In this document: positions 1 through 32,000 of the stretch, one piece after another
Layout: the number at the start of each line of letters is the position of its first letter
How positions within the stretch are numbered: position 1 is the stretch's first letter
Source of the DNA: Candidatus Woesearchaeota archaeon
GTDB lineage: Archaea > Nanobdellota > Nanobdellia > Woesearchaeales > JAWAQC01
NCBI GenBank assembly: GCA_046704905.1
Contig: JBJKRA010000018.1
Span: 1 to 32,000, forward strand
Reading direction: 5' to 3'
Length of the DNA: 32,000 nucleotides
Translations under genes and position numbers: made by a program
Notes under the pieces: generated by a model
The model's input: the letters and a program-made list of their open reading frames with translations, nothing else
What the model was told of the DNA's origin: nothing
Databases searched by the model: none

Positions 1-1010
1 ACGATGCCGCCGACGATCGCCCCGCCTACGAGACCTGCAACCGTCCCTATGACAGGGATGGTGAATGTCCCTGCCGTCGCTCCTGCCACTGCTGCGGAAG
101 CGACCGAACTCGCTATCGCAACGCCGAAACCGGCCGCAGCCCCTGTTGCAGTGGTCGTTCCTGCGGTCAATGCGAAAGAACCCCCTTCCGTCCTGTCCTT
201 GAAGATGATTGCGTAGGACTGGCCCGGCCTGATCTGGTCGTTCTGCATGTCCGTCGGGAAGTAGAGCAGGCCTCCTCCGTCGTTGATGGTCTGGAGATAG
301 CTCATCATCTGGTCCGTCCTCACGTAGCATTGCTGCTGCCCGAGGCAGCTCCAGTCCGGATAGGCGACCATGTTCGCTGGGACGTTGCTATCGAGCAGGC
401 AGCTGCCGCCGTTCTGCTCGCACTCGGGCATGCCTGAGGTCTTGCATTGGGAGGGATCAGCCTGCTGCTGGGCGGCCGTGCAGTCGATCTTGGGCTGGGT
501 CTTGGCCTTGTAGGGGGTCGTCGCCATGTAGGAGAGGAGATCGGTGAAGTAGAAAGGCTGGAAGTTGGCGTCCTTGCTGTCCGGGATGTTCGCGACGAAG
601 CAGACGAAGCAGTGGTCACTCCCTTTGACGAACACCGAACCGAGGACGTTATGGCTGACCGCGCCGCTGCCGAACTCGTACCAGCAGTCCCCGATGCGGC
701 TCGCGAGGTTCTTCATGACGTCCTTCTGCACGCTGGAATCGGTCGTGAAGCTCTTCTCCGGTACCGTGATGTTGTAGCTGCGCAGATAAAGCTTCGAGCG
801 CAGGAGATTGTATCCCCCGACAGACACCTTGAGGCTCTCCGCCGCGAAGAGCGACGCCCGCGTAAGATCAAGGCCCTGCTCGATCGTGTAGGAGCGGCTG
901 TTCGTGAAGAGCACGGCTGCGAGCAGGAAGAAGCCGACCAGGGTGAGGAGGATCTTTCCCAGGTTCGACATCTCGAACCCGCGTTTCCCCCGCAGGCGGC
1001 GCGCTCTCAT
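1..1010 (-). CDS. Cys-rich membrane protein, 3'-partial (C-terminus runs off the left edge); not in the ORF track because no stop lies in the window
   Basis: Manual reverse-strand translation from ATG 1010..1008 is open to position 1 (about 336 codons) with GC3-rich codons: MRARRLRGKRGFEMSNLGKILLTLVGFFLLAAVLF... It has an N-terminal TM helix, about 10 Cys in the middle (DCWYEF, HCFVCF, IDCTAA, SQCKTSGMPECEQNGGSC, WSCLGQQQCY) and a Gly/Ala/Thr-rich hydrophobic C-terminal region. An alternative start lies at 971. Confidence 0.6.
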   Translation of the reverse strand, partial: MRARRLRGKRGFEMSNLGKILLTLVGFFLLAAVLFTNSRSYTIEQGLDLTRASLFAAESLKVSVGGYNLLRSKLYLRSYNITVPEKSFTTDSSVQKDVMKNLASRIGDCWYEFGSGAVSHNVLGSVFVKGSDHCFVCFVANIPDSKDANFQPFYFTDLLSYMATTPYKAKTQPKIDCTAAQQQADPSQCKTSGMPECEQNGGSCLLDSNVPANMVAYPDWSCLGQQQCYVRTDQMMSYLQTINDGGGLLYFPTDMQNDQIRPGQSYAIIFKDRTEGGSFALTAGTTTATGAAAGFGVAIASSVASAAVAGATAGTFTIPVIGTVAGLVGGAIVGGI

Positions 1011-1102
1011 TGGAACCCCTTGGCGAACGAGACGATATTGTAGACCATGAGGGCGAAGAAGATGACCACGACCAGTACCCAGATGACCGTGCTCATCGCC
1101 AT
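1007..1102 (-). CDS. 31-aa single-TM micro-protein, translationally coupled (ATGA overlap) to the downstream Cys-rich membrane protein
   Basis: Manual translation gives MAMSTVIWVLVVVIFFALMVYNIVSFAKGFQ*. An AGAGGAAAGGG purine-rich site lies just upstream. Its TGA (1007-1009) overlaps the ATG (1008-1010) of the next gene, and its codons are GC3-rich. Confidence 0.35.
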   Translation of the reverse strand: MAMSTVIWVLVVVIFFALMVYNIVSFAKGFQ

Positions 1103-1135
1103 CCCTTTCCTCTGTTTTCTCATCCCGGTAGACAC

Positions 1136-1182
1136 CATATACTAATATAGGGATTAATATATCGACACTTTAAATATTTTTC
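1136..1182. promoter_or_regulatory. AT-rich divergent promoter region with TATA-like boxes for both flanking transcription units
   Basis: catatactaatatagggattaatatatcgacactttaaatattttt stands out against the GC-rich background. It sits between a minus-strand start (1102) and a plus-strand start (1248). Confidence 0.3.
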
Positions 1183-1247
1183 TGTTTCCGCTGAGAGGCA
1201 GGACGGCCATCCTGGGCGGGAATGCTGGTACCGGAGGTCCGGAGGCC

Positions 1248-1847
1248 ATGGGAAAAGTATTTATAGTACTTCCCCTACGGGATGAAGAGCGAAAAGGGCC
1301 TGTAGCGCCGGTGGGATTCCCTATGTCCGACTTCAACAAAGAGCTTTCCGGATACCTGAACAAGCGGAACGACGACGACTACCGCTTCCGTGAGCTGGTC
1401 GACTACGCCCAGATGAAGGCGGAGCGCGGGGACAAGGACGGCGAGGAGATCGTCGTCATCAAGGAGAAGAGCAATTTCCAGTTCTACCTCGACAAGACGG
1501 TCGGGAAGCTGCGCGAGGCGAAGAAGCCGGAGACGGAGGACGAGGAGGACATCAACGACGAGGAGCTCGCCGAGATGGCGGAGAAGCCCGAAGGGTTCTT
1601 CACCAACCTCTCCAACCGCATGAGAGACTTCTTCTCGCCGTCCGACGAGGTCCAGGAGGAGATGGACGAGGCGGCAGAGGAGGAGGACGGCCTCCCTGAG
1701 GACGTCAGGGAGGACTTCAGGAAGCTGACCGAGTTCACCAAGGACATCCTGACGAGGCTGCACAAGCGCGACCTCGAGCTCGTCAAGAAGGATCCGCGCT
1801 TCTCCGAGTTCAAGGAGATCCTGCAGCGCAGGAAGATCATCAAGTAG
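1248..1847 (+). CDS. Highly acidic hypothetical protein (Asp/Glu-rich, probably partly disordered)
   Basis: Track ORF of 199 aa with GC3-rich codon usage and a GGAGG about 10 nt upstream of ATG 1248. An alternative start is ATG 1323 (MSDFNKEL...). I recognise no family. Confidence 0.6.
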   Translation: MGKVFIVLPLRDEERKGPVAPVGFPMSDFNKELSGYLNKRNDDDYRFRELVDYAQMKAERGDKDGEEIVVIKEKSNFQFYLDKTVGKLREAKKPETEDEEDINDEELAEMAEKPEGFFTNLSNRMRDFFSPSDEVQEEMDEAAEEEDGLPEDVREDFRKLTEFTKDILTRLHKRDLELVKKDPRFSEFKEILQRRKIIK

Positions 1848-1886
1848 GGAAAAGTTCTTATATCCTGTAGCCACTCCCTCAGGGTA

Positions 1887-2321
1887 ATGGATCCTGCCGC
1901 GGCAAAGGGGTTCCTCGAGACGCTCGCCAACACAGAGTATAGGGCCCCGGTGCCTGAAGGCGCGCATGAGGCGGAATATGCTGTCAAGACGCCCCTCAAG
2001 CCCCTGATCGAGGAGCTCTTCGCCACCACGAAGGACGGGTTGCCCGCTTTCTCGATCAAGATAGAGGTGTTCTATGCGCTGTCCTGCACAGAGGACCGGG
2101 GCGCAAGGATCCTGCTGGACGGGCAGGAGGAAACGTGGCTCTACGACCACTTCATCAATGACCCTGTCAGGAGCGAGATCGGCGACGCCGTCGCCGCCAT
2201 AACGGACGGGAGGTACAGGCTCCTCCCGCAGACATATGTCGCCAAGAACGGCAAGACCTATCTCTCTCCTGGCGCGAGCAACGCGCTCCATTTCGAGATG
2301 GCGGTCCCGTCTCCGAAATGA
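1887..2321 (+). CDS. Hypothetical protein
   Basis: Track ORF of 144 aa with coding-like codon bias. A TATA-like cttatat (1857-1863) lies 24 nt upstream of the ATG, suggesting a leaderless mRNA. The long antisense ORF 1275..2291 has the R/L/E/V-rich composition of an antisense artefact. Confidence 0.55.
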   Translation: MDPAAAKGFLETLANTEYRAPVPEGAHEAEYAVKTPLKPLIEELFATTKDGLPAFSIKIEVFYALSCTEDRGARILLDGQEETWLYDHFINDPVRSEIGDAVAAITDGRYRLLPQTYVAKNGKTYLSPGASNALHFEMAVPSPK

Positions 2322-2328
2322 TTAAAAG
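2318..2328 (+). promoter_or_regulatory. TATA-like box for the RNase P RNA gene
   Basis: atgattaaaag lies about 26 nt upstream of the inferred P1 5' end at 2354. Confidence 0.3.
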
Positions 2329-2353
2329 CGGCCAGGGCATACCCTCCTCTCCG

Positions 2354-2674
2354 TAGGGCAAGGAGGAGGCTATCGGCGCGCATGCGCTGAGGAAAGTCCA
2401 TCCACCGTCAAAAGGCCGCTGCCGGAAGGCAGGACCCCAACAGGGTCGGCTCCCGCACAGAAACAAAACCCCCTCCCCGGAGGGATGATGAGCGCGACGC
2501 GTCGGCGCGAGCTGACGCAAGACAACCCTCTGACCGCAGAGGGGGAGGGAAGGATGAAACGGCGGCCCCGGCCGGTGCAAGTCCTTTGGGACGCGCAGTC
2601 AAATGCCTCCGCGGCGCATAGGGAAATCTCCGGATTTCCAGTACGCCGACAGAAGGTGGCTTACCCTTGCTCTA
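2354..2674 (+). ncRNA. rnpB: RNase P RNA
   Basis: The universally conserved CR-I GAGGAAAGTCC is at 2389-2399, GCACAGAAAC at 2455-2464, and the CR-V-like GACAGAAGGTGGCTTAC at 2648-2664. P4 can form (AAG[U]CCAUC with GGUGGCUU) and includes the classic bulged U. A 10-bp P1 forms between TAGGGCAAGG (2354-2363) and CCTTGCTCTA (2665-2674). The ends are approximate. Confidence 0.8.
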
Positions 2675-2684
2675 CGCTTTCTCT

Positions 2685-3362
2685 TTACCAGACCGGCTCG
2701 GGCGGATCGGCCATGTTGTAGCCGAGGTCCTCCATCATGGTGCGCAGGCCTACAGGGAGATAACGTTCTTCCCATCGGTCGAATCGATGAGGCACGGTGA
2801 AGAAGCATGCGATGTACTCGTCGATGATACGATACTGCATATTCTTGTCCATGGAGGGAAATGGGCCCTCAGAATCGAGTTCTGACAGCATCGCCGAACC
2901 GAGCGCGTCCTCCAGCTTCCAGCCGTCTGCAAAGGATTCTTCAGCCGCAGCGCGGAGACCTTGCCTCTCCTCGTCACTCAGCGACGCGAACAGGTCATGG
3001 AGGCTCTCATGCCTGAGGTGGCTGAAAGTGATAGGCGCATCGCCGAAGACAGCCACGCGGTCGAGATCCAGGCCATAGAGGGTGGAGAGCACGGAGAAGT
3101 ACTTCGTGTTCTCTGCCCATGGGTGGACCTTGCTGAGATACAGCGCAGAAGGGGCGAAGAGCAATACGGCCGGACTGCCGTTGGCGACAACATAGAACCT
3201 GCCGAAATCCTCTGGGATGAAGACGGGAAGCTTGTCCGGAATCCCGCCGGAATAGACGTCGTGCAGCGGATGACGATCGAGCGGCTCGCCGCCAGGATTC
3301 GCTACGACGGCTGCAAGGTCAAGAGAAAGCGGGCCCTTCATCAGGGTCAGGAGCTGTTGCAT
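2685..3362 (-). CDS. Hypothetical protein with one HExxH motif (HESLH)
   Basis: Track ORF of 225 aa with good codon bias. HESLH is encoded at 2997-3011. I recognise no family. Confidence 0.55.
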   Translation of the reverse strand: MQQLLTLMKGPLSLDLAAVVANPGGEPLDRHPLHDVYSGGIPDKLPVFIPEDFGRFYVVANGSPAVLLFAPSALYLSKVHPWAENTKYFSVLSTLYGLDLDRVAVFGDAPITFSHLRHESLHDLFASLSDEERQGLRAAAEESFADGWKLEDALGSAMLSELDSEGPFPSMDKNMQYRIIDEYIACFFTVPHRFDRWEERYLPVGLRTMMEDLGYNMADPPEPVW

Positions 3363-3380
3363 AGGGAAGGGTAGATAAGG

Positions 3381-3394
3381 AATCTATAAATAGG
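3381..3394 (+). promoter_or_regulatory. TATA box upstream of nadM, followed by a GAGGTGAT Shine-Dalgarno site at 3408-3415
   Basis: aatctataaatagg lies 24 nt upstream of ATG 3418. gaggtgat is 2 nt before the ATG. Confidence 0.35.
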
Positions 3395-3417
3395 TTCCTG
3401 CAAAAAGAGGTGATACC

Positions 3418-3957
3418 ATGATCGCACTGCACTGGGGAAGATTCAATCCGCCGCACAGGGGACACTTAAGTGCGATAAAGAAGATACTCTCCGAGGCGGA
3501 TGAGCTGATCATCGCCGTCGGCAGCGCAGAGGAGCGGGATACGGAGAGGAACCCCTTCGACGGCGAAGAGAGGAAGCGGATGATCGAGGCGTATCTCGCC
3601 GAGGAGGGTATGGACGCCTCAAGGGTCCGCGTGATCCCTGTCCCCGATGGGAAGTCGATAGCGGGGTCCGTGAGAAACCTTTTCTCTCTATGCGGGGATT
3701 TCGACGTGCTCTACACGGACAAGGAGAGCATCATCTCAGCCATCGGGAAGAAGGCCGCGGTCAGGAGGATACGCCGCTCCGGCACGGTCTCCTCGACGGG
3801 GGTGCGCAAGGCCATCGTCGAGGGCAGGAGCATCGCGGGGATGACAGGAAAGTCGGTCATCGCGCTCATCGAGAAGTTCGACGGCGAGAAGAGGATACGG
3901 GAAGCGTACGTCATTTCTGATGTCACTGGAGAGGGGAAAAATATGAGAAAGGCTTAA
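3418..3957 (+). CDS. nadM: Nicotinamide-nucleotide adenylyltransferase (archaeal NadM type)
   Basis: GRFNPPHRGH matches the (T/H)xGH nucleotidyltransferase motif GRxQPxHxGH. SSTGVRKAI matches the ISSTxxR motif. The length of about 179 aa and the overall pattern resemble the M. jannaschii NMNAT. Confidence 0.85.
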   Translation: MIALHWGRFNPPHRGHLSAIKKILSEADELIIAVGSAEERDTERNPFDGEERKRMIEAYLAEEGMDASRVRVIPVPDGKSIAGSVRNLFSLCGDFDVLYTDKESIISAIGKKAAVRRIRRSGTVSSTGVRKAIVEGRSIAGMTGKSVIALIEKFDGEKRIREAYVISDVTGEGKNMRKA

Positions 3958-3982
3958 ATAATCGCATCCCTACACCGACACC

Positions 3983-4414
3983 ATGTCCCATATCACGCTG
4001 GATGAGCCGGAGATACTCTATGTGCCAGCCTACCTGCAGACGGCCTCGGCACTGGAGGGCTTCGAAGAGCTCATCGAGAAAGAGCATATTGACATCCTTA
4101 TCATCGAGACGGTCATGGGGGGTTACCTCGCCACACAAGGAGAATATCCCGCAGCGCGCTTCGCCCTCAACGCCGCCAGGCATATGCCGACATTTCTCAT
4201 CCCGGAAGATACAAAAGCCGTCGATCGGCGTCCTTTCTTCTATCTGCTCGAGGACCGCGACGTCATCCCGCTGGACAATGCGTATAGTGCGATGCTGCCG
4301 GAAGTGCTCAGTCGTATGAAAACCTATTGGGCAACAGACAATATTAATTTCACCGATAAGATAAAGAAGGAGTTCCAGATGCCGGAGGAAGAGCGGTATC
4401 ACTCCGCAGAGTGA
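3983..4414 (+). CDS. Hypothetical protein
   Basis: Track ORF of 143 aa. A TATA-like gcttaaataatc (3952-3963) lies about 20 nt upstream of the ATG. No family recognised. Confidence 0.5.
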   Translation: MSHITLDEPEILYVPAYLQTASALEGFEELIEKEHIDILIIETVMGGYLATQGEYPAARFALNAARHMPTFLIPEDTKAVDRRPFFYLLEDRDVIPLDNAYSAMLPEVLSRMKTYWATDNINFTDKIKKEFQMPEEERYHSAE

Positions 4415-4429
4415 AGGGCGTCCTTATTC

Positions 4430-5356
4430 TCAGGCCTTCCCGTCGCTGCCCAGCACCTTGATCTTCTCCTTGACGGTCTGGCAGATAATATCCATGACGT
4501 CGGCGAGGATCGCCCGCGGGTCGAAGTCCTTTGGATTGCCCGCCAGGTGCGCCCGTACCCCTGCGTCGAAGGCGATGCGGAGGTCCGTGTCGGTGTTGAC
4601 CTTGCAGATGCCGGCCTTCACCGCCTTCCTCAGGTGATCGAACGACACGCCGTGCGCGTTCGCCAGGTTCGCCCCATACTTCTCCGCCTTCCTGACGAGT
4701 GACTGCGGGACAGAGGATGCGCCATGGAGGACGAGAGGGGTCTTCGGCAGGCTCGCGTCGATCTCCGCGATGCGGCGGAAGTCGAGCCTCGACGCGCCCT
4801 TGAACTTGTAGGCGCCGTGGCTCGTGCCTACGGCCACGGCGAGGGAGTCGCACCTGGTGAGCCTGACGAACGCCACCGCTTCTGTCACGCTGGTGAACAT
4901 CGCGTCCTTCTCGCTGACCTTGATGTTATCCTCGACGCCCTGGAGGCGGCCGATCTCGGCCTCGACGGGGATATGGTGCTTATGGGCGAGATCCACGACG
5001 CTTCTCGTGACCCTGACGTTCTCCTTGAACGGGAGATGGGAGGAGTCGATCATGACCGATGTATAGCCATGCTTTATGCAGGTCCTGGCCCAGGCGAGGC
5101 TCGGGCCGTGGTCCAGATGGAGCGCGACCGGGACCTTGACCTTCTTCGCCATCGTCGAGACCATCGCGTACATCTCCTCGATGCCGGCGTAATTGATAGC
5201 GCTTGTCGAGGTCTGGAGGATCACCGGTGCCTTCAGCTCTTCGGCAGCGCGGAGGATAGCCTTGGTTATCTCGAGGTCGCTCGTGTTGAACGCGCCTATG
5301 GCGTAGCCGCCCTTCTTCGCGGCAAGAAGCATCTGTTTCGTTGACGTGAGCGTCAT
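4430..5356 (-). CDS. fba: Class II (metal-dependent) fructose/tagatose-bisphosphate aldolase
   Basis: Matching segments are GYAIGAFN, PVILQTS, PVALHLDHG, VMIDSSHLPF, EAEIG, AVAVGTSHGAYKF and LVLHGASS. These are the characteristic class II FBA family pattern. GAGGTGATCG lies upstream of the ATG. Confidence 0.85.
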   Translation of the reverse strand: MTLTSTKQMLLAAKKGGYAIGAFNTSDLEITKAILRAAEELKAPVILQTSTSAINYAGIEEMYAMVSTMAKKVKVPVALHLDHGPSLAWARTCIKHGYTSVMIDSSHLPFKENVRVTRSVVDLAHKHHIPVEAEIGRLQGVEDNIKVSEKDAMFTSVTEAVAFVRLTRCDSLAVAVGTSHGAYKFKGASRLDFRRIAEIDASLPKTPLVLHGASSVPQSLVRKAEKYGANLANAHGVSFDHLRKAVKAGICKVNTDTDLRIAFDAGVRAHLAGNPKDFDPRAILADVMDIICQTVKEKIKVLGSDGKA

Positions 5357-5391
5357 GTATCGATCACCTCATTTCCGCTTTCTGGAGACGC

Positions 5392-5404
5392 GTATATAAA
5401 GATT
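5392..5404 (-). promoter_or_regulatory. TATA box upstream of fba (minus-strand AATCTTTATATAC)
   Basis: It lies 36 nt upstream of ATG 5356, with the SD GAGGTGATCG (5361-5370) between them. Confidence 0.35.
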
Positions 5405-5412
5405 GTGCAAAC

Positions 5413-6492
5413 CTATCGGAGAAGGGGCGCGAACAGGGCTTCGGCAGCGACGGTGGCGTAGGCCGATGCGGGAAGCGTGAACGAGAGCGTGACCTTCATC
5501 TTCCCCTGGTGGAGGTCGTCATCTGCCCAGGCGGCAGAAAGATCGAGCGGGATGAACAGCGGCCGCATCTTCGCCTCAGGGGTGAGCGATGGGAACTGGC
5601 GGAGGAGCAGCGAGCGCGGCGAGAGGCCGTCGTCGGCAAGGGCCTTCCCCATGGACGCGACGGCAGCGGCGTACGCCTCTCTTTCCTTCCCGTCGAGCTT
5701 CCCCATCGCCTCTTCCGCCTCCTCATCGAGATCGTGCGCGACAAGGGGGAGGGCGGCATCGAGGAAAAGCGGCTCCAGAGGATAGGCGAGCGCGATGCCG
5801 TAGGGCTGCGGGACTTCTATGCTCTTTTGCGCAAGCGTCCGGACCATCCCGGAGACCGCACGGTTCCAGAGCAGGGACTGGTAGGCGTGGACGTACATGC
5901 GAAGCATCTTTGCCGGCAGGGCGCGGAGGGCCTCGACGTACGCATGCTGCCCGACGAAACGCTCTTCGATCGCCTGGGGGTCGGTCTCCCGGACGAGCGC
6001 AATCGCCTCACGAAAATCGCCTTGGAGCACGGAGCGGCCGATATCGGCGTTCTTTTTCGAGAAGCGCTGGGTGCCGAAGTAGTTGGGATTGGAAGAAAGG
6101 TCTATGGGAAATTCTCCTACGATGTCGCGCGCGACGATGGTGAAGCGGTTGCCTTCGTGGGCGCCGAGATTTAGACGCTCGTCGGACTGGCCGAGATAAT
6201 GCAGCGAGCAGTCGCCGAGGTCGAGGTCTCTCCTGCGGCCAGGGGATAGGCCGTTGACGGAGATGTGCTGGACGGTCGCTGCACGCCGGTCCTTTGTGCC
6301 CGCGTAGTTTATGCGGCCCGCAGGGACATCAAAGGCGGAAGCGGCCTTCCCTATGGCCATCCTCGTCGTGAGGTCCCTCTTCTTCAGGAGGAAGTAGGCG
6401 TACCTGCCCTGACCAGAAAGCTTCGGAGAGAAGATCTCCTCGACGAGGAAATCCTCAGGAAGCTCTTTTAGCGTATAGGCAGCAGGCGCCAT
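5413..6492 (-). CDS. truD: tRNA pseudouridine(13) synthase TruD/Pus7 family
   Basis: The N-terminal PEDFLVEEI and the catalytic YAGTKDRRA motif (GxKDxxA) are present. The start codon overlaps the leuS stop by 1 nt (TGATG). Confidence 0.85.
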   Translation of the reverse strand: MAPAAYTLKELPEDFLVEEIFSPKLSGQGRYAYFLLKKRDLTTRMAIGKAASAFDVPAGRINYAGTKDRRAATVQHISVNGLSPGRRRDLDLGDCSLHYLGQSDERLNLGAHEGNRFTIVARDIVGEFPIDLSSNPNYFGTQRFSKKNADIGRSVLQGDFREAIALVRETDPQAIEERFVGQHAYVEALRALPAKMLRMYVHAYQSLLWNRAVSGMVRTLAQKSIEVPQPYGIALAYPLEPLFLDAALPLVAHDLDEEAEEAMGKLDGKEREAYAAAVASMGKALADDGLSPRSLLLRQFPSLTPEAKMRPLFIPLDLSAAWADDDLHQGKMKVTLSFTLPASAYATVAAEALFAPLLR

Positions 6493-9140
6493 CAGCGCAG
6501 TATCAGCGCCGGCTTGTTCGGCATGGCGCTCTTCGCCTTGTCCTCCTTCGAGGACTCCTCGGACTCTACGGCAAAGGGGATGTCGCGCGAGGCGAGGGCG
6601 AGCGCCGCCCGCTCCTCCTCTTCGGTCATCACGACCTCGGGCAGTCTGGAGAGATCCTTGAAGAAGCGCTGGACCATTGCAGGGATCTCCGGCCTGCTGT
6701 GGACGGCCATGACCGCCTTGATGATCTCGCCCATGGGCCTCTTCTCATCGATGAGCGTCTTTATCTGTGCGACGGCCTTGCGTTTCCAGGACGAGGCGAG
6801 CACTGCCTTGATCTCCGAAGGCTTCTCCATCTTCGCCAGGCGCTTGACATGCTCGACGTCGCTCGCCAGGCCCTCTGCCATCGTCTCGACAAGGAGCGCA
6901 CGCCGGTCGATGAGCCTCTCGTCGTAGTCCGGCCACGCCGTCCCCGCGACAAGACCCTCGTTGCCGAGCTGTTCCCACATCTCTTCAGCGAGATGCGGCG
7001 CGAAAGGAGAGAGCAGGAGCGCATAGGCGGAGAGCACGTTCGAAAAGATGACCGGATCGGCCTTCCCGGAAGCGTACCTGCCGACGGCACCGCCGAGCTC
7101 CATGAGCCGGCCGAGCGCGAGGTTGAACCTGAAGTCGTCGATGAGCGAGGGCAGCTCCTTTATCGCGAGGTGGAGGTGAGTGAGGACGATACGGTCCTCC
7201 ATGGTGGAGGGCTTCGTAGCGCCTTTCTCATGGGGCTGCTCGAGGAGCGCATATGTCCTCTTGAGGAAGCGGTAGACGCCCTCGACGCCCTGGTCGCTCC
7301 AGTCGAGCTCCTTCTCCGGGGAGGACGCGAAGAGGATGAAGACGCGCGCGGTGTCTGCGCCGTACCTGCTGATGATCTCGTCGGGGTCGACGACGTTGCC
7401 GAGGCTCTTCGACATCTTCGCGCCGTCCTTGACGACCATGCCCTGAGGGAGCAGGCGCTGGAAGGGCTCGTCTATGCTGACGTATCCGAGGTCGCGCAGG
7501 ACTTTCACGAAGAAGCGTGCATAGAGCAGATGCAATACCGCGTGCTCGATGCCGCCGATGTACTGATCGACGGGCATCCACCTCTTCGCGGCATCGGTAT
7601 CGAAGGGAGCGTCGTCGGTCTTTCCTATGTAGCGCAGGAAGTACCAGGACGAATCGACGAAGGTGTCCATGGTGTCGGTCTCGCGCTTCGCCGCACGGCC
7701 GCATTTCGGGCACTTCGTGTTGACGAAGGAATCCGATGTCGCGAGCGGATTGCCCTTGCCGGTGAAGCTGACGTCCTCGGGAAGCGTGACAGGAAGGTCC
7801 TTTTCGGGAACGGGCACGATGCCGCAGGCGTCGCAGTAGACGACCGGTATGGGCGTTCCCCAGTAGCGCTGGCGCGAGATCAGCCAGTCGCGCAGCTTGT
7901 AGTTGACGGCCTTCGTGCCCCAGGCGTTCTTCTCGAGCCAATCCGGCATCTTCGCGAGGGCCTCGCGGTTGTTCATGCCGCTCCACTCACCCGATCCGAA
8001 GAGGATGCCGTCCCCGACCGCGGCTTCCTCGGCGTCCTTGGGATCGATAGGCTTGCCGTCCGGGCTGATGACGAACTTGAGCGGGATGTCGTACTTCCTC
8101 GCGAACTCGAAGTCGCGCCGGTCGTGGGCATCGGCCATGACGATGCCGGTGCCGTACATGAGGACGAAATTGGCGACCCAGATGGGGATACGCTCGCCGT
8201 TGACAGGGTTCGTCGCGTAGCGGCCGGTGAAGGCGCCGAGCTTGTCCTTGCCGCCTTCGCTCGTGCGCTCGAGGCTCGTCTGCCTCTTTATCCTCTCGAC
8301 GACCTCCTGCACCGCCTTCTCCTCCGGCAGGCCCTTGCAGAGCTCCGCGACGAGCGGGTGCTCTGGCGCGAGCACGAGGAAGGTGACGCTGTAGACGGTA
8401 TCGCAGCGCGTGGTGTAGGCAGGCAGGATCGTGTCCGTGCCCTCCAGCCTGAAATGGATGTCGACGCCATCGCTCCTGCCGATCCAGTTCCGTTGCATGG
8501 TCTTGACGCGCTCGGGCCAGTCGAGCCCTTCCAGGCCCTCGAGCAGCTCGTCCGCATACTGCGTTATCCTGAAGAACCATTGGCTGAGATTCCTCTCCTC
8601 GACGTCGGAATGGCAGCGCCAGCACGCGCCGTCCACGACCTGCTCGTTCGCCAGCACCGTGTTGCAGGAGGGGCACCAGTTGACGGGCGCCTCCTTCTTG
8701 TAGGCGAGGCCCTTGTCCATCATCTGCAGGAAGATCCTCTGGTTCCAGCGGTAGTAGCCAGGCAGGCAGGTGATGACCTCCCTGTCCCAATCATAGGAGA
8801 GGCCGATGCGCTTCTGCTGCTGTCTGATATGCGCGATGTTGGCGAGCGTCCAATCCTTCGGGCTGATATGGTTCTTTATCGCGGCGTTCTCCGCAGGGAG
8901 GCCGAAGGCGTCGTAGCCCATGGGATAGAGGACCTCGTTGCCCCGCATGCGCCTGTAGCGCGCGGTGACGTCACCGATGGAGTAGTTCCTGAGATGGCCC
9001 ATATGGAGCTTGCTGCTCGGGTAGGGGAACATCTCGAGCACGTAGTACTTGTCGCGTCCCGGCTGCCTGGTCGCGAAGACGCCTGCCTTCGCCCAGCGCT
9101 CCTGCCATTTCTCCTGCATCGCAACGAAGGGTTCTTTCAT
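6492..9140 (-). CDS. leuS: Leucyl-tRNA synthetase, bacterial-type architecture
   Basis: [22 protein letters not shown] carries the HIGH motif, and [12 protein letters not shown] the KMSKS motif. Also present are [27 protein letters not shown] and CWRCHSDVE. The start is moved to [16 protein letters not shown] (ATG 9140), because the track ORF's 23-aa N-terminal extension would run into the tRNA-His gene. Confidence 0.9.
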   Translation of the reverse strand: [882 protein letters not shown]

Positions 9141-9167
9141 GGTATCGTCCGCCTCAGGTGAGCATGA

Positions 9168-9243
9168 TGGGGAGGTTAGGGGGAGTCGAACCCCCGTCCC
9201 AGGATCCACAGTCCTGAATTCTAACCGTTAAACTACAACCTCC
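9168..9243 (-). tRNA. tRNA-His (anticodon GUG) with genome-encoded G-1 and 3' CCA
   Basis: The manual cloverleaf is G-1/GAGGTTG acceptor, D-arm GTTT-AACGGTTA-GAAT, anticodon stem CAGGA/TCCTG with loop CTGTGGA (anticodon = revcomp of 9207-9209), and T-arm GGGGG-TTCGACT-CCCCC. The acceptor 3' strand is TAACCTC, followed by C73 and CCA. Confidence 0.9.
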
Positions 9244-9291
9244 AGCAACCGACGGCCCGAAAAGAAGGGGAAGATATAAAGGCTTTTCGCT

Positions 9292-9669
9292 TCAGAGCAG
9301 GACCGCGTTGACGGTGCCGTCCTGCGCCGGACGTGACGTGACCTTGGCCTTGCCGAGCTCGGTGTCGATCACGGCGCCCAGGTTCACGATGTTTCGGCGC
9401 ACGTAGTTGCGGTTCGCGCTGTTCTCGAGGACCGCCTTGATCTTCGCCTTCTGGTGCTTGCCGGTCTTCCTGTCGAGGACGTTCGCGACAGCCGCGACGA
9501 GCACGCGGCCTTTGGTGTTGCCGCCGAGGGTTTTTACGGCCTTGACCTTGTGCCTGGCGTCGACCTTGGTCAGCGACGCGCCGCTCGCCTTGTCGGCGAG
9601 CCGCTTCTTGCGGAAGTCGTGGTACTTGCCGCCGGAGACTTTCTGGGTGGATCGGAACTGGGAAATCAT
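9292..9669 (-). CDS. rps8e: 30S ribosomal protein S8e
   Basis: 125 aa and basic. SGGKYHDFRKKRL, GGNTKGRVL and the C-terminal pattern are typical of archaeal/eukaryotic S8e. Confidence 0.85.
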   Translation of the reverse strand: MISQFRSTQKVSGGKYHDFRKKRLADKASGASLTKVDARHKVKAVKTLGGNTKGRVLVAAVANVLDRKTGKHQKAKIKAVLENSANRNYVRRNIVNLGAVIDTELGKAKVTSRPAQDGTVNAVLL

Positions 9670-9705
9670 TGTGGATAACCTCTGGAGCGTTGGGATGGAA
9701 ATACC

Positions 9706-9720
9706 GTTTATAAATCTTTT
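9706..9720 (-). promoter_or_regulatory. TATA box upstream of rps8e (minus-strand AAAAGATTTATAAAC)
   Basis: It lies 37 nt upstream of ATG 9669, and an AGAGGTT SD-like site follows. Confidence 0.35.
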
Positions 9721-9769
9721 GGCCTGCTGAGAGGGAGCAGAAGGTTGCTTTCTCCATACTCCTCCTTAG

Positions 9770-9784
9770 AAATGTTTAATAAGC
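9770..9784 (+). promoter_or_regulatory. TATA box upstream of carS
   Basis: aaatgtttaataagc ends 22 nt upstream of ATG 9806, which suggests a leaderless mRNA. Confidence 0.35.
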
Positions 9785-9805
9785 CGCACAGCCTGAAAAA
9801 ACCGC

Positions 9806-10339
9806 ATGATACCCCTCGCAGCGCTCTTCTACCTGTTCCTGCCTGCGGCGTTCGCGAACATGGCGCCGGTGCTGTGCAGAGGGCTCCCCCTGCTCGACGT
9901 GCCGCTCGACGGCGGGCTCAAGATAGGGGGAAGGGCGCTCCTCGGGAAACAGAAGACCGTCAGGGGAGTGGTGGCCGGCATCCTTTTCGCAGTGGCCATG
10001 GCGCTCATCCAGCACCTGCTCCTGGCCGTGCCGTTCTTCTCCGACCTCTCGCTTGTCCCCTACGCCGATTTCATGCTCGTCGGCGTGCTGCTCGGCGGAG
10101 GCGCGATGCTCGGGGACCTCATCGAGAGCGCGATCAAGCGCCGGCTCGGCATCGTGTCGAGCAGGCCATGGATACCTTTCGACCAGATCGACTGGGTCAT
10201 CGGGGCGTTCCTGCTCCTGGAGATCGCCTACCCGCTGCCATGGCTCTCCCTCGTCCCGACGCTCGCGCTCTTCTTCGTCCTGCACATTGCGGTCAAGCAT
10301 GTGGGCTACTGGCTGCACCTGGATACGGCACGCTGGTGA
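9806..10339 (+). CDS. carS: CDP-archaeol synthase (CDP-2,3-bis-O-geranylgeranyl-sn-glycerol synthase)
   Basis: Polytopic, 177 aa. LGKQKTVRG, GAMLGDLIESAIKRRLG, PFDQIDW and the C-terminal H...Y.L.L...W pattern match the CarS (AF1740/DUF46) family. Confidence 0.8.
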   Translation: MIPLAALFYLFLPAAFANMAPVLCRGLPLLDVPLDGGLKIGGRALLGKQKTVRGVVAGILFAVAMALIQHLLLAVPFFSDLSLVPYADFMLVGVLLGGGAMLGDLIESAIKRRLGIVSSRPWIPFDQIDWVIGAFLLLEIAYPLPWLSLVPTLALFFVLHIAVKHVGYWLHLDTARW

Positions 10340-10340
10340 A

Positions 10341-10769
10341 CTACTTCCGGAAGAACGCGTCGACGATTATCCAGACCACGCCTATGACGAGCGCGCTGTC
10401 CGCAAGGTTGAAGATGGGGAAGGAGCCCACACGGATGTAGTCTACGACATGGCCCATGACCAGCCGGTCGAAGAGGTTGGAGAGAGCGCCTGCCGCGACG
10501 AGGCCGTAGGCGTACTGCAGGGGAGTGCAAAATACGCGCTCGCGCACGAACAGGTAGGCGAGGAAGGCGAGGAACGCGACCGTGACCAGGGCGAGGACCG
10601 CCGTCTCGCCGGTGAAGAGGCTGAAGCCCGCACCCGTGTTCGTCGCGAGCTCTATGCCGAGCCAGGGGAGGACCGGAAAGGAGAAGAGCGTGTGCTTGAG
10701 CAGCTGGTCGAGCGCGATGAGCGCGGCGATCTCTGCTATGAGAAGCCAGAGCCCTGTCCTCTTCTCCAT
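10341..10769 (-). CDS. lspA: Lipoprotein signal peptidase (signal peptidase II, peptidase A8)
   Basis: 142 aa with 4 TM segments. ATNTGAGFSLF matches NxGAAFS. GALSNLFDRLVMGHVVDYI and PIFNLADSALVIG match the two catalytic-Asp blocks of bacterial LspA (GNLxDR...VVD, FNxAD). Confidence 0.85.
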   Translation of the reverse strand: MEKRTGLWLLIAEIAALIALDQLLKHTLFSFPVLPWLGIELATNTGAGFSLFTGETAVLALVTVAFLAFLAYLFVRERVFCTPLQYAYGLVAAGALSNLFDRLVMGHVVDYIRVGSFPIFNLADSALVIGVVWIIVDAFFRK

Positions 10770-10771
10770 CG

Positions 10772-11164
10772 CTAGTAGCGCGGGCGGCTCTGCTCCTTCT
10801 CGGCGATGCGCTCGATGTTGGCGATGCGCTGGTTCATGCTGTCGAGCGTGGAACGGAGGGCATCGAGCTTGGCCGAGACCACCTCGATGTCCTTGGAGAT
10901 GAGGTCCTGGCGGCTGCCGTAGCCACCCGACATCTGCGGCTGCTCCTGGACGGTGCCGCGGCGGAGTATCTGGGAAGCGCTGACAGGATCGTCGAGCGGA
11001 TGCTGCTCCGGCTGGCGGCCGAACGGGCCCTGGTCCGCGTCCCCACCTATCTCGAAATTCTCCTGGAGGCTGTCCTTGCCCAGGTCAGCGAACGCGTCCT
11101 TGTTCAGCGGAGCGCCGAAACTATCGTCCTTCTTCCAGAATTTGAGCCTGTCCATGACGCCCAT
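10772..11164 (-). CDS. Hypothetical protein with a C-terminal coiled coil; 2-nt gap to lspA (same operon)
   Basis: Track ORF of 130 aa (MGVMDRLKFWKKDD...). A CAGGTGATC SD and a TTTTTTAAAC TATA-like box lie upstream. No family recognised. Confidence 0.55.
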   Translation of the reverse strand: MGVMDRLKFWKKDDSFGAPLNKDAFADLGKDSLQENFEIGGDADQGPFGRQPEQHPLDDPVSASQILRRGTVQEQPQMSGGYGSRQDLISKDIEVVSAKLDALRSTLDSMNQRIANIERIAEKEQSRPRY

Positions 11165-11236
11165 GCACGATCACCTGTCATTGCCATGGGCATCGTCAGT
11201 TTAAAAAACTTGTCATTTGTCAGAGAGATGCAGAGC

Positions 11237-11671
11237 CTAGCGGTACAGCGAGAACCTGCCGGTGAATTCCTTCAATTCGTCGGTAGGGCCGAACAGGGCG
11301 ATCGCATAATACTCCAGCTCCTCTCCAGGAGTCCCGGCAGTGGCATCCATCTGTTCCTGCGACGTGCCGATCGTCATCGTGCTCGTGAAGTCGGAGAAGG
11401 GGATCCGCCTCCTGATGCACTCGTCGCGTACCTTGCGGATCCTGTTCGAATTGTCCGCGGCGAGCACTATGAAGGGGAAATGGGAGATGTCCGGATGGGT
11501 CCCGCCATCCCTGTCCCGATACTGCAGGAAGCACATCTCATCCGACCTTCCGGAGCCGCCTGCAAGACCAGCCGCGATATGGCCCAGAGCGTTCATGAGG
11601 CGGCCAGGCTCGACCTTCTTGTTCAGGACGGCGATGAAACGCTTCGAGCTCTCGTCGGGTAAGGAGGCCAT
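11237..11671 (-). CDS. DUF2000-like protein (family assignment tentative)
   Basis: 144 aa. FIAVLNKKVEPGRLMNALGHIAAGLAG resembles the N-terminal pattern I recall for DUF2000. The TATA-like GGTTATAAGCC lies about 25 nt upstream of the ATG. Confidence 0.5.
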   Translation of the reverse strand: MASLPDESSKRFIAVLNKKVEPGRLMNALGHIAAGLAGGSGRSDEMCFLQYRDRDGGTHPDISHFPFIVLAADNSNRIRKVRDECIRRRIPFSDFTSTMTIGTSQEQMDATAGTPGEELEYYAIALFGPTDELKEFTGRFSLYR

Positions 11672-11723
11672 GACGACTTCCCGGGGAATGCAGGCTTATA
11701 ACCTTTTTGCTTCCCCTGCCAGC

Positions 11724-13424
11724 CTACTGCTTCGAGATATCGGGGACCTGCATGACAGGGAAGACCCTGATCTTGTAGACATCGTCTCCGTCAAGCGCCA
11801 GGTAGAGAATCTGCGGCTCTACGGCATCGAGCGGTGAGGGCGCGATGGGGAAGAGGAGACCGCTTCGCGCCTCCGCAAGCCTGCGGTTGAGACTGCGATC
11901 CCTGGAGCGCCTGGTACGGTATTTCCTCTCCAGCGCTTTGATGCTCCTCTCCAGATGGCCGACTATCTCCTCCCGGAGATCCTCTATCATCTGATAGCCT
12001 TCCGGCGTGTACCAACTGTAGCGCAGGCGTCGATAGGCGTCCTCCCGCTTCTCGGAGAGCTTGCCGAGCAGAGCCATCATCTCGGCACCGCTCGCGGAGA
12101 GCTCTTTTTCGTAGGCCGCGATCTGCGCGGTGAGCGTGTTCTTTTCCTTCTCGAGCGTCGTCTTCCCTTTCCGTAAGGCATTGTAGCGACGGACGATAGG
12201 CTTCTTGTTGTAGTTCGTCAGTGCCTTCTTCCGCTGCTCCATCCCGTAGCTCTCCTCGACGAGAGCCCTTGCGATATGTCCGGCGTCGGCGCCGACGGCC
12301 CTTTCCTGCTCCTCCAGGAGGCGCTTCACCTTCCTCTTCTGCCTGTCGTAGGCCTCGAACAGCGTCAGACGTGTCTCCTCCACCTCTGCAAAGCGCTTGT
12401 CCTCCTGGTACTTCCTCAGCCGGTCCTCAATCCCGTCGCGTTTGGTCACGGTCCTGACGAGAGTCTTCTGCAGCCTGTCGTAGGAGAGATGTATCCTGTC
12501 GTAGGCCTCTTTGAGGTTCGTGATATAGCGATCCAGAAGATTGCTGTACCCGTACCTGGCCAGTTCCGAAGGGGTCATCCCCTTTATGGCGCGCAGCTCC
12601 TCGCGAAGGTCCGACAGGTCAGGCGCAGAGGTGGTAACCTCTTTTAGGGGATGGTACTCGAACTGCACGTTGGCCACCCCGTCCTGGTGGAAGCCTGCGA
12701 TGCCGAGCACCGCCACAGGGAAATAGCCTTTCGTCTCTATGAGGTTCTTGATATGGCCCAGCTCCGCATAGTAGGTGTTCCTGGAGATATGCTCAATCGT
12801 GTGGGGCGCATCGATCGTCACCGGCGAGGCCGTGTCCGGATCGAGCCAGAGCGCATCCTTGTCGAAGAGCAGCCCGCCGGTCGCCCCTTTCCTGGCAAGG
12901 TAGGACGATACCATGTCCTCGAGCCCCGGATGCCTCTTCATCTGGAAAGGCTTCATGGAGAGATAGGCGCCGTCGGCGACCATGAGGGGAAGGCCGCTCC
13001 CATGCCGCAGGTCGTCGAGGATCTCGAAGAGAAGCCTGGAATGTGCTATGAGATAGGAGAGGTTGATCGCGCTCGGCTGGCTCGGAGCGAACGAGGAGTC
13101 CACAGAAGCGGTGGACTTCATATCCATGGGCATGGCGACCAGCGCCTCACCCGTATGCTGGACAAGTATCAGGTCGGGGATGGCCACCCACCGGTCATGG
13201 CCGTCGGCAAGGCCCTCCGCGGAGAAGATACGGCCGTACCTGTCCCTGAGCATGTCTACAGGGATGATGGTCGTGCCCTTCCCCTCACCCTCGTGGGAAA
13301 GGATGACGAAGTCCTCCGCACCGTAGAATATGGGATAGAGGGACGAGACGCCTGCTTCGAAGAGCGCTTTCACATGATCCTTCTCGGAGCCTCTTATCTT
13401 CGCCTCGGGCCCGAGCATGCTCAT
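11724..13424 (-). CDS. Hypothetical 566-aa protein: N-terminal globular region with a possible PD-(D/E)xK motif, plus a long Arg/Lys/Glu-rich coiled-coil C-terminal half
   Basis: The start is set at MSMLGPE (ATG 13424), which forms an ATGA overlap with the upstream DHH gene stop (13421-13424). The candidate motif is WVAIPDLILVQ...ALVAMPMDMKS. The C-terminal roughly 230 aa are heptad-like and charged. Confidence 0.65.
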   Translation of the reverse strand: MSMLGPEAKIRGSEKDHVKALFEAGVSSLYPIFYGAEDFVILSHEGEGKGTTIIPVDMLRDRYGRIFSAEGLADGHDRWVAIPDLILVQHTGEALVAMPMDMKSTASVDSSFAPSQPSAINLSYLIAHSRLLFEILDDLRHGSGLPLMVADGAYLSMKPFQMKRHPGLEDMVSSYLARKGATGGLLFDKDALWLDPDTASPVTIDAPHTIEHISRNTYYAELGHIKNLIETKGYFPVAVLGIAGFHQDGVANVQFEYHPLKEVTTSAPDLSDLREELRAIKGMTPSELARYGYSNLLDRYITNLKEAYDRIHLSYDRLQKTLVRTVTKRDGIEDRLRKYQEDKRFAEVEETRLTLFEAYDRQKRKVKRLLEEQERAVGADAGHIARALVEESYGMEQRKKALTNYNKKPIVRRYNALRKGKTTLEKEKNTLTAQIAAYEKELSASGAEMMALLGKLSEKREDAYRRLRYSWYTPEGYQMIEDLREEIVGHLERSIKALERKYRTRRSRDRSLNRRLAEARSGLLFPIAPSPLDAVEPQILYLALDGDDVYKIRVFPVMQVPDISKQ

Positions 13425-15403
13425 CGGTGCACCAGCTCCCGGTCGAATTCGTACTCCTTGACAGCGTCGAAGAACTCGGGTACCATGTCCTCCTCGAGAT
13501 AGCACGACGACGCCGTCGGATGTCCGCCGCCGCTCTCCACGATGCCGGCCTCTTTCATGTCTGAAAAGAACTCCCCGAGATGTATGCTCTCGCCGTAGGC
13601 GAGGTTGGCCCTTCCCGATATCTTCCTCTGATGGCCATAGGCAGGGGCGCCGGTGAAGAGGATGCCGTGGCGTCCGGGGAGCATGCCGACGTTCGCGACG
13701 ATGCCGCCGAAGACGCCGGTGAAGGGGAGGATGCTCGGGACCTTGAGCTCATCGGCGAGCGTGTCGAGCGGGAGGTAATGCATCGTCTTCGTGATATGAC
13801 GCATCATGCCCTTGTCGAAGATCATCTCCTCGACCATGCCCATGCCCTGAGAGATCGTATGCCGGTATTCGAGATGGATCTCCTTGAGCCGGGAGAAGAT
13901 GTCCTCACGATCCTGCCACTTGCCGAAACCCTCTTTTTCAAGCGCGGCGATCTCTGTCCTGGTCAAGGGGAGATCGAGATCAAGCGCGACCGCCGCGTTG
14001 AACAACGGGCCATGGCCGAGCTTGGATGTCGAGGTCATGAGGTTCGCGATCTCGGCTATCGAGAGGCCGGAAAAGACCCTCGACCCCTCCCATGCGATCA
14101 CGTACTGGCCCTTATGCAGCTGCGATAGGTAGCTTTCCCTGAATACAGGCTCGGAGAATGCGACGACGCTATTGACGTACTTGGCGAGAAGCCTGCCTCT
14201 CTGGTCGTCGGTGAGCTCGCTCATCCGGCTGTCCGGGTCGATGCCGATCGAACGGAGGAAGATGTTGGCCTTGGCCGTGCGGTCGCTTCCGCGGTGGTAA
14301 TCGTCGGTATAGTCGTCGAACACGACAGGCATGACGCCGCCGTCAGGATCGGTGAGGTAGCGGCCATCCCTGCTGTCCATAATGAGCGTCCTGTCGAGCG
14401 CGTCCTGGCTGACGGCGTTGAGCTTTCCGACCTCGTCTCCGGTGAGGTAGTCGAGATACTGCTGGTTCGTACCGGCCTTGTTGCCCGGGCCGACGGCAAG
14501 GAGGAACTTGAGCTGGCGGTAGTGCTTGTCGAGCCAACCGGAGATATTCTTTTCGTACACTCCGCCGAGCGCCTTCGCCGCTTCGGGGAAGGTCGGCGGC
14601 CGGTACTTGAGGTTGAAGGGGATGTCGCTCTCCGCCACTGCCTTCTGCAGGGGCTTTAAGAAATAGCCGTAGAGGGGACTGTCGACCCAAGAGATCATGT
14701 GCTTACGTTCGAGGTAATGGTAGAGCGCGGCGTTCGCTCCGGCGACGGACTGCTGGTCTGCCGCAGAGCCCGCGATGCCGATGACCGTCGAGTAGGTGAG
14801 GCGCTCCTCGAGACGCTTACGCTGCTTCTCGGTCGAGGGGTCGCCGGCATACATCTTGAGCAGCCTATCGCCGACAGCGTTGAAGAGGAAGGCGGTCGCA
14901 GCGCCAGCCGAGAGCTCTTTCCCCCCGTCGATGCCATGCGCGTTCGGGTTGAGATAGAAGACGCCGGAAGGCGAAGGGCGCGGCTGATGATGGTCCAGCA
15001 CGACGGTGCCTTCCGGATACAGTCCGGGAAGGTCCATGGGATCGAGGCTTCCGAGGTCGGAAAAGAGGAAATGCCCTTCCCCCCCTTCCGAAAGACGTGC
15101 GTGGATGCTCTCCAGGCTGGCCTTCGCGCCAGGATCGGTCTCTATGCCCATGACGCGCTCGGAGTCCACTTTTACGCCGTTGTTCCCGACCATGTCCGCG
15201 AGGGAGCGCATGCCGATGGTCGCGCCCGTCTCGCCGGAAAGGCCGTCGGCGTCGGCGAGATGGGAGACGGCAAAGAAGTATCGCTCAGGCCCATAGTTGA
15301 AGAGGATCTCCAGGAGGCGGTCCGCAACAGCATCTTGCAGAACATTGTACTCGTCATAGCCCTCCCCTTCGGGAAGCGGTGTGTCTATGCCCTTTCCTCC
15401 CAT
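13421..15403 (-). CDS. DHH/DHHA1-family phosphoesterase (RecJ/Cdc45-like) with a large central insertion
   Basis: The DHH motifs are SHLADADGLSG (DxD), FSDLGS, VLDHHQP (DHH) and the DHHA1 GGGHPTASS. At 660 aa it is longer than typical family members. Confidence 0.75.
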   Translation of the reverse strand: MGGKGIDTPLPEGEGYDEYNVLQDAVADRLLEILFNYGPERYFFAVSHLADADGLSGETGATIGMRSLADMVGNNGVKVDSERVMGIETDPGAKASLESIHARLSEGGEGHFLFSDLGSLDPMDLPGLYPEGTVVLDHHQPRPSPSGVFYLNPNAHGIDGGKELSAGAATAFLFNAVGDRLLKMYAGDPSTEKQRKRLEERLTYSTVIGIAGSAADQQSVAGANAALYHYLERKHMISWVDSPLYGYFLKPLQKAVAESDIPFNLKYRPPTFPEAAKALGGVYEKNISGWLDKHYRQLKFLLAVGPGNKAGTNQQYLDYLTGDEVGKLNAVSQDALDRTLIMDSRDGRYLTDPDGGVMPVVFDDYTDDYHRGSDRTAKANIFLRSIGIDPDSRMSELTDDQRGRLLAKYVNSVVAFSEPVFRESYLSQLHKGQYVIAWEGSRVFSGLSIAEIANLMTSTSKLGHGPLFNAAVALDLDLPLTRTEIAALEKEGFGKWQDREDIFSRLKEIHLEYRHTISQGMGMVEEMIFDKGMMRHITKTMHYLPLDTLADELKVPSILPFTGVFGGIVANVGMLPGRHGILFTGAPAYGHQRKISGRANLAYGESIHLGEFFSDMKEAGIVESGGGHPTASSCYLEEDMVPEFFDAVKEYEFDRELVHR

Positions 15404-15537
15404 CGCTGCCGGGAACCGGAGTCCCCACCCCCGCTATCACTCCTTGCGAGGAGGTATGCACTATAAAAAGATTCTGCTTTTCGGAAGGGATAATGGCATG
15501 CGTACTAATGGTTGGAGACCATAGATCGGGGTCCTGC

Positions 15538-16284
15538 TCATAAGCCGGTCGGATCGTCGAAGAAGGAGACCGCTACGCCGAACTTCCTCTTCAGGTGCGC
15601 GCCCAGGGCCTGGACGCCGAAGACCTCGGTCGCGTAATGGCCTGCGCAGACGAGGTTGAAGGAGAGGTCCCTGGCCGTGACCGCAGCGGTGTGCGAGGTC
15701 TCGCCGGTAAGCAGGGTATCGTAGCCTTTGGCTTTCGCCTCGGCAAGGAAGGACGCCCCGCCTCCGGAGACGATGGCGACCTTCTTTACCGGATGGGGAA
15801 GGTAAGCGTAAGGGGCTTTCGCGATGCGCTTTTCGACCAGCGAAAGGAAGGCATCAGGTTTCAAGGCTTTAGGCAGCGTTCCGGCAAGCCCCCAGGAGAG
15901 ACCCCTGTCCTCGCCGAAAGGCGCCACGCCCTTGAGGCCGAGCAGCCTCGTCATCACCGCGTTGTTCCCGACGACGGGATGCGCGTCCAGGGGAGCGTGC
16001 GCGGCGTAGAGGCCGATCCCGCTGTCGAGGAGGACCTTGAGGATCGCGTAGTTCCTGCCGGTGAGGTAGGCGAGGGAGTCCCGGAAGCTTATGCCGTGGT
16101 GGACGAGGAGGAGGTCGGCCTTCGCATCGGCGGCATGCTTTGCAGCGGCGACAGTAGCGTCGACCGCCGTGACGATCCGTCTTACAGGACGCCGCGCCTC
16201 GACCTGCAGGCCGTTGTGCGAGGGGTCGGCGAGGAAAGCGGAGAGACGGAGATACGCGTCCAGATAGCCGGCAATCCCTCTCAT
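15538..16284 (-). CDS. NIF3/YbgI family protein (GTP cyclohydrolase 1 type 2 homolog)
   Basis: NGLQV, LLLVHHG, LYAAHAPLD and CAGHYATE are NIF3 family hallmarks. The start is set at MRGIAGYL (ATG 16284), which forms an ATGA overlap with the GT2 stop. Confidence 0.8.
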   Translation of the reverse strand: MRGIAGYLDAYLRLSAFLADPSHNGLQVEARRPVRRIVTAVDATVAAAKHAADAKADLLLVHHGISFRDSLAYLTGRNYAILKVLLDSGIGLYAAHAPLDAHPVVGNNAVMTRLLGLKGVAPFGEDRGLSWGLAGTLPKALKPDAFLSLVEKRIAKAPYAYLPHPVKKVAIVSGGGASFLAEAKAKGYDTLLTGETSHTAAVTARDLSFNLVCAGHYATEVFGVQALGAHLKRKFGVAVSFFDDPTGL

Positions 16285-16946
16285 CGGAATTTCCATACGA
16301 CCATGTCGAAGACGATCTTCATCCCGTCGGTGATGGTCGTCCCCTTATAGCGGTCGTTGTAGATGGTCTCGATGGGGAGGACTGCATACCTGAGCCGGTG
16401 CCTGCCAACGTTCGCGATGATCTCGGACTCCACGCTGTAGTCGGTCGCATCCCATCGGATCTTAGGGTAGGCGGACGCGAGGAACGCGCGGTAGCCCGAC
16501 TGGCTGTCCGGTATCCTCACTCCGTAGAGGACGCGGATGGCGAGATTGAGGACGGCGTTGCCTACGCGGAAGAGGAGGGGCATGCGCCTGTCGAGGCGCC
16601 GGCAGCCGAAGACGATGTCGGCATCGGACAGCTTCCCGAGCATGCGGGGGATGTCCTCAGGCCGGTGCTGCAGGTCTGCGTCGAGGAAGACGATGCGCCC
16701 TGCCTTGAGCTCGTTGACCGCGAACTCCGTGCCGGTCTTGAGCGCCGCGCCCTTGCCCATGTTGATGACATGGGAGAGCAGGCGGATCTCGGGGTGGCGC
16801 CGCATGACCTCCTCCACCACCTCTTTCGTGCGGTCGCTCGAGCCGTCGTTCACGACGACGACAGAGGAGCAGTACTGCAGGGCCCCCAGGAGCACCTTCC
16901 TTATCGTGTACTCCTCATTGTACGCAGGCACCACCACGACATCCAT
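16281..16946 (-). CDS. GT2-family glycosyltransferase (dolichyl-phosphate hexose synthase-like)
   Basis: MDVVVVPAYNEE, VVVNDGSSD, FLDADLQH (the DxD region) and PDSQSGYRAF are typical GT-A GT2 features. The start is set at ATG 16946, 14 nt after the aglB stop and behind a GGTGAAGG SD. The track ORF's N-terminal 148 aa overlap aglB out of frame. Confidence 0.85.
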   Translation of the reverse strand: MDVVVVPAYNEEYTIRKVLLGALQYCSSVVVVNDGSSDRTKEVVEEVMRRHPEIRLLSHVINMGKGAALKTGTEFAVNELKAGRIVFLDADLQHRPEDIPRMLGKLSDADIVFGCRRLDRRMPLLFRVGNAVLNLAIRVLYGVRIPDSQSGYRAFLASAYPKIRWDATDYSVESEIIANVGRHRLRYAVLPIETIYNDRYKGTTITDGMKIVFDMVVWKFR

Positions 16947-16960
16947 GCCGCCTTCACCAT

Positions 16961-19819
16961 TCAATGGTCCCACCAGGAGAGGGTCTCGTTCCAGTCCAGC
17001 TTGTAGAGGTAGATGTTCGTGCCGTCCACTGCCGTCGTGTGCTTGAGCAGCTTGAAGTACTTGAGGCCCGCGCCCTGGAAGAAGAACATCCTGGTGAAGA
17101 TGGAGTCCGCGAGGTCCGGATCGGACATCTGCAGCATGTAGCTGCCCTGGTCCTGGTAGAGGATCGCACCGGTCGCCGGCGTGAGGAGACGCGAGGCCAT
17201 GACCTTCTTCTCGACGGTACCGTTCTTTTCGTAGGTGAAGACCTGCGGATAGAGCATGCCGTTCGTCGTCAGGGCGTACGCGGTCATGGTGGTCATGTTC
17301 ACGAGGATGCCGTTGCTGCAGGTGAGCAGGTCCCCTGACCCGGTGCAGCTCGCCGGCGAGCCCAGGTAGCCCGGCCATGGCGCTATCCACTGGTCGCCGG
17401 AGGTGTTCTTTATCGCGTCATAGGTGGTCTCGGCGTCAGGCAGGGTGTAGTTGTACTGCTGCATGAGGATGTTGACGCCTACCTGCTTGTTCGCGCTGTT
17501 GTCGACCTTGTTGTAGATGTCCGCCCGCGTGAAGTTCCAGATGCCGAAGTGCGCCCATACCGGAGCCTTGCCTATCATGTCCTGCGACGCTATGAAGAAC
17601 TGGTCGTAGAGGTCCGTGCAGTGCGTGTAGTTGAGCACCTGGTCAGCCGTGGCCTTCGATATGTTGTCTGCGGCAAGGGTCGCTGCGGCCTGCGAGCGCG
17701 ACTGGTAGATGATCTTCTGCACGATTGTGACCGCCCTGTAGCTGTTGTTGTTCGTCGCGTTGTAGAGCACGTTGTAGGCCTGGTTCTGCCCGCAGTTGAG
17801 CATCCGCAGGATGTCGACGGCCTTGGTCTCGTTGTTCGTGAGGAGCACTTCCCCTACCCAGTGTATGCGGTTGCCCTGGTCGCCTCCGTCGAAGGTGACG
17901 GACTTCCCTGTCATGGAGTAGAACCAGTGGCCGAAGTCCCACCACGAGGTGATGATCGCGTTGTTCGGATCCGCCTTGATGACGCTGAGCGTATTGTACC
18001 ATGCGTCGTTGAAGCTCGGGACGAGGTTCGTCGCCTGGTTCCAGCCCTGCACCATGGGCGCGGGCACGTAGAGGATGAGGAAGAGCAGCACGATCACCCC
18101 GGCGATCTTGAGGAGACGCGGATCGATGTTGAGCGGGCCTCCGAGCATGCCTGAGAGCTCGAGCAGCTTCTCTGCCGCGATGCCGATCGCCATCGCCACG
18201 TAGAGGATGTGGAGCGCGGTGAAGCGTGTCCCGTTCATCGCGGCATACAGGGTGCCTGCGAAGAAGATGGTGATGAGGAGCGGGAAGAAGAGGTCGGCAT
18301 GGTAGTCCTTGCGTATGTAGGTGAGGACGAACGCCGCGAGCAGCGGGAGCATCAGCAGGAAGAGGTAGACGAACGTGCTCCCGAGTACCATGTGCTGGAC
18401 GCCTGCGATGAGGCCGTTCGTCGACTTCGTCATGGTGAAGAAGAGGAGGATGCCGTACCACGCCGCGACGATGCCGGCGAACCAGTACTCTATCCTCGTC
18501 GCCTCCTTCTTGAAGGTGAGGTAGCTCGCGGCAATCCCCAGGAAGGCGAAGAGGTAGAGCAGCGTCCCGCCGCTGGCCGCGACGACGCTCGCGACGTTTC
18601 CTGTCCCGAGCTCGGCGACCGTGGTCAGGACGTTCGGCCAGATGGTGGTCACGCCGACCGCCTGGTACTGGATGAACCAGAAGGGTGCGACGTAGGAGGC
18701 GAAATAGTCCTTGAGCACACCGAAGGCAGTCTGGTCGGGGATGAGGAACCCGATGAACGCGATGAAGACGACGCTCGAGAGGAAGTAGGAGCCGAGCACC
18801 GAGAGGACATGACGCATGTCCTTTCCTGCGAAGAACCCTTCCATCTTCTTATGCAGGGCGAAATGGCGCACGGCCAGGTAGACGACATAGCCCAGGATCG
18901 CCCCGATGATGAAGAGGTTGGTGTACCAGAACCCTGTCCAGAGGAACATGTAGACCGCTATCGAAAGACCGGAGAGGGCCGCATAGAGCTTCGTCTTCCA
19001 GGGGCTATCGGCATGCCATGCCTCGACGAGCAGCCAGAGGATGAGCAGGGGCATGATGAAGTTGTACTGGTCGTTGTCGTAGAAGCCCGCAGAGGTACGG
19101 AAGATCACGGACTGTGCGACGGCGAGGAGCATGGCGGCGGTAAAGCCGCCGAGGCTTCCGCCCGAGAGCCTCCTGCCCAGGAAGAAGGCAGGGATCATGG
19201 CGAGCATGGAGAGGATCGCAGGGTAGAAGAACATCGAGCGCATCAGCGGCGTGCCGGGGTAGAAGAGGTTGACGAGCTTGTCCCACTCTGCGGCGATGAA
19301 GGGGATGAGGCGGAAGCCGGCAGACTGCCCCAAGCGGCCATTGCGCTGTGTGACATAGGGCTGCCCGTTGATGATCTTGTCGCCGGCGGTCCCCGTCTTG
19401 AGATAGTTCTGGGCGTAGTAGTACTGGAGATAGGGGTCGATGCCGAGCAGGTAGGTGGTATTGTCGGGGCCCTTGTAGTGCGACTTGAGGCTGTCGGCGA
19501 CCGTCGCGATCTCGCTGTCGATCTGGGCCTTGTTCTGCGAGACGTACTGCTGCAGCTGCTGGTTGACGAGGCTCGTCTGCTGCGCGGCGGGGAGATAGGC
19601 GTACTTCTGGGCCACCTGCTGCTGGAGCTGGGACTGGTAGAAGCCGAGCACCTGCTTGGTCGCATAGGTGTTCATGGCAGGCAGGTTGTTCGCCTGCACA
19701 CGGTACTGGTACGCTACGGTCATGACGCTGAGTATGAGCAGCGCGATCAGGATGCCCTTGACGAGCGGTTTCTTGCATGTGCCGTAGATCTTGTCCATGT
19801 CCATGACGGTCAGCCTCAT
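16961..19819 (-). CDS. aglB: Archaeal oligosaccharyltransferase AglB (STT3 family)
   Basis: 952 aa and multi-TM. The SWWDFGHW motif corresponds to WWDYG, and GIDPYLQYYY to the first-loop acidic motif. The start ATG overlaps the rnz stop (ATGA at 19816-19819). Confidence 0.9.
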   Translation of the reverse strand: MRLTVMDMDKIYGTCKKPLVKGILIALLILSVMTVAYQYRVQANNLPAMNTYATKQVLGFYQSQLQQQVAQKYAYLPAAQQTSLVNQQLQQYVSQNKAQIDSEIATVADSLKSHYKGPDNTTYLLGIDPYLQYYYAQNYLKTGTAGDKIINGQPYVTQRNGRLGQSAGFRLIPFIAAEWDKLVNLFYPGTPLMRSMFFYPAILSMLAMIPAFFLGRRLSGGSLGGFTAAMLLAVAQSVIFRTSAGFYDNDQYNFIMPLLILWLLVEAWHADSPWKTKLYAALSGLSIAVYMFLWTGFWYTNLFIIGAILGYVVYLAVRHFALHKKMEGFFAGKDMRHVLSVLGSYFLSSVVFIAFIGFLIPDQTAFGVLKDYFASYVAPFWFIQYQAVGVTTIWPNVLTTVAELGTGNVASVVAASGGTLLYLFAFLGIAASYLTFKKEATRIEYWFAGIVAAWYGILLFFTMTKSTNGLIAGVQHMVLGSTFVYLFLLMLPLLAAFVLTYIRKDYHADLFFPLLITIFFAGTLYAAMNGTRFTALHILYVAMAIGIAAEKLLELSGMLGGPLNIDPRLLKIAGVIVLLFLILYVPAPMVQGWNQATNLVPSFNDAWYNTLSVIKADPNNAIITSWWDFGHWFYSMTGKSVTFDGGDQGNRIHWVGEVLLTNNETKAVDILRMLNCGQNQAYNVLYNATNNNSYRAVTIVQKIIYQSRSQAAATLAADNISKATADQVLNYTHCTDLYDQFFIASQDMIGKAPVWAHFGIWNFTRADIYNKVDNSANKQVGVNILMQQYNYTLPDAETTYDAIKNTSGDQWIAPWPGYLGSPASCTGSGDLLTCSNGILVNMTTMTAYALTTNGMLYPQVFTYEKNGTVEKKVMASRLLTPATGAILYQDQGSYMLQMSDPDLADSIFTRMFFFQGAGLKYFKLLKHTTAVDGTNIYLYKLDWNETLSWWDH

Positions 19820-20706
19820 ACCTTGAGTCTCATGAAATCGTACGCAGCGATCGTTTCAGGGAAGATGCCCCGCGCCTCGGCGACCAGCGCGTCGACCTCC
19901 TTGTAGCGCGAGGAGAAGTGGGTCAGCACGAGGCGCCTCGCGCCGGCCTCTGCCGCCGCACGGGCGGCCTGCGATGCTGTCAGGTGCTGGTGCTCTGCTG
20001 CCTTGTCCTCCAGATCCCCCCCATAGGTCGATTCGCAGACGAGGAGGTCAACGTCCTTGCCCACCTTTAATAAGTTTTGTGAAATCGCGGTATCGGCGAT
20101 GATGCCGAGTCGCCTGCCCGGGACGACCTTCGAGACCTCGTCAGGGAGGACCTTCCTCTTCTTGTGCGTGACGGGCTTCCCCCGCTGCAGCAGCCCTATC
20201 GCCTCGCCTGCGATGCCGAGCTTCCTGACCGCAGCGGCGTCGATCTTACGCCTGTCCTGCTCCTTCACCAGGAAACCGTAGGAGTCGATCCCATGCACTA
20301 GGAGATACGCCGAGACGGCGATATCCTCCTTCCTCAACACCGGCCCGTCCTTCTCGATCTCCTTGATCTCGAGAGCTATCTCCTTATCGAAGATGTAGGC
20401 GTCGAAGAGGTGGCCGAGGCGCTCCTTCGTCCCCTTCGGGCCGATGATGTGGAGCCTGCCCTGGTAGCCCTGCGCGGCCATGGTCTGGATGAGACCGGGA
20501 AGGCCGAGCACGTGGTCGCCGTGCCAGTGCGAGATGAAGACTGCGGCGATCTTCTGCAGGCGGAGATTTGCGATGCGCAGCTGGCGCTGGGTGCCCTCGC
20601 CGCAGTCGAAGAGGAAGGCGAACCTGCCGAAGTCCACATGCAATGCCGTGTGGTTGCGGTCCCTTGTCGGGACCATAGAGGAGGTGCCTAGGAAGGTGAG
20701 CTCCAT
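19816..20706 (-). CDS. rnz: Ribonuclease Z (tRNA 3' endonuclease, metallo-beta-lactamase fold)
   Basis: MELTFLGTSS, FDCGEGTQ, ISHWHGDH (HxHxDH) and LTHFSSRY are present. The start is set at ATG 20706, with GGAGGT beginning 14 nt upstream of the ATG (8-nt spacer between motif and ATG). Confidence 0.85.
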   Translation of the reverse strand: MELTFLGTSSMVPTRDRNHTALHVDFGRFAFLFDCGEGTQRQLRIANLRLQKIAAVFISHWHGDHVLGLPGLIQTMAAQGYQGRLHIIGPKGTKERLGHLFDAYIFDKEIALEIKEIEKDGPVLRKEDIAVSAYLLVHGIDSYGFLVKEQDRRKIDAAAVRKLGIAGEAIGLLQRGKPVTHKKRKVLPDEVSKVVPGRRLGIIADTAISQNLLKVGKDVDLLVCESTYGGDLEDKAAEHQHLTASQAARAAAEAGARRLVLTHFSSRYKEVDALVAEARGIFPETIAAYDFMRLKV

Positions 20707-20711
20707 CCGCC

Positions 20712-20981
20712 CTACCTCCACTGCGCATGGCCGAAATGGACGAGCAGGTCGAAGTTGAGCCTCTCCAGGCCAAGGGGCATGTCGCAGGAACCGTAGTCCG
20801 TGTTGAGCCAGACGTAGAAGAGGGTGTCTGGGAAGCGCTCCCTGAGGGGCGCAAGGATCCTCGATGAGCTGTACTTGAAGCCGTCCGGCAGCTGGAGGAG
20901 GACGCGTCTGGGCCTCTCCTCCCCTATCTGGGCGATGAGGCCAGACAGGTCCAGATCGTAGTTGTCTATGGTGACTTCCAT
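20712..20981 (-). CDS. dph2: Dph2-like N-terminal fragment of about 89 aa (diphthamide synthase remnant or split piece; possibly a pseudogene)
   Basis: RRVLLQLPDGFKYSS...TDYGSCDMP...FDLLVHFGHA aligns with the first roughly 85 aa of archaeal Dph2 (RVLIQSPEGL...NYGACD...DALIHLGHS). The ORF ends there (TAG 20712-20714), 5 nt before rnz. Confidence 0.55.
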   Translation of the reverse strand: MEVTIDNYDLDLSGLIAQIGEERPRRVLLQLPDGFKYSSSRILAPLRERFPDTLFYVWLNTDYGSCDMPLGLERLNFDLLVHFGHAQWR

Positions 20982-21113
20982 CTTCCCCCTATAAAAGAGC
21001 AATCGCGGGGGCTATAAAAAGCTTGTTGTTTTTGGTTCCTGTCCAATATAAAAGGGAGGCGCCAGGGCAGGAGCCGATGTACGCCCTTCTTCCAACGAAG
21101 TCCCTGACGCCGT

Positions 21114-22334
21114 CTAGATGATAGAGTAGAAGCCTGCAGCCGCCTTGAAATAGGTTTTCCCCTTCCCGAGGACTTTCCCGATGATGGCCTCCACGCTGTC
21201 GAGCTGGTGGGCCCGGGAGAGATGCCTGGACACGTAAGCTTCAGCCCGGTCCGTCATCCTGCCGAGCGCGTCCGGAGACATGGAAAGGATTTCCATAGTC
21301 TTTCCAGCAAGGTCTCCGATGTTTCCCATCGAGAAGGTGAACCCGTATTTCCCCTGCGCCGTCTGCTCCAGCCCTGCGGGCATGTCGGAGATGAGGAGGG
21401 GAAGACCGATGGCCTGCGCTTCGGCCCCCACCCGTGGATAGCCTTCCGATTCCGATGCTAGGACGAAGAGGTCGCTTATGAGCATATGCTTGGGCATTTC
21501 GCTATAAGGCACTTTGCCCGGTACCCTGAAATGGGATGCGTATGGCGATTGGCCAATCGTCTCCTTAAGGAGCGCCGTTTCAGGACCCTCACCTACTATC
21601 AGGTAGAAGACATTGGGCATCTCAGCGATCACATGCTCTGCCGATGCGGCGATATCCGTTACCCTCTTGACCGGATAATGGTTGGACGCGTGCATGACAA
21701 CTTTTGCATCTGCAGGTATTTCGAGCCCGGCGCGCAGCGTCGAGAGCTCTTCCTGGCTGTACGAAGTGTTGAACAAGGAAAAATCCACACCGTTGTAGAC
21801 AGTCGTTATATCGCTTTTCGGTATTCCATACGCGATCATGAGCTGCCGAAAATGCTCGGCTACTACGATGACGTGATCCGCGTCCCGGATATTATCCAGG
21901 AATTCGACAGTCTTTTCCGGAGTGAAGATGCCCTGGGCAAGCGCTCTCGTAGGCGTCCCATGGAGATACTGTATCGTCGGGAGGTCCAGTCCCCTGGCTG
22001 CCATGCGATACCATGACCAGGAATCGTGCCCGAGGATGACGGCATCGGGTCTGTTCCTCTCCAGCTGTTCTGCGACGAAAGCGTTAACAGTGGCTGTCTG
22101 CTCCGGGGCTGGGGGTATTCCTCCATAACCGAAGGTGTAGGGAACACGGGTTACCGGTATCCCCATATCCTTTTCTGATATGAGGTCATATTCCTTATCC
22201 CCGTCGTAGGGCTGGGAGATGACGATTACCTCATGCCCCCTTCGTTTGAGGCCAGAAGCGAGTTCCGCGTTGGCGAACTCTGAACCCCCCAGCGAGGGGA
22301 GATATGAAGTGAGGAAAGCAATCTTCTCCGCCAT
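21114..22334 (-). CDS. GT4-family glycosyltransferase
   Basis: The N-terminus LTSYLPSLGGSEFANAELASGLKRRGHEV and the C-terminal ASESEGYPRVGAEAQAIGLPLLISD (E-x7-E region) fit GT4. The start is set at MAEKIAFL, because the TATA-like GTCTTATATGG lies about 27 nt upstream of ATG 22334. Confidence 0.8.
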   Translation of the reverse strand: MAEKIAFLTSYLPSLGGSEFANAELASGLKRRGHEVIVISQPYDGDKEYDLISEKDMGIPVTRVPYTFGYGGIPPAPEQTATVNAFVAEQLERNRPDAVILGHDSWSWYRMAARGLDLPTIQYLHGTPTRALAQGIFTPEKTVEFLDNIRDADHVIVVAEHFRQLMIAYGIPKSDITTVYNGVDFSLFNTSYSQEELSTLRAGLEIPADAKVVMHASNHYPVKRVTDIAASAEHVIAEMPNVFYLIVGEGPETALLKETIGQSPYASHFRVPGKVPYSEMPKHMLISDLFVLASESEGYPRVGAEAQAIGLPLLISDMPAGLEQTAQGKYGFTFSMGNIGDLAGKTMEILSMSPDALGRMTDRAEAYVSRHLSRAHQLDSVEAIIGKVLGKGKTYFKAAAGFYSII

Positions 22335-22457
22335 GGAAAAGGACATCGGCGCAGGCCATATAAGACGTGGCATATCCTTTTTTGTAGTTCTTTCGCAGAG
22401 GCTATGAGGAAGGAAAAATAGATAAGGTCCCGGACGTGTCCCCTATCCGCACATACG

Positions 22458-23108
22458 ATGGATCCAGTCAGGAAGCTCTACCGGACGCTCCTCTCCCGCT
22501 ACGGACCGCAGGGATGGTGGCCGCTGCTTTGGGTAAAAGGTACCAATCCTACCAAGACTGGCTCGATACAGGGTTACCATCCGGGCGATTATACCTACCC
22601 GAGAACACCTGCGCAACGTTTCGAGATCTGCGCCGGGGCCATCCTCACCCAGAACACGAACTGGCAGAACGTGGAGCAGGCGCTCCGCAATCTCAAGGAA
22701 GCGGGGGCATTGTCGGCACGGGGCATCGTTGCGCTCGATCAGGAAACGCTTTCGGGGCTGATCAGGCCGAGCGGCTACTTCCGGCAGAAGGCGAAAAAGC
22801 TCAGAGGGTTCTCCGCCTTTTACCTGGATCTCGGGGGCAGGACGCCCTCGCGCGAGGAACTGCTCTCGCTCTGGGGCGTGGGCCCGGAGACGGCGGACGC
22901 GATGCTTTCCTATGCCTACGGCGGGCGGGTGTTCGTGGTGGACGCCTACACCTTCAGGATATTCTCACGCGAGGGGATCACCAAAGGAGGCGAAGGGTAC
23001 GAGCAGATAAGGGAGATGGTGGAGGCGCGCGGTTTCGCCGTGGAAGAGCTGCAGGAGTTCCACGCGCTGCTCGTGGAGGAAGGCAAGCATATGCGCACGA
23101 GGAAGTGA
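22458..23108 (+). CDS. Endonuclease III-related HhH-GPD superfamily DNA glycosylase-like protein (no C-terminal Fe-S Cys cluster seen)
   Basis: The N-terminus has YGPQGWWP, followed by ILTQNTNW. The helix-hairpin-helix is LLSLWGVGPETADAML, followed by VVDAYTFRI. Confidence 0.75.
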   Translation: MDPVRKLYRTLLSRYGPQGWWPLLWVKGTNPTKTGSIQGYHPGDYTYPRTPAQRFEICAGAILTQNTNWQNVEQALRNLKEAGALSARGIVALDQETLSGLIRPSGYFRQKAKKLRGFSAFYLDLGGRTPSREELLSLWGVGPETADAMLSYAYGGRVFVVDAYTFRIFSREGITKGGEGYEQIREMVEARGFAVEELQEFHALLVEEGKHMRTRK

Positions 23109-23111
23109 AGG

Positions 23112-23642
23112 ATGGCAGAGGATGACCCTGAAGAGATGCTCTCCGCGATCGCGCGCCTGCGCAAGGAGAAGCTGAAGAGCGCGTACCGCGACACGGACGT
23201 CGGGATATGGGGCTTTTCGCAGGAAAAGCTCGTGTACAAGGCGTTCAGGATGCTCGATCTCTCCAGGTACAGGAAGTTCATGGACCTCGGCAGCGGGGAC
23301 GGGACCGTGGTTTTCATAGCGTCCTTGTTCACCGAGGCTTTCGGCATAGAGTACGACCACGACGTGCATGCTGCGGGGCTCGAGATGCAGAAAGAGCTCG
23401 GCGCGGGGGGCACCTTGCTCGAAGGGAGGTTCGAGGACTTCGACCTCTCAGGCTATGATTTCGTCTTCATCAACCCGGACAAGGAATGGCGGAAGTTCCA
23501 GGACACGTTGCTCGCGCAGCTTTCGGACGACGTGACGATCGCCGTGTACAACAACGTCTTCCTGCCTGAGAAGCTGCCGCGCCTGCGCACGGTCTGGCCG
23601 AACCCCTACGTCCCGGTCACGCTCTACACGAAGAGGAAGTAG
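23112..23642 (+). CDS. Class I SAM-dependent methyltransferase-like protein
   Basis: Motif I is FMDLGSGDGTVV, followed by an acidic residue at GIEYD, and DFVFINP is the post-II/III pattern. A 3-nt gap after the preceding gene suggests co-translation. Confidence 0.55.
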   Translation: MAEDDPEEMLSAIARLRKEKLKSAYRDTDVGIWGFSQEKLVYKAFRMLDLSRYRKFMDLGSGDGTVVFIASLFTEAFGIEYDHDVHAAGLEMQKELGAGGTLLEGRFEDFDLSGYDFVFINPDKEWRKFQDTLLAQLSDDVTIAVYNNVFLPEKLPRLRTVWPNPYVPVTLYTKRK

Positions 23643-23646
23643 CTGC

Positions 23647-24774
23647 CTATGCAGCGCGCGGCGAAAGCTTCCCCTTCTTTACCGCGAGCCACACGGCGGA
23701 CCAAATCATGGAATCGTCCGCGATGTAGAAGGGTCCGCGGAAGGGCGACATGTCCGGATAGTAGACCTCGAGGAAATTCCTGTAGCGGGTGATGACGGCC
23801 TCGTACTTGGCCATCTCCTCGTCGAGCAATGCCTTGTCGTAGCCGAGGAGCACCTCGATCCACATCATGCCCAGGTGCGCCCAGAGCACGTCCCTCTCAT
23901 AGTCCATGTTGACGAGCTCGACCATGATCATGGCGTGGTCGACCTTTCTGCGTGCGGTGTAGCGGAGGGCCAGGGGATAGTTTAGCCCTTCACGGTCGAG
24001 GGCGGTACGCACCCGGTCGAAGACGGCCCTGTCCGTGACAAGTCCGGTCCAGAAGGGGGTGACCTGCGCGTCGCCCGCGATATGCGTGGCCCCTGAGCGG
24101 TCGTCTAGGAAGTAGCCGTCCGGATGGAAGTAATGCTCCATGATGAGCTTTCGGAAATCGTATGCCGCAAGAGGCGTCGCGAGACCCAGGGCCTTCCCGT
24201 GCCTCTGCACGAGGTAGGCCATGCAAAGATCGTAGGAGGCGCCCTTTCGCTTCGCATAGTCCTTCATGGAGGAGAAGTGGCGGTCCGTCCTGACAAGGCC
24301 CGTGTCCTCCTCTATGACGTTCTCGGCGAAATAGGCTATCTCCTTGTCGAGAAGGTCGCGATGCTGCGCGACGAGCGCGCTGTCGCCGAGCTCGGAGAGG
24401 CTGTAGAGCAGGTAGCCCAGGGAGTCGGGCGCATAGATGGGGAAGTCGAAAGGCCGGCCCTTTGGGGTGATCGTCGTGGTGATGCGGCCTGCCCGGCTGA
24501 AGCGCTCCAGGGCGTAGGACAGGGTCTTTCTCACCTCCTCCTTATGGCCGAGAGCGATGAGGGCGCGCACCACCCAGGCGAAATCGCGGACATAGAACTG
24601 GCGGAAATGGCCGGAGCTGACCATGTAGAACCCTTCCTCCCGGTTCCAGCAGGCGTCGAGAATCTGTGAGACAACTTCTTCGGCCGTCCCCGGATAGGCC
24701 GGCAGGCCGCGCCTGAGGACATGCAGCCTGCGCCGAAGGATCCGTAGCGCCTCCCCTGCCAGCACGAGGTCCAT
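23647..24774 (-). CDS. Putative (alpha/alpha)6-barrel glycoside-hydrolase-like protein (weak assignment)
   Basis: The 375-aa helical repeat pattern and FYVRDFAWVVRALIALG resemble GH15/GH63/debranching-type barrels. The start is set at MDLVLAGEAL (ATG 24774), because the track ORF's first 50 aa translate the AT-rich promoter region. Confidence 0.5.
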   Translation of the reverse strand: MDLVLAGEALRILRRRLHVLRRGLPAYPGTAEEVVSQILDACWNREEGFYMVSSGHFRQFYVRDFAWVVRALIALGHKEEVRKTLSYALERFSRAGRITTTITPKGRPFDFPIYAPDSLGYLLYSLSELGDSALVAQHRDLLDKEIAYFAENVIEEDTGLVRTDRHFSSMKDYAKRKGASYDLCMAYLVQRHGKALGLATPLAAYDFRKLIMEHYFHPDGYFLDDRSGATHIAGDAQVTPFWTGLVTDRAVFDRVRTALDREGLNYPLALRYTARRKVDHAMIMVELVNMDYERDVLWAHLGMMWIEVLLGYDKALLDEEMAKYEAVITRYRNFLEVYYPDMSPFRGPFYIADDSMIWSAVWLAVKKGKLSPRAA

Positions 24775-24796
24775 TGCGGTCTTGCGATGCCCTGTC

Positions 24797-24807
24797 CTAT
24801 AAAAAGG
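24797..24807 (-). promoter_or_regulatory. TATA box for the minus-strand GH-like gene (CCTTTTTATAG)
   Basis: Its centre lies about 28 nt upstream of ATG 24774, which suggests a leaderless mRNA. Confidence 0.35.
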
Positions 24808-24840
24808 TTCTGAAGCGGGGATTCTTGGAAAGGGAGGAAT

Positions 24841-24904
24841 GCCAAAAAGAAAAATATATAAATAGATAGTATCAGAAAAAGATATATTAGTATAAGATTT
24901 ATAG
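24841..24904 (+). promoter_or_regulatory. 64-nt strongly AT-rich block with several TATA-like elements upstream of surface-protein gene A; the proximal box is AAGATTTATAG (24894-24904)
   Basis: The sequence is gccaaaaagaaaaatatataaatagatagtatcagaaaaagatatattagtataagatttatag. The proximal TATA ends about 26 nt before ATG 24930. Confidence 0.4.
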
Positions 24905-24929
24905 AGACCGAAGGCTTGAGGCATACACC

Positions 24930-26147
24930 ATGAAAAAGAAAGGCCAGGAAACAGGAAGTTCTGCTGCGATACTTTTGGCGCTCCTCGGGCTGTTCGTGCT
25001 CCTCTACCTCCTCTTCGTGCCTCCCGGCGTGCGGGAGAGCCTCCTCAACGGGAACATCACCTATGCGAACGAGACCACGACGTACAAGGCCTCCTACGTC
25101 CTCCTGATGGACGAACGCCCCGGACTCCTCAACTACATCAACCTGCCCATCTGCCAGAACAAGGAGTGCGACCACGACCTGCCATCGTTCTCGCTGCTGC
25201 GCACGACTGCGTCGCAGCAGATAGCCTCGTTCAACCCCTTCATTGTCAAGAACAACATCTTCACCAAGGAGGACAAGACCCTCACCTTCTCGGTGAACGA
25301 CCTCCAGGACACGAGCAACCTCCTGCTGACGTTCGGCGCGAACGAGCATTCCGGGACGCTGACGGTCATGCTCAACGGGCACGACATCTACCAGAAGGCG
25401 ATGGACACCTACAACGTCGAGCCCATCACGATCCCAAAGACCATCCTCGCGATGACGAACACCCTGACCTTCTCCGTATCGGGTGTGGGCGCGCAGTTCT
25501 GGAAGACGAACGCCTACGGCATCGAGAACGCCAAGATCGTCGGGGACGTGACGGACACGACCAAGCAGCAGAGCGCGACAACGTTCTTCATCTCGAGCGA
25601 CGAGATCGATGCCATGCAGAGCGCGGACCTACGGTTCTTCCCCGACTGCAAGGCCTCGCAGGTCGGACCGCTGTCCATCACCCTCAACGCGAGAAGCATC
25701 TACCAGGGGGTGCCTGACTGCGGCATGATCAACGTCGTGCAGCTCTCGAACAACGCGCTCGCTACAGGGGACAACAGCCTATCGTTCCAGACCGCATCCG
25801 GCACATACCTCATCGACAGCATCAGCGTGCAGACGCACCTCAAGGACATCAACTATCCTGTCTACTACTTCGACCTCTCTGACCAGCAGTACCAGGACCT
25901 CATGCAGAACAGGACGGACCTCAACCTCACGCTCGATTTCGCGAAACGGCTCAACCAGTCCTATGACGTCTTCTACAACCTCAACGGCTACAAGCGCTCG
26001 GTGCAGGTGGACCAGGGCATCAGCGAGGTGCAGAGCAAGCTCCTCAACGTCGCCCTGAAGAAGAAGAACAACTGGATCTCCTTCGAGCCGGACGGGCAGC
26101 CTGTCACGATCGCAGAGATGAAGATAGAGATCAAGCCGCGCGGTTGA
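24930..26147 (+). CDS. Surface protein A: N-terminal anchor or signal (MKKKGQETGSS plus a hydrophobic helix) followed by three tandem beta-rich repeats of about 90 aa
   Basis: Track ORF of 405 aa. The repeats lie at about aa 117-206, 217-302 and 311-401 and share F.(V/I/L)S..., L.(V/I).LN(G/A)..(I)Y and a terminal (I/V).(V/I) pattern. There are 4 Cys and 5 N-x-S/T sequons. Confidence 0.8.
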   Translation: MKKKGQETGSSAAILLALLGLFVLLYLLFVPPGVRESLLNGNITYANETTTYKASYVLLMDERPGLLNYINLPICQNKECDHDLPSFSLLRTTASQQIASFNPFIVKNNIFTKEDKTLTFSVNDLQDTSNLLLTFGANEHSGTLTVMLNGHDIYQKAMDTYNVEPITIPKTILAMTNTLTFSVSGVGAQFWKTNAYGIENAKIVGDVTDTTKQQSATTFFISSDEIDAMQSADLRFFPDCKASQVGPLSITLNARSIYQGVPDCGMINVVQLSNNALATGDNSLSFQTASGTYLIDSISVQTHLKDINYPVYYFDLSDQQYQDLMQNRTDLNLTLDFAKRLNQSYDVFYNLNGYKRSVQVDQGISEVQSKLLNVALKKKNNWISFEPDGQPVTIAEMKIEIKPRG

Positions 26148-26172
26148 ACCGCTCCCGGGAAGTGCACCAGCG

Positions 26173-27555
26173 ATGGGAATCAAGGACAAGCTTAGCATGG
26201 CAAAGGCCGCTTTCTCGGCGTACACGGGCAACATAGGCGGCGCGCTGAAGGGAGTGGTCGATGCCGTCAAGAACAAGGGGGGCGGTTCAGGCACCACGAC
26301 CGTCGTGAGCGCGCCTGCGCCGCCAGCCGCTCCCGCGTACCGCCCGGCAGCTGCCCCGCCGCCTCCGGACTACTCGCGCTTCCTCAAGAAGAGCGGGAGC
26401 AGCATCGGCAAGCTCATCCTCATCCTCGTTTTCGTGGCGTTCTTCCTCACGCTGAGCCTGCCCTATATCTACTCGGCGAACTTCGTCCCGCCGAAGCTCC
26501 TCAGCAGCATCACGATAGGCTTCCAGGGCTTCTTCGCGAACTTCGGGCAGTGGTGGACCACGTTCAACCCTGCGAAGAGCTGGAGCGATTTCCTCAACAA
26601 GCAGACCGCATACGCGACAGGCGGCTACTACGAGGGCCAGGTCGACCAGAAGAAGGCAGGCCCTGACCTCGGCGTGACCATCACACAGTTCAAGGCGCAG
26701 CGGGCGACCTTCACCGAAAAAGAGCCCGTCGCGCTTTGGGCGGACATCCAGGCGAGGGCTCTCGGCTTCGACCAGTACGACCAGCAGCTCTCGCTCACCG
26801 CCTGGTGCGAGTACAGGGATCCTATCACTGGAAAGACCGTCAAGACCAAGGTCAACAGCTACCAGATATACCAGTACGGCGAGGAGTACGTCGACTGCTC
26901 GTTCGGCAACATGACCCAGGGCGCATACACCGTGAAGGCGGACGCGGAGTTCGATTTCTCCACGCACTCCTACCTCAAGACCTACTTCATGGACGCGTCG
27001 CGCCTCCAGATATACCGCATGCAGAACAAGGACCCCCTCACCGAGTTCGACGTGACCGACCCGAGCCCCGTCTCCGTATACACGAACGGCCCGGTGGCCG
27101 TCTCGATCGGCACGAACGAGAACCTGCCGCTCCCGGTGCCTTCGGGCAAGGGCTTCTCCAGCATCTTCGGCGTGACGATAGAGAACCAGAACCCGAACAA
27201 CGGCATCATCATGCAGATCAAGTCGGTCCAGTTCCAGCTGCCCGAGGCGCTATCGTTCGACCCGGACCACTGCGATTTCGTCCCAGGGACCCCCACCACT
27301 GTGACGGACAGCGTCTCCGGCGAACGCTACAACGTCTATACCATCACGCCGGACGGCAAGAAGATCACCACGCAGACCTTCTCCGACATCGACCGGTTCA
27401 TCACGCTCAACTGCCGGCTCGACGTGGACGATTCGAGCCTCCTCCTCGGCAATTCCCCCTTCGCCACCAAATACCTGCGCGCGAGCGTGGACTACGACTA
27501 CCTGCTGACCAAGCAGGCGACCGTCATCGTGCAAAAGGCACAGAGCCTGACATGA
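26173..27555 (+). CDS. Surface protein B: bitopic membrane protein with a cytoplasmic amphipathic and Pro/Ala-rich N-tail, one TM helix, and an extracellular domain distantly paralogous to C/D/E
   Basis: Track ORF of 460 aa. It contains APAPPAAPAYRPAAAPPPPDY and a TM helix IGKLILILVFVAFFLTLSLPYIY. Motifs shared with C/D/E are NGPVAVSIG, FGVTIENQNPNNGII, ITLNCRL and SVDYDYLL...ATVIV. Its stop overlaps the gene C start (ATGA 27552-27555). Confidence 0.8.
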   Translation: MGIKDKLSMAKAAFSAYTGNIGGALKGVVDAVKNKGGGSGTTTVVSAPAPPAAPAYRPAAAPPPPDYSRFLKKSGSSIGKLILILVFVAFFLTLSLPYIYSANFVPPKLLSSITIGFQGFFANFGQWWTTFNPAKSWSDFLNKQTAYATGGYYEGQVDQKKAGPDLGVTITQFKAQRATFTEKEPVALWADIQARALGFDQYDQQLSLTAWCEYRDPITGKTVKTKVNSYQIYQYGEEYVDCSFGNMTQGAYTVKADAEFDFSTHSYLKTYFMDASRLQIYRMQNKDPLTEFDVTDPSPVSVYTNGPVAVSIGTNENLPLPVPSGKGFSSIFGVTIENQNPNNGIIMQIKSVQFQLPEALSFDPDHCDFVPGTPTTVTDSVSGERYNVYTITPDGKKITTQTFSDIDRFITLNCRLDVDDSSLLLGNSPFATKYLRASVDYDYLLTKQATVIVQKAQSLT

Positions 27556-28475
27556 AAGCCGCAGCATTACTCCCCCTCATCGCAGCGCTCCTCCTCATCA
27601 GCGGCTGCGCCGGCGTCATGGGACCTGGCCAGCAGCCGAGCTACAACCCTTACCAGGGGACAGTCGGGCTGTCGATGTCCTTCGTGCCCAACGCCCCGCC
27701 GGACCAGGTCTACGAGCAGGAACAGGCGCCGATCGGCGTCCAGATTGAGAACGACGGTGCCGACGACATCCAGGGCGGCATCGTCAAGGTCATCACGGAG
27801 AACGACATCTTCAAGGCGCAGAAGACCGAGGCGGTCTTCGACCTCAAGGGCAGGAACCTCTACTCCCAGCAGGGTGAGCAGAAGGTGCTCATGTTCCCTG
27901 CGCAGGCAGGGGACCTCAAGGATTTCACCTCCATGGACACGAACATCATCGCCACGGCCTGCTACCGCTACGCGACGCACTACAGCTCCGAAGTCTGCAT
28001 CGACCCCTACCCGTTCGACCAGACCATGGCGAAACCCTGCACCAGCGCCACCCTCACCTCGACAGGGAGCGGCGCCCCTGTCGCCGTGACGAAGGTCGAC
28101 CCGAGGATGTCTCCGCAGCAGAACGGCTTCGGCGAGCAGGTGATGGTTCCCCAGTTCATCGTGACCATCCAGCAGGTCTCGGACGGCGAGGTGGTCAATC
28201 CGGACACCTGCACGCAGTCCACCATCAGCAGGACGGACTACGGCACGGTCTACATAAGCGGGGAGCTCGGCAACGTCCCGCTCCAGTGCACCCCGAACCC
28301 CGTCATCCTCAACCAGGACCCGACGGCCGTGGACCAGGGGACGATCACCCGATGCACCTATCAGGGGGAGATCAAGCAGGCGGAAGGCGTCCACAACTCC
28401 CTGCTCAACCTCAACCTCCAGTACGGCTTTTCCCAGAGGATCGCGAAATCCATCAAAATACTTACCACACAATAA
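27552..28475 (+). CDS. Lipobox lipoprotein C (paralog family, 6 conserved Cys)
   Basis: The true start is MKAAALLPLIAALLLISGC (lipobox LISGC). The upstream part of track ORF 26736..28475 is an out-of-frame overlap of gene B. Motifs include ACYRYATHYSSEVCIDPYP, KPCT, SGAPVAVTKV and LNLQYGF. Confidence 0.85.
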   Translation: MKAAALLPLIAALLLISGCAGVMGPGQQPSYNPYQGTVGLSMSFVPNAPPDQVYEQEQAPIGVQIENDGADDIQGGIVKVITENDIFKAQKTEAVFDLKGRNLYSQQGEQKVLMFPAQAGDLKDFTSMDTNIIATACYRYATHYSSEVCIDPYPFDQTMAKPCTSATLTSTGSGAPVAVTKVDPRMSPQQNGFGEQVMVPQFIVTIQQVSDGEVVNPDTCTQSTISRTDYGTVYISGELGNVPLQCTPNPVILNQDPTAVDQGTITRCTYQGEIKQAEGVHNSLLNLNLQYGFSQRIAKSIKILTTQ

Positions 28476-28502
28476 TGGCAGCAGAAACGCCGAAAAAAAG
28501 AA

Positions 28503-28513
28503 AGATTTATAAT
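28503..28513 (+). promoter_or_regulatory. TATA-like box (AGATTTATAAT) in the C-D intergenic gap, followed by an AAGGAG SD at 28540-28545
   Basis: It has the same AAGATTTATA core as the boxes upstream of gene A and rps8e, and lies 43 nt upstream of ATG 28556. Confidence 0.3.
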
Positions 28514-28555
28514 GCACTCTCTCCCAAAGCACCCCCTATAAGGAGCATGCTACCC

Positions 28556-29503
28556 ATGAAGAAGCTGGTTTTCCTCCTGGTCGCGGCCCTGCTGATCGCA
28601 GGATGCACGCAAGGCCCTAGCAAGCAGCCTGCGAACCTCAACTACATGTCGGGCAGCCAGGGGCTGGTCATGGAGCTGGCGAACGGGATGCCCCCTGCCT
28701 ACATCTACAACGGGGACAGGCTGAGCATCGGACTGACGCTCACGAACGCCGGCACGAGCCAGCTGACGGACGGCTATCTCTACATCGCAGGGTATGACCC
28801 GAGCATCATCGACCCCAACGGCAACACGGCCACAGGAAGCCTACCGCTGCCGCAGCCAGGGACCTACTGGCATTTCACCATACCCCAGCACCGCACGCAG
28901 TACGACAACGTGGGCGGACAGGTCTTCCAACAGTTCCAATCCAACTACATCACCCTCCCGCCGAACACGCCGAGCTATCTCGTCCCCCTGACCATCTACG
29001 CCTGCTACGTCTATGAGACGCACGCGACGGCCACCGTCTGCTTCGATCCCTACCCGCACAACACCGAGATGGACAAGCCCTGCATCACGCAGGACGTGGG
29101 CCTCGGCTCGCAGGGCGCCCCGATCGCCGTGACCAACGTGGCCGTGAGCAACAACGGCGGCCAGACGGTACGGATGATCTTCACCATCCAGAACGTGGGC
29201 GGAGGCGTGGTCTTCAACCTCAACGACATGCAGGACTGCCCCTCGAACATCGGGCCCGACGTTCGCGACACGGTCACGCTCTCCTCAGTCTCACTGGTCG
29301 GCAACGGCGCCGGCCAGATATCATGCAGCTATCCGACCGGCAACTCCGGCAACATACGCCTCGGCCCAGGAGAGACAGGGACCATCGTCTGCGAGGCGCC
29401 CATCGCCCGCGCAGCCGCGGCATACCAGAGGACCGTGCAGATAGACCTCACTTACGGCTACGCCCAATACATCAAGCAGACGGTCGAGATACGTTCAACA
29501 TGA
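28556..29503 (+). CDS. Lipobox lipoprotein D (paralog family, 6 conserved Cys)
   Basis: The start is MKKLVFLLVAALLIAGC (lipobox LIAGC), with the SD GGAG 10 nt upstream. The track ORF's N-terminal 90 aa are an artefact. Motifs include ACYVYETHATATVCFDPYP, KPCITQ, QGAPIAVTNV, FTIQNVGGG and DLTYGY. Confidence 0.85.
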   Translation: MKKLVFLLVAALLIAGCTQGPSKQPANLNYMSGSQGLVMELANGMPPAYIYNGDRLSIGLTLTNAGTSQLTDGYLYIAGYDPSIIDPNGNTATGSLPLPQPGTYWHFTIPQHRTQYDNVGGQVFQQFQSNYITLPPNTPSYLVPLTIYACYVYETHATATVCFDPYPHNTEMDKPCITQDVGLGSQGAPIAVTNVAVSNNGGQTVRMIFTIQNVGGGVVFNLNDMQDCPSNIGPDVRDTVTLSSVSLVGNGAGQISCSYPTGNSGNIRLGPGETGTIVCEAPIARAAAAYQRTVQIDLTYGYAQYIKQTVEIRST

Positions 29504-29522
29504 AAACCAGGAAGGTGATACC

Positions 29523-30452
29523 ATGAGAAAGACCTTTGTCTTACTGCTCGTGCTCTCGCTCGCGTTCATCGCAGGCTGCAGCAACAACACAAAGCAGCCG
29601 AGCACCACGCCCTACGTGGGCGGGACCACAGGCCTGCAGCTGAGCTTCGCGTCTGGCGCCCCGCCAGCGAGCATCTACGATGGCGGCGGCTTCCCGTTCG
29701 ACATCGACGTCAAGCTGCAGAACATGGGCGAGTTCACGATACCCAAGGACAACGTGACCCTCCGCCTCAAGGGCATCTACGCAGAGGACTACGGCAAGAC
29801 CGCGGCCGACCTGATAAAGCAGCCGAACGACGATCTCGTCGGCGTCAGGAAGGACGTGACCGGCAGGGTCTTCAACGGTATCCAGACGGATGTGGACTTC
29901 GGCGAGTTCAACTACCAGGGGAACATCTCCGGTGCCATGAGCAGCGTCGTGATCCTCGCGCAGGCGTGCTATTGGTACCAGACCACCGCCACGGCGGATA
30001 TCTGCGTCAGGACGAAGCTCAACGACCCGACCAGCGGCGTCTGCACCGTAGACGAGACCAAGCCCGTCTACAACTCCGGCGCGCCGATCCACGTGCAGAA
30101 CTTCCAGGAGACCGCCGTGTCGCAGAGCAAACTGCAGTTCACGTTCGACATCACGCACCTGGGCAACGGCAAATTCTTCATGCCCGGGGACCAGACGTGC
30201 AACGAGACGTACCAGGACCAGAACAAGGTCCGTGTGCTCGTCGACACCGGCTTCAGCGACGTAACCTGCACGGGTCTCAACGGCAACTCAGGGATCGTGA
30301 ACGTGCCTGAGGGGACCACGACCATGCGCTGCATCGTCACGGTGCCTGCGGACAAGGTCGGCGACTACCAGAAGGCGGTCACCATCAAGCTGGACTACGA
30401 CTACGAGGACAGCGTGGACACGACGATCAACCTCAAGCATGCCGGCCAGTAG
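29523..30452 (+). CDS. Lipobox lipoprotein E (paralog family, 6 conserved Cys)
   Basis: MRKTFVLLLVLSLAFIAGC carries lipobox FIAGC, and the SD AGGAAGGTGAT lies upstream. Motifs include ACYWYQTTATADICV, GVCTV, SGAPIHVQNF, FTFDITHLGNG and KLDYDY. There are 4 N-x-S/T sequons. Confidence 0.85.
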   Translation: MRKTFVLLLVLSLAFIAGCSNNTKQPSTTPYVGGTTGLQLSFASGAPPASIYDGGGFPFDIDVKLQNMGEFTIPKDNVTLRLKGIYAEDYGKTAADLIKQPNDDLVGVRKDVTGRVFNGIQTDVDFGEFNYQGNISGAMSSVVILAQACYWYQTTATADICVRTKLNDPTSGVCTVDETKPVYNSGAPIHVQNFQETAVSQSKLQFTFDITHLGNGKFFMPGDQTCNETYQDQNKVRVLVDTGFSDVTCTGLNGNSGIVNVPEGTTTMRCIVTVPADKVGDYQKAVTIKLDYDYEDSVDTTINLKHAGQ

Positions 30453-30470
30453 AGACCGAAACCTTTTCCT

Positions 30471-30986
30471 TCACTTTTTCTTCCTTATCTCCCTGAGAAG
30501 TGAACTTATGGTCTTTCCAGCGACCTTGCCCTTGAACCGTTCCATGGCCCTGCCCATGAGCGCGCCGATCGGGGCGTCTGGATCCTCTGACACGATGGCC
30601 TCAAGCGCCTTCCTTATCTCCTTCCCGTCGATCGGGCGATGGGCGGAGAGGTCGGCAGAGCCTGTCCTCCCCTGCTCCACAAGGATGTCCCGCGCAGCCT
30701 CCTCGAGGACCTCTCCCCTGTCGATCGCAGGGAGCAGCGTGGCCTCGATGTAAGCCGTGTCTACCTCGACGCCCTCCTTCCTGCGGATGTCCTTCGGGAG
30801 GACGAAGAGGGCCGTCGCGAGGAAAGAGAGGTGGATGTTCGGGAAGCGCCTGACGAGCCCGTCCAGATCGTAGGAAGAGCGCGCGAAAAAGGTCGCGTAC
30901 TCCTCGTTGATGCCGTACTGCTTCCGGTAACGAGCGATCCTCTCGTCGATGCGCTCGGGGACGGTGATGTGGGATAGGTCGGGCAC
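30471..30986 (-). CDS. gatE: GatE C-terminal portion (helical plus YqeY-like tail domains), separated from the upstream gatE ORF only by one in-frame TAA
   Basis: The tail IGALMGRAMERFKGKVAGKTISSLLRE matches the GatB/YqeY tail pattern. It is in the same frame as 31011..32000. The only candidate restart is GTG at 30984-30986. Confidence 0.7.
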   Translation of the reverse strand: MPDLSHITVPERIDERIARYRKQYGINEEYATFFARSSYDLDGLVRRFPNIHLSFLATALFVLPKDIRRKEGVEVDTAYIEATLLPAIDRGEVLEEAARDILVEQGRTGSADLSAHRPIDGKEIRKALEAIVSEDPDAPIGALMGRAMERFKGKVAGKTISSLLREIRKKK

Positions 30987-31010
30987 TATCGGCGGGATTT
31001 CGGTCTCGGG

Positions 31011-32000
31011 TTACATGCGAGCGGCACCAGGCATGGGACGAAGGTAGCTCGAAGAGCCGTCTGGGTTCGCGTTCCTGACCTCCTTCTCGAGCGACGTACG
31101 GGCGGCATGGGCGATGACCTCCCGGAGCGCATCCTCCGCACGCATCCTCTCGTCTGCGATGAGCACGAAGGCATCGTCATTTCCCGCCTTGAGCATCCTC
31201 TCTACGGCGGCGACCTCGTCTGCCGTTATGCCGTAGGCGGGAAGCTCGTCGGTATGGAACATGCCATGGACACCTCTCGTCTTCGCATGATCGGAGAGCT
31301 CCGAGCCGTAGCGCCTGCCCTCCTGCACGGCCTTGCCGAGGAGGCCGCGGTAGCCGGGGAGCCTGATCGCGAGGACCCTGCCGTCGGCCTTTCCCAGGGC
31401 GGCTGCGACGACCTTTGAGGACGTGCTCCTGAACGCCGACGAGACGTCGATTATCGCATGATCGGGGGAGAGCTTCCTCTCCATGATCGTACGGTGTATG
31501 CCGAGCAGATTCTGCTGGCGCAGGATCTCGTTGTCGACGATGGAGGGGATCATGCGCAGATCCTGCACACCCTTGATCTCGACGCGCACGCCCCCCTTTA
31601 TCGAGACGTTGAGATCCTGGCGGATCGTGCCGAGGCCACGCTTGACCTTCCCGGTGCTGCGCAGCACCATGCCGATGCGCTCGGCGACCTCCTTCGCCCC
31701 GGATGCTGTCACGATGTCGGGACCGGTCGCGATCTCGATGAGCGGTATGCCGAGACGCGAGAGGTTGTAGGTATTCTGCGTGCTCTCCCTCTCGACGATC
31801 TTGGCGGAGTCCTCCTCTATGCAGACGGTCTGGATGCTGACGCCGTCAAGACTGCCGCCGGTCGCGACGAGCGCGGTCCGCTGGAAGCCTGACGTGTTCG
31901 AGCCGTCTATGACGGTCTTACGCATCACCTGCACCTGGTCGACCACCGTCGCCCCAAGCATCCTGGCCACCTGCAGGACGACTGCGAGCGCGTCCGTGTC
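31011..32000 (-). CDS. gatE: Glu-tRNA(Gln) amidotransferase subunit E, core portion (5'-partial: the N-terminus lies beyond the right edge); ends at an in-frame TAA at 31011-31013
   Basis: MRKTVIDGSNTSGFQRT, GIPLIEIATGPDI, GLGTIRQDLNVSI, HTDELPAYGIT and YLRPMPGAARM are present. The reading frame stays open to position 32000. Confidence 0.85.
   Translation of the reverse strand, partial: DTDALAVVLQVARMLGATVVDQVQVMRKTVIDGSNTSGFQRTALVATGGSLDGVSIQTVCIEEDSAKIVERESTQNTYNLSRLGIPLIEIATGPDIVTASGAKEVAERIGMVLRSTGKVKRGLGTIRQDLNVSIKGGVRVEIKGVQDLRMIPSIVDNEILRQQNLLGIHRTIMERKLSPDHAIIDVSSAFRSTSSKVVAAALGKADGRVLAIRLPGYRGLLGKAVQEGRRYGSELSDHAKTRGVHGMFHTDELPAYGITADEVAAVERMLKAGNDDAFVLIADERMRAEDALREVIAHAARTSLEKEVRNANPDGSSSYLRPMPGAARM

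Follow-up and report, generated by a model that had tools for sequence, protein, structure and literature searches.

Lipoprotein signal peptidase (LspA, or SPase II; peptidase family A8) normally requires a lipid-modified cysteine in its substrate, and hence a prior lipidating enzyme (Lgt or an equivalent). In the enzyme of Staphylococcus aureus, 14 residues are highly conserved, comprising the catalytic dyad (D118 and D136) together with D21, K25, N52, G54, G102, N106, D109, R110, V116, F132, N133, and A135; bacterial LspA has been modelled with the acyl chains of the diacylglyceryl group beneath the beta-cradle (PMC6952399). For archaea, the lipidation step is represented by AliA and AliB of Haloferax volcanii (arCOG02177 and arCOG02178), which are not A8 peptidases; the archaeal lipoprotein signal peptidase of this pathway is still to be identified, and the papers concerned, dating from 2025 and 2026, state that archaea have no reported Lsp homolog (PMC12462473, PMC13631571). 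The preliminary description of the locus studied here, according to which archaea are regarded as lacking an LspA homolog, is therefore accurate with respect to the recent lipoprotein literature. Lipobox proteins are prevalent in DPANN archaea, where AliA is present with gaps (PMC12462473). Furthermore, DPANN genomes hold many bacterial genes, which in Woesearchaeota include a bacterial G3P dehydrogenase and fatty-acid genes (Castelle et al., 2021; PMC8204110). The main text of that catalog mentions neither LspA nor lipoprotein processing, and a second DPANN comparative-genomics paper is likewise silent on LspA. Full-text literature searches returned no other paper in which DPANN archaea are connected with a lipoprotein signal peptidase, nor any that connects Woesearchaeota with signal peptidase II or archaea with Peptidase_A8.

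The DNA analyzed here (the window) is a stretch of 32,000 nucleotides from a Candidatus Woesearchaeota archaeon, and it encodes a protein of family A8 (Table 1). The protein matches Pfam PF01252 (Peptidase_A8) with 100.4 bits (E 1.3e-28; gathering threshold 25) over profile positions 2-142 of 142, as well as the NCBIfam lspA equivalog TIGR00077 with 86.7 bits (curated cutoff 73.95). A sequence search of the PDB retrieved LspA chains only (6ryo at 3e-17; 9emz and 5dir at ~4e-14). Both Asp motifs align to these chains, with D110 (in VVDY) and D124 (in NLAD) aligned to the catalytic dyad in 6ryo and in the 9emz/5dir chains. We take the dyad of Pseudomonas aeruginosa LspA to be D124/D143, which fits the alignment to 9emz_A, where D143 is the last aligned residue.

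All 14 of the conserved S. aureus residues map one-to-one on the window LspA (D21, K25, N44, G46, G94, N98, D101, R102, V108, D110, F120, N121, A123, and D124), and the spacing inside each block is identical; the motifs NTGAGFS, GALSNLFDR, VVDY, and FNLADS start at residues 44, 94, 108, and 120, respectively. D110 and D124 are invariant in an alignment of 82 LspA sequences and in a second alignment of 164. In the former, 13 positions are invariant (12 of the 14, plus G106), with G46 and R102 nearly so; in the latter, nine landmark positions are invariant or nearly invariant, and every archaeal copy keeps nine of nine. Judged by its sequence, the ORF is a genuine, intact LspA. The preliminary description had recognized an LspA homolog from its two A8 Asp blocks and its NxGAxFS block, and Pfam, TIGR00077, and the motif positions all agree; it had also pointed to the possible loss of the catalytic Asp residues on careful alignment, which both of them survive together with the other 12 conserved residues. 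The coordinates it gave, and the gaps of 1 nt to carS and 2 nt to the upstream gene, proved correct in a base-by-base check of the junctions.

The window LspA resembles the bacterial enzymes (MEROPS A8; S. aureus 6RYO/6RYP and P. aeruginosa 5DIR) in family, in the 14 residues, and in predicted fold. An AlphaFold2 model built on an LspA alignment (pLDDT 93.8, pTM 0.86) has helices at residues 2-27, 56-77, 83-105, and 122-140, plus strands, and the protein is accordingly predicted to consist of four transmembrane (TM) helices and a beta-cradle. When this model was compared with the PDB using Foldseek, the significant matches were LspA structures only (TM 0.71-0.82), the best being 6ryp (TM 0.82, rmsd 2.1 A), and the next match had an E of about 2. 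The window protein differs from bacterial LspA in its archaeal host, in its length (142 aa vs. about 160-170), and in its sequence, which is at most 45% identical to any bacterial sequence. It is a trimmed LspA in which the predicted beta-cradle and extracellular loop are shortened: the segment from TM1 to the NxG motif comprises 23 residues vs. 30-31 in most of the 164 aligned sequences, and the Asp-to-Asp loop comprises 14 residues vs. 18 in S. aureus. A TM1-NxG segment as short as this (22-23 residues) is seldom seen, and is common to the window LspA and the archaeal locus L087. A regular-expression search had suggested the 14-residue Asp-Asp spacing as an archaeal synapomorphy; this was rejected, as 75 of 158 non-archaeal sequences share it in the full alignment.

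Table 1. Positions, strands, and characteristics of features in the 32-kb window.
Feature	Position	Strand	Characteristics
Archaeal-type RNase P RNA	2354-2674	+	RF00373, 159 bits, full length
rps8e	9292-9669	-	Synteny anchor, outside the partner-lspA module
carS	9806-10339	+	CDP-archaeol synthase; convergent with lspA; stop TGA 10337-10339; 1-nt gap
lspA	10341-10769	-	Family-A8 lipoprotein signal peptidase (SPase II), 142 aa; start ATG 10767-10769; stop TAG 10341-10343
Partner gene	10772-11164	-	130-aa soluble protein; stop TAG 10772-10774
Intergenic region upstream of partner	11165-11236	-	72 nt; TATA-like TTTTTTAAA; GGTGAT Shine-Dalgarno-like motif
Lipobox protein C	27552-28475	+	307 aa; signal peptide MKAAALLPLIAALLLISG, then C
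Lipobox protein D	28556-29503	+	315 aa; signal peptide MKKLVFLLVAALLIAG, then C; alternative start 28547
Lipobox protein E	29523-30452	+	309 aa; signal peptide MRKTFVLLLVLSLAFIAG, then C

In addition to an archaeal-type RNase P RNA and rps8e (Table 1), the window encodes tRNA-His, DUF2000, TruD, a class II aldolase, NIF3, AglB/STT3, tRNase Z, and GatE. GC content is flat, at 0.58-0.63 across the window and 0.61 around lspA. A 4-kb contig from the Logan assembly of SRR31309759 has the same gene order as the window (DUF2000, the small protein, lspA, and carS).

Several other features of this contig were observed. The fructose-bisphosphate aldolase is of class II (bacterial type; 4430-5356, minus strand, 333 bits), and is probably another bacterial-type gene in this archaeal genome. 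A minus-strand N-glycosylation block (16281-22373) includes AglB/STT3 (16961-19819), a GT2 (16281-17390), and a GT4 (21114-22373), and a tRNase Z-like metallo-beta-lactamase gene (19816-20721) sits inside it. GatE is apparently split between two minus-strand ORFs (30471-30986 and 31011-31970) that lie 24 nt apart, with the GatB_N and GAD catalytic part and a weak GatB_Yqey tail domain in separate adjacent ORFs; a real gene split, a frameshift, or a fault in the assembly could each be the cause. Two further minus-strand ORFs, 11724-13505 and 13421-15403, overlap by 85 nt when counted from their most upstream start codons, and the true start of the former may be later than listed. The latter (660 aa) has weak similarity to archaeal RecJ and DHHA1; the former (593 aa) matches no family, and its C-terminal half looks Lys/Glu-rich and coiled-coil-like by eye.

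Immediately upstream of lspA is a gene (hereafter the partner), the stop codon of which is separated from the lspA ATG by 2 nt (CG). The encoded protein matches no Pfam or NCBIfam family. Its N-terminal KFWKxxD motif is followed by ~70 residues of disordered linker and then by a coiled-coil helix at the C-terminus; AlphaFold predicts helices at residues 4-14 and 84-125, a disordered linker, and no TM segment. The 42-residue C-terminal helix agrees with the small coiled-coil protein that the preliminary description had placed here. Across the partner family, KFW is invariant (KFWKxxD in most members), the middle is of low complexity, and the C-terminus forms a heptad helix (KLDxL...NQRLxNxE). 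The 72-nt region upstream of the partner is likely the promoter of the partner-lspA pair, as suggested by its sequence motifs, and lspA is probably co-transcribed and translationally coupled with the coiled-coil gene.

Six further archaeal loci encode a short LspA (141-148 aa) behind a partner homolog, usually near rps8e. Such short archaeal LspAs occur between rps8e, LSM, and rpl37e (P0003), near a 114-aa aIF-1A and SepF (P0011), and near HhH-GPD (P0006), as well as in L153, L176, and L179. The partner homolog is upstream of lspA and on the same strand in L085, L087, L093, L153, L176, and L179, and is directly upstream in all of these except L153, where a 292-aa opposite-strand gene (L153 1132-2010, minus strand) lies in between; thus, partner and lspA can be separated without loss of either. 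Elsewhere, the arrangement ranges from a 14-nt overlap (L087) or a 1-nt overlap in which stop and start share a base (L093), through spacings of 12 nt (L179) and 36 nt (L176), to about 150 nt (L085). The distance from rps8e to the pair is 0.1-4 kb in the window, L087, L176, and L179.

A partner HMM was run on all ORFs of 176 sequences (175 loci and the window), and it matched in archaeal lspA loci only, with no matches in ~155 bacterial-looking lspA loci. A database search with the partner alignment yielded a family of 197 members, in which every organism-named protein belongs to Candidatus Woesearchaeota or Nanoarchaeia; a precomputed Pfam entry was attached to one of 120 listed members (P0343, PF17253). 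When loci were sampled from the partner side, lspA was directly downstream in two of four (L176 and L179) and not in the other two (L177 and L178). The genes beside the partner in L177 and L178 were considered as divergent LspAs and rejected, Pfam and hhalign both being negative. Because the partner also occurs without lspA, it is a wider Woesearchaeal gene; conserved synteny, co-transcription, or function may account for the linkage of the partner to lspA. A 358-aa protein (P0347) was considered as a partner-LspA fusion and rejected; it is a tandem LspA-LspA protein, with two complete LspA domains and both Asp motifs in each.

The gene converging on lspA in the window is carS, and the preliminary description had suspected this adjacency to be coincidental; it is indeed absent from every other locus examined. 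The closest named relative of the window carS is from a Nanoarchaeia MAG (44% identity; L088), the locus of which has no lspA. A carS-lspA link was rejected, as the convergent 153-aa ORF in the equivalent place in L088 has no A8 similarity. In the other lspA loci, a different convergent gene, encoding a membrane protein, takes the place of carS; in L085 (6466-7017, minus strand) and L153 (2514-3038, minus strand) this protein ends in a long Lys-rich tail. Separately, a CarS-like gene with 43% identity to the window carS was seen at L091 8001-8555 (plus strand) in a clearly bacterial, Patescibacteria-like context, beside bacterial L10 and L7/L12 genes and followed by a CDP-alcohol phosphatidyltransferase; this is an indication that genes have been shared between CPR bacteria and DPANN archaea.

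The archaeal LspA copies are 35-54% identical to each other, and the nearest homologs of the window LspA have about 45% identity to it. The retention of the nine landmark residues at this level of divergence implies purifying selection. Ribosomal protein S8e provides a measure against which the divergence of LspA can be set: identities among the archaeal lspA genomes range overall from 44 to 67% for S8e, with the window at 48-51% to L087, L176, and L179; the corresponding LspA identities of the window are 37-46%. L176 and L179 are the closest pair for S8e (67%), for LspA (54%), and for the partner (57%). Because the divergence of LspA tracks that of S8e, lspA is apparently an old resident of a Woesearchaeota-like DPANN lineage, transmitted vertically. 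The archaeal lspA loci span a GC content from 0.30 to 0.61. At 90% identity, the window LspA and each of the five neighbors checked form singletons, and the lineage is therefore poorly sampled.

A profile built from four archaeal LspA sequences was searched with HMMER against 1.84 billion cluster representatives and gave 144 matches at E <= 1e-30, mostly of 136-150 aa. Two of the 20 top hits looked up were organism-named, both as signal peptidase II of a Candidatus Woesearchaeota archaeon (MBN2457879.1 and MFH1511492.1). Like the window protein, these are short archaeal A8 proteins, and they are among the best hits to the archaeal profile; they carry automated annotation only, and no publication discussing either was found. 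Archaeal LspA is recognized by NCBI automated annotation and is absent from scientific discussion. With a four-sequence archaeal profile, the held-out L176 and L179 ranked first and second of 161 non-training sequences, ~10 bits above the best sequence from a bacterial locus; the held-out L153 ranked 29th of all 165. A Woesearchaeota LspA with a tail of ~80 residues made of KEKDKIKG repeats was also observed (P0349), and Lys-rich C-terminal tails recur in the lineage.

The best 80 loci listed in a scan of GTDB species representatives were all bacterial, the matches listed in a metagenome scan were mostly bacterial LspA loci, and a scan of viral contigs gave no confirmed LspA match. In bacterial loci, lspA adjoins rluD and dnaE (P0004) or forms an ileS-lspA operon (P0009). 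Neither the ileS-lspA nor the lspA-rluD synteny is present in the window, where the gene instead follows the archaeal coiled-coil gene near rps8e. L098, a high-ranking locus without the partner, was considered as a further archaeal lineage and rejected, as it is a bacterial lspA-rluD locus. The nearest bacterial sequences are Chloroflexus-like, with ~45% identity to the window LspA, similar to its nearest archaeal relative. An ultimately bacterial origin of the archaeal lspA is plausible.

A neighbor-joining tree covering the LspA sequences of all fetched loci (164 sequences, 154 columns, distances of ~1 substitution per site) recovered archaeal monophyly in 0 of 200 bootstraps and a grouping of the window with L087 in 9 of 200. 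This tree settles neither single vs. multiple origin, nor the donor, nor the direction and age of transfer; because it gives no archaeal clade, a single origin rests on synteny and on the profile test. The preliminary description had offered either horizontal acquisition or an overlooked archaeal SPII route. The reading of a genuine archaeal LspA is supported, with the refinement that the gene characterizes Woesearchaeota-like DPANN archaea, being neither a single case nor a route common to archaea at large.

As in bacteria with LspA, canonical lipobox proteins are encoded in the genome of the window. In a rule-based scan, the window yielded three lipobox genes (with four start variants), against zero for a composition-matched reversed sequence; this bears out the three lipobox proteins of the preliminary description. 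Their N-termini are MKAAALLPLIAALLLISGC (27552), MKKLVFLLVAALLIAGC (28556), and MRKTFVLLLVLSLAFIAGC (29523). The lipoboxes, LISG-C, LIAG-C, and FIAG-C, are described by the canonical pattern of I/L at -3, S/A at -2, G at -1, and C at +1. Proteins C, D, and E match no known family; they are full-length paralogs with 25-28% identity and seven Cys each, and the signal peptide of D has a weak match to LPAM_1. All three are plausible candidate substrates of LspA. The same scan detected no lipobox genes in the other fetched archaeal lspA loci (~75 kb). Among the proteins of the 32-kb window, there was no match to Lgt (PF01790) or similar. The paralogs follow two other genes in a cluster of five genes on one strand (24930-30452, plus strand) for unannotated surface proteins without any Pfam or NCBIfam family: gene A (24930-26147), the product of which starts with MKKKGQETGSS and a hydrophobic stretch, reminiscent of a class III (pilin-type) signal peptide, and gene B (26173-27555), with an internal hydrophobic segment.

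A canonical pathway can be proposed for these proteins. A prolipoprotein would be exported by Sec and then lipidated at its lipobox cysteine; archaeal LspA would bind it in the membrane, as bacterial LspA does, and would use D110 and D124 to cut the bond joining Gly(-1) to the lipid-modified Cys(+1), leaving a mature lipoprotein that stays anchored via its lipid. The process in common with AliA and AliB of H. volcanii would be the maturation of lipobox proteins in archaea, with the difference that the window protein is an A8 peptidase. Given its residues and modelled fold, we infer with good confidence that the protein is a functional A8 SPase II, long-standing in a Woesearchaeota-related DPANN lineage, for which canonical cleavage of lipidated lipobox proteins is the most likely activity. 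It is more tentatively suggested, as a possibility to which we give slightly less than even weight, that the lipobox proteins of Woesearchaeota-like DPANN archaea are matured by this bacterial-type LspA, acting on a Cys that carries an archaeol thioether or mixed lipids, possibly with the help of a cytoplasmic partner.

Other explanations for the locus were weighed against this one. That LspA is overwhelmingly bacterial, with bacteria accounting for all of the best 80 listed GTDB loci and for all partner-less loci inspected for context, might suggest bacterial contamination, or a chimeric assembly, at lspA within an archaeal contig, a possibility that the preliminary description had itself raised. 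However, lspA has archaeal neighbors on either side, only 1 and 2 nt away, and the archaeal markers, the flat GC content, and the Logan contig with identical gene order make contamination or chimerism very unlikely, to the point of being negligible; furthermore, in six other archaeal contigs, drawn from different samples, a short lspA follows the same archaeal partner gene. There is also a slight probability that lspA was acquired from bacteria recently and sporadically, and is neutral or decaying with no integrated role. This would suit the richness of DPANN genomes in bacterial genes (PMC8204110), as well as the Chloroflexus-like sequences that, in a tree without resolution, are about as close (45%) as the nearest archaeal relative. 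Against it, the gene is syntenic in genomes in which S8e is only 44-67% identical, with LspA divergence tracking that of S8e; it is fully ameliorated across the GC range of these genomes; and all functional residues are intact in the window LspA, as are the nine landmarks in all archaeal copies.

A repurposed enzyme, namely an active intramembrane aspartic protease of the A8 fold that serves non-lipoprotein substrates or a partner-dependent process, is unlikely but less readily set aside. Its tight linkage to a coiled-coil partner that was never beside lspA in the bacterial-looking loci fetched would be consistent with such a role, as would the shortened substrate-side loops, the lack of a lipidation enzyme nearby in the 32-kb window, and the lack of lipobox genes in the other archaeal lspA loci fetched. 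Nevertheless, the window LspA keeps all 14 residues lining the pocket in which bacterial LspA binds substrate and globomycin, the genome also encodes canonical lipobox proteins, and the occurrence of the partner without lspA suggests conserved synteny over an obligate complex. Cleavage of lipidated lipobox proteins by a functional SPase II remains the preferred interpretation; weighing against it are the lack of an Lgt match in the 32-kb window, the shortened beta-cradle and extracellular loop, and the lack of lipobox genes in the other archaeal loci fetched (~75 kb).

Which enzyme takes the signal peptide off archaeal lipoproteins is a recognized gap in the field. The lspA gene is lacking in haloarchaea and in most other archaea, so that archaeal lipoprotein processing in general stays unexplained; lspA is a lineage-restricted feature, in which a known enzyme family is found in an unexpected domain. 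It can be compared with the other bacterial machinery that is likewise kept in Woesearchaeota and Pacearchaeota genomes (PMC8204110). At least one large DPANN lineage is an exception to the statement that there is no archaeal Lsp homolog. The presence of this enzyme raises the question of whether an A8 peptidase recognizes a cysteine modified with isoprenoid ethers, or whether these archaea lipidate their proteins with bacterial-type lipids, a question that ties in with the bacterial lipid genes reported in Woesearchaeota. The window LspA, which is small and well modelled, is an experimentally tractable candidate. If the proposed function is correct, it would be the first sequence-identifiable archaeal lipoprotein signal peptidase, and it would mean that A8 peptidases are able to function in archaeal membranes.

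Follow-up and report, generated by a model that had tools for sequence, protein, structure and literature searches.

Specialized peptidoglycan hydrolases attached to trans-envelope machines include VirB1 of type IV secretion and FlgJ of flagella. To our knowledge, most DPANN archaea have never been cultured or matched to a host, and few of the molecules through which they contact hosts are known. The portion of the study by Castelle et al. (2021; PMC8204110) that deals with such proteins describes extracellular lytic-transglycosylase proteins of Pacearchaeota and Woesearchaeota, which are proposed to bind the walls of bacterial hosts; the large lytic-transglycosylase proteins are denoted fam00969 there, among the lineage-specific families of 'Module 98'. 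With regard to membrane anchoring, AliA is an enzyme important for the lipidation of archaeal lipoproteins (thioether-archaeol) and has been reported in DPANN generally (Hong et al. 2025; PMC12462473).

Here we describe a cluster of five genes, A to E (Table 1), in the window, that is, the whole 32,000-nt stretch of DNA that was analyzed. The window comes from a DPANN-type archaeon: it contains an archaeal RNase P RNA, and the nearest ortholog of protein A (55% identity) is encoded in a Woesearchaeota MAG. The five-gene module appears to be undescribed, and its products represent three new protein superfamilies (A, the B core, and C/D/E) that lack representation in Pfam, NCBIfam and PDB. We estimate at about 0.5 the probability that these products assemble outside the cell into a complex, tethered to the membrane, for binding to a partner cell's envelope and, in some lineages, for cutting it.

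The preliminary description of this DNA had listed five consecutive plus-strand genes spanning positions 24930-30452, and the open reading frames and their spacings are as described there. Genes A and B are separated by 25 nt, the start of C overlaps the stop of B in a 4-nt ATGA, C and D are 80 nt apart, and the 19-nt spacer between D and E contains a Shine-Dalgarno-like GGAAGGTGA. The placement of the cluster behind the most AT-rich block of the window was confirmed as well: positions 24841-24940 comprise the 100-nt stretch with the lowest GC content (0.28), and a TATA-like TTTATAG is located at approximately 24898-24904, 26-32 nt upstream of the gene A ATG. No sigma-70-like site was found in the promoter region upstream of A, and none was expected. 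Another TATA-like element, TTTATAA, lies in the C-D spacer at approximately 28506-28512; this spacer overlaps the third most AT-rich 100 nt of the window (28446-28545).

Table 1. Genes and putative promoter regions of the A-E cluster (positions in the window)
Feature	Positions	Strand	Description
Putative AT-rich promoter region of the operon	24841-24929	+	Common to the divergent upstream gene
Gene A	24930-26147	+	ORF, 405 aa
Gene B	26173-27555	+	ORF, 460 aa
Gene C	27552-28475	+	ORF, 307 aa, predicted lipoprotein
C-D spacer, 80 nt	28476-28555	+	Putative internal promoter
Gene D	28556-29503	+	ORF, 315 aa, predicted lipoprotein
Gene E	29523-30452	+	ORF, 309 aa, predicted lipoprotein

All five products are predicted from their sequences to be exported or anchored, in the three ways originally distinguished, namely, an N-terminal helix in A, a single transmembrane (TM) segment in B, and lipoboxes in C, D and E. 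Protein A starts with a short, basic N-terminus containing the conserved [KR][GAS]Q, which is followed by a signal-anchor helix (residues 12-30; nt 24963-25019). The AF2 model of this protein (pLDDT 90) shows, after the helix, a lectin-like, galactose-binding-domain-like triple jelly-roll; each of the three domains contains the LNG and G-x-N-x-L-x-F motifs that are typical of galactose-binding-like domains. Two cysteines, C240 and C264, are invariant in the alignment. The 66 homologs of A, all unnamed or annotated as 'hypothetical', come from Woesearchaeota and Nanoarchaeota MAGs. A Foldseek search with the model retrieved reelin, beta-sandwich domains of GH35 and GH2, BcsB, and PNGase F with a probability of 1.0 but with TM scores of 0.26 or less; because these structural matches are generic, sugar binding by A can be proposed only by analogy. 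Weak, sub-threshold matches to BetaGal_ABD2 or Glyco_hydro_2_N2 were obtained for 1-2 of the 49 A members, and no match of A to a jelly-roll or CBM family passed a curated HMM threshold.

The fold of the three modeled domains is common to the galactose-binding/CBM jelly-rolls, including the accessory domains of GH35 and GH2 and the carbohydrate-binding domains of BcsB. Unlike these proteins, A contains no catalytic domain and has no cellulose synthase partner, and its anchoring helix is N-terminal, whereas BcsB is anchored by a C-terminal helix. The identification of A as BcsB was rejected: the likeness is at the level of the fold, there is no match to BcsB in Pfam, and no GT2 gene adjoins the cluster in the loci for which gene lists were examined.

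The lipoboxes of C, D and E are LISGC (Cys19; nt 27606-27608), LIAGC (Cys17; nt 28604-28606; with a weak LPAM_1 match) and FIAGC (Cys19; nt 29577-29579), respectively. The lipobox-like motif [LVIF][ASTVI][GAS]C is present in 60 of the 62 C orthologs, 63 of the 72 D orthologs, and 68 of the 73 E orthologs. With bacterial-type and archaeal lipobox lipoproteins, the three proteins share the n-region, the h-region and the lipobox, and they are predicted to be lipidated; in contrast, their mature domains fit no described lipoprotein family. At 50% identity, the family they form falls into 3,260 clusters, almost every one of about 300-330 aa; one ortholog of E is 36% identical (E-value 3e-66). Besides the lipobox cysteine, the family members, D among them, have six cysteines that are completely or almost completely conserved.

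In the AF2 model, D is an all-beta sandwich (pLDDT 87) with two 24-residue strands (140-163 and 290-313). Foldseek matches of this model in the PDB were limited to generic Ig-like, MG, integrin-leg and transglutaminase-barrel structures with TM scores of 0.26 or less, and the viral structure library yielded nothing specific. Of the CARDB/Ig-like beta-sandwich initially suspected in these proteins, the fold agrees with the model, but the CARDB HMM produced no match at E-values up to 1. Assignment of C, D and E to ABC-type solute-binding lipoproteins was also rejected, given the all-beta model of D, the lack of a match to any solute-binding protein family, and the absence of transporter genes in the cluster.

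The five proteins had been considered mutually paralogous, which is accurate in part. C, D and E are clear paralogs, with 25-28% identity over the full length in pairwise BLASTP comparisons (E-values 1e-10 to 4e-21) and profile-profile E-values of 4e-65 to 1e-33. These three proteins are shown to descend from one Cys-rich, all-beta lipoprotein that was triplicated in the distant past, and their one-to-one orthology across genomes implies that this triplication predates the split of the lineages involved. The core of B resembles them weakly: in hhalign, comparisons of B with C and E yielded colinear alignments with scores of 30-40, compared with 11-17 for shuffled controls (P 2e-4 to 4e-3; probability 9-47%). 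Judging from these alignments, the B ectodomain is probably a distant relative of C/D/E that shares their fold. A falls outside this group; no relationship to B, C, D or E was detected by BLASTP or profile-profile comparison, and its three jelly-rolls represent a different fold.

Protein B has a Pro/Ala-rich cytoplasmic N-terminal tail, followed by its only TM segment (residues 81-99; nt 26413-26469). Its extracellular part contains a conserved core of some 320 aa, at approximately residues 140-460, with two invariant cysteines (C212 and C242) and a nearly invariant third (C367). Orthologs in loci L001 and L002 match it with E-values of about 1e-28. The TM region is poorly conserved: the same core is preceded by at least three predicted TM helices in 64 of the 68 B orthologs, most of which have 4-7, and this number is down to one in the window. 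The single transporter match of the B profile (E-value 1.2e-3) involves the hydrophobic N-terminal part and is read as compositional.

In separate genomes, B orthologs carry distinct peptidoglycan hydrolase domains, all located C-terminal to the core and all scoring above the Pfam cut-off, namely, SLT (40.1 bits in loci L005 and L006; 22.5 bits in L080), 3D (26 bits in L003 and L004) and NlpC/P60 (23.6 bits in L078); fn3 domains are found C-terminally as well. The B protein of the window contains no peptidoglycan hydrolase, and specifically no PF01464 (SLT) at the gathering score. The SLT domain is therefore a lineage-specific add-on, and because a hydrolase is missing from the window protein and carried by only about 10% of the B orthologs examined, the core function must be something other than wall cutting. 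Accordingly, the statement in the preliminary description that the cluster contains no enzyme applies to the five genes of the window but not to the family. At the level of domain architecture, these fusions lend indirect support to the idea that the proteins may act in adhesion or cell contact.

The lack of a recognizable family, noted at the outset, was borne out by comparison with curated collections: none of the five proteins has a curated match in Pfam, NCBIfam, PHROGs or PADLOC, the PHROG matches being limited to the lipoprotein signal peptide. For A and for C/D/E, no PDB sequence match and, with the models of A and D, no specific structural neighbor was found.

When gene order was checked in relatives, the outcome was strongly positive: the complete ABCDE arrangement was present in 58 of the 87 loci, a set taken from no fewer than 137 species-level genome hits. 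Most of the remaining loci fit the pattern expected where a contig end cuts the cluster short. The ABCDE loci belong to genomes of Woesearchaeota, Nanoarchaeia and Aenigmatarchaeota, and the median B-C spacing across all 58 is -4 nt. Of 52 loci, 35 have the gene for Pelota on the upstream side; the gene for RFC lies downstream in 45 of 56. Given this usual place between Pelota and RFC, the cluster is a vertically inherited core operon. We put at about even the odds that the operon is specific to DPANN of the Woesearchaeota/Nanoarchaeia and Aenigmatarchaeota types and encodes a membrane-tethered extracellular assembly.

The connection to glycan-handling genes fared less well. Genes for GT4, AglB/STT3 and GT2 are indeed located upstream of the cluster in the window, but the neighboring 'GH-like' gene has no Pfam or PDB sequence match. 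A and E show no enrichment in sequons, with 5 in A compared to 4.9 expected and 4 in E compared to 2.7, and C and D contain none. A link to N-glycosylation is not upheld: sequons occur at chance frequency, most of the other loci have Pelota and RFC as flanking genes, and the gene lists examined contain no glycan genes called beside the cluster.

Under the proposed mechanism, B would combine with the three lipoproteins C, D and E into a hetero-oligomer that serves as a platform or stalk at the outer membrane surface, with A as its glycan-binding arm, and this assembly would engage the envelope of the partner or host cell. Where a lineage has SLT, 3D or NlpC/P60 add-ons, the bacterial cell wall would also be opened locally, and such opening could provide for the attachment and exchange needed by reduced-genome episymbionts. 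Two published observations favor this reading, namely, the binding of bacterial host walls proposed independently by Castelle et al. (2021; PMC8204110) and the reported presence of AliA in DPANN (PMC12462473). A bolder version, which we put forward tentatively as possible rather than probable, is that A-E are the central apparatus with which DPANN of the Woesearchaeota, Pacearchaeota and Aenigmatarchaeota types attach to other cells and breach their envelopes, a hitherto unrecognized five-component surface machine in which B acquired different hydrolases in separate genomes. Given these different hydrolases, the machine would mark the lineages that parasitize bacteria rather than archaea and would explain how they do so.

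The main rival explanation is a structural role in the envelope, whereby the three lipoproteins together with B and A would make up an S-layer-like coat, or its anchor or spacer, and host contact would be incidental. A widespread core operon in a fixed chromosomal position is compatible with such a role, and the near-universal conservation and the place among housekeeping genes fit it as well as they fit partner binding. The strongest AT-rich putative promoter block of the window precedes the operon, all-beta Ig-like domains and lipid anchoring are features of known archaeal S-layer proteins, and a chain of the Deinococcus HPI S-layer is among the weak Foldseek matches (8cka_B, E-value 1.8e-3). 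We nevertheless consider this role rather unlikely: none of the S-layer family HMMs in Pfam and NCBIfam produced a match, at about 300 aa the proteins are small, sequons show no enrichment and are missing altogether from C and D, and hydrolase add-ons on B would have no obvious use in the self-coat of an organism not known to make murein. The CBM-like fold in the model of A and the hydrolase domains of B orthologs could also serve the scavenging of glycans or cell walls, with A binding polysaccharide, B anchoring the system and sometimes depolymerizing the substrate, and C, D and E acting as capture lipoproteins that feed an unidentified transporter; the 4-7 TM helices of most B orthologs would then be read as a polytopic membrane anchor. 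This scheme appears quite improbable because no transporter, ATPase or permease signature is present apart from the compositional match of B, because the TM region of B is poorly conserved and reduced to one helix in the window, and because C/D/E are all-beta, as modeled for D, in contrast to the alpha/beta fold of solute-binding proteins.

The N-terminus of A brings to mind a type IV pilus-related system, in which A, with [KR][GA] followed by Q as its class III signal peptide, would resemble a pilin and the other four proteins would play accessory parts. Indeed, 86 of 99 A sequences have a conserved [KR][GAS][QENAT] motif ahead of the hydrophobic helix, but in most sequences the hydrophobic core begins 1-7 residues past the motif rather than directly, and the FlaFind-type pattern [KRDE][GA][ALIFQMVED][ILMVTAS]x3 occurs in only 7 of the 99. 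Furthermore, A does not match Class_IIIsignal or archaeal pilins in Pfam at E-values up to 1 and bears about 370 aa of globular domains, and no assembly ATPase, platform protein or prepilin peptidase was found in the cluster of the window or called in loci L001-L006, which makes a pilus very improbable. Scarcely credible is a viral or mobile-element origin, under which the cluster would be a remnant, such as envelope or fusogen genes, and no cellular system; such an origin is hinted at by weak Foldseek matches to WSSV envelope proteins (e.g., 7dda, TM score of 0.53 normalized to the 122-residue target). The stable Pelota-RFC context across many genomes effectively refutes it; in addition, the PHROG matches extend no further than the signal peptide, no integrase or other mobile-element gene adjoins the cluster in the loci with gene lists examined, and the GC content of the cluster resembles that found elsewhere in the window.

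Taken individually, the parts of the module, namely, beta-sandwiches, jelly-rolls, lipoboxes and TM anchors, are ordinary; what is new is the set of families and its fixed five-part arrangement, and the function is inferred. As the order of these surface-protein genes is kept in many of the tiny, symbiotic DPANN archaea and wall-cutting enzymes are occasionally fused to B, the five proteins may form a device that grips partner cells. One recognizable, conserved operon with products predicted to face outward is a concrete and testable candidate for the contact machinery of DPANN, and hydrolase-bearing B could be used as a genomic marker for possible bacterial hosts.

In its proposed mode of action, the module would be analogous to systems equipped with VirB1 or FlgJ, in that a wall-cutting domain is tethered to a multi-protein assembly of the envelope, with lysis presumably kept local instead of occurring in bulk. 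It differs from these systems in showing no homology to secretion-system components, and the wall to be cut would be that of a different cell, given that murein synthesis is not known in these archaea. The fam00969 proteins, as characterized in the relevant portion of Castelle et al. (2021; PMC8204110), come from the same lineages, have SLT on an exported protein and are proposed to bind or degrade the wall of the bacterial host; compared by description, the long B orthologs of loci L005, L006, L080 and L082 fit this characterization. In that portion of the source, fam00969 is described as a single family, with no operon, whereas here SLT is an optional C-terminal add-on to B, which is itself one of five syntenic genes.

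Genes A to E constitute a conserved five-gene operon encoding outward-facing, membrane-tethered proteins of three unrelated new families and, as far as sampled, restricted to DPANN lineages. Alignment of D orthologues, with one genome per GTDB species, identified 137 relatives, from which 80 loci were taken; the ORFs in 87 loci were classified by phmmer. Gene order proved convincingly conserved: A-B-C-D-E lie on one strand in 58 of the 87 loci, and the remaining patterns (BCDE, ABCD, CDE, DE) are mostly consistent with truncation at contig ends. Each gene of the window best matches its counterpart in the related locus L001, a one-to-one orthology that places the triplication of C, D, and E before the divergence of these lineages. 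The B-C spacing (median -4 nt) suggests that translational coupling of these two genes is conserved as well. Pelota is located at most 600 bp upstream in 35 of 52 loci, and the RFC small subunit at most 2.5 kb downstream in 45 of 56; this fixed setting argues for a stable chromosomal core operon rather than a mobile element. In the window itself, both neighbors are replaced by other genes. A viral or mobile origin was rejected on the basis of the Pelota/RFC synteny and a PHROGs scan of the five proteins, in which the lipoprotein signal peptide of D was the sole match. A PADLOC scan of the five proteins returned nothing, and a search of a viral structure library with the D model returned nothing specific.

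Word-indexed searches detected 23 homologs of D and 66 of A, all unnamed or 'hypothetical', in Woesearchaeota, Nanoarchaeota, and Aenigmarchaeota MAGs; the same search with B returned B alone, and its orthologs were gathered via synteny. A full HMM scan with the profile of the C/D/E family yielded 3,260 clusters at 50% identity, 1,535 of them at E <=1e-30 and nearly all 300-330 aa long. Pfam and NCBIfam scans matched no curated family for A-E beyond lipoprotein signal peptides, as the preliminary description had anticipated. PDB sequences searched with the A and C/D/E profiles gave no match; the B profile matched hydrophobic membrane regions alone, which we read as compositional. Ten long variants of the C/D/E family, scanned for fused domains, contained none. 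In a 15-billion-protein collection, the proteins of the window are singletons, and the closest ortholog of A (55% identity) is in the Woesearchaeota MAG GCA_038894115.1. Some taxonomic labels call for caution: a contig labelled 'Candidatus Binatia bacterium' (L055, DATILO010000022.1) carries archaeal B-C-D-E and is probably mis-binned. Dozens of CA* loci are labelled 'uncultured Methanosarcinales', labels that look like placeholders because these loci carry the same cluster as Woesearchaeota- and Nanoarchaeia-labelled ones.

Features of the window and domains on B orthologs from related loci
Feature	Location	Strand	Details
Archaeal RNase P RNA	2354-2674	+	159 bits
tRNA-His (GTG)	9168-9242	-	
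ORF	11724-13505	-	593 aa
ORF	13421-15403	-	660 aa
Upstream gene	23647-24924	-	375-aa protein
AT-rich promoter block	24841-24940		GC 0.28
Gene A	24930-26147	+	ORF, 405 aa
Gene B	26173-27555	+	ORF, 460 aa
Gene C	27552-28475	+	ORF, 307 aa
Overlapping ORF (example)	27567-28532	-	
Gene D	28556-29503	+	ORF, 315 aa
Gene E	29523-30452	+	ORF, 309 aa
GatE-region ORFs	30471-30986 and 31011-31970	both -	GatB_Yqey ORF 171 aa, 24 nt downstream
SLT	B of L005/L006, residues 740-844		40.1 bits (Pfam cut-off 21.3)
SLT	B of L080, residues 469-588		22.5 bits (cut-off 21.3)
SLT, sub-threshold	B of L082, L085, L086		below 21.3
3D	B of L003/L004, residues 833-862		26 bits (cut-off 23.8)
NlpC/P60	B of L078, residues 627-724		23.6 bits (cut-off 23)
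fn3-like	several B orthologs		sub-threshold

The gene junctions previously reported (A-B, 25 nt; B-C, a 4-nt ATGA overlap; C-D, 80 nt; D-E, 19 nt) were confirmed, and the promoter block before A is indeed the lowest-GC 100 nt of the window. A TATA-like TTTATAG is located 26-32 nt ahead of the ATG of A; the C-D spacer, third in AT-richness within the window, holds TTTATAA. Minus-strand ORFs overlapping the cluster were treated as by-products of the ~60% GC of the window because homologs and synteny back the plus-strand genes. Such a GC content is high for Woesearchaeota-type DPANN genomes. At the N-terminus of A, basic residues are followed by a single hydrophobic helix (aa 12-30). In B, a single TM segment (aa 81-99) follows a Pro/Ala-rich tail, and the basic residues ahead of this segment suggest an N-in, C-out topology. 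C, D, and E contain the lipoboxes LISGC, LIAGC, and FIAGC, respectively, as originally noted.

All five proteins had been described as mutually paralogous, which stands for C, D, and E, possibly extends to B, and fails for A. C, D, and E are unambiguous paralogs by sequence comparison, with 25-28% pairwise identity over the full length (BLASTP E 1e-10 to 4e-21) and profile-profile E-values of 4e-65, 1e-33, and 1e-36. The lipobox Cys and five other Cys residues are invariant in the family, and a sixth other is nearly so, a pattern that would fit three disulfides in an extracellular protein. The B ectodomain matches C and E weakly (hhalign scores 30-40, P 2e-4 to 4e-3, probability 9-47%) and consistently colinearly; the column-shuffled and reversed controls score just 11-17. 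The aligned blocks include an N-x-G strand, the C-terminal YxY strand, and the B strand A-x-F-x-F-x-T-x-AY with taCYxYxT of C; GPV-x-IG adjoins GAPVAVT. Homology of B to the C/D/E family is thus probable. No relationship of A to the other four was found by BLASTP or profile-profile comparison.

The AlphaFold2 model of D (24-sequence alignment, pLDDT 87) is all-beta, with two 24-residue strands (140-163 and 290-313), and Foldseek matched it to generic tandem beta-sandwiches only, namely, integrin alpha legs, alpha-2-macroglobulin MG domains, and transglutaminase barrels (TM <=0.26). The AlphaFold2 model of A (49-sequence alignment, pLDDT 90) consists of an N-terminal helix and three beta domains; for the latter, Foldseek returned jelly-rolls of the galactose-binding-domain-like type (probability 1.0, TM <=0.26), as present in GH35 and GH2 enzymes, BcsB, reelin, and PNGase F. 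Two motifs, LNG and G-x-N-x-L-x-F, each occur three times along the A alignment, and a few members produce sub-threshold matches to BetaGal_ABD2 or Glyco_hydro_2_N2. As modeled, A is predicted to carry a signal anchor and three lectin-like domains that, by analogy, may bind sugar. In long A variants of 550-590 aa (P0041, P0043, P0046, P0048, P0055, P0057, P0059, P0060, P0064, P0066, P0067, and others), a Cys-rich insert of ~160 aa (CDE..DxDCC.., with many conserved Cys) follows the second jelly-roll; a Pfam scan of the insert matched no family. A pilin identity of A was rejected, with a FlaFind-type motif in 7 of 99 sequences, no pilin HMM match, and no assembly genes nearby.

The preliminary description was otherwise largely right; together with the extent of paralogy, it overstated a link to glycosylation. 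N-x-S/T sequons occur at chance level (5 vs 4.9 expected in A, 4 vs 2.7 in E, none in C and D), and the adjacency to GT4, AglB, and GT2 genes in the window had no counterpart in any other locus with an inspected gene list, so the N-glycosylation link was rejected. The upstream gene thought to be GH-like encodes a protein without a Pfam or PDB sequence match, and its start is probably Met51 (~24774) because the first ~50 annotated codons cross the promoter of A. The RNase P RNA, tRNA-His, and AglB/STT3, GatE-type, and TruD genes identify the window as archaeal. GatE is seemingly split, with GatB_N and GAD domains in one ORF and a weak GatB_Yqey tail in another, which may reflect a genuine split, a frameshift, or faulty assembly. 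The 660-aa and 593-aa ORFs, without a match in a Pfam scan, overlap by ~85 nt; the former has a GGGHP motif of the kind found in DHH/DHHA1 phosphoesterases, and the latter is rich in charged, coiled-coil-like sequence.

Most B orthologs from L001-L086 (64 of 68) have at least three predicted TM helices, most often five; B of the window has one, with its Pro/Ala-rich N-tail. This polytopic region is poorly conserved, matched no family, and lies ahead of a conserved core of ~326 aa. In long B orthologs, extra domains are located C-terminal to the core, distal to the membrane, and three peptidoglycan hydrolase classes share this one attachment position in different genomes. The earlier statement that the cluster includes no enzyme therefore holds for the window and breaks down beyond it. 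Murein production is not known from these archaea, and the presence of three hydrolase classes at the same position is most parsimoniously read as a sign that the tip of B would meet a bacterial cell wall.

We favor, with a probability of about 0.5, a reading in which B, C, D, and E would assemble into a hetero-oligomeric platform or stalk, A would add a glycan-binding arm, and the assembly would engage the envelope of a partner cell, with local wall hydrolysis as an option. The main rival, a structural coat or S-layer anchor, fits the universal conservation of A-E and the strong promoter but leaves the hydrolase add-ons unexplained, and we consider it rather unlikely. A scavenging or uptake device, for which any transporter signature is missing, seems quite improbable.

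Large extracellular lytic-transglycosylase proteins have been observed in small-genome Pacearchaeota and Woesearchaeota, for which bacterial hosts were proposed (Castelle et al. 2021, PMC8204110); in literature searches for a prior description of the operon, this SLT-protein observation was all that was found. Neither the families nor the fixed five-part arrangement of their genes appears to have been described before. The novelty of the module lies in its families and in the system as a whole; its folds and anchors are ordinary.

Follow-up and report, generated by a model that had tools for sequence, protein, structure and literature searches.

Three lipobox paralogs form the tail of a conserved, predicted surface operon in Woesearchaeota-type DPANN archaea

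We analysed a window of 32,000 nucleotides, the whole stretch of DNA considered here, from a Candidatus Woesearchaeota archaeon. Five closely spaced genes on the forward strand, called A to E, lie in the last quarter of the window together with candidate control elements:

24894 to 24903, + strand: AAGATTTATA, candidate archaeal BRE/TATA promoter element, 27 nt 5' of the gene A ATG
24930 to 26147, + strand: gene A, 405 aa; hydrophobic N-terminal helix, three jelly-roll beta domains, 4 Cys
26173 to 27555, + strand: gene B, 460 aa; about 75 cytoplasmic residues, TM at about aa 79-99, ectodomain
27552 to 28475, + strand: gene C, 307 aa; position-1 lipoprotein paralog, further Cys at 137, 149, 163, 220, 246 and 268
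27606 to 27608, + strand: Cys19 codon of gene C, in lipobox ISGC after a signal peptide of aa 1-18
28502 to 28511, + strand: AAGATTTATA again, between genes C and D; may serve D-E as an internal promoter
28547, + strand: alternative ATG of gene D, giving 318 aa
28556 to 29503, + strand: gene D, 315 aa; position-2 lipoprotein paralog
28604 to 28606, + strand: Cys codon of the gene D lipobox IAGC
29523 to 30452, + strand: gene E, 309 aa; position-3 lipoprotein paralog
29577 to 29579, + strand: Cys codon of the gene E lipobox IAGC
30453 to 30480, + strand: T-runs (TTTT, TTTTT) after the E stop; possible archaeal oligo-T terminator

The gene D start at 28556 was preferred over 28547 because of its spacing to an AGGAG Shine-Dalgarno motif and the public gene call. 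Spacing in the window was tight, with 25 nt between A and B, a 4-nt overlap between B and C in which the gene C ATG overlaps the gene B stop (ATGA), and 19 nt between D and E. The exact 10-mer AAGATTTATA occurred three times in the window as compared to 0.21 copies expected, and the copy upstream of gene A sat within an AT-rich divergent intergenic region. The copies upstream of A and in the C-D spacer may be promoter elements, and the T-runs 3' of gene E, which overlap the convergent GatE gene at its 3' end, may act as a terminator. AglB and a GT4 gene also lie near the A-E operon in the window.

The relationship of C, D and E was assessed by BLASTP over about 300 residues, which gave 27% identity for C and D (E 5e-20), 25% for C and E (E 4e-14) and 28% for D and E (E 9e-21). 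The three are full-length paralogs with similarity far above chance. Their N-termini were evaluated with a PROSITE PS51257-type rule ([LIVMFWSTAG]2-[LIVMFYSTAGCQ]-[AGS]-C, with the Cys at about residue 15-35) that also needs K or R in the n-region and an uncharged hydrophobic h-region. The signals LISGC, LIAGC and FIAGC named in an earlier note on this DNA all satisfied this rule, in the contexts LIAALLLISGC for C (Cys19), LLVAALLIAGC for D (Cys20/17) and LVLSLAFIAGC for E (Cys19). Homologs also retained the lipobox, as that note would predict: 373 of 386 family members kept the Cys and 341 passed the strict rule, with all three paralog types represented and the failures being mostly N-terminally truncated ORFs. 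Across the family the lipobox takes the form [LIVF][ASTIV][GAS]C at residue 14-39 (median 20). Pfam LPAM_1 matched D weakly (E 0.0097) and was the sole recurrent Pfam match among 100 members scanned, and the Cor-lipoprotein signal-peptide HMM weakly matched D aa 1-25 (E 0.0028). From these signals we infer that the N-terminal Cys of C, D and E is lipidated, presumably with archaeol.

Each of the three proteins contains exactly seven Cys, the lipobox Cys plus six. In a 10-sequence family alignment C19, C137, C149, C163, C246 and C268 (C numbering) were invariant, and in a 100-sequence alignment C137, C149, C163, C246 and C268 were invariant while C19 and C220 were at least 90% conserved. The six further Cys fell in equivalent columns, confirming the positions described earlier; a 3-sequence MAFFT alignment of C, D and E alone puts the final two Cys of C in wrong columns, which the family alignment corrects. 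The motif blocks ACY.Y.T......[VI]C, GAP[VI].V, L.Y[GD][FY] and G(L)..PP..[IV]Y were likewise all present as listed. In addition, N67-x-G69 was invariant and N208-x-G210-x-G212 nearly so, giving an 'x-V-x-V-x-N-x-G' strand-turn signature in each half, and the C-terminal strand L.YGYT..I.K.I.I was strongly conserved. N-glycosylation sequons numbered 0 in C, 0 in D and 4 in E.

Cys loss across the 386 members pointed to the pairing. Cys 149 and 163 were both present in 384 members and both missing in 2, Cys 246 and 268 were both present in 379 and both missing in 3, and C137 was missing jointly with the 220-region Cys in 14 D-type and 12 E-type orthologues. Because Cys go missing only pairwise, three disulfides are likely, with predicted pairs 149-163, 246-268 and 137-220. 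The last appears to be an inter-domain staple, 149-163 a loop clamp and 246-268 a bond within domain 2. The three conserved disulfides proposed in the earlier note were thus supported as likely. That note named no pairs and grouped the six Cys by location, as a central block and a second-half trio, a grouping that the predicted 137-220 staple crosses. The total Cys count in the family is odd (7, or 5 where one pair is missing), which would leave the lipobox Cys unpaired. The AF2 model of C (pLDDT 83, pTM 0.75) was all-beta with two sandwich domains, in agreement with the beta-sandwich halves suggested earlier; residues 15-27 formed a low-confidence linker and the C-terminal strand was packed into the monomer at high confidence. 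Fold matches were generic and Ig-like at TM ~0.2, included accessory domains of carbohydrate enzymes such as GH115 and sialidase, and gave no functional lead.

Gene A was unrelated to B, C, D or E by profile comparison, and its orthologues held the same operon position in 59 loci. The family N-terminus is conserved as KKAQGG.NAAILVAIIA.LII.YI.FLP..ER, and in the window it reads KKKGQ followed by a hydrophobic helix, suggesting either a signal anchor or a pilin-like signal. A class III signal check of the window protein (KKKG/QETGSSAAILL) found K-G/A-Q present with polar or Gly residues at +2/+3, which we take to be unlike the FlaFind-type pattern. The signal could remain uncleaved and act as an anchor. 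The AF2 model of A (pLDDT 79) had a helix at 9-29 and was all-beta thereafter, and its Foldseek matches were generic carbohydrate-binding-like jelly rolls (BcsB, GH35 C-terminal domains, PNGase F) at TM ~0.2.

Gene B was compared with the upstream neighbours of the paralogs using jackhmmer, which matched 72 ORFs. An hhalign comparison of the B family with the C/D/E family gave a probability of 83% (E 8.8e-6, 245 columns), by which B is a distant fourth paralog with a predicted TM anchor. The earlier reading had missed that the trio ends a conserved five-gene operon, and also B as a fourth paralog with a murein hydrolase domain in many relatives. SLT with a conserved catalytic ES motif was found in 36 of 74 B homologues and NlpC/P60 in 1. 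Among the 69 homologues with a complete core, a C-terminal extension of more than 150 aa was present in 46, of which 31 carried SLT (conserved ES/G.MQ motifs) and 1 carried NlpC/P60; the extension was absent in 11, which resembled the window protein. Window B had no Pfam match and no C-terminal enzyme domain, and a search of all frames of the window turned up no SLT-like segment. As window B and 11 of 69 relatives lack the hydrolase, murein cleavage cannot be the core function.

The same arrangement was found in relatives. Exactly three tandem copies were present in 64 of 83 loci, the exceptions being mostly at contig ends, and in these 64 loci C was the orthologue of position 1 in 63, D of position 2 in 57 and E of position 3 in 61. 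The triplication is ancient with a fixed gene order, in line with the old duplications proposed earlier. A-type and B-type genes precede the trio on the same strand and the window fits this pattern, with the family HMMs matching window A at E 4e-134 and window B at E 2e-158. The flanks differ while the five-gene operon stays, with pelota and RFC in relatives and an unknown gene and GatE in the window. Median identity of A to E was 34-39% as compared to 52% for pelota and 70% for RFC in the same genome pairs, and C, D and E diverged at the rate of their operon partners A and B. Mirror-tree partial correlations were 0.36 for A-B, 0.43 for B-C and 0.36 for D-E, a signal that linkage explains equally well. 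By their sequences, C, D and E close a predicted surface operon of five genes that is conserved across Woesearchaeota-type DPANN.

The C/D/E family has no Pfam or NCBIfam model. At E<=1e-3 it matched 3,346 50%-identity cluster representatives, and 198 stretches carrying it were found in species-representative genomes, the best 80 of which were labelled mostly Woesearchaeota/Nanoarchaeia. The family is essentially restricted to Woesearchaeota/Nanoarchaeota (DPANN) MAGs. In C, D, E and 100 members scanned singly, the CARDB and DUF11 Pfam HMMs gave no match at E<=0.1; no S-layer Pfam domain matched and no recognisable CBM family was detected by sequence in the same set. The lineage has no cultured member, and expression or localisation data were not found in the searchable literature.

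Our preferred reading, to which we give slightly less than an even chance, is that A to E form a membrane-tethered hetero-oligomeric surface platform contacting the envelope of another cell. C, D and E would be co-transcribed with A and B and exported by Sec, the mature proteins beginning at a presumably archaeol-modified Cys followed by a flexible linker of about 20 residues and an all-beta ectodomain of two Ig/CARDB-like sandwiches stapled by three disulfides. A hetero-oligomer of C, D and E is plausible, and A to E would assemble on the outer membrane face, with two TM helices and three lipid anchors holding them there, as a platform for touching the other cell. The operon is a candidate host-contact complex because in many relatives B carries an enzyme that cuts bacterial cell walls. 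There the platform would display the B C-terminal murein hydrolase (SLT, once NlpC/P60) and could bind or open the wall of a bacterial host. The window lineage has the hydrolase-free core only, so the role here would be adhesion or scaffolding. A broader reading, which we regard as rather unlikely when taken jointly, is that A to E make up the membrane-tethered host-interaction apparatus that defines Woesearchaeota-type DPANN as a lineage. Its parts would be a jelly-roll subunit and four paralogous subunits of two sandwiches each, one held by a TM helix and three by lipid anchors. B would then present exchangeable wall-degrading effectors (SLT, NlpC/P60, others) that attach to or break through a bacterial host's envelope, and the hydrolase-free form would mark a lineage with an archaeal or wall-less partner or with a purely adhesive mode.

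Other readings were weighed against the same data. C, D and E might be independent SusE/SusF-like ligand-binding lipoproteins capturing glycans or muropeptides that the B hydrolase sets free and that a cell of poor metabolism then takes up. In favour of such binders are the lipid-anchored tandem beta-sandwiches, a partner (A) with jelly rolls like those that bind carbohydrates, B homologues with domains that cleave glycans or peptides, and the generic GH115 and sialidase matches. However, no transporter gene was found in or adjoining the operon across the 83 loci, a CBM family was undetected by sequence and the operon is kept where the B enzyme is absent; the apparent paralogy of the B ectodomain to C, D and E and the fixed 1:1:1 order suggest a stoichiometric assembly, and we consider independent binding unlikely. 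In archaea, S-layer proteins often consist of Ig-like domains in series and can have a lipid anchor, and the three lipid-tethered Ig-like paralogs could be structural envelope parts, either an S-layer-like lattice or its membrane anchor. The operon is apparently lineage-wide and chromosomal, and the nearby AglB and GT4 genes would fit. Against this, the paralogs are poor in sequons (only the 4 in E), a five-protein operon with a hydrolase-bearing subunit is atypical next to one- or two-protein S-layers, and expression of S-layer genes with an annotation of their own has been reported for Woesearchaeota MAGs (PMC11606122), which makes this distinctly unlikely.

The variable surface display proposed in the earlier note draws on tandem surface-protein paralogs of low mutual identity and, taken for instance as antigenic or host-range variation, can hardly be right. 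Orthology fixed by position, one-to-one in 57-63 of 64 loci, argues against it, as do a copy number of three in 64 of 83 loci with exceptions mostly at contig ends and divergence matching that of their partners A and B; neither repeats nor signs of recombination were noted. That C, D and E are surface-fibre subunits, their lipoprotein precursors joined through strand exchange like the type V pili of Bacteroidia and B being the membrane anchor, appears very unlikely. The precursors are of similar build (about 300 aa, two beta-sandwich domains, a conserved C-terminal strand), with several paralogs per operon and one membrane-retained, yet the likeness does not go beyond architecture; among the 50 best PDB fold matches there was no FimA/Mfa-type structure, AF2 folded the C-terminal strand into the monomer with high confidence, and neither a protease nor a conserved cleavage site was identified. 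It is also improbable that the conserved N-terminal Cys is unlipidated and has another role, after signal peptidase I cleavage or in an uncleaved anchor. Archaeal lipidation has been demonstrated in haloarchaea only (PMC12462473, PMC13631571), but the whole lipobox, beyond the Cys alone, is kept in 341 of 386 members of all paralog types, and the odd Cys total leaves the lipobox Cys without a partner. In DPANN, lipobox proteins are reported to be prevalent and the candidate lipidation enzyme AliA to be present (PMC12462473).

Few uncultured archaea are as widespread as Woesearchaeota and their relatives. Three hypothetical proteins now become a defined, testable unit, a predicted surface operon common in the Woesearchaeota-type genomes retrieved, with predicted anchors and staples and, in many relatives, a carrier subunit that would display a hydrolase. 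The family offers a large and clean case for archaeal lipoprotein biology beyond haloarchaea. If the complex is a host-contact device, whether B has an effector domain, and of which type, could be used to predict bacterial versus archaeal hosts from genomes alone.

Among known systems, the lipobox lipoproteins of Haloferax volcanii (AliA/AliB; PMC12462473, PMC13631571) share with C, D and E a Sec-type signal with a positively charged n-region, an h-region of about 10 residues, [LIV][AS]G-C and lipobox conservation in homologues. C, D and E are unrelated to characterised lipoproteins, are not solute-binding proteins and are predicted lipoproteins known from sequence; unlike the haloarchaeal proteins they form three paralogs with a TM-anchored fourth in a dedicated operon. 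The large extracellular SLT proteins of Woese-/Pacearchaeota (Castelle et al. 2021, PMC8204110, fam00969/module 98) share their lineage with the operon; B homologues likewise have SLT, with a conserved catalytic Glu-Ser, and the role proposed is attachment to or attack on bacterial host walls. That work covers the SLT proteins (PF01464), while the five-gene operon, C/D/E and the ectodomain paralogy of the SLT carrier are absent from it, and window B differs in having no SLT (GH23). The swappable modules of B resemble VirB1-like hydrolases such as the Gram-positive T4SS wall hydrolases PrgK/TraG (TM + SLT + CHAP/NlpC-P60; PMC12102498). The A-E operon differs from T4SS in lacking sequence homology, and no VirB4/VirD4 ATPases or other secretion genes were found in the 83 neighbourhoods. 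SusE/SusF-type lipoproteins are likewise tethered tandem beta-sandwiches encoded beside a glycan-cleaving enzyme, but the A-E operon has no TonB/SusC-like transporter and no sequence homology to them. Bacteroidia type V pili (FimA-E, Mfa1-5) also have paralogous two-sandwich lipoprotein precursors with one membrane-retained anchor paralog; they belong to a different domain of life and differ in fold match and processing as described above. Finally, by their strand-turn signature, a predicted Ig-like sandwich and fold matches that are only generic, the C/D/E halves presumably resemble the CARDB/E-set Ig-like domains of archaeal surface proteins, from which the six-Cys pattern and predicted inter-domain staple specific to the C/D/E family set them apart.

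The three lipobox lipoprotein genes C, D and E lie in a run of five closely packed genes that occupies 24930-30452 on the + strand, with genes A and B placed 5' of C. The five genes and the exact copies of a 10-mer, AAGATTTATA, are located as follows.

24930-26147, + strand, gene A, 405 aa
26173-27555, + strand, gene B, 460 aa
27552-28475, + strand, gene C, 307 aa; start overlaps the B stop as ATGA
28556-29503, + strand, gene D, 315 aa
29523-30452, + strand, gene E, 309 aa
24894-24903, + strand, copy of AAGATTTATA 27 nt 5' of the A ATG
28502-28511, + strand, copy of AAGATTTATA in the C-D spacer, before D
9709-9718, - strand, copy of AAGATTTATA

The earlier note had placed C through E at 27552-30452, in exact agreement with these genes. 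An ATG further 5', at 28547, would lengthen D to 318 aa; 28556 is preferred as the start on the AGGAG spacing and on the public gene call. The three copies of AAGATTTATA in the window compare with 0.21 expected, and the 10-mer is probably the organism's version of the archaeal BRE/TATA promoter consensus. Its positions may set A-B-C and D-E as separate transcripts. T-runs were found directly 3' of the E gene.

Pairwise comparison of C, D and E using BLASTP gave 25-28% identity across ~300 residues (E 4e-14 to 9e-21), so the paralogy is real and not a chance likeness, and the motif blocks that the earlier note quoted as shared were all found in the three proteins. A word-indexed search returned only nine relatives of this family; with an exhaustive profile search the number of cluster representatives rose to 3,346 at E<=1e-3, 1,699 of them at E<=1e-30. 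With each prokaryotic species represented by a single genome, a scan matched 198 stretches, and the best 80 of the 198 were labelled Woesearchaeota, Nanoarchaeia or Nanoarchaeota, with some labelled 'Methanosarcinales'. The 'Methanosarcinales' loci show Woesearchaeota-type synteny. Many of these records (L014, L015, L017, L019, L020 and others) are titled 'uncultured Methanosarcinales archaeon (binchicken)' and are arranged pelota-ABCDE-RFC like Woesearchaeota MAGs; the taxon label is probably a placeholder or error. The window's own genome was not among the loci retrieved, and window C was at most 33% identical to any homologue retrieved. The window LeuRS was at most 60% identical to any database entry, with its best named matches in Nanoarchaeota/Woesearchaeota. 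Because of these low identities and a GC content of ~60%, we read the window as a deep-branching, high-GC member of the Woesearchaeota/Nanoarchaeota-type DPANN radiation. A viral or provirus origin found no support, as no relative was present in IMG/VR and the chromosomal synteny between housekeeping genes is conserved.

Exactly three tandem same-strand members were present at 64 of the 83 retrieved loci, the remainder mostly ending at contig edges. Across the 64 loci window C matched position 1 best in 63, window D position 2 in 57 and window E position 3 in 61. The three proteins are distinct orthologous subunits whose fixed order predates the radiation of these archaea. This one-to-one positional orthology (57-63 of 64 loci) argues against the variable display of paralogs that had been suggested earlier and for three non-redundant roles. 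In the relatives, same-strand genes of ~390 aa and 500-1,250 aa always precede the lipoprotein trio, and window A and B are orthologous to them (jackhmmer matches at 59 loci for A and 72 for B; family HMMs against window A and B, E 4e-134 and 2e-158). The five genes are flanked by pelota and the RFC small subunit in the relatives, whereas the window has a gene without assigned function 5' and GatE 3', and because the flanks differ the five-gene block is itself the conserved unit. Within the same genome pairs pelota reaches 52% median identity and RFC 70%, compared to 34-39% for A-E; these five genes are fast-evolving at one common rate, as expected of surface proteins. Mirror-tree partial correlations were raised for adjacent genes only (A-B 0.36, B-C 0.43, D-E 0.36), which linkage explains equally well. 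The operon is occasionally duplicated, as it was found twice in one MAG (CAZBGH01, contigs L020 and L062).

Several neighbouring features were also recorded. GatE (30471-32000, - strand, running past the window end) carries an in-frame TAA at 31011-31013 in place of the Tyr of the conserved GatB/GatE motif PGAARM-Y-PETD, reading PGAARM*PETEIPP, and both frame and homology resume beyond it. This is likely a nonsense mutation, pseudogene or assembly error; recoding was rejected as TAA terminates gene C normally. Just upstream of the operon's divergent neighbour, a 176-aa ORF (23112-23642, + strand) matches the DOT1 histone-methyltransferase domain (PF08123, E 1.8e-6), which is unusual for an archaeon. 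An AglB/STT3 oligosaccharyltransferase (16961-19819, - strand) and a GT4 glycosyltransferase (21114-22373, - strand) lie 5-8 kb upstream of the operon, and two large ORFs of 593 and 660 aa with overlapping ends (11724-13505 and 13421-15403, both - strand) had no Pfam match. A giant gene with a 7,281 aa product, preceded by a 308-aa gene, was recorded in the homologous locus L003 (18836-20984; JGI 3300021153, Ga0216254_1000041), ~8 kb downstream of its copy of the operon. The giant gene has faint SLT (murein lytic transglycosylase), peptidase M48 and ABC1 matches and encodes another very large surface protein of a Woesearchaeota-type genome.

The lipobox signals of C (MKAAALLPLIAALLLISGC), D (M(LPM)KKLVFLLVAALLIAGC) and E (MRKTFVLLLVLSLAFIAGC) all match the PROSITE PS51257-type lipobox pattern. 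Searches of A-E against Pfam, NCBIfam, PHROGs and PADLOC gave nothing above threshold, with weak lipoprotein-signal matches of the D signal peptide only, and LPAM_1 was the sole Pfam family to recur among the 100 members scanned. The lipobox Cys proposed from the window proteins is kept in 373 of 386 members and a strict lipobox rule holds in 341/386, the failures being mostly ORFs with truncated N-termini; that C, D and E are non-lipidated is judged improbable. C, D and E each contain 7 Cys. Numbered on the C protein, C137, C149, C163, C246 and C268 were invariant in a 100-sequence alignment, and C19 (the lipobox Cys) and C220 were at least 90% conserved. Disulfide pairing was deduced from Cys co-loss across the 386 members. 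C149 and C163 were both present in 384 members, both absent in 2 and mixed in 0, and C246 and C268 were both present in 379 and both absent in 3. C137 and the 220-region Cys were jointly missing in 14 position-2 and 12 position-3 orthologues and never among position-1 proteins; C137 was kept without its partner in 3 sequences only. Cys losses in the family thus appear to occur only in pairs, and the modal total is 7, or 5 once the 137/220-region pair is lost. As the count is odd, the lipobox Cys is left unpaired. This co-loss pattern is good comparative evidence for three putative disulfides, 149-163, 246-268 and an inter-domain 137-220. N-glycosylation sequons numbered 4 in E, 5 in A and 0 in both C and D.

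The B protein is predicted to begin in the cytoplasm with a short N-terminal stretch and to carry an ectodomain after a single TM segment; many relatives have several TM segments. Profile-profile comparison of the B and C/D/E families aligned 245 columns (probability 83%, E 8.8e-6), pairing FNF.T.AY..YFMD of B with CY.Y.T.A..VCID of C/D/E and NGPV with GAPVAV, and on this match we take B to be a fourth, TM-anchored paralog. Among 69 B homologues with a complete core, 46 carry a C-terminal extension of >150 aa and 11 have none, as in window B. An SLT domain was found in 31 of the 46, and its catalytic E-S and G.MQ motifs are conserved. Local jackhmmer detected SLT in 36/74 B homologues; a strict SLT-motif regex was too narrow (3/74). 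One B homologue, that of locus L035 (9-2663), has an NlpC/P60 endopeptidase domain (E 2e-14) replacing the SLT position, indicating wall-hydrolase domain swapping on the same carrier, and some homologues have an added fn3 domain. As two unlike peptidoglycan hydrolases sit on the same carrier, the comparison points to bacterial murein as the target in most lineages, in agreement with an earlier proposal for the SLT proteins of Woese-/Pacearchaeota (PMC8204110). Nowhere does the window encode an SLT domain.

The A family, unrelated to B-E, has a strikingly conserved N-terminus (KKAQGG.NAAILVAIIA.LII.YI.FLP..ERE.LL) that would serve as a signal anchor or, alternatively, as a class III signal of pilin-like type. 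In the A model (AF2, pLDDT 79), three beta-sandwich jelly rolls are predicted after a TM helix, and Foldseek against PDB returned only generic carbohydrate-binding-like modules (TM ~0.2), including BcsB, reelin, GH35 C-terminal domains and PNGase F. The C model (AF2, family alignment; pLDDT 83, pTM 0.75) is confident and predicts a signal helix joined by a disordered tether (15-27) to two halves built only of beta strands. Each half has an invariant or near-invariant N-x-G strand-turn (N67/G69; N208/G210/G212), which we take to resemble CARDB-type domains; Pfam CARDB/DUF11 matched none of 100 family members. No PDB entry was matched in sequence-profile searches with either the C/D/E or the A family.

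The predicted place of all five proteins is the outer face of the membrane, where two would be anchored by a TM segment and three by a lipid. Given this shared placement, the four paralogs, inheritance as one block and the single rate, the most economical mechanism would be a single hetero-oligomeric surface complex of A-E. It would present a murein hydrolase in most lineages and act as a platform that contacts the envelope of another cell; as the window version is hydrolase-free, its core function may be adhesion or scaffolding, not catalysis. That C, D and E are lipobox lipoproteins with three disulfides, and ancient ordered paralogs in a conserved operon with a fourth, is highly probable when taken jointly. 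The hetero-oligomeric complex with a host-contact function is more tentative, at somewhat under an even chance.

Searched against PDB and BFVD with Foldseek, the C model matched nothing beyond generic tandem Ig-like, MG or integrin-calf domains (TM ~0.2). It is unlikely that C, D and E act as independent SusE/F-like binders, and a role as an envelope or S-layer component is rather less likely still. No FimA/Mfa pilin, toxin or capsid was among the top Foldseek matches, and a type-V-pilus-like fibre is judged improbable. The archaeal fusexin Fsx1 (rank 47) was dropped as a lead as its score was no better than the generic matches.

In the searchable literature no description was found of the C/D/E family or its disulfide pattern, of how the family relates to the SLT carrier, or of the five-gene operon. 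Earlier work reports lipobox proteins as common in DPANN (PMC12462473) and mentions SLT proteins in Woese-/Pacearchaeota (PMC8204110). The C/D/E family and its operon are uncharacterised and lineage-wide, a variant among archaeal lipoproteins and surface hydrolase carriers and not an isolated oddity of the window.
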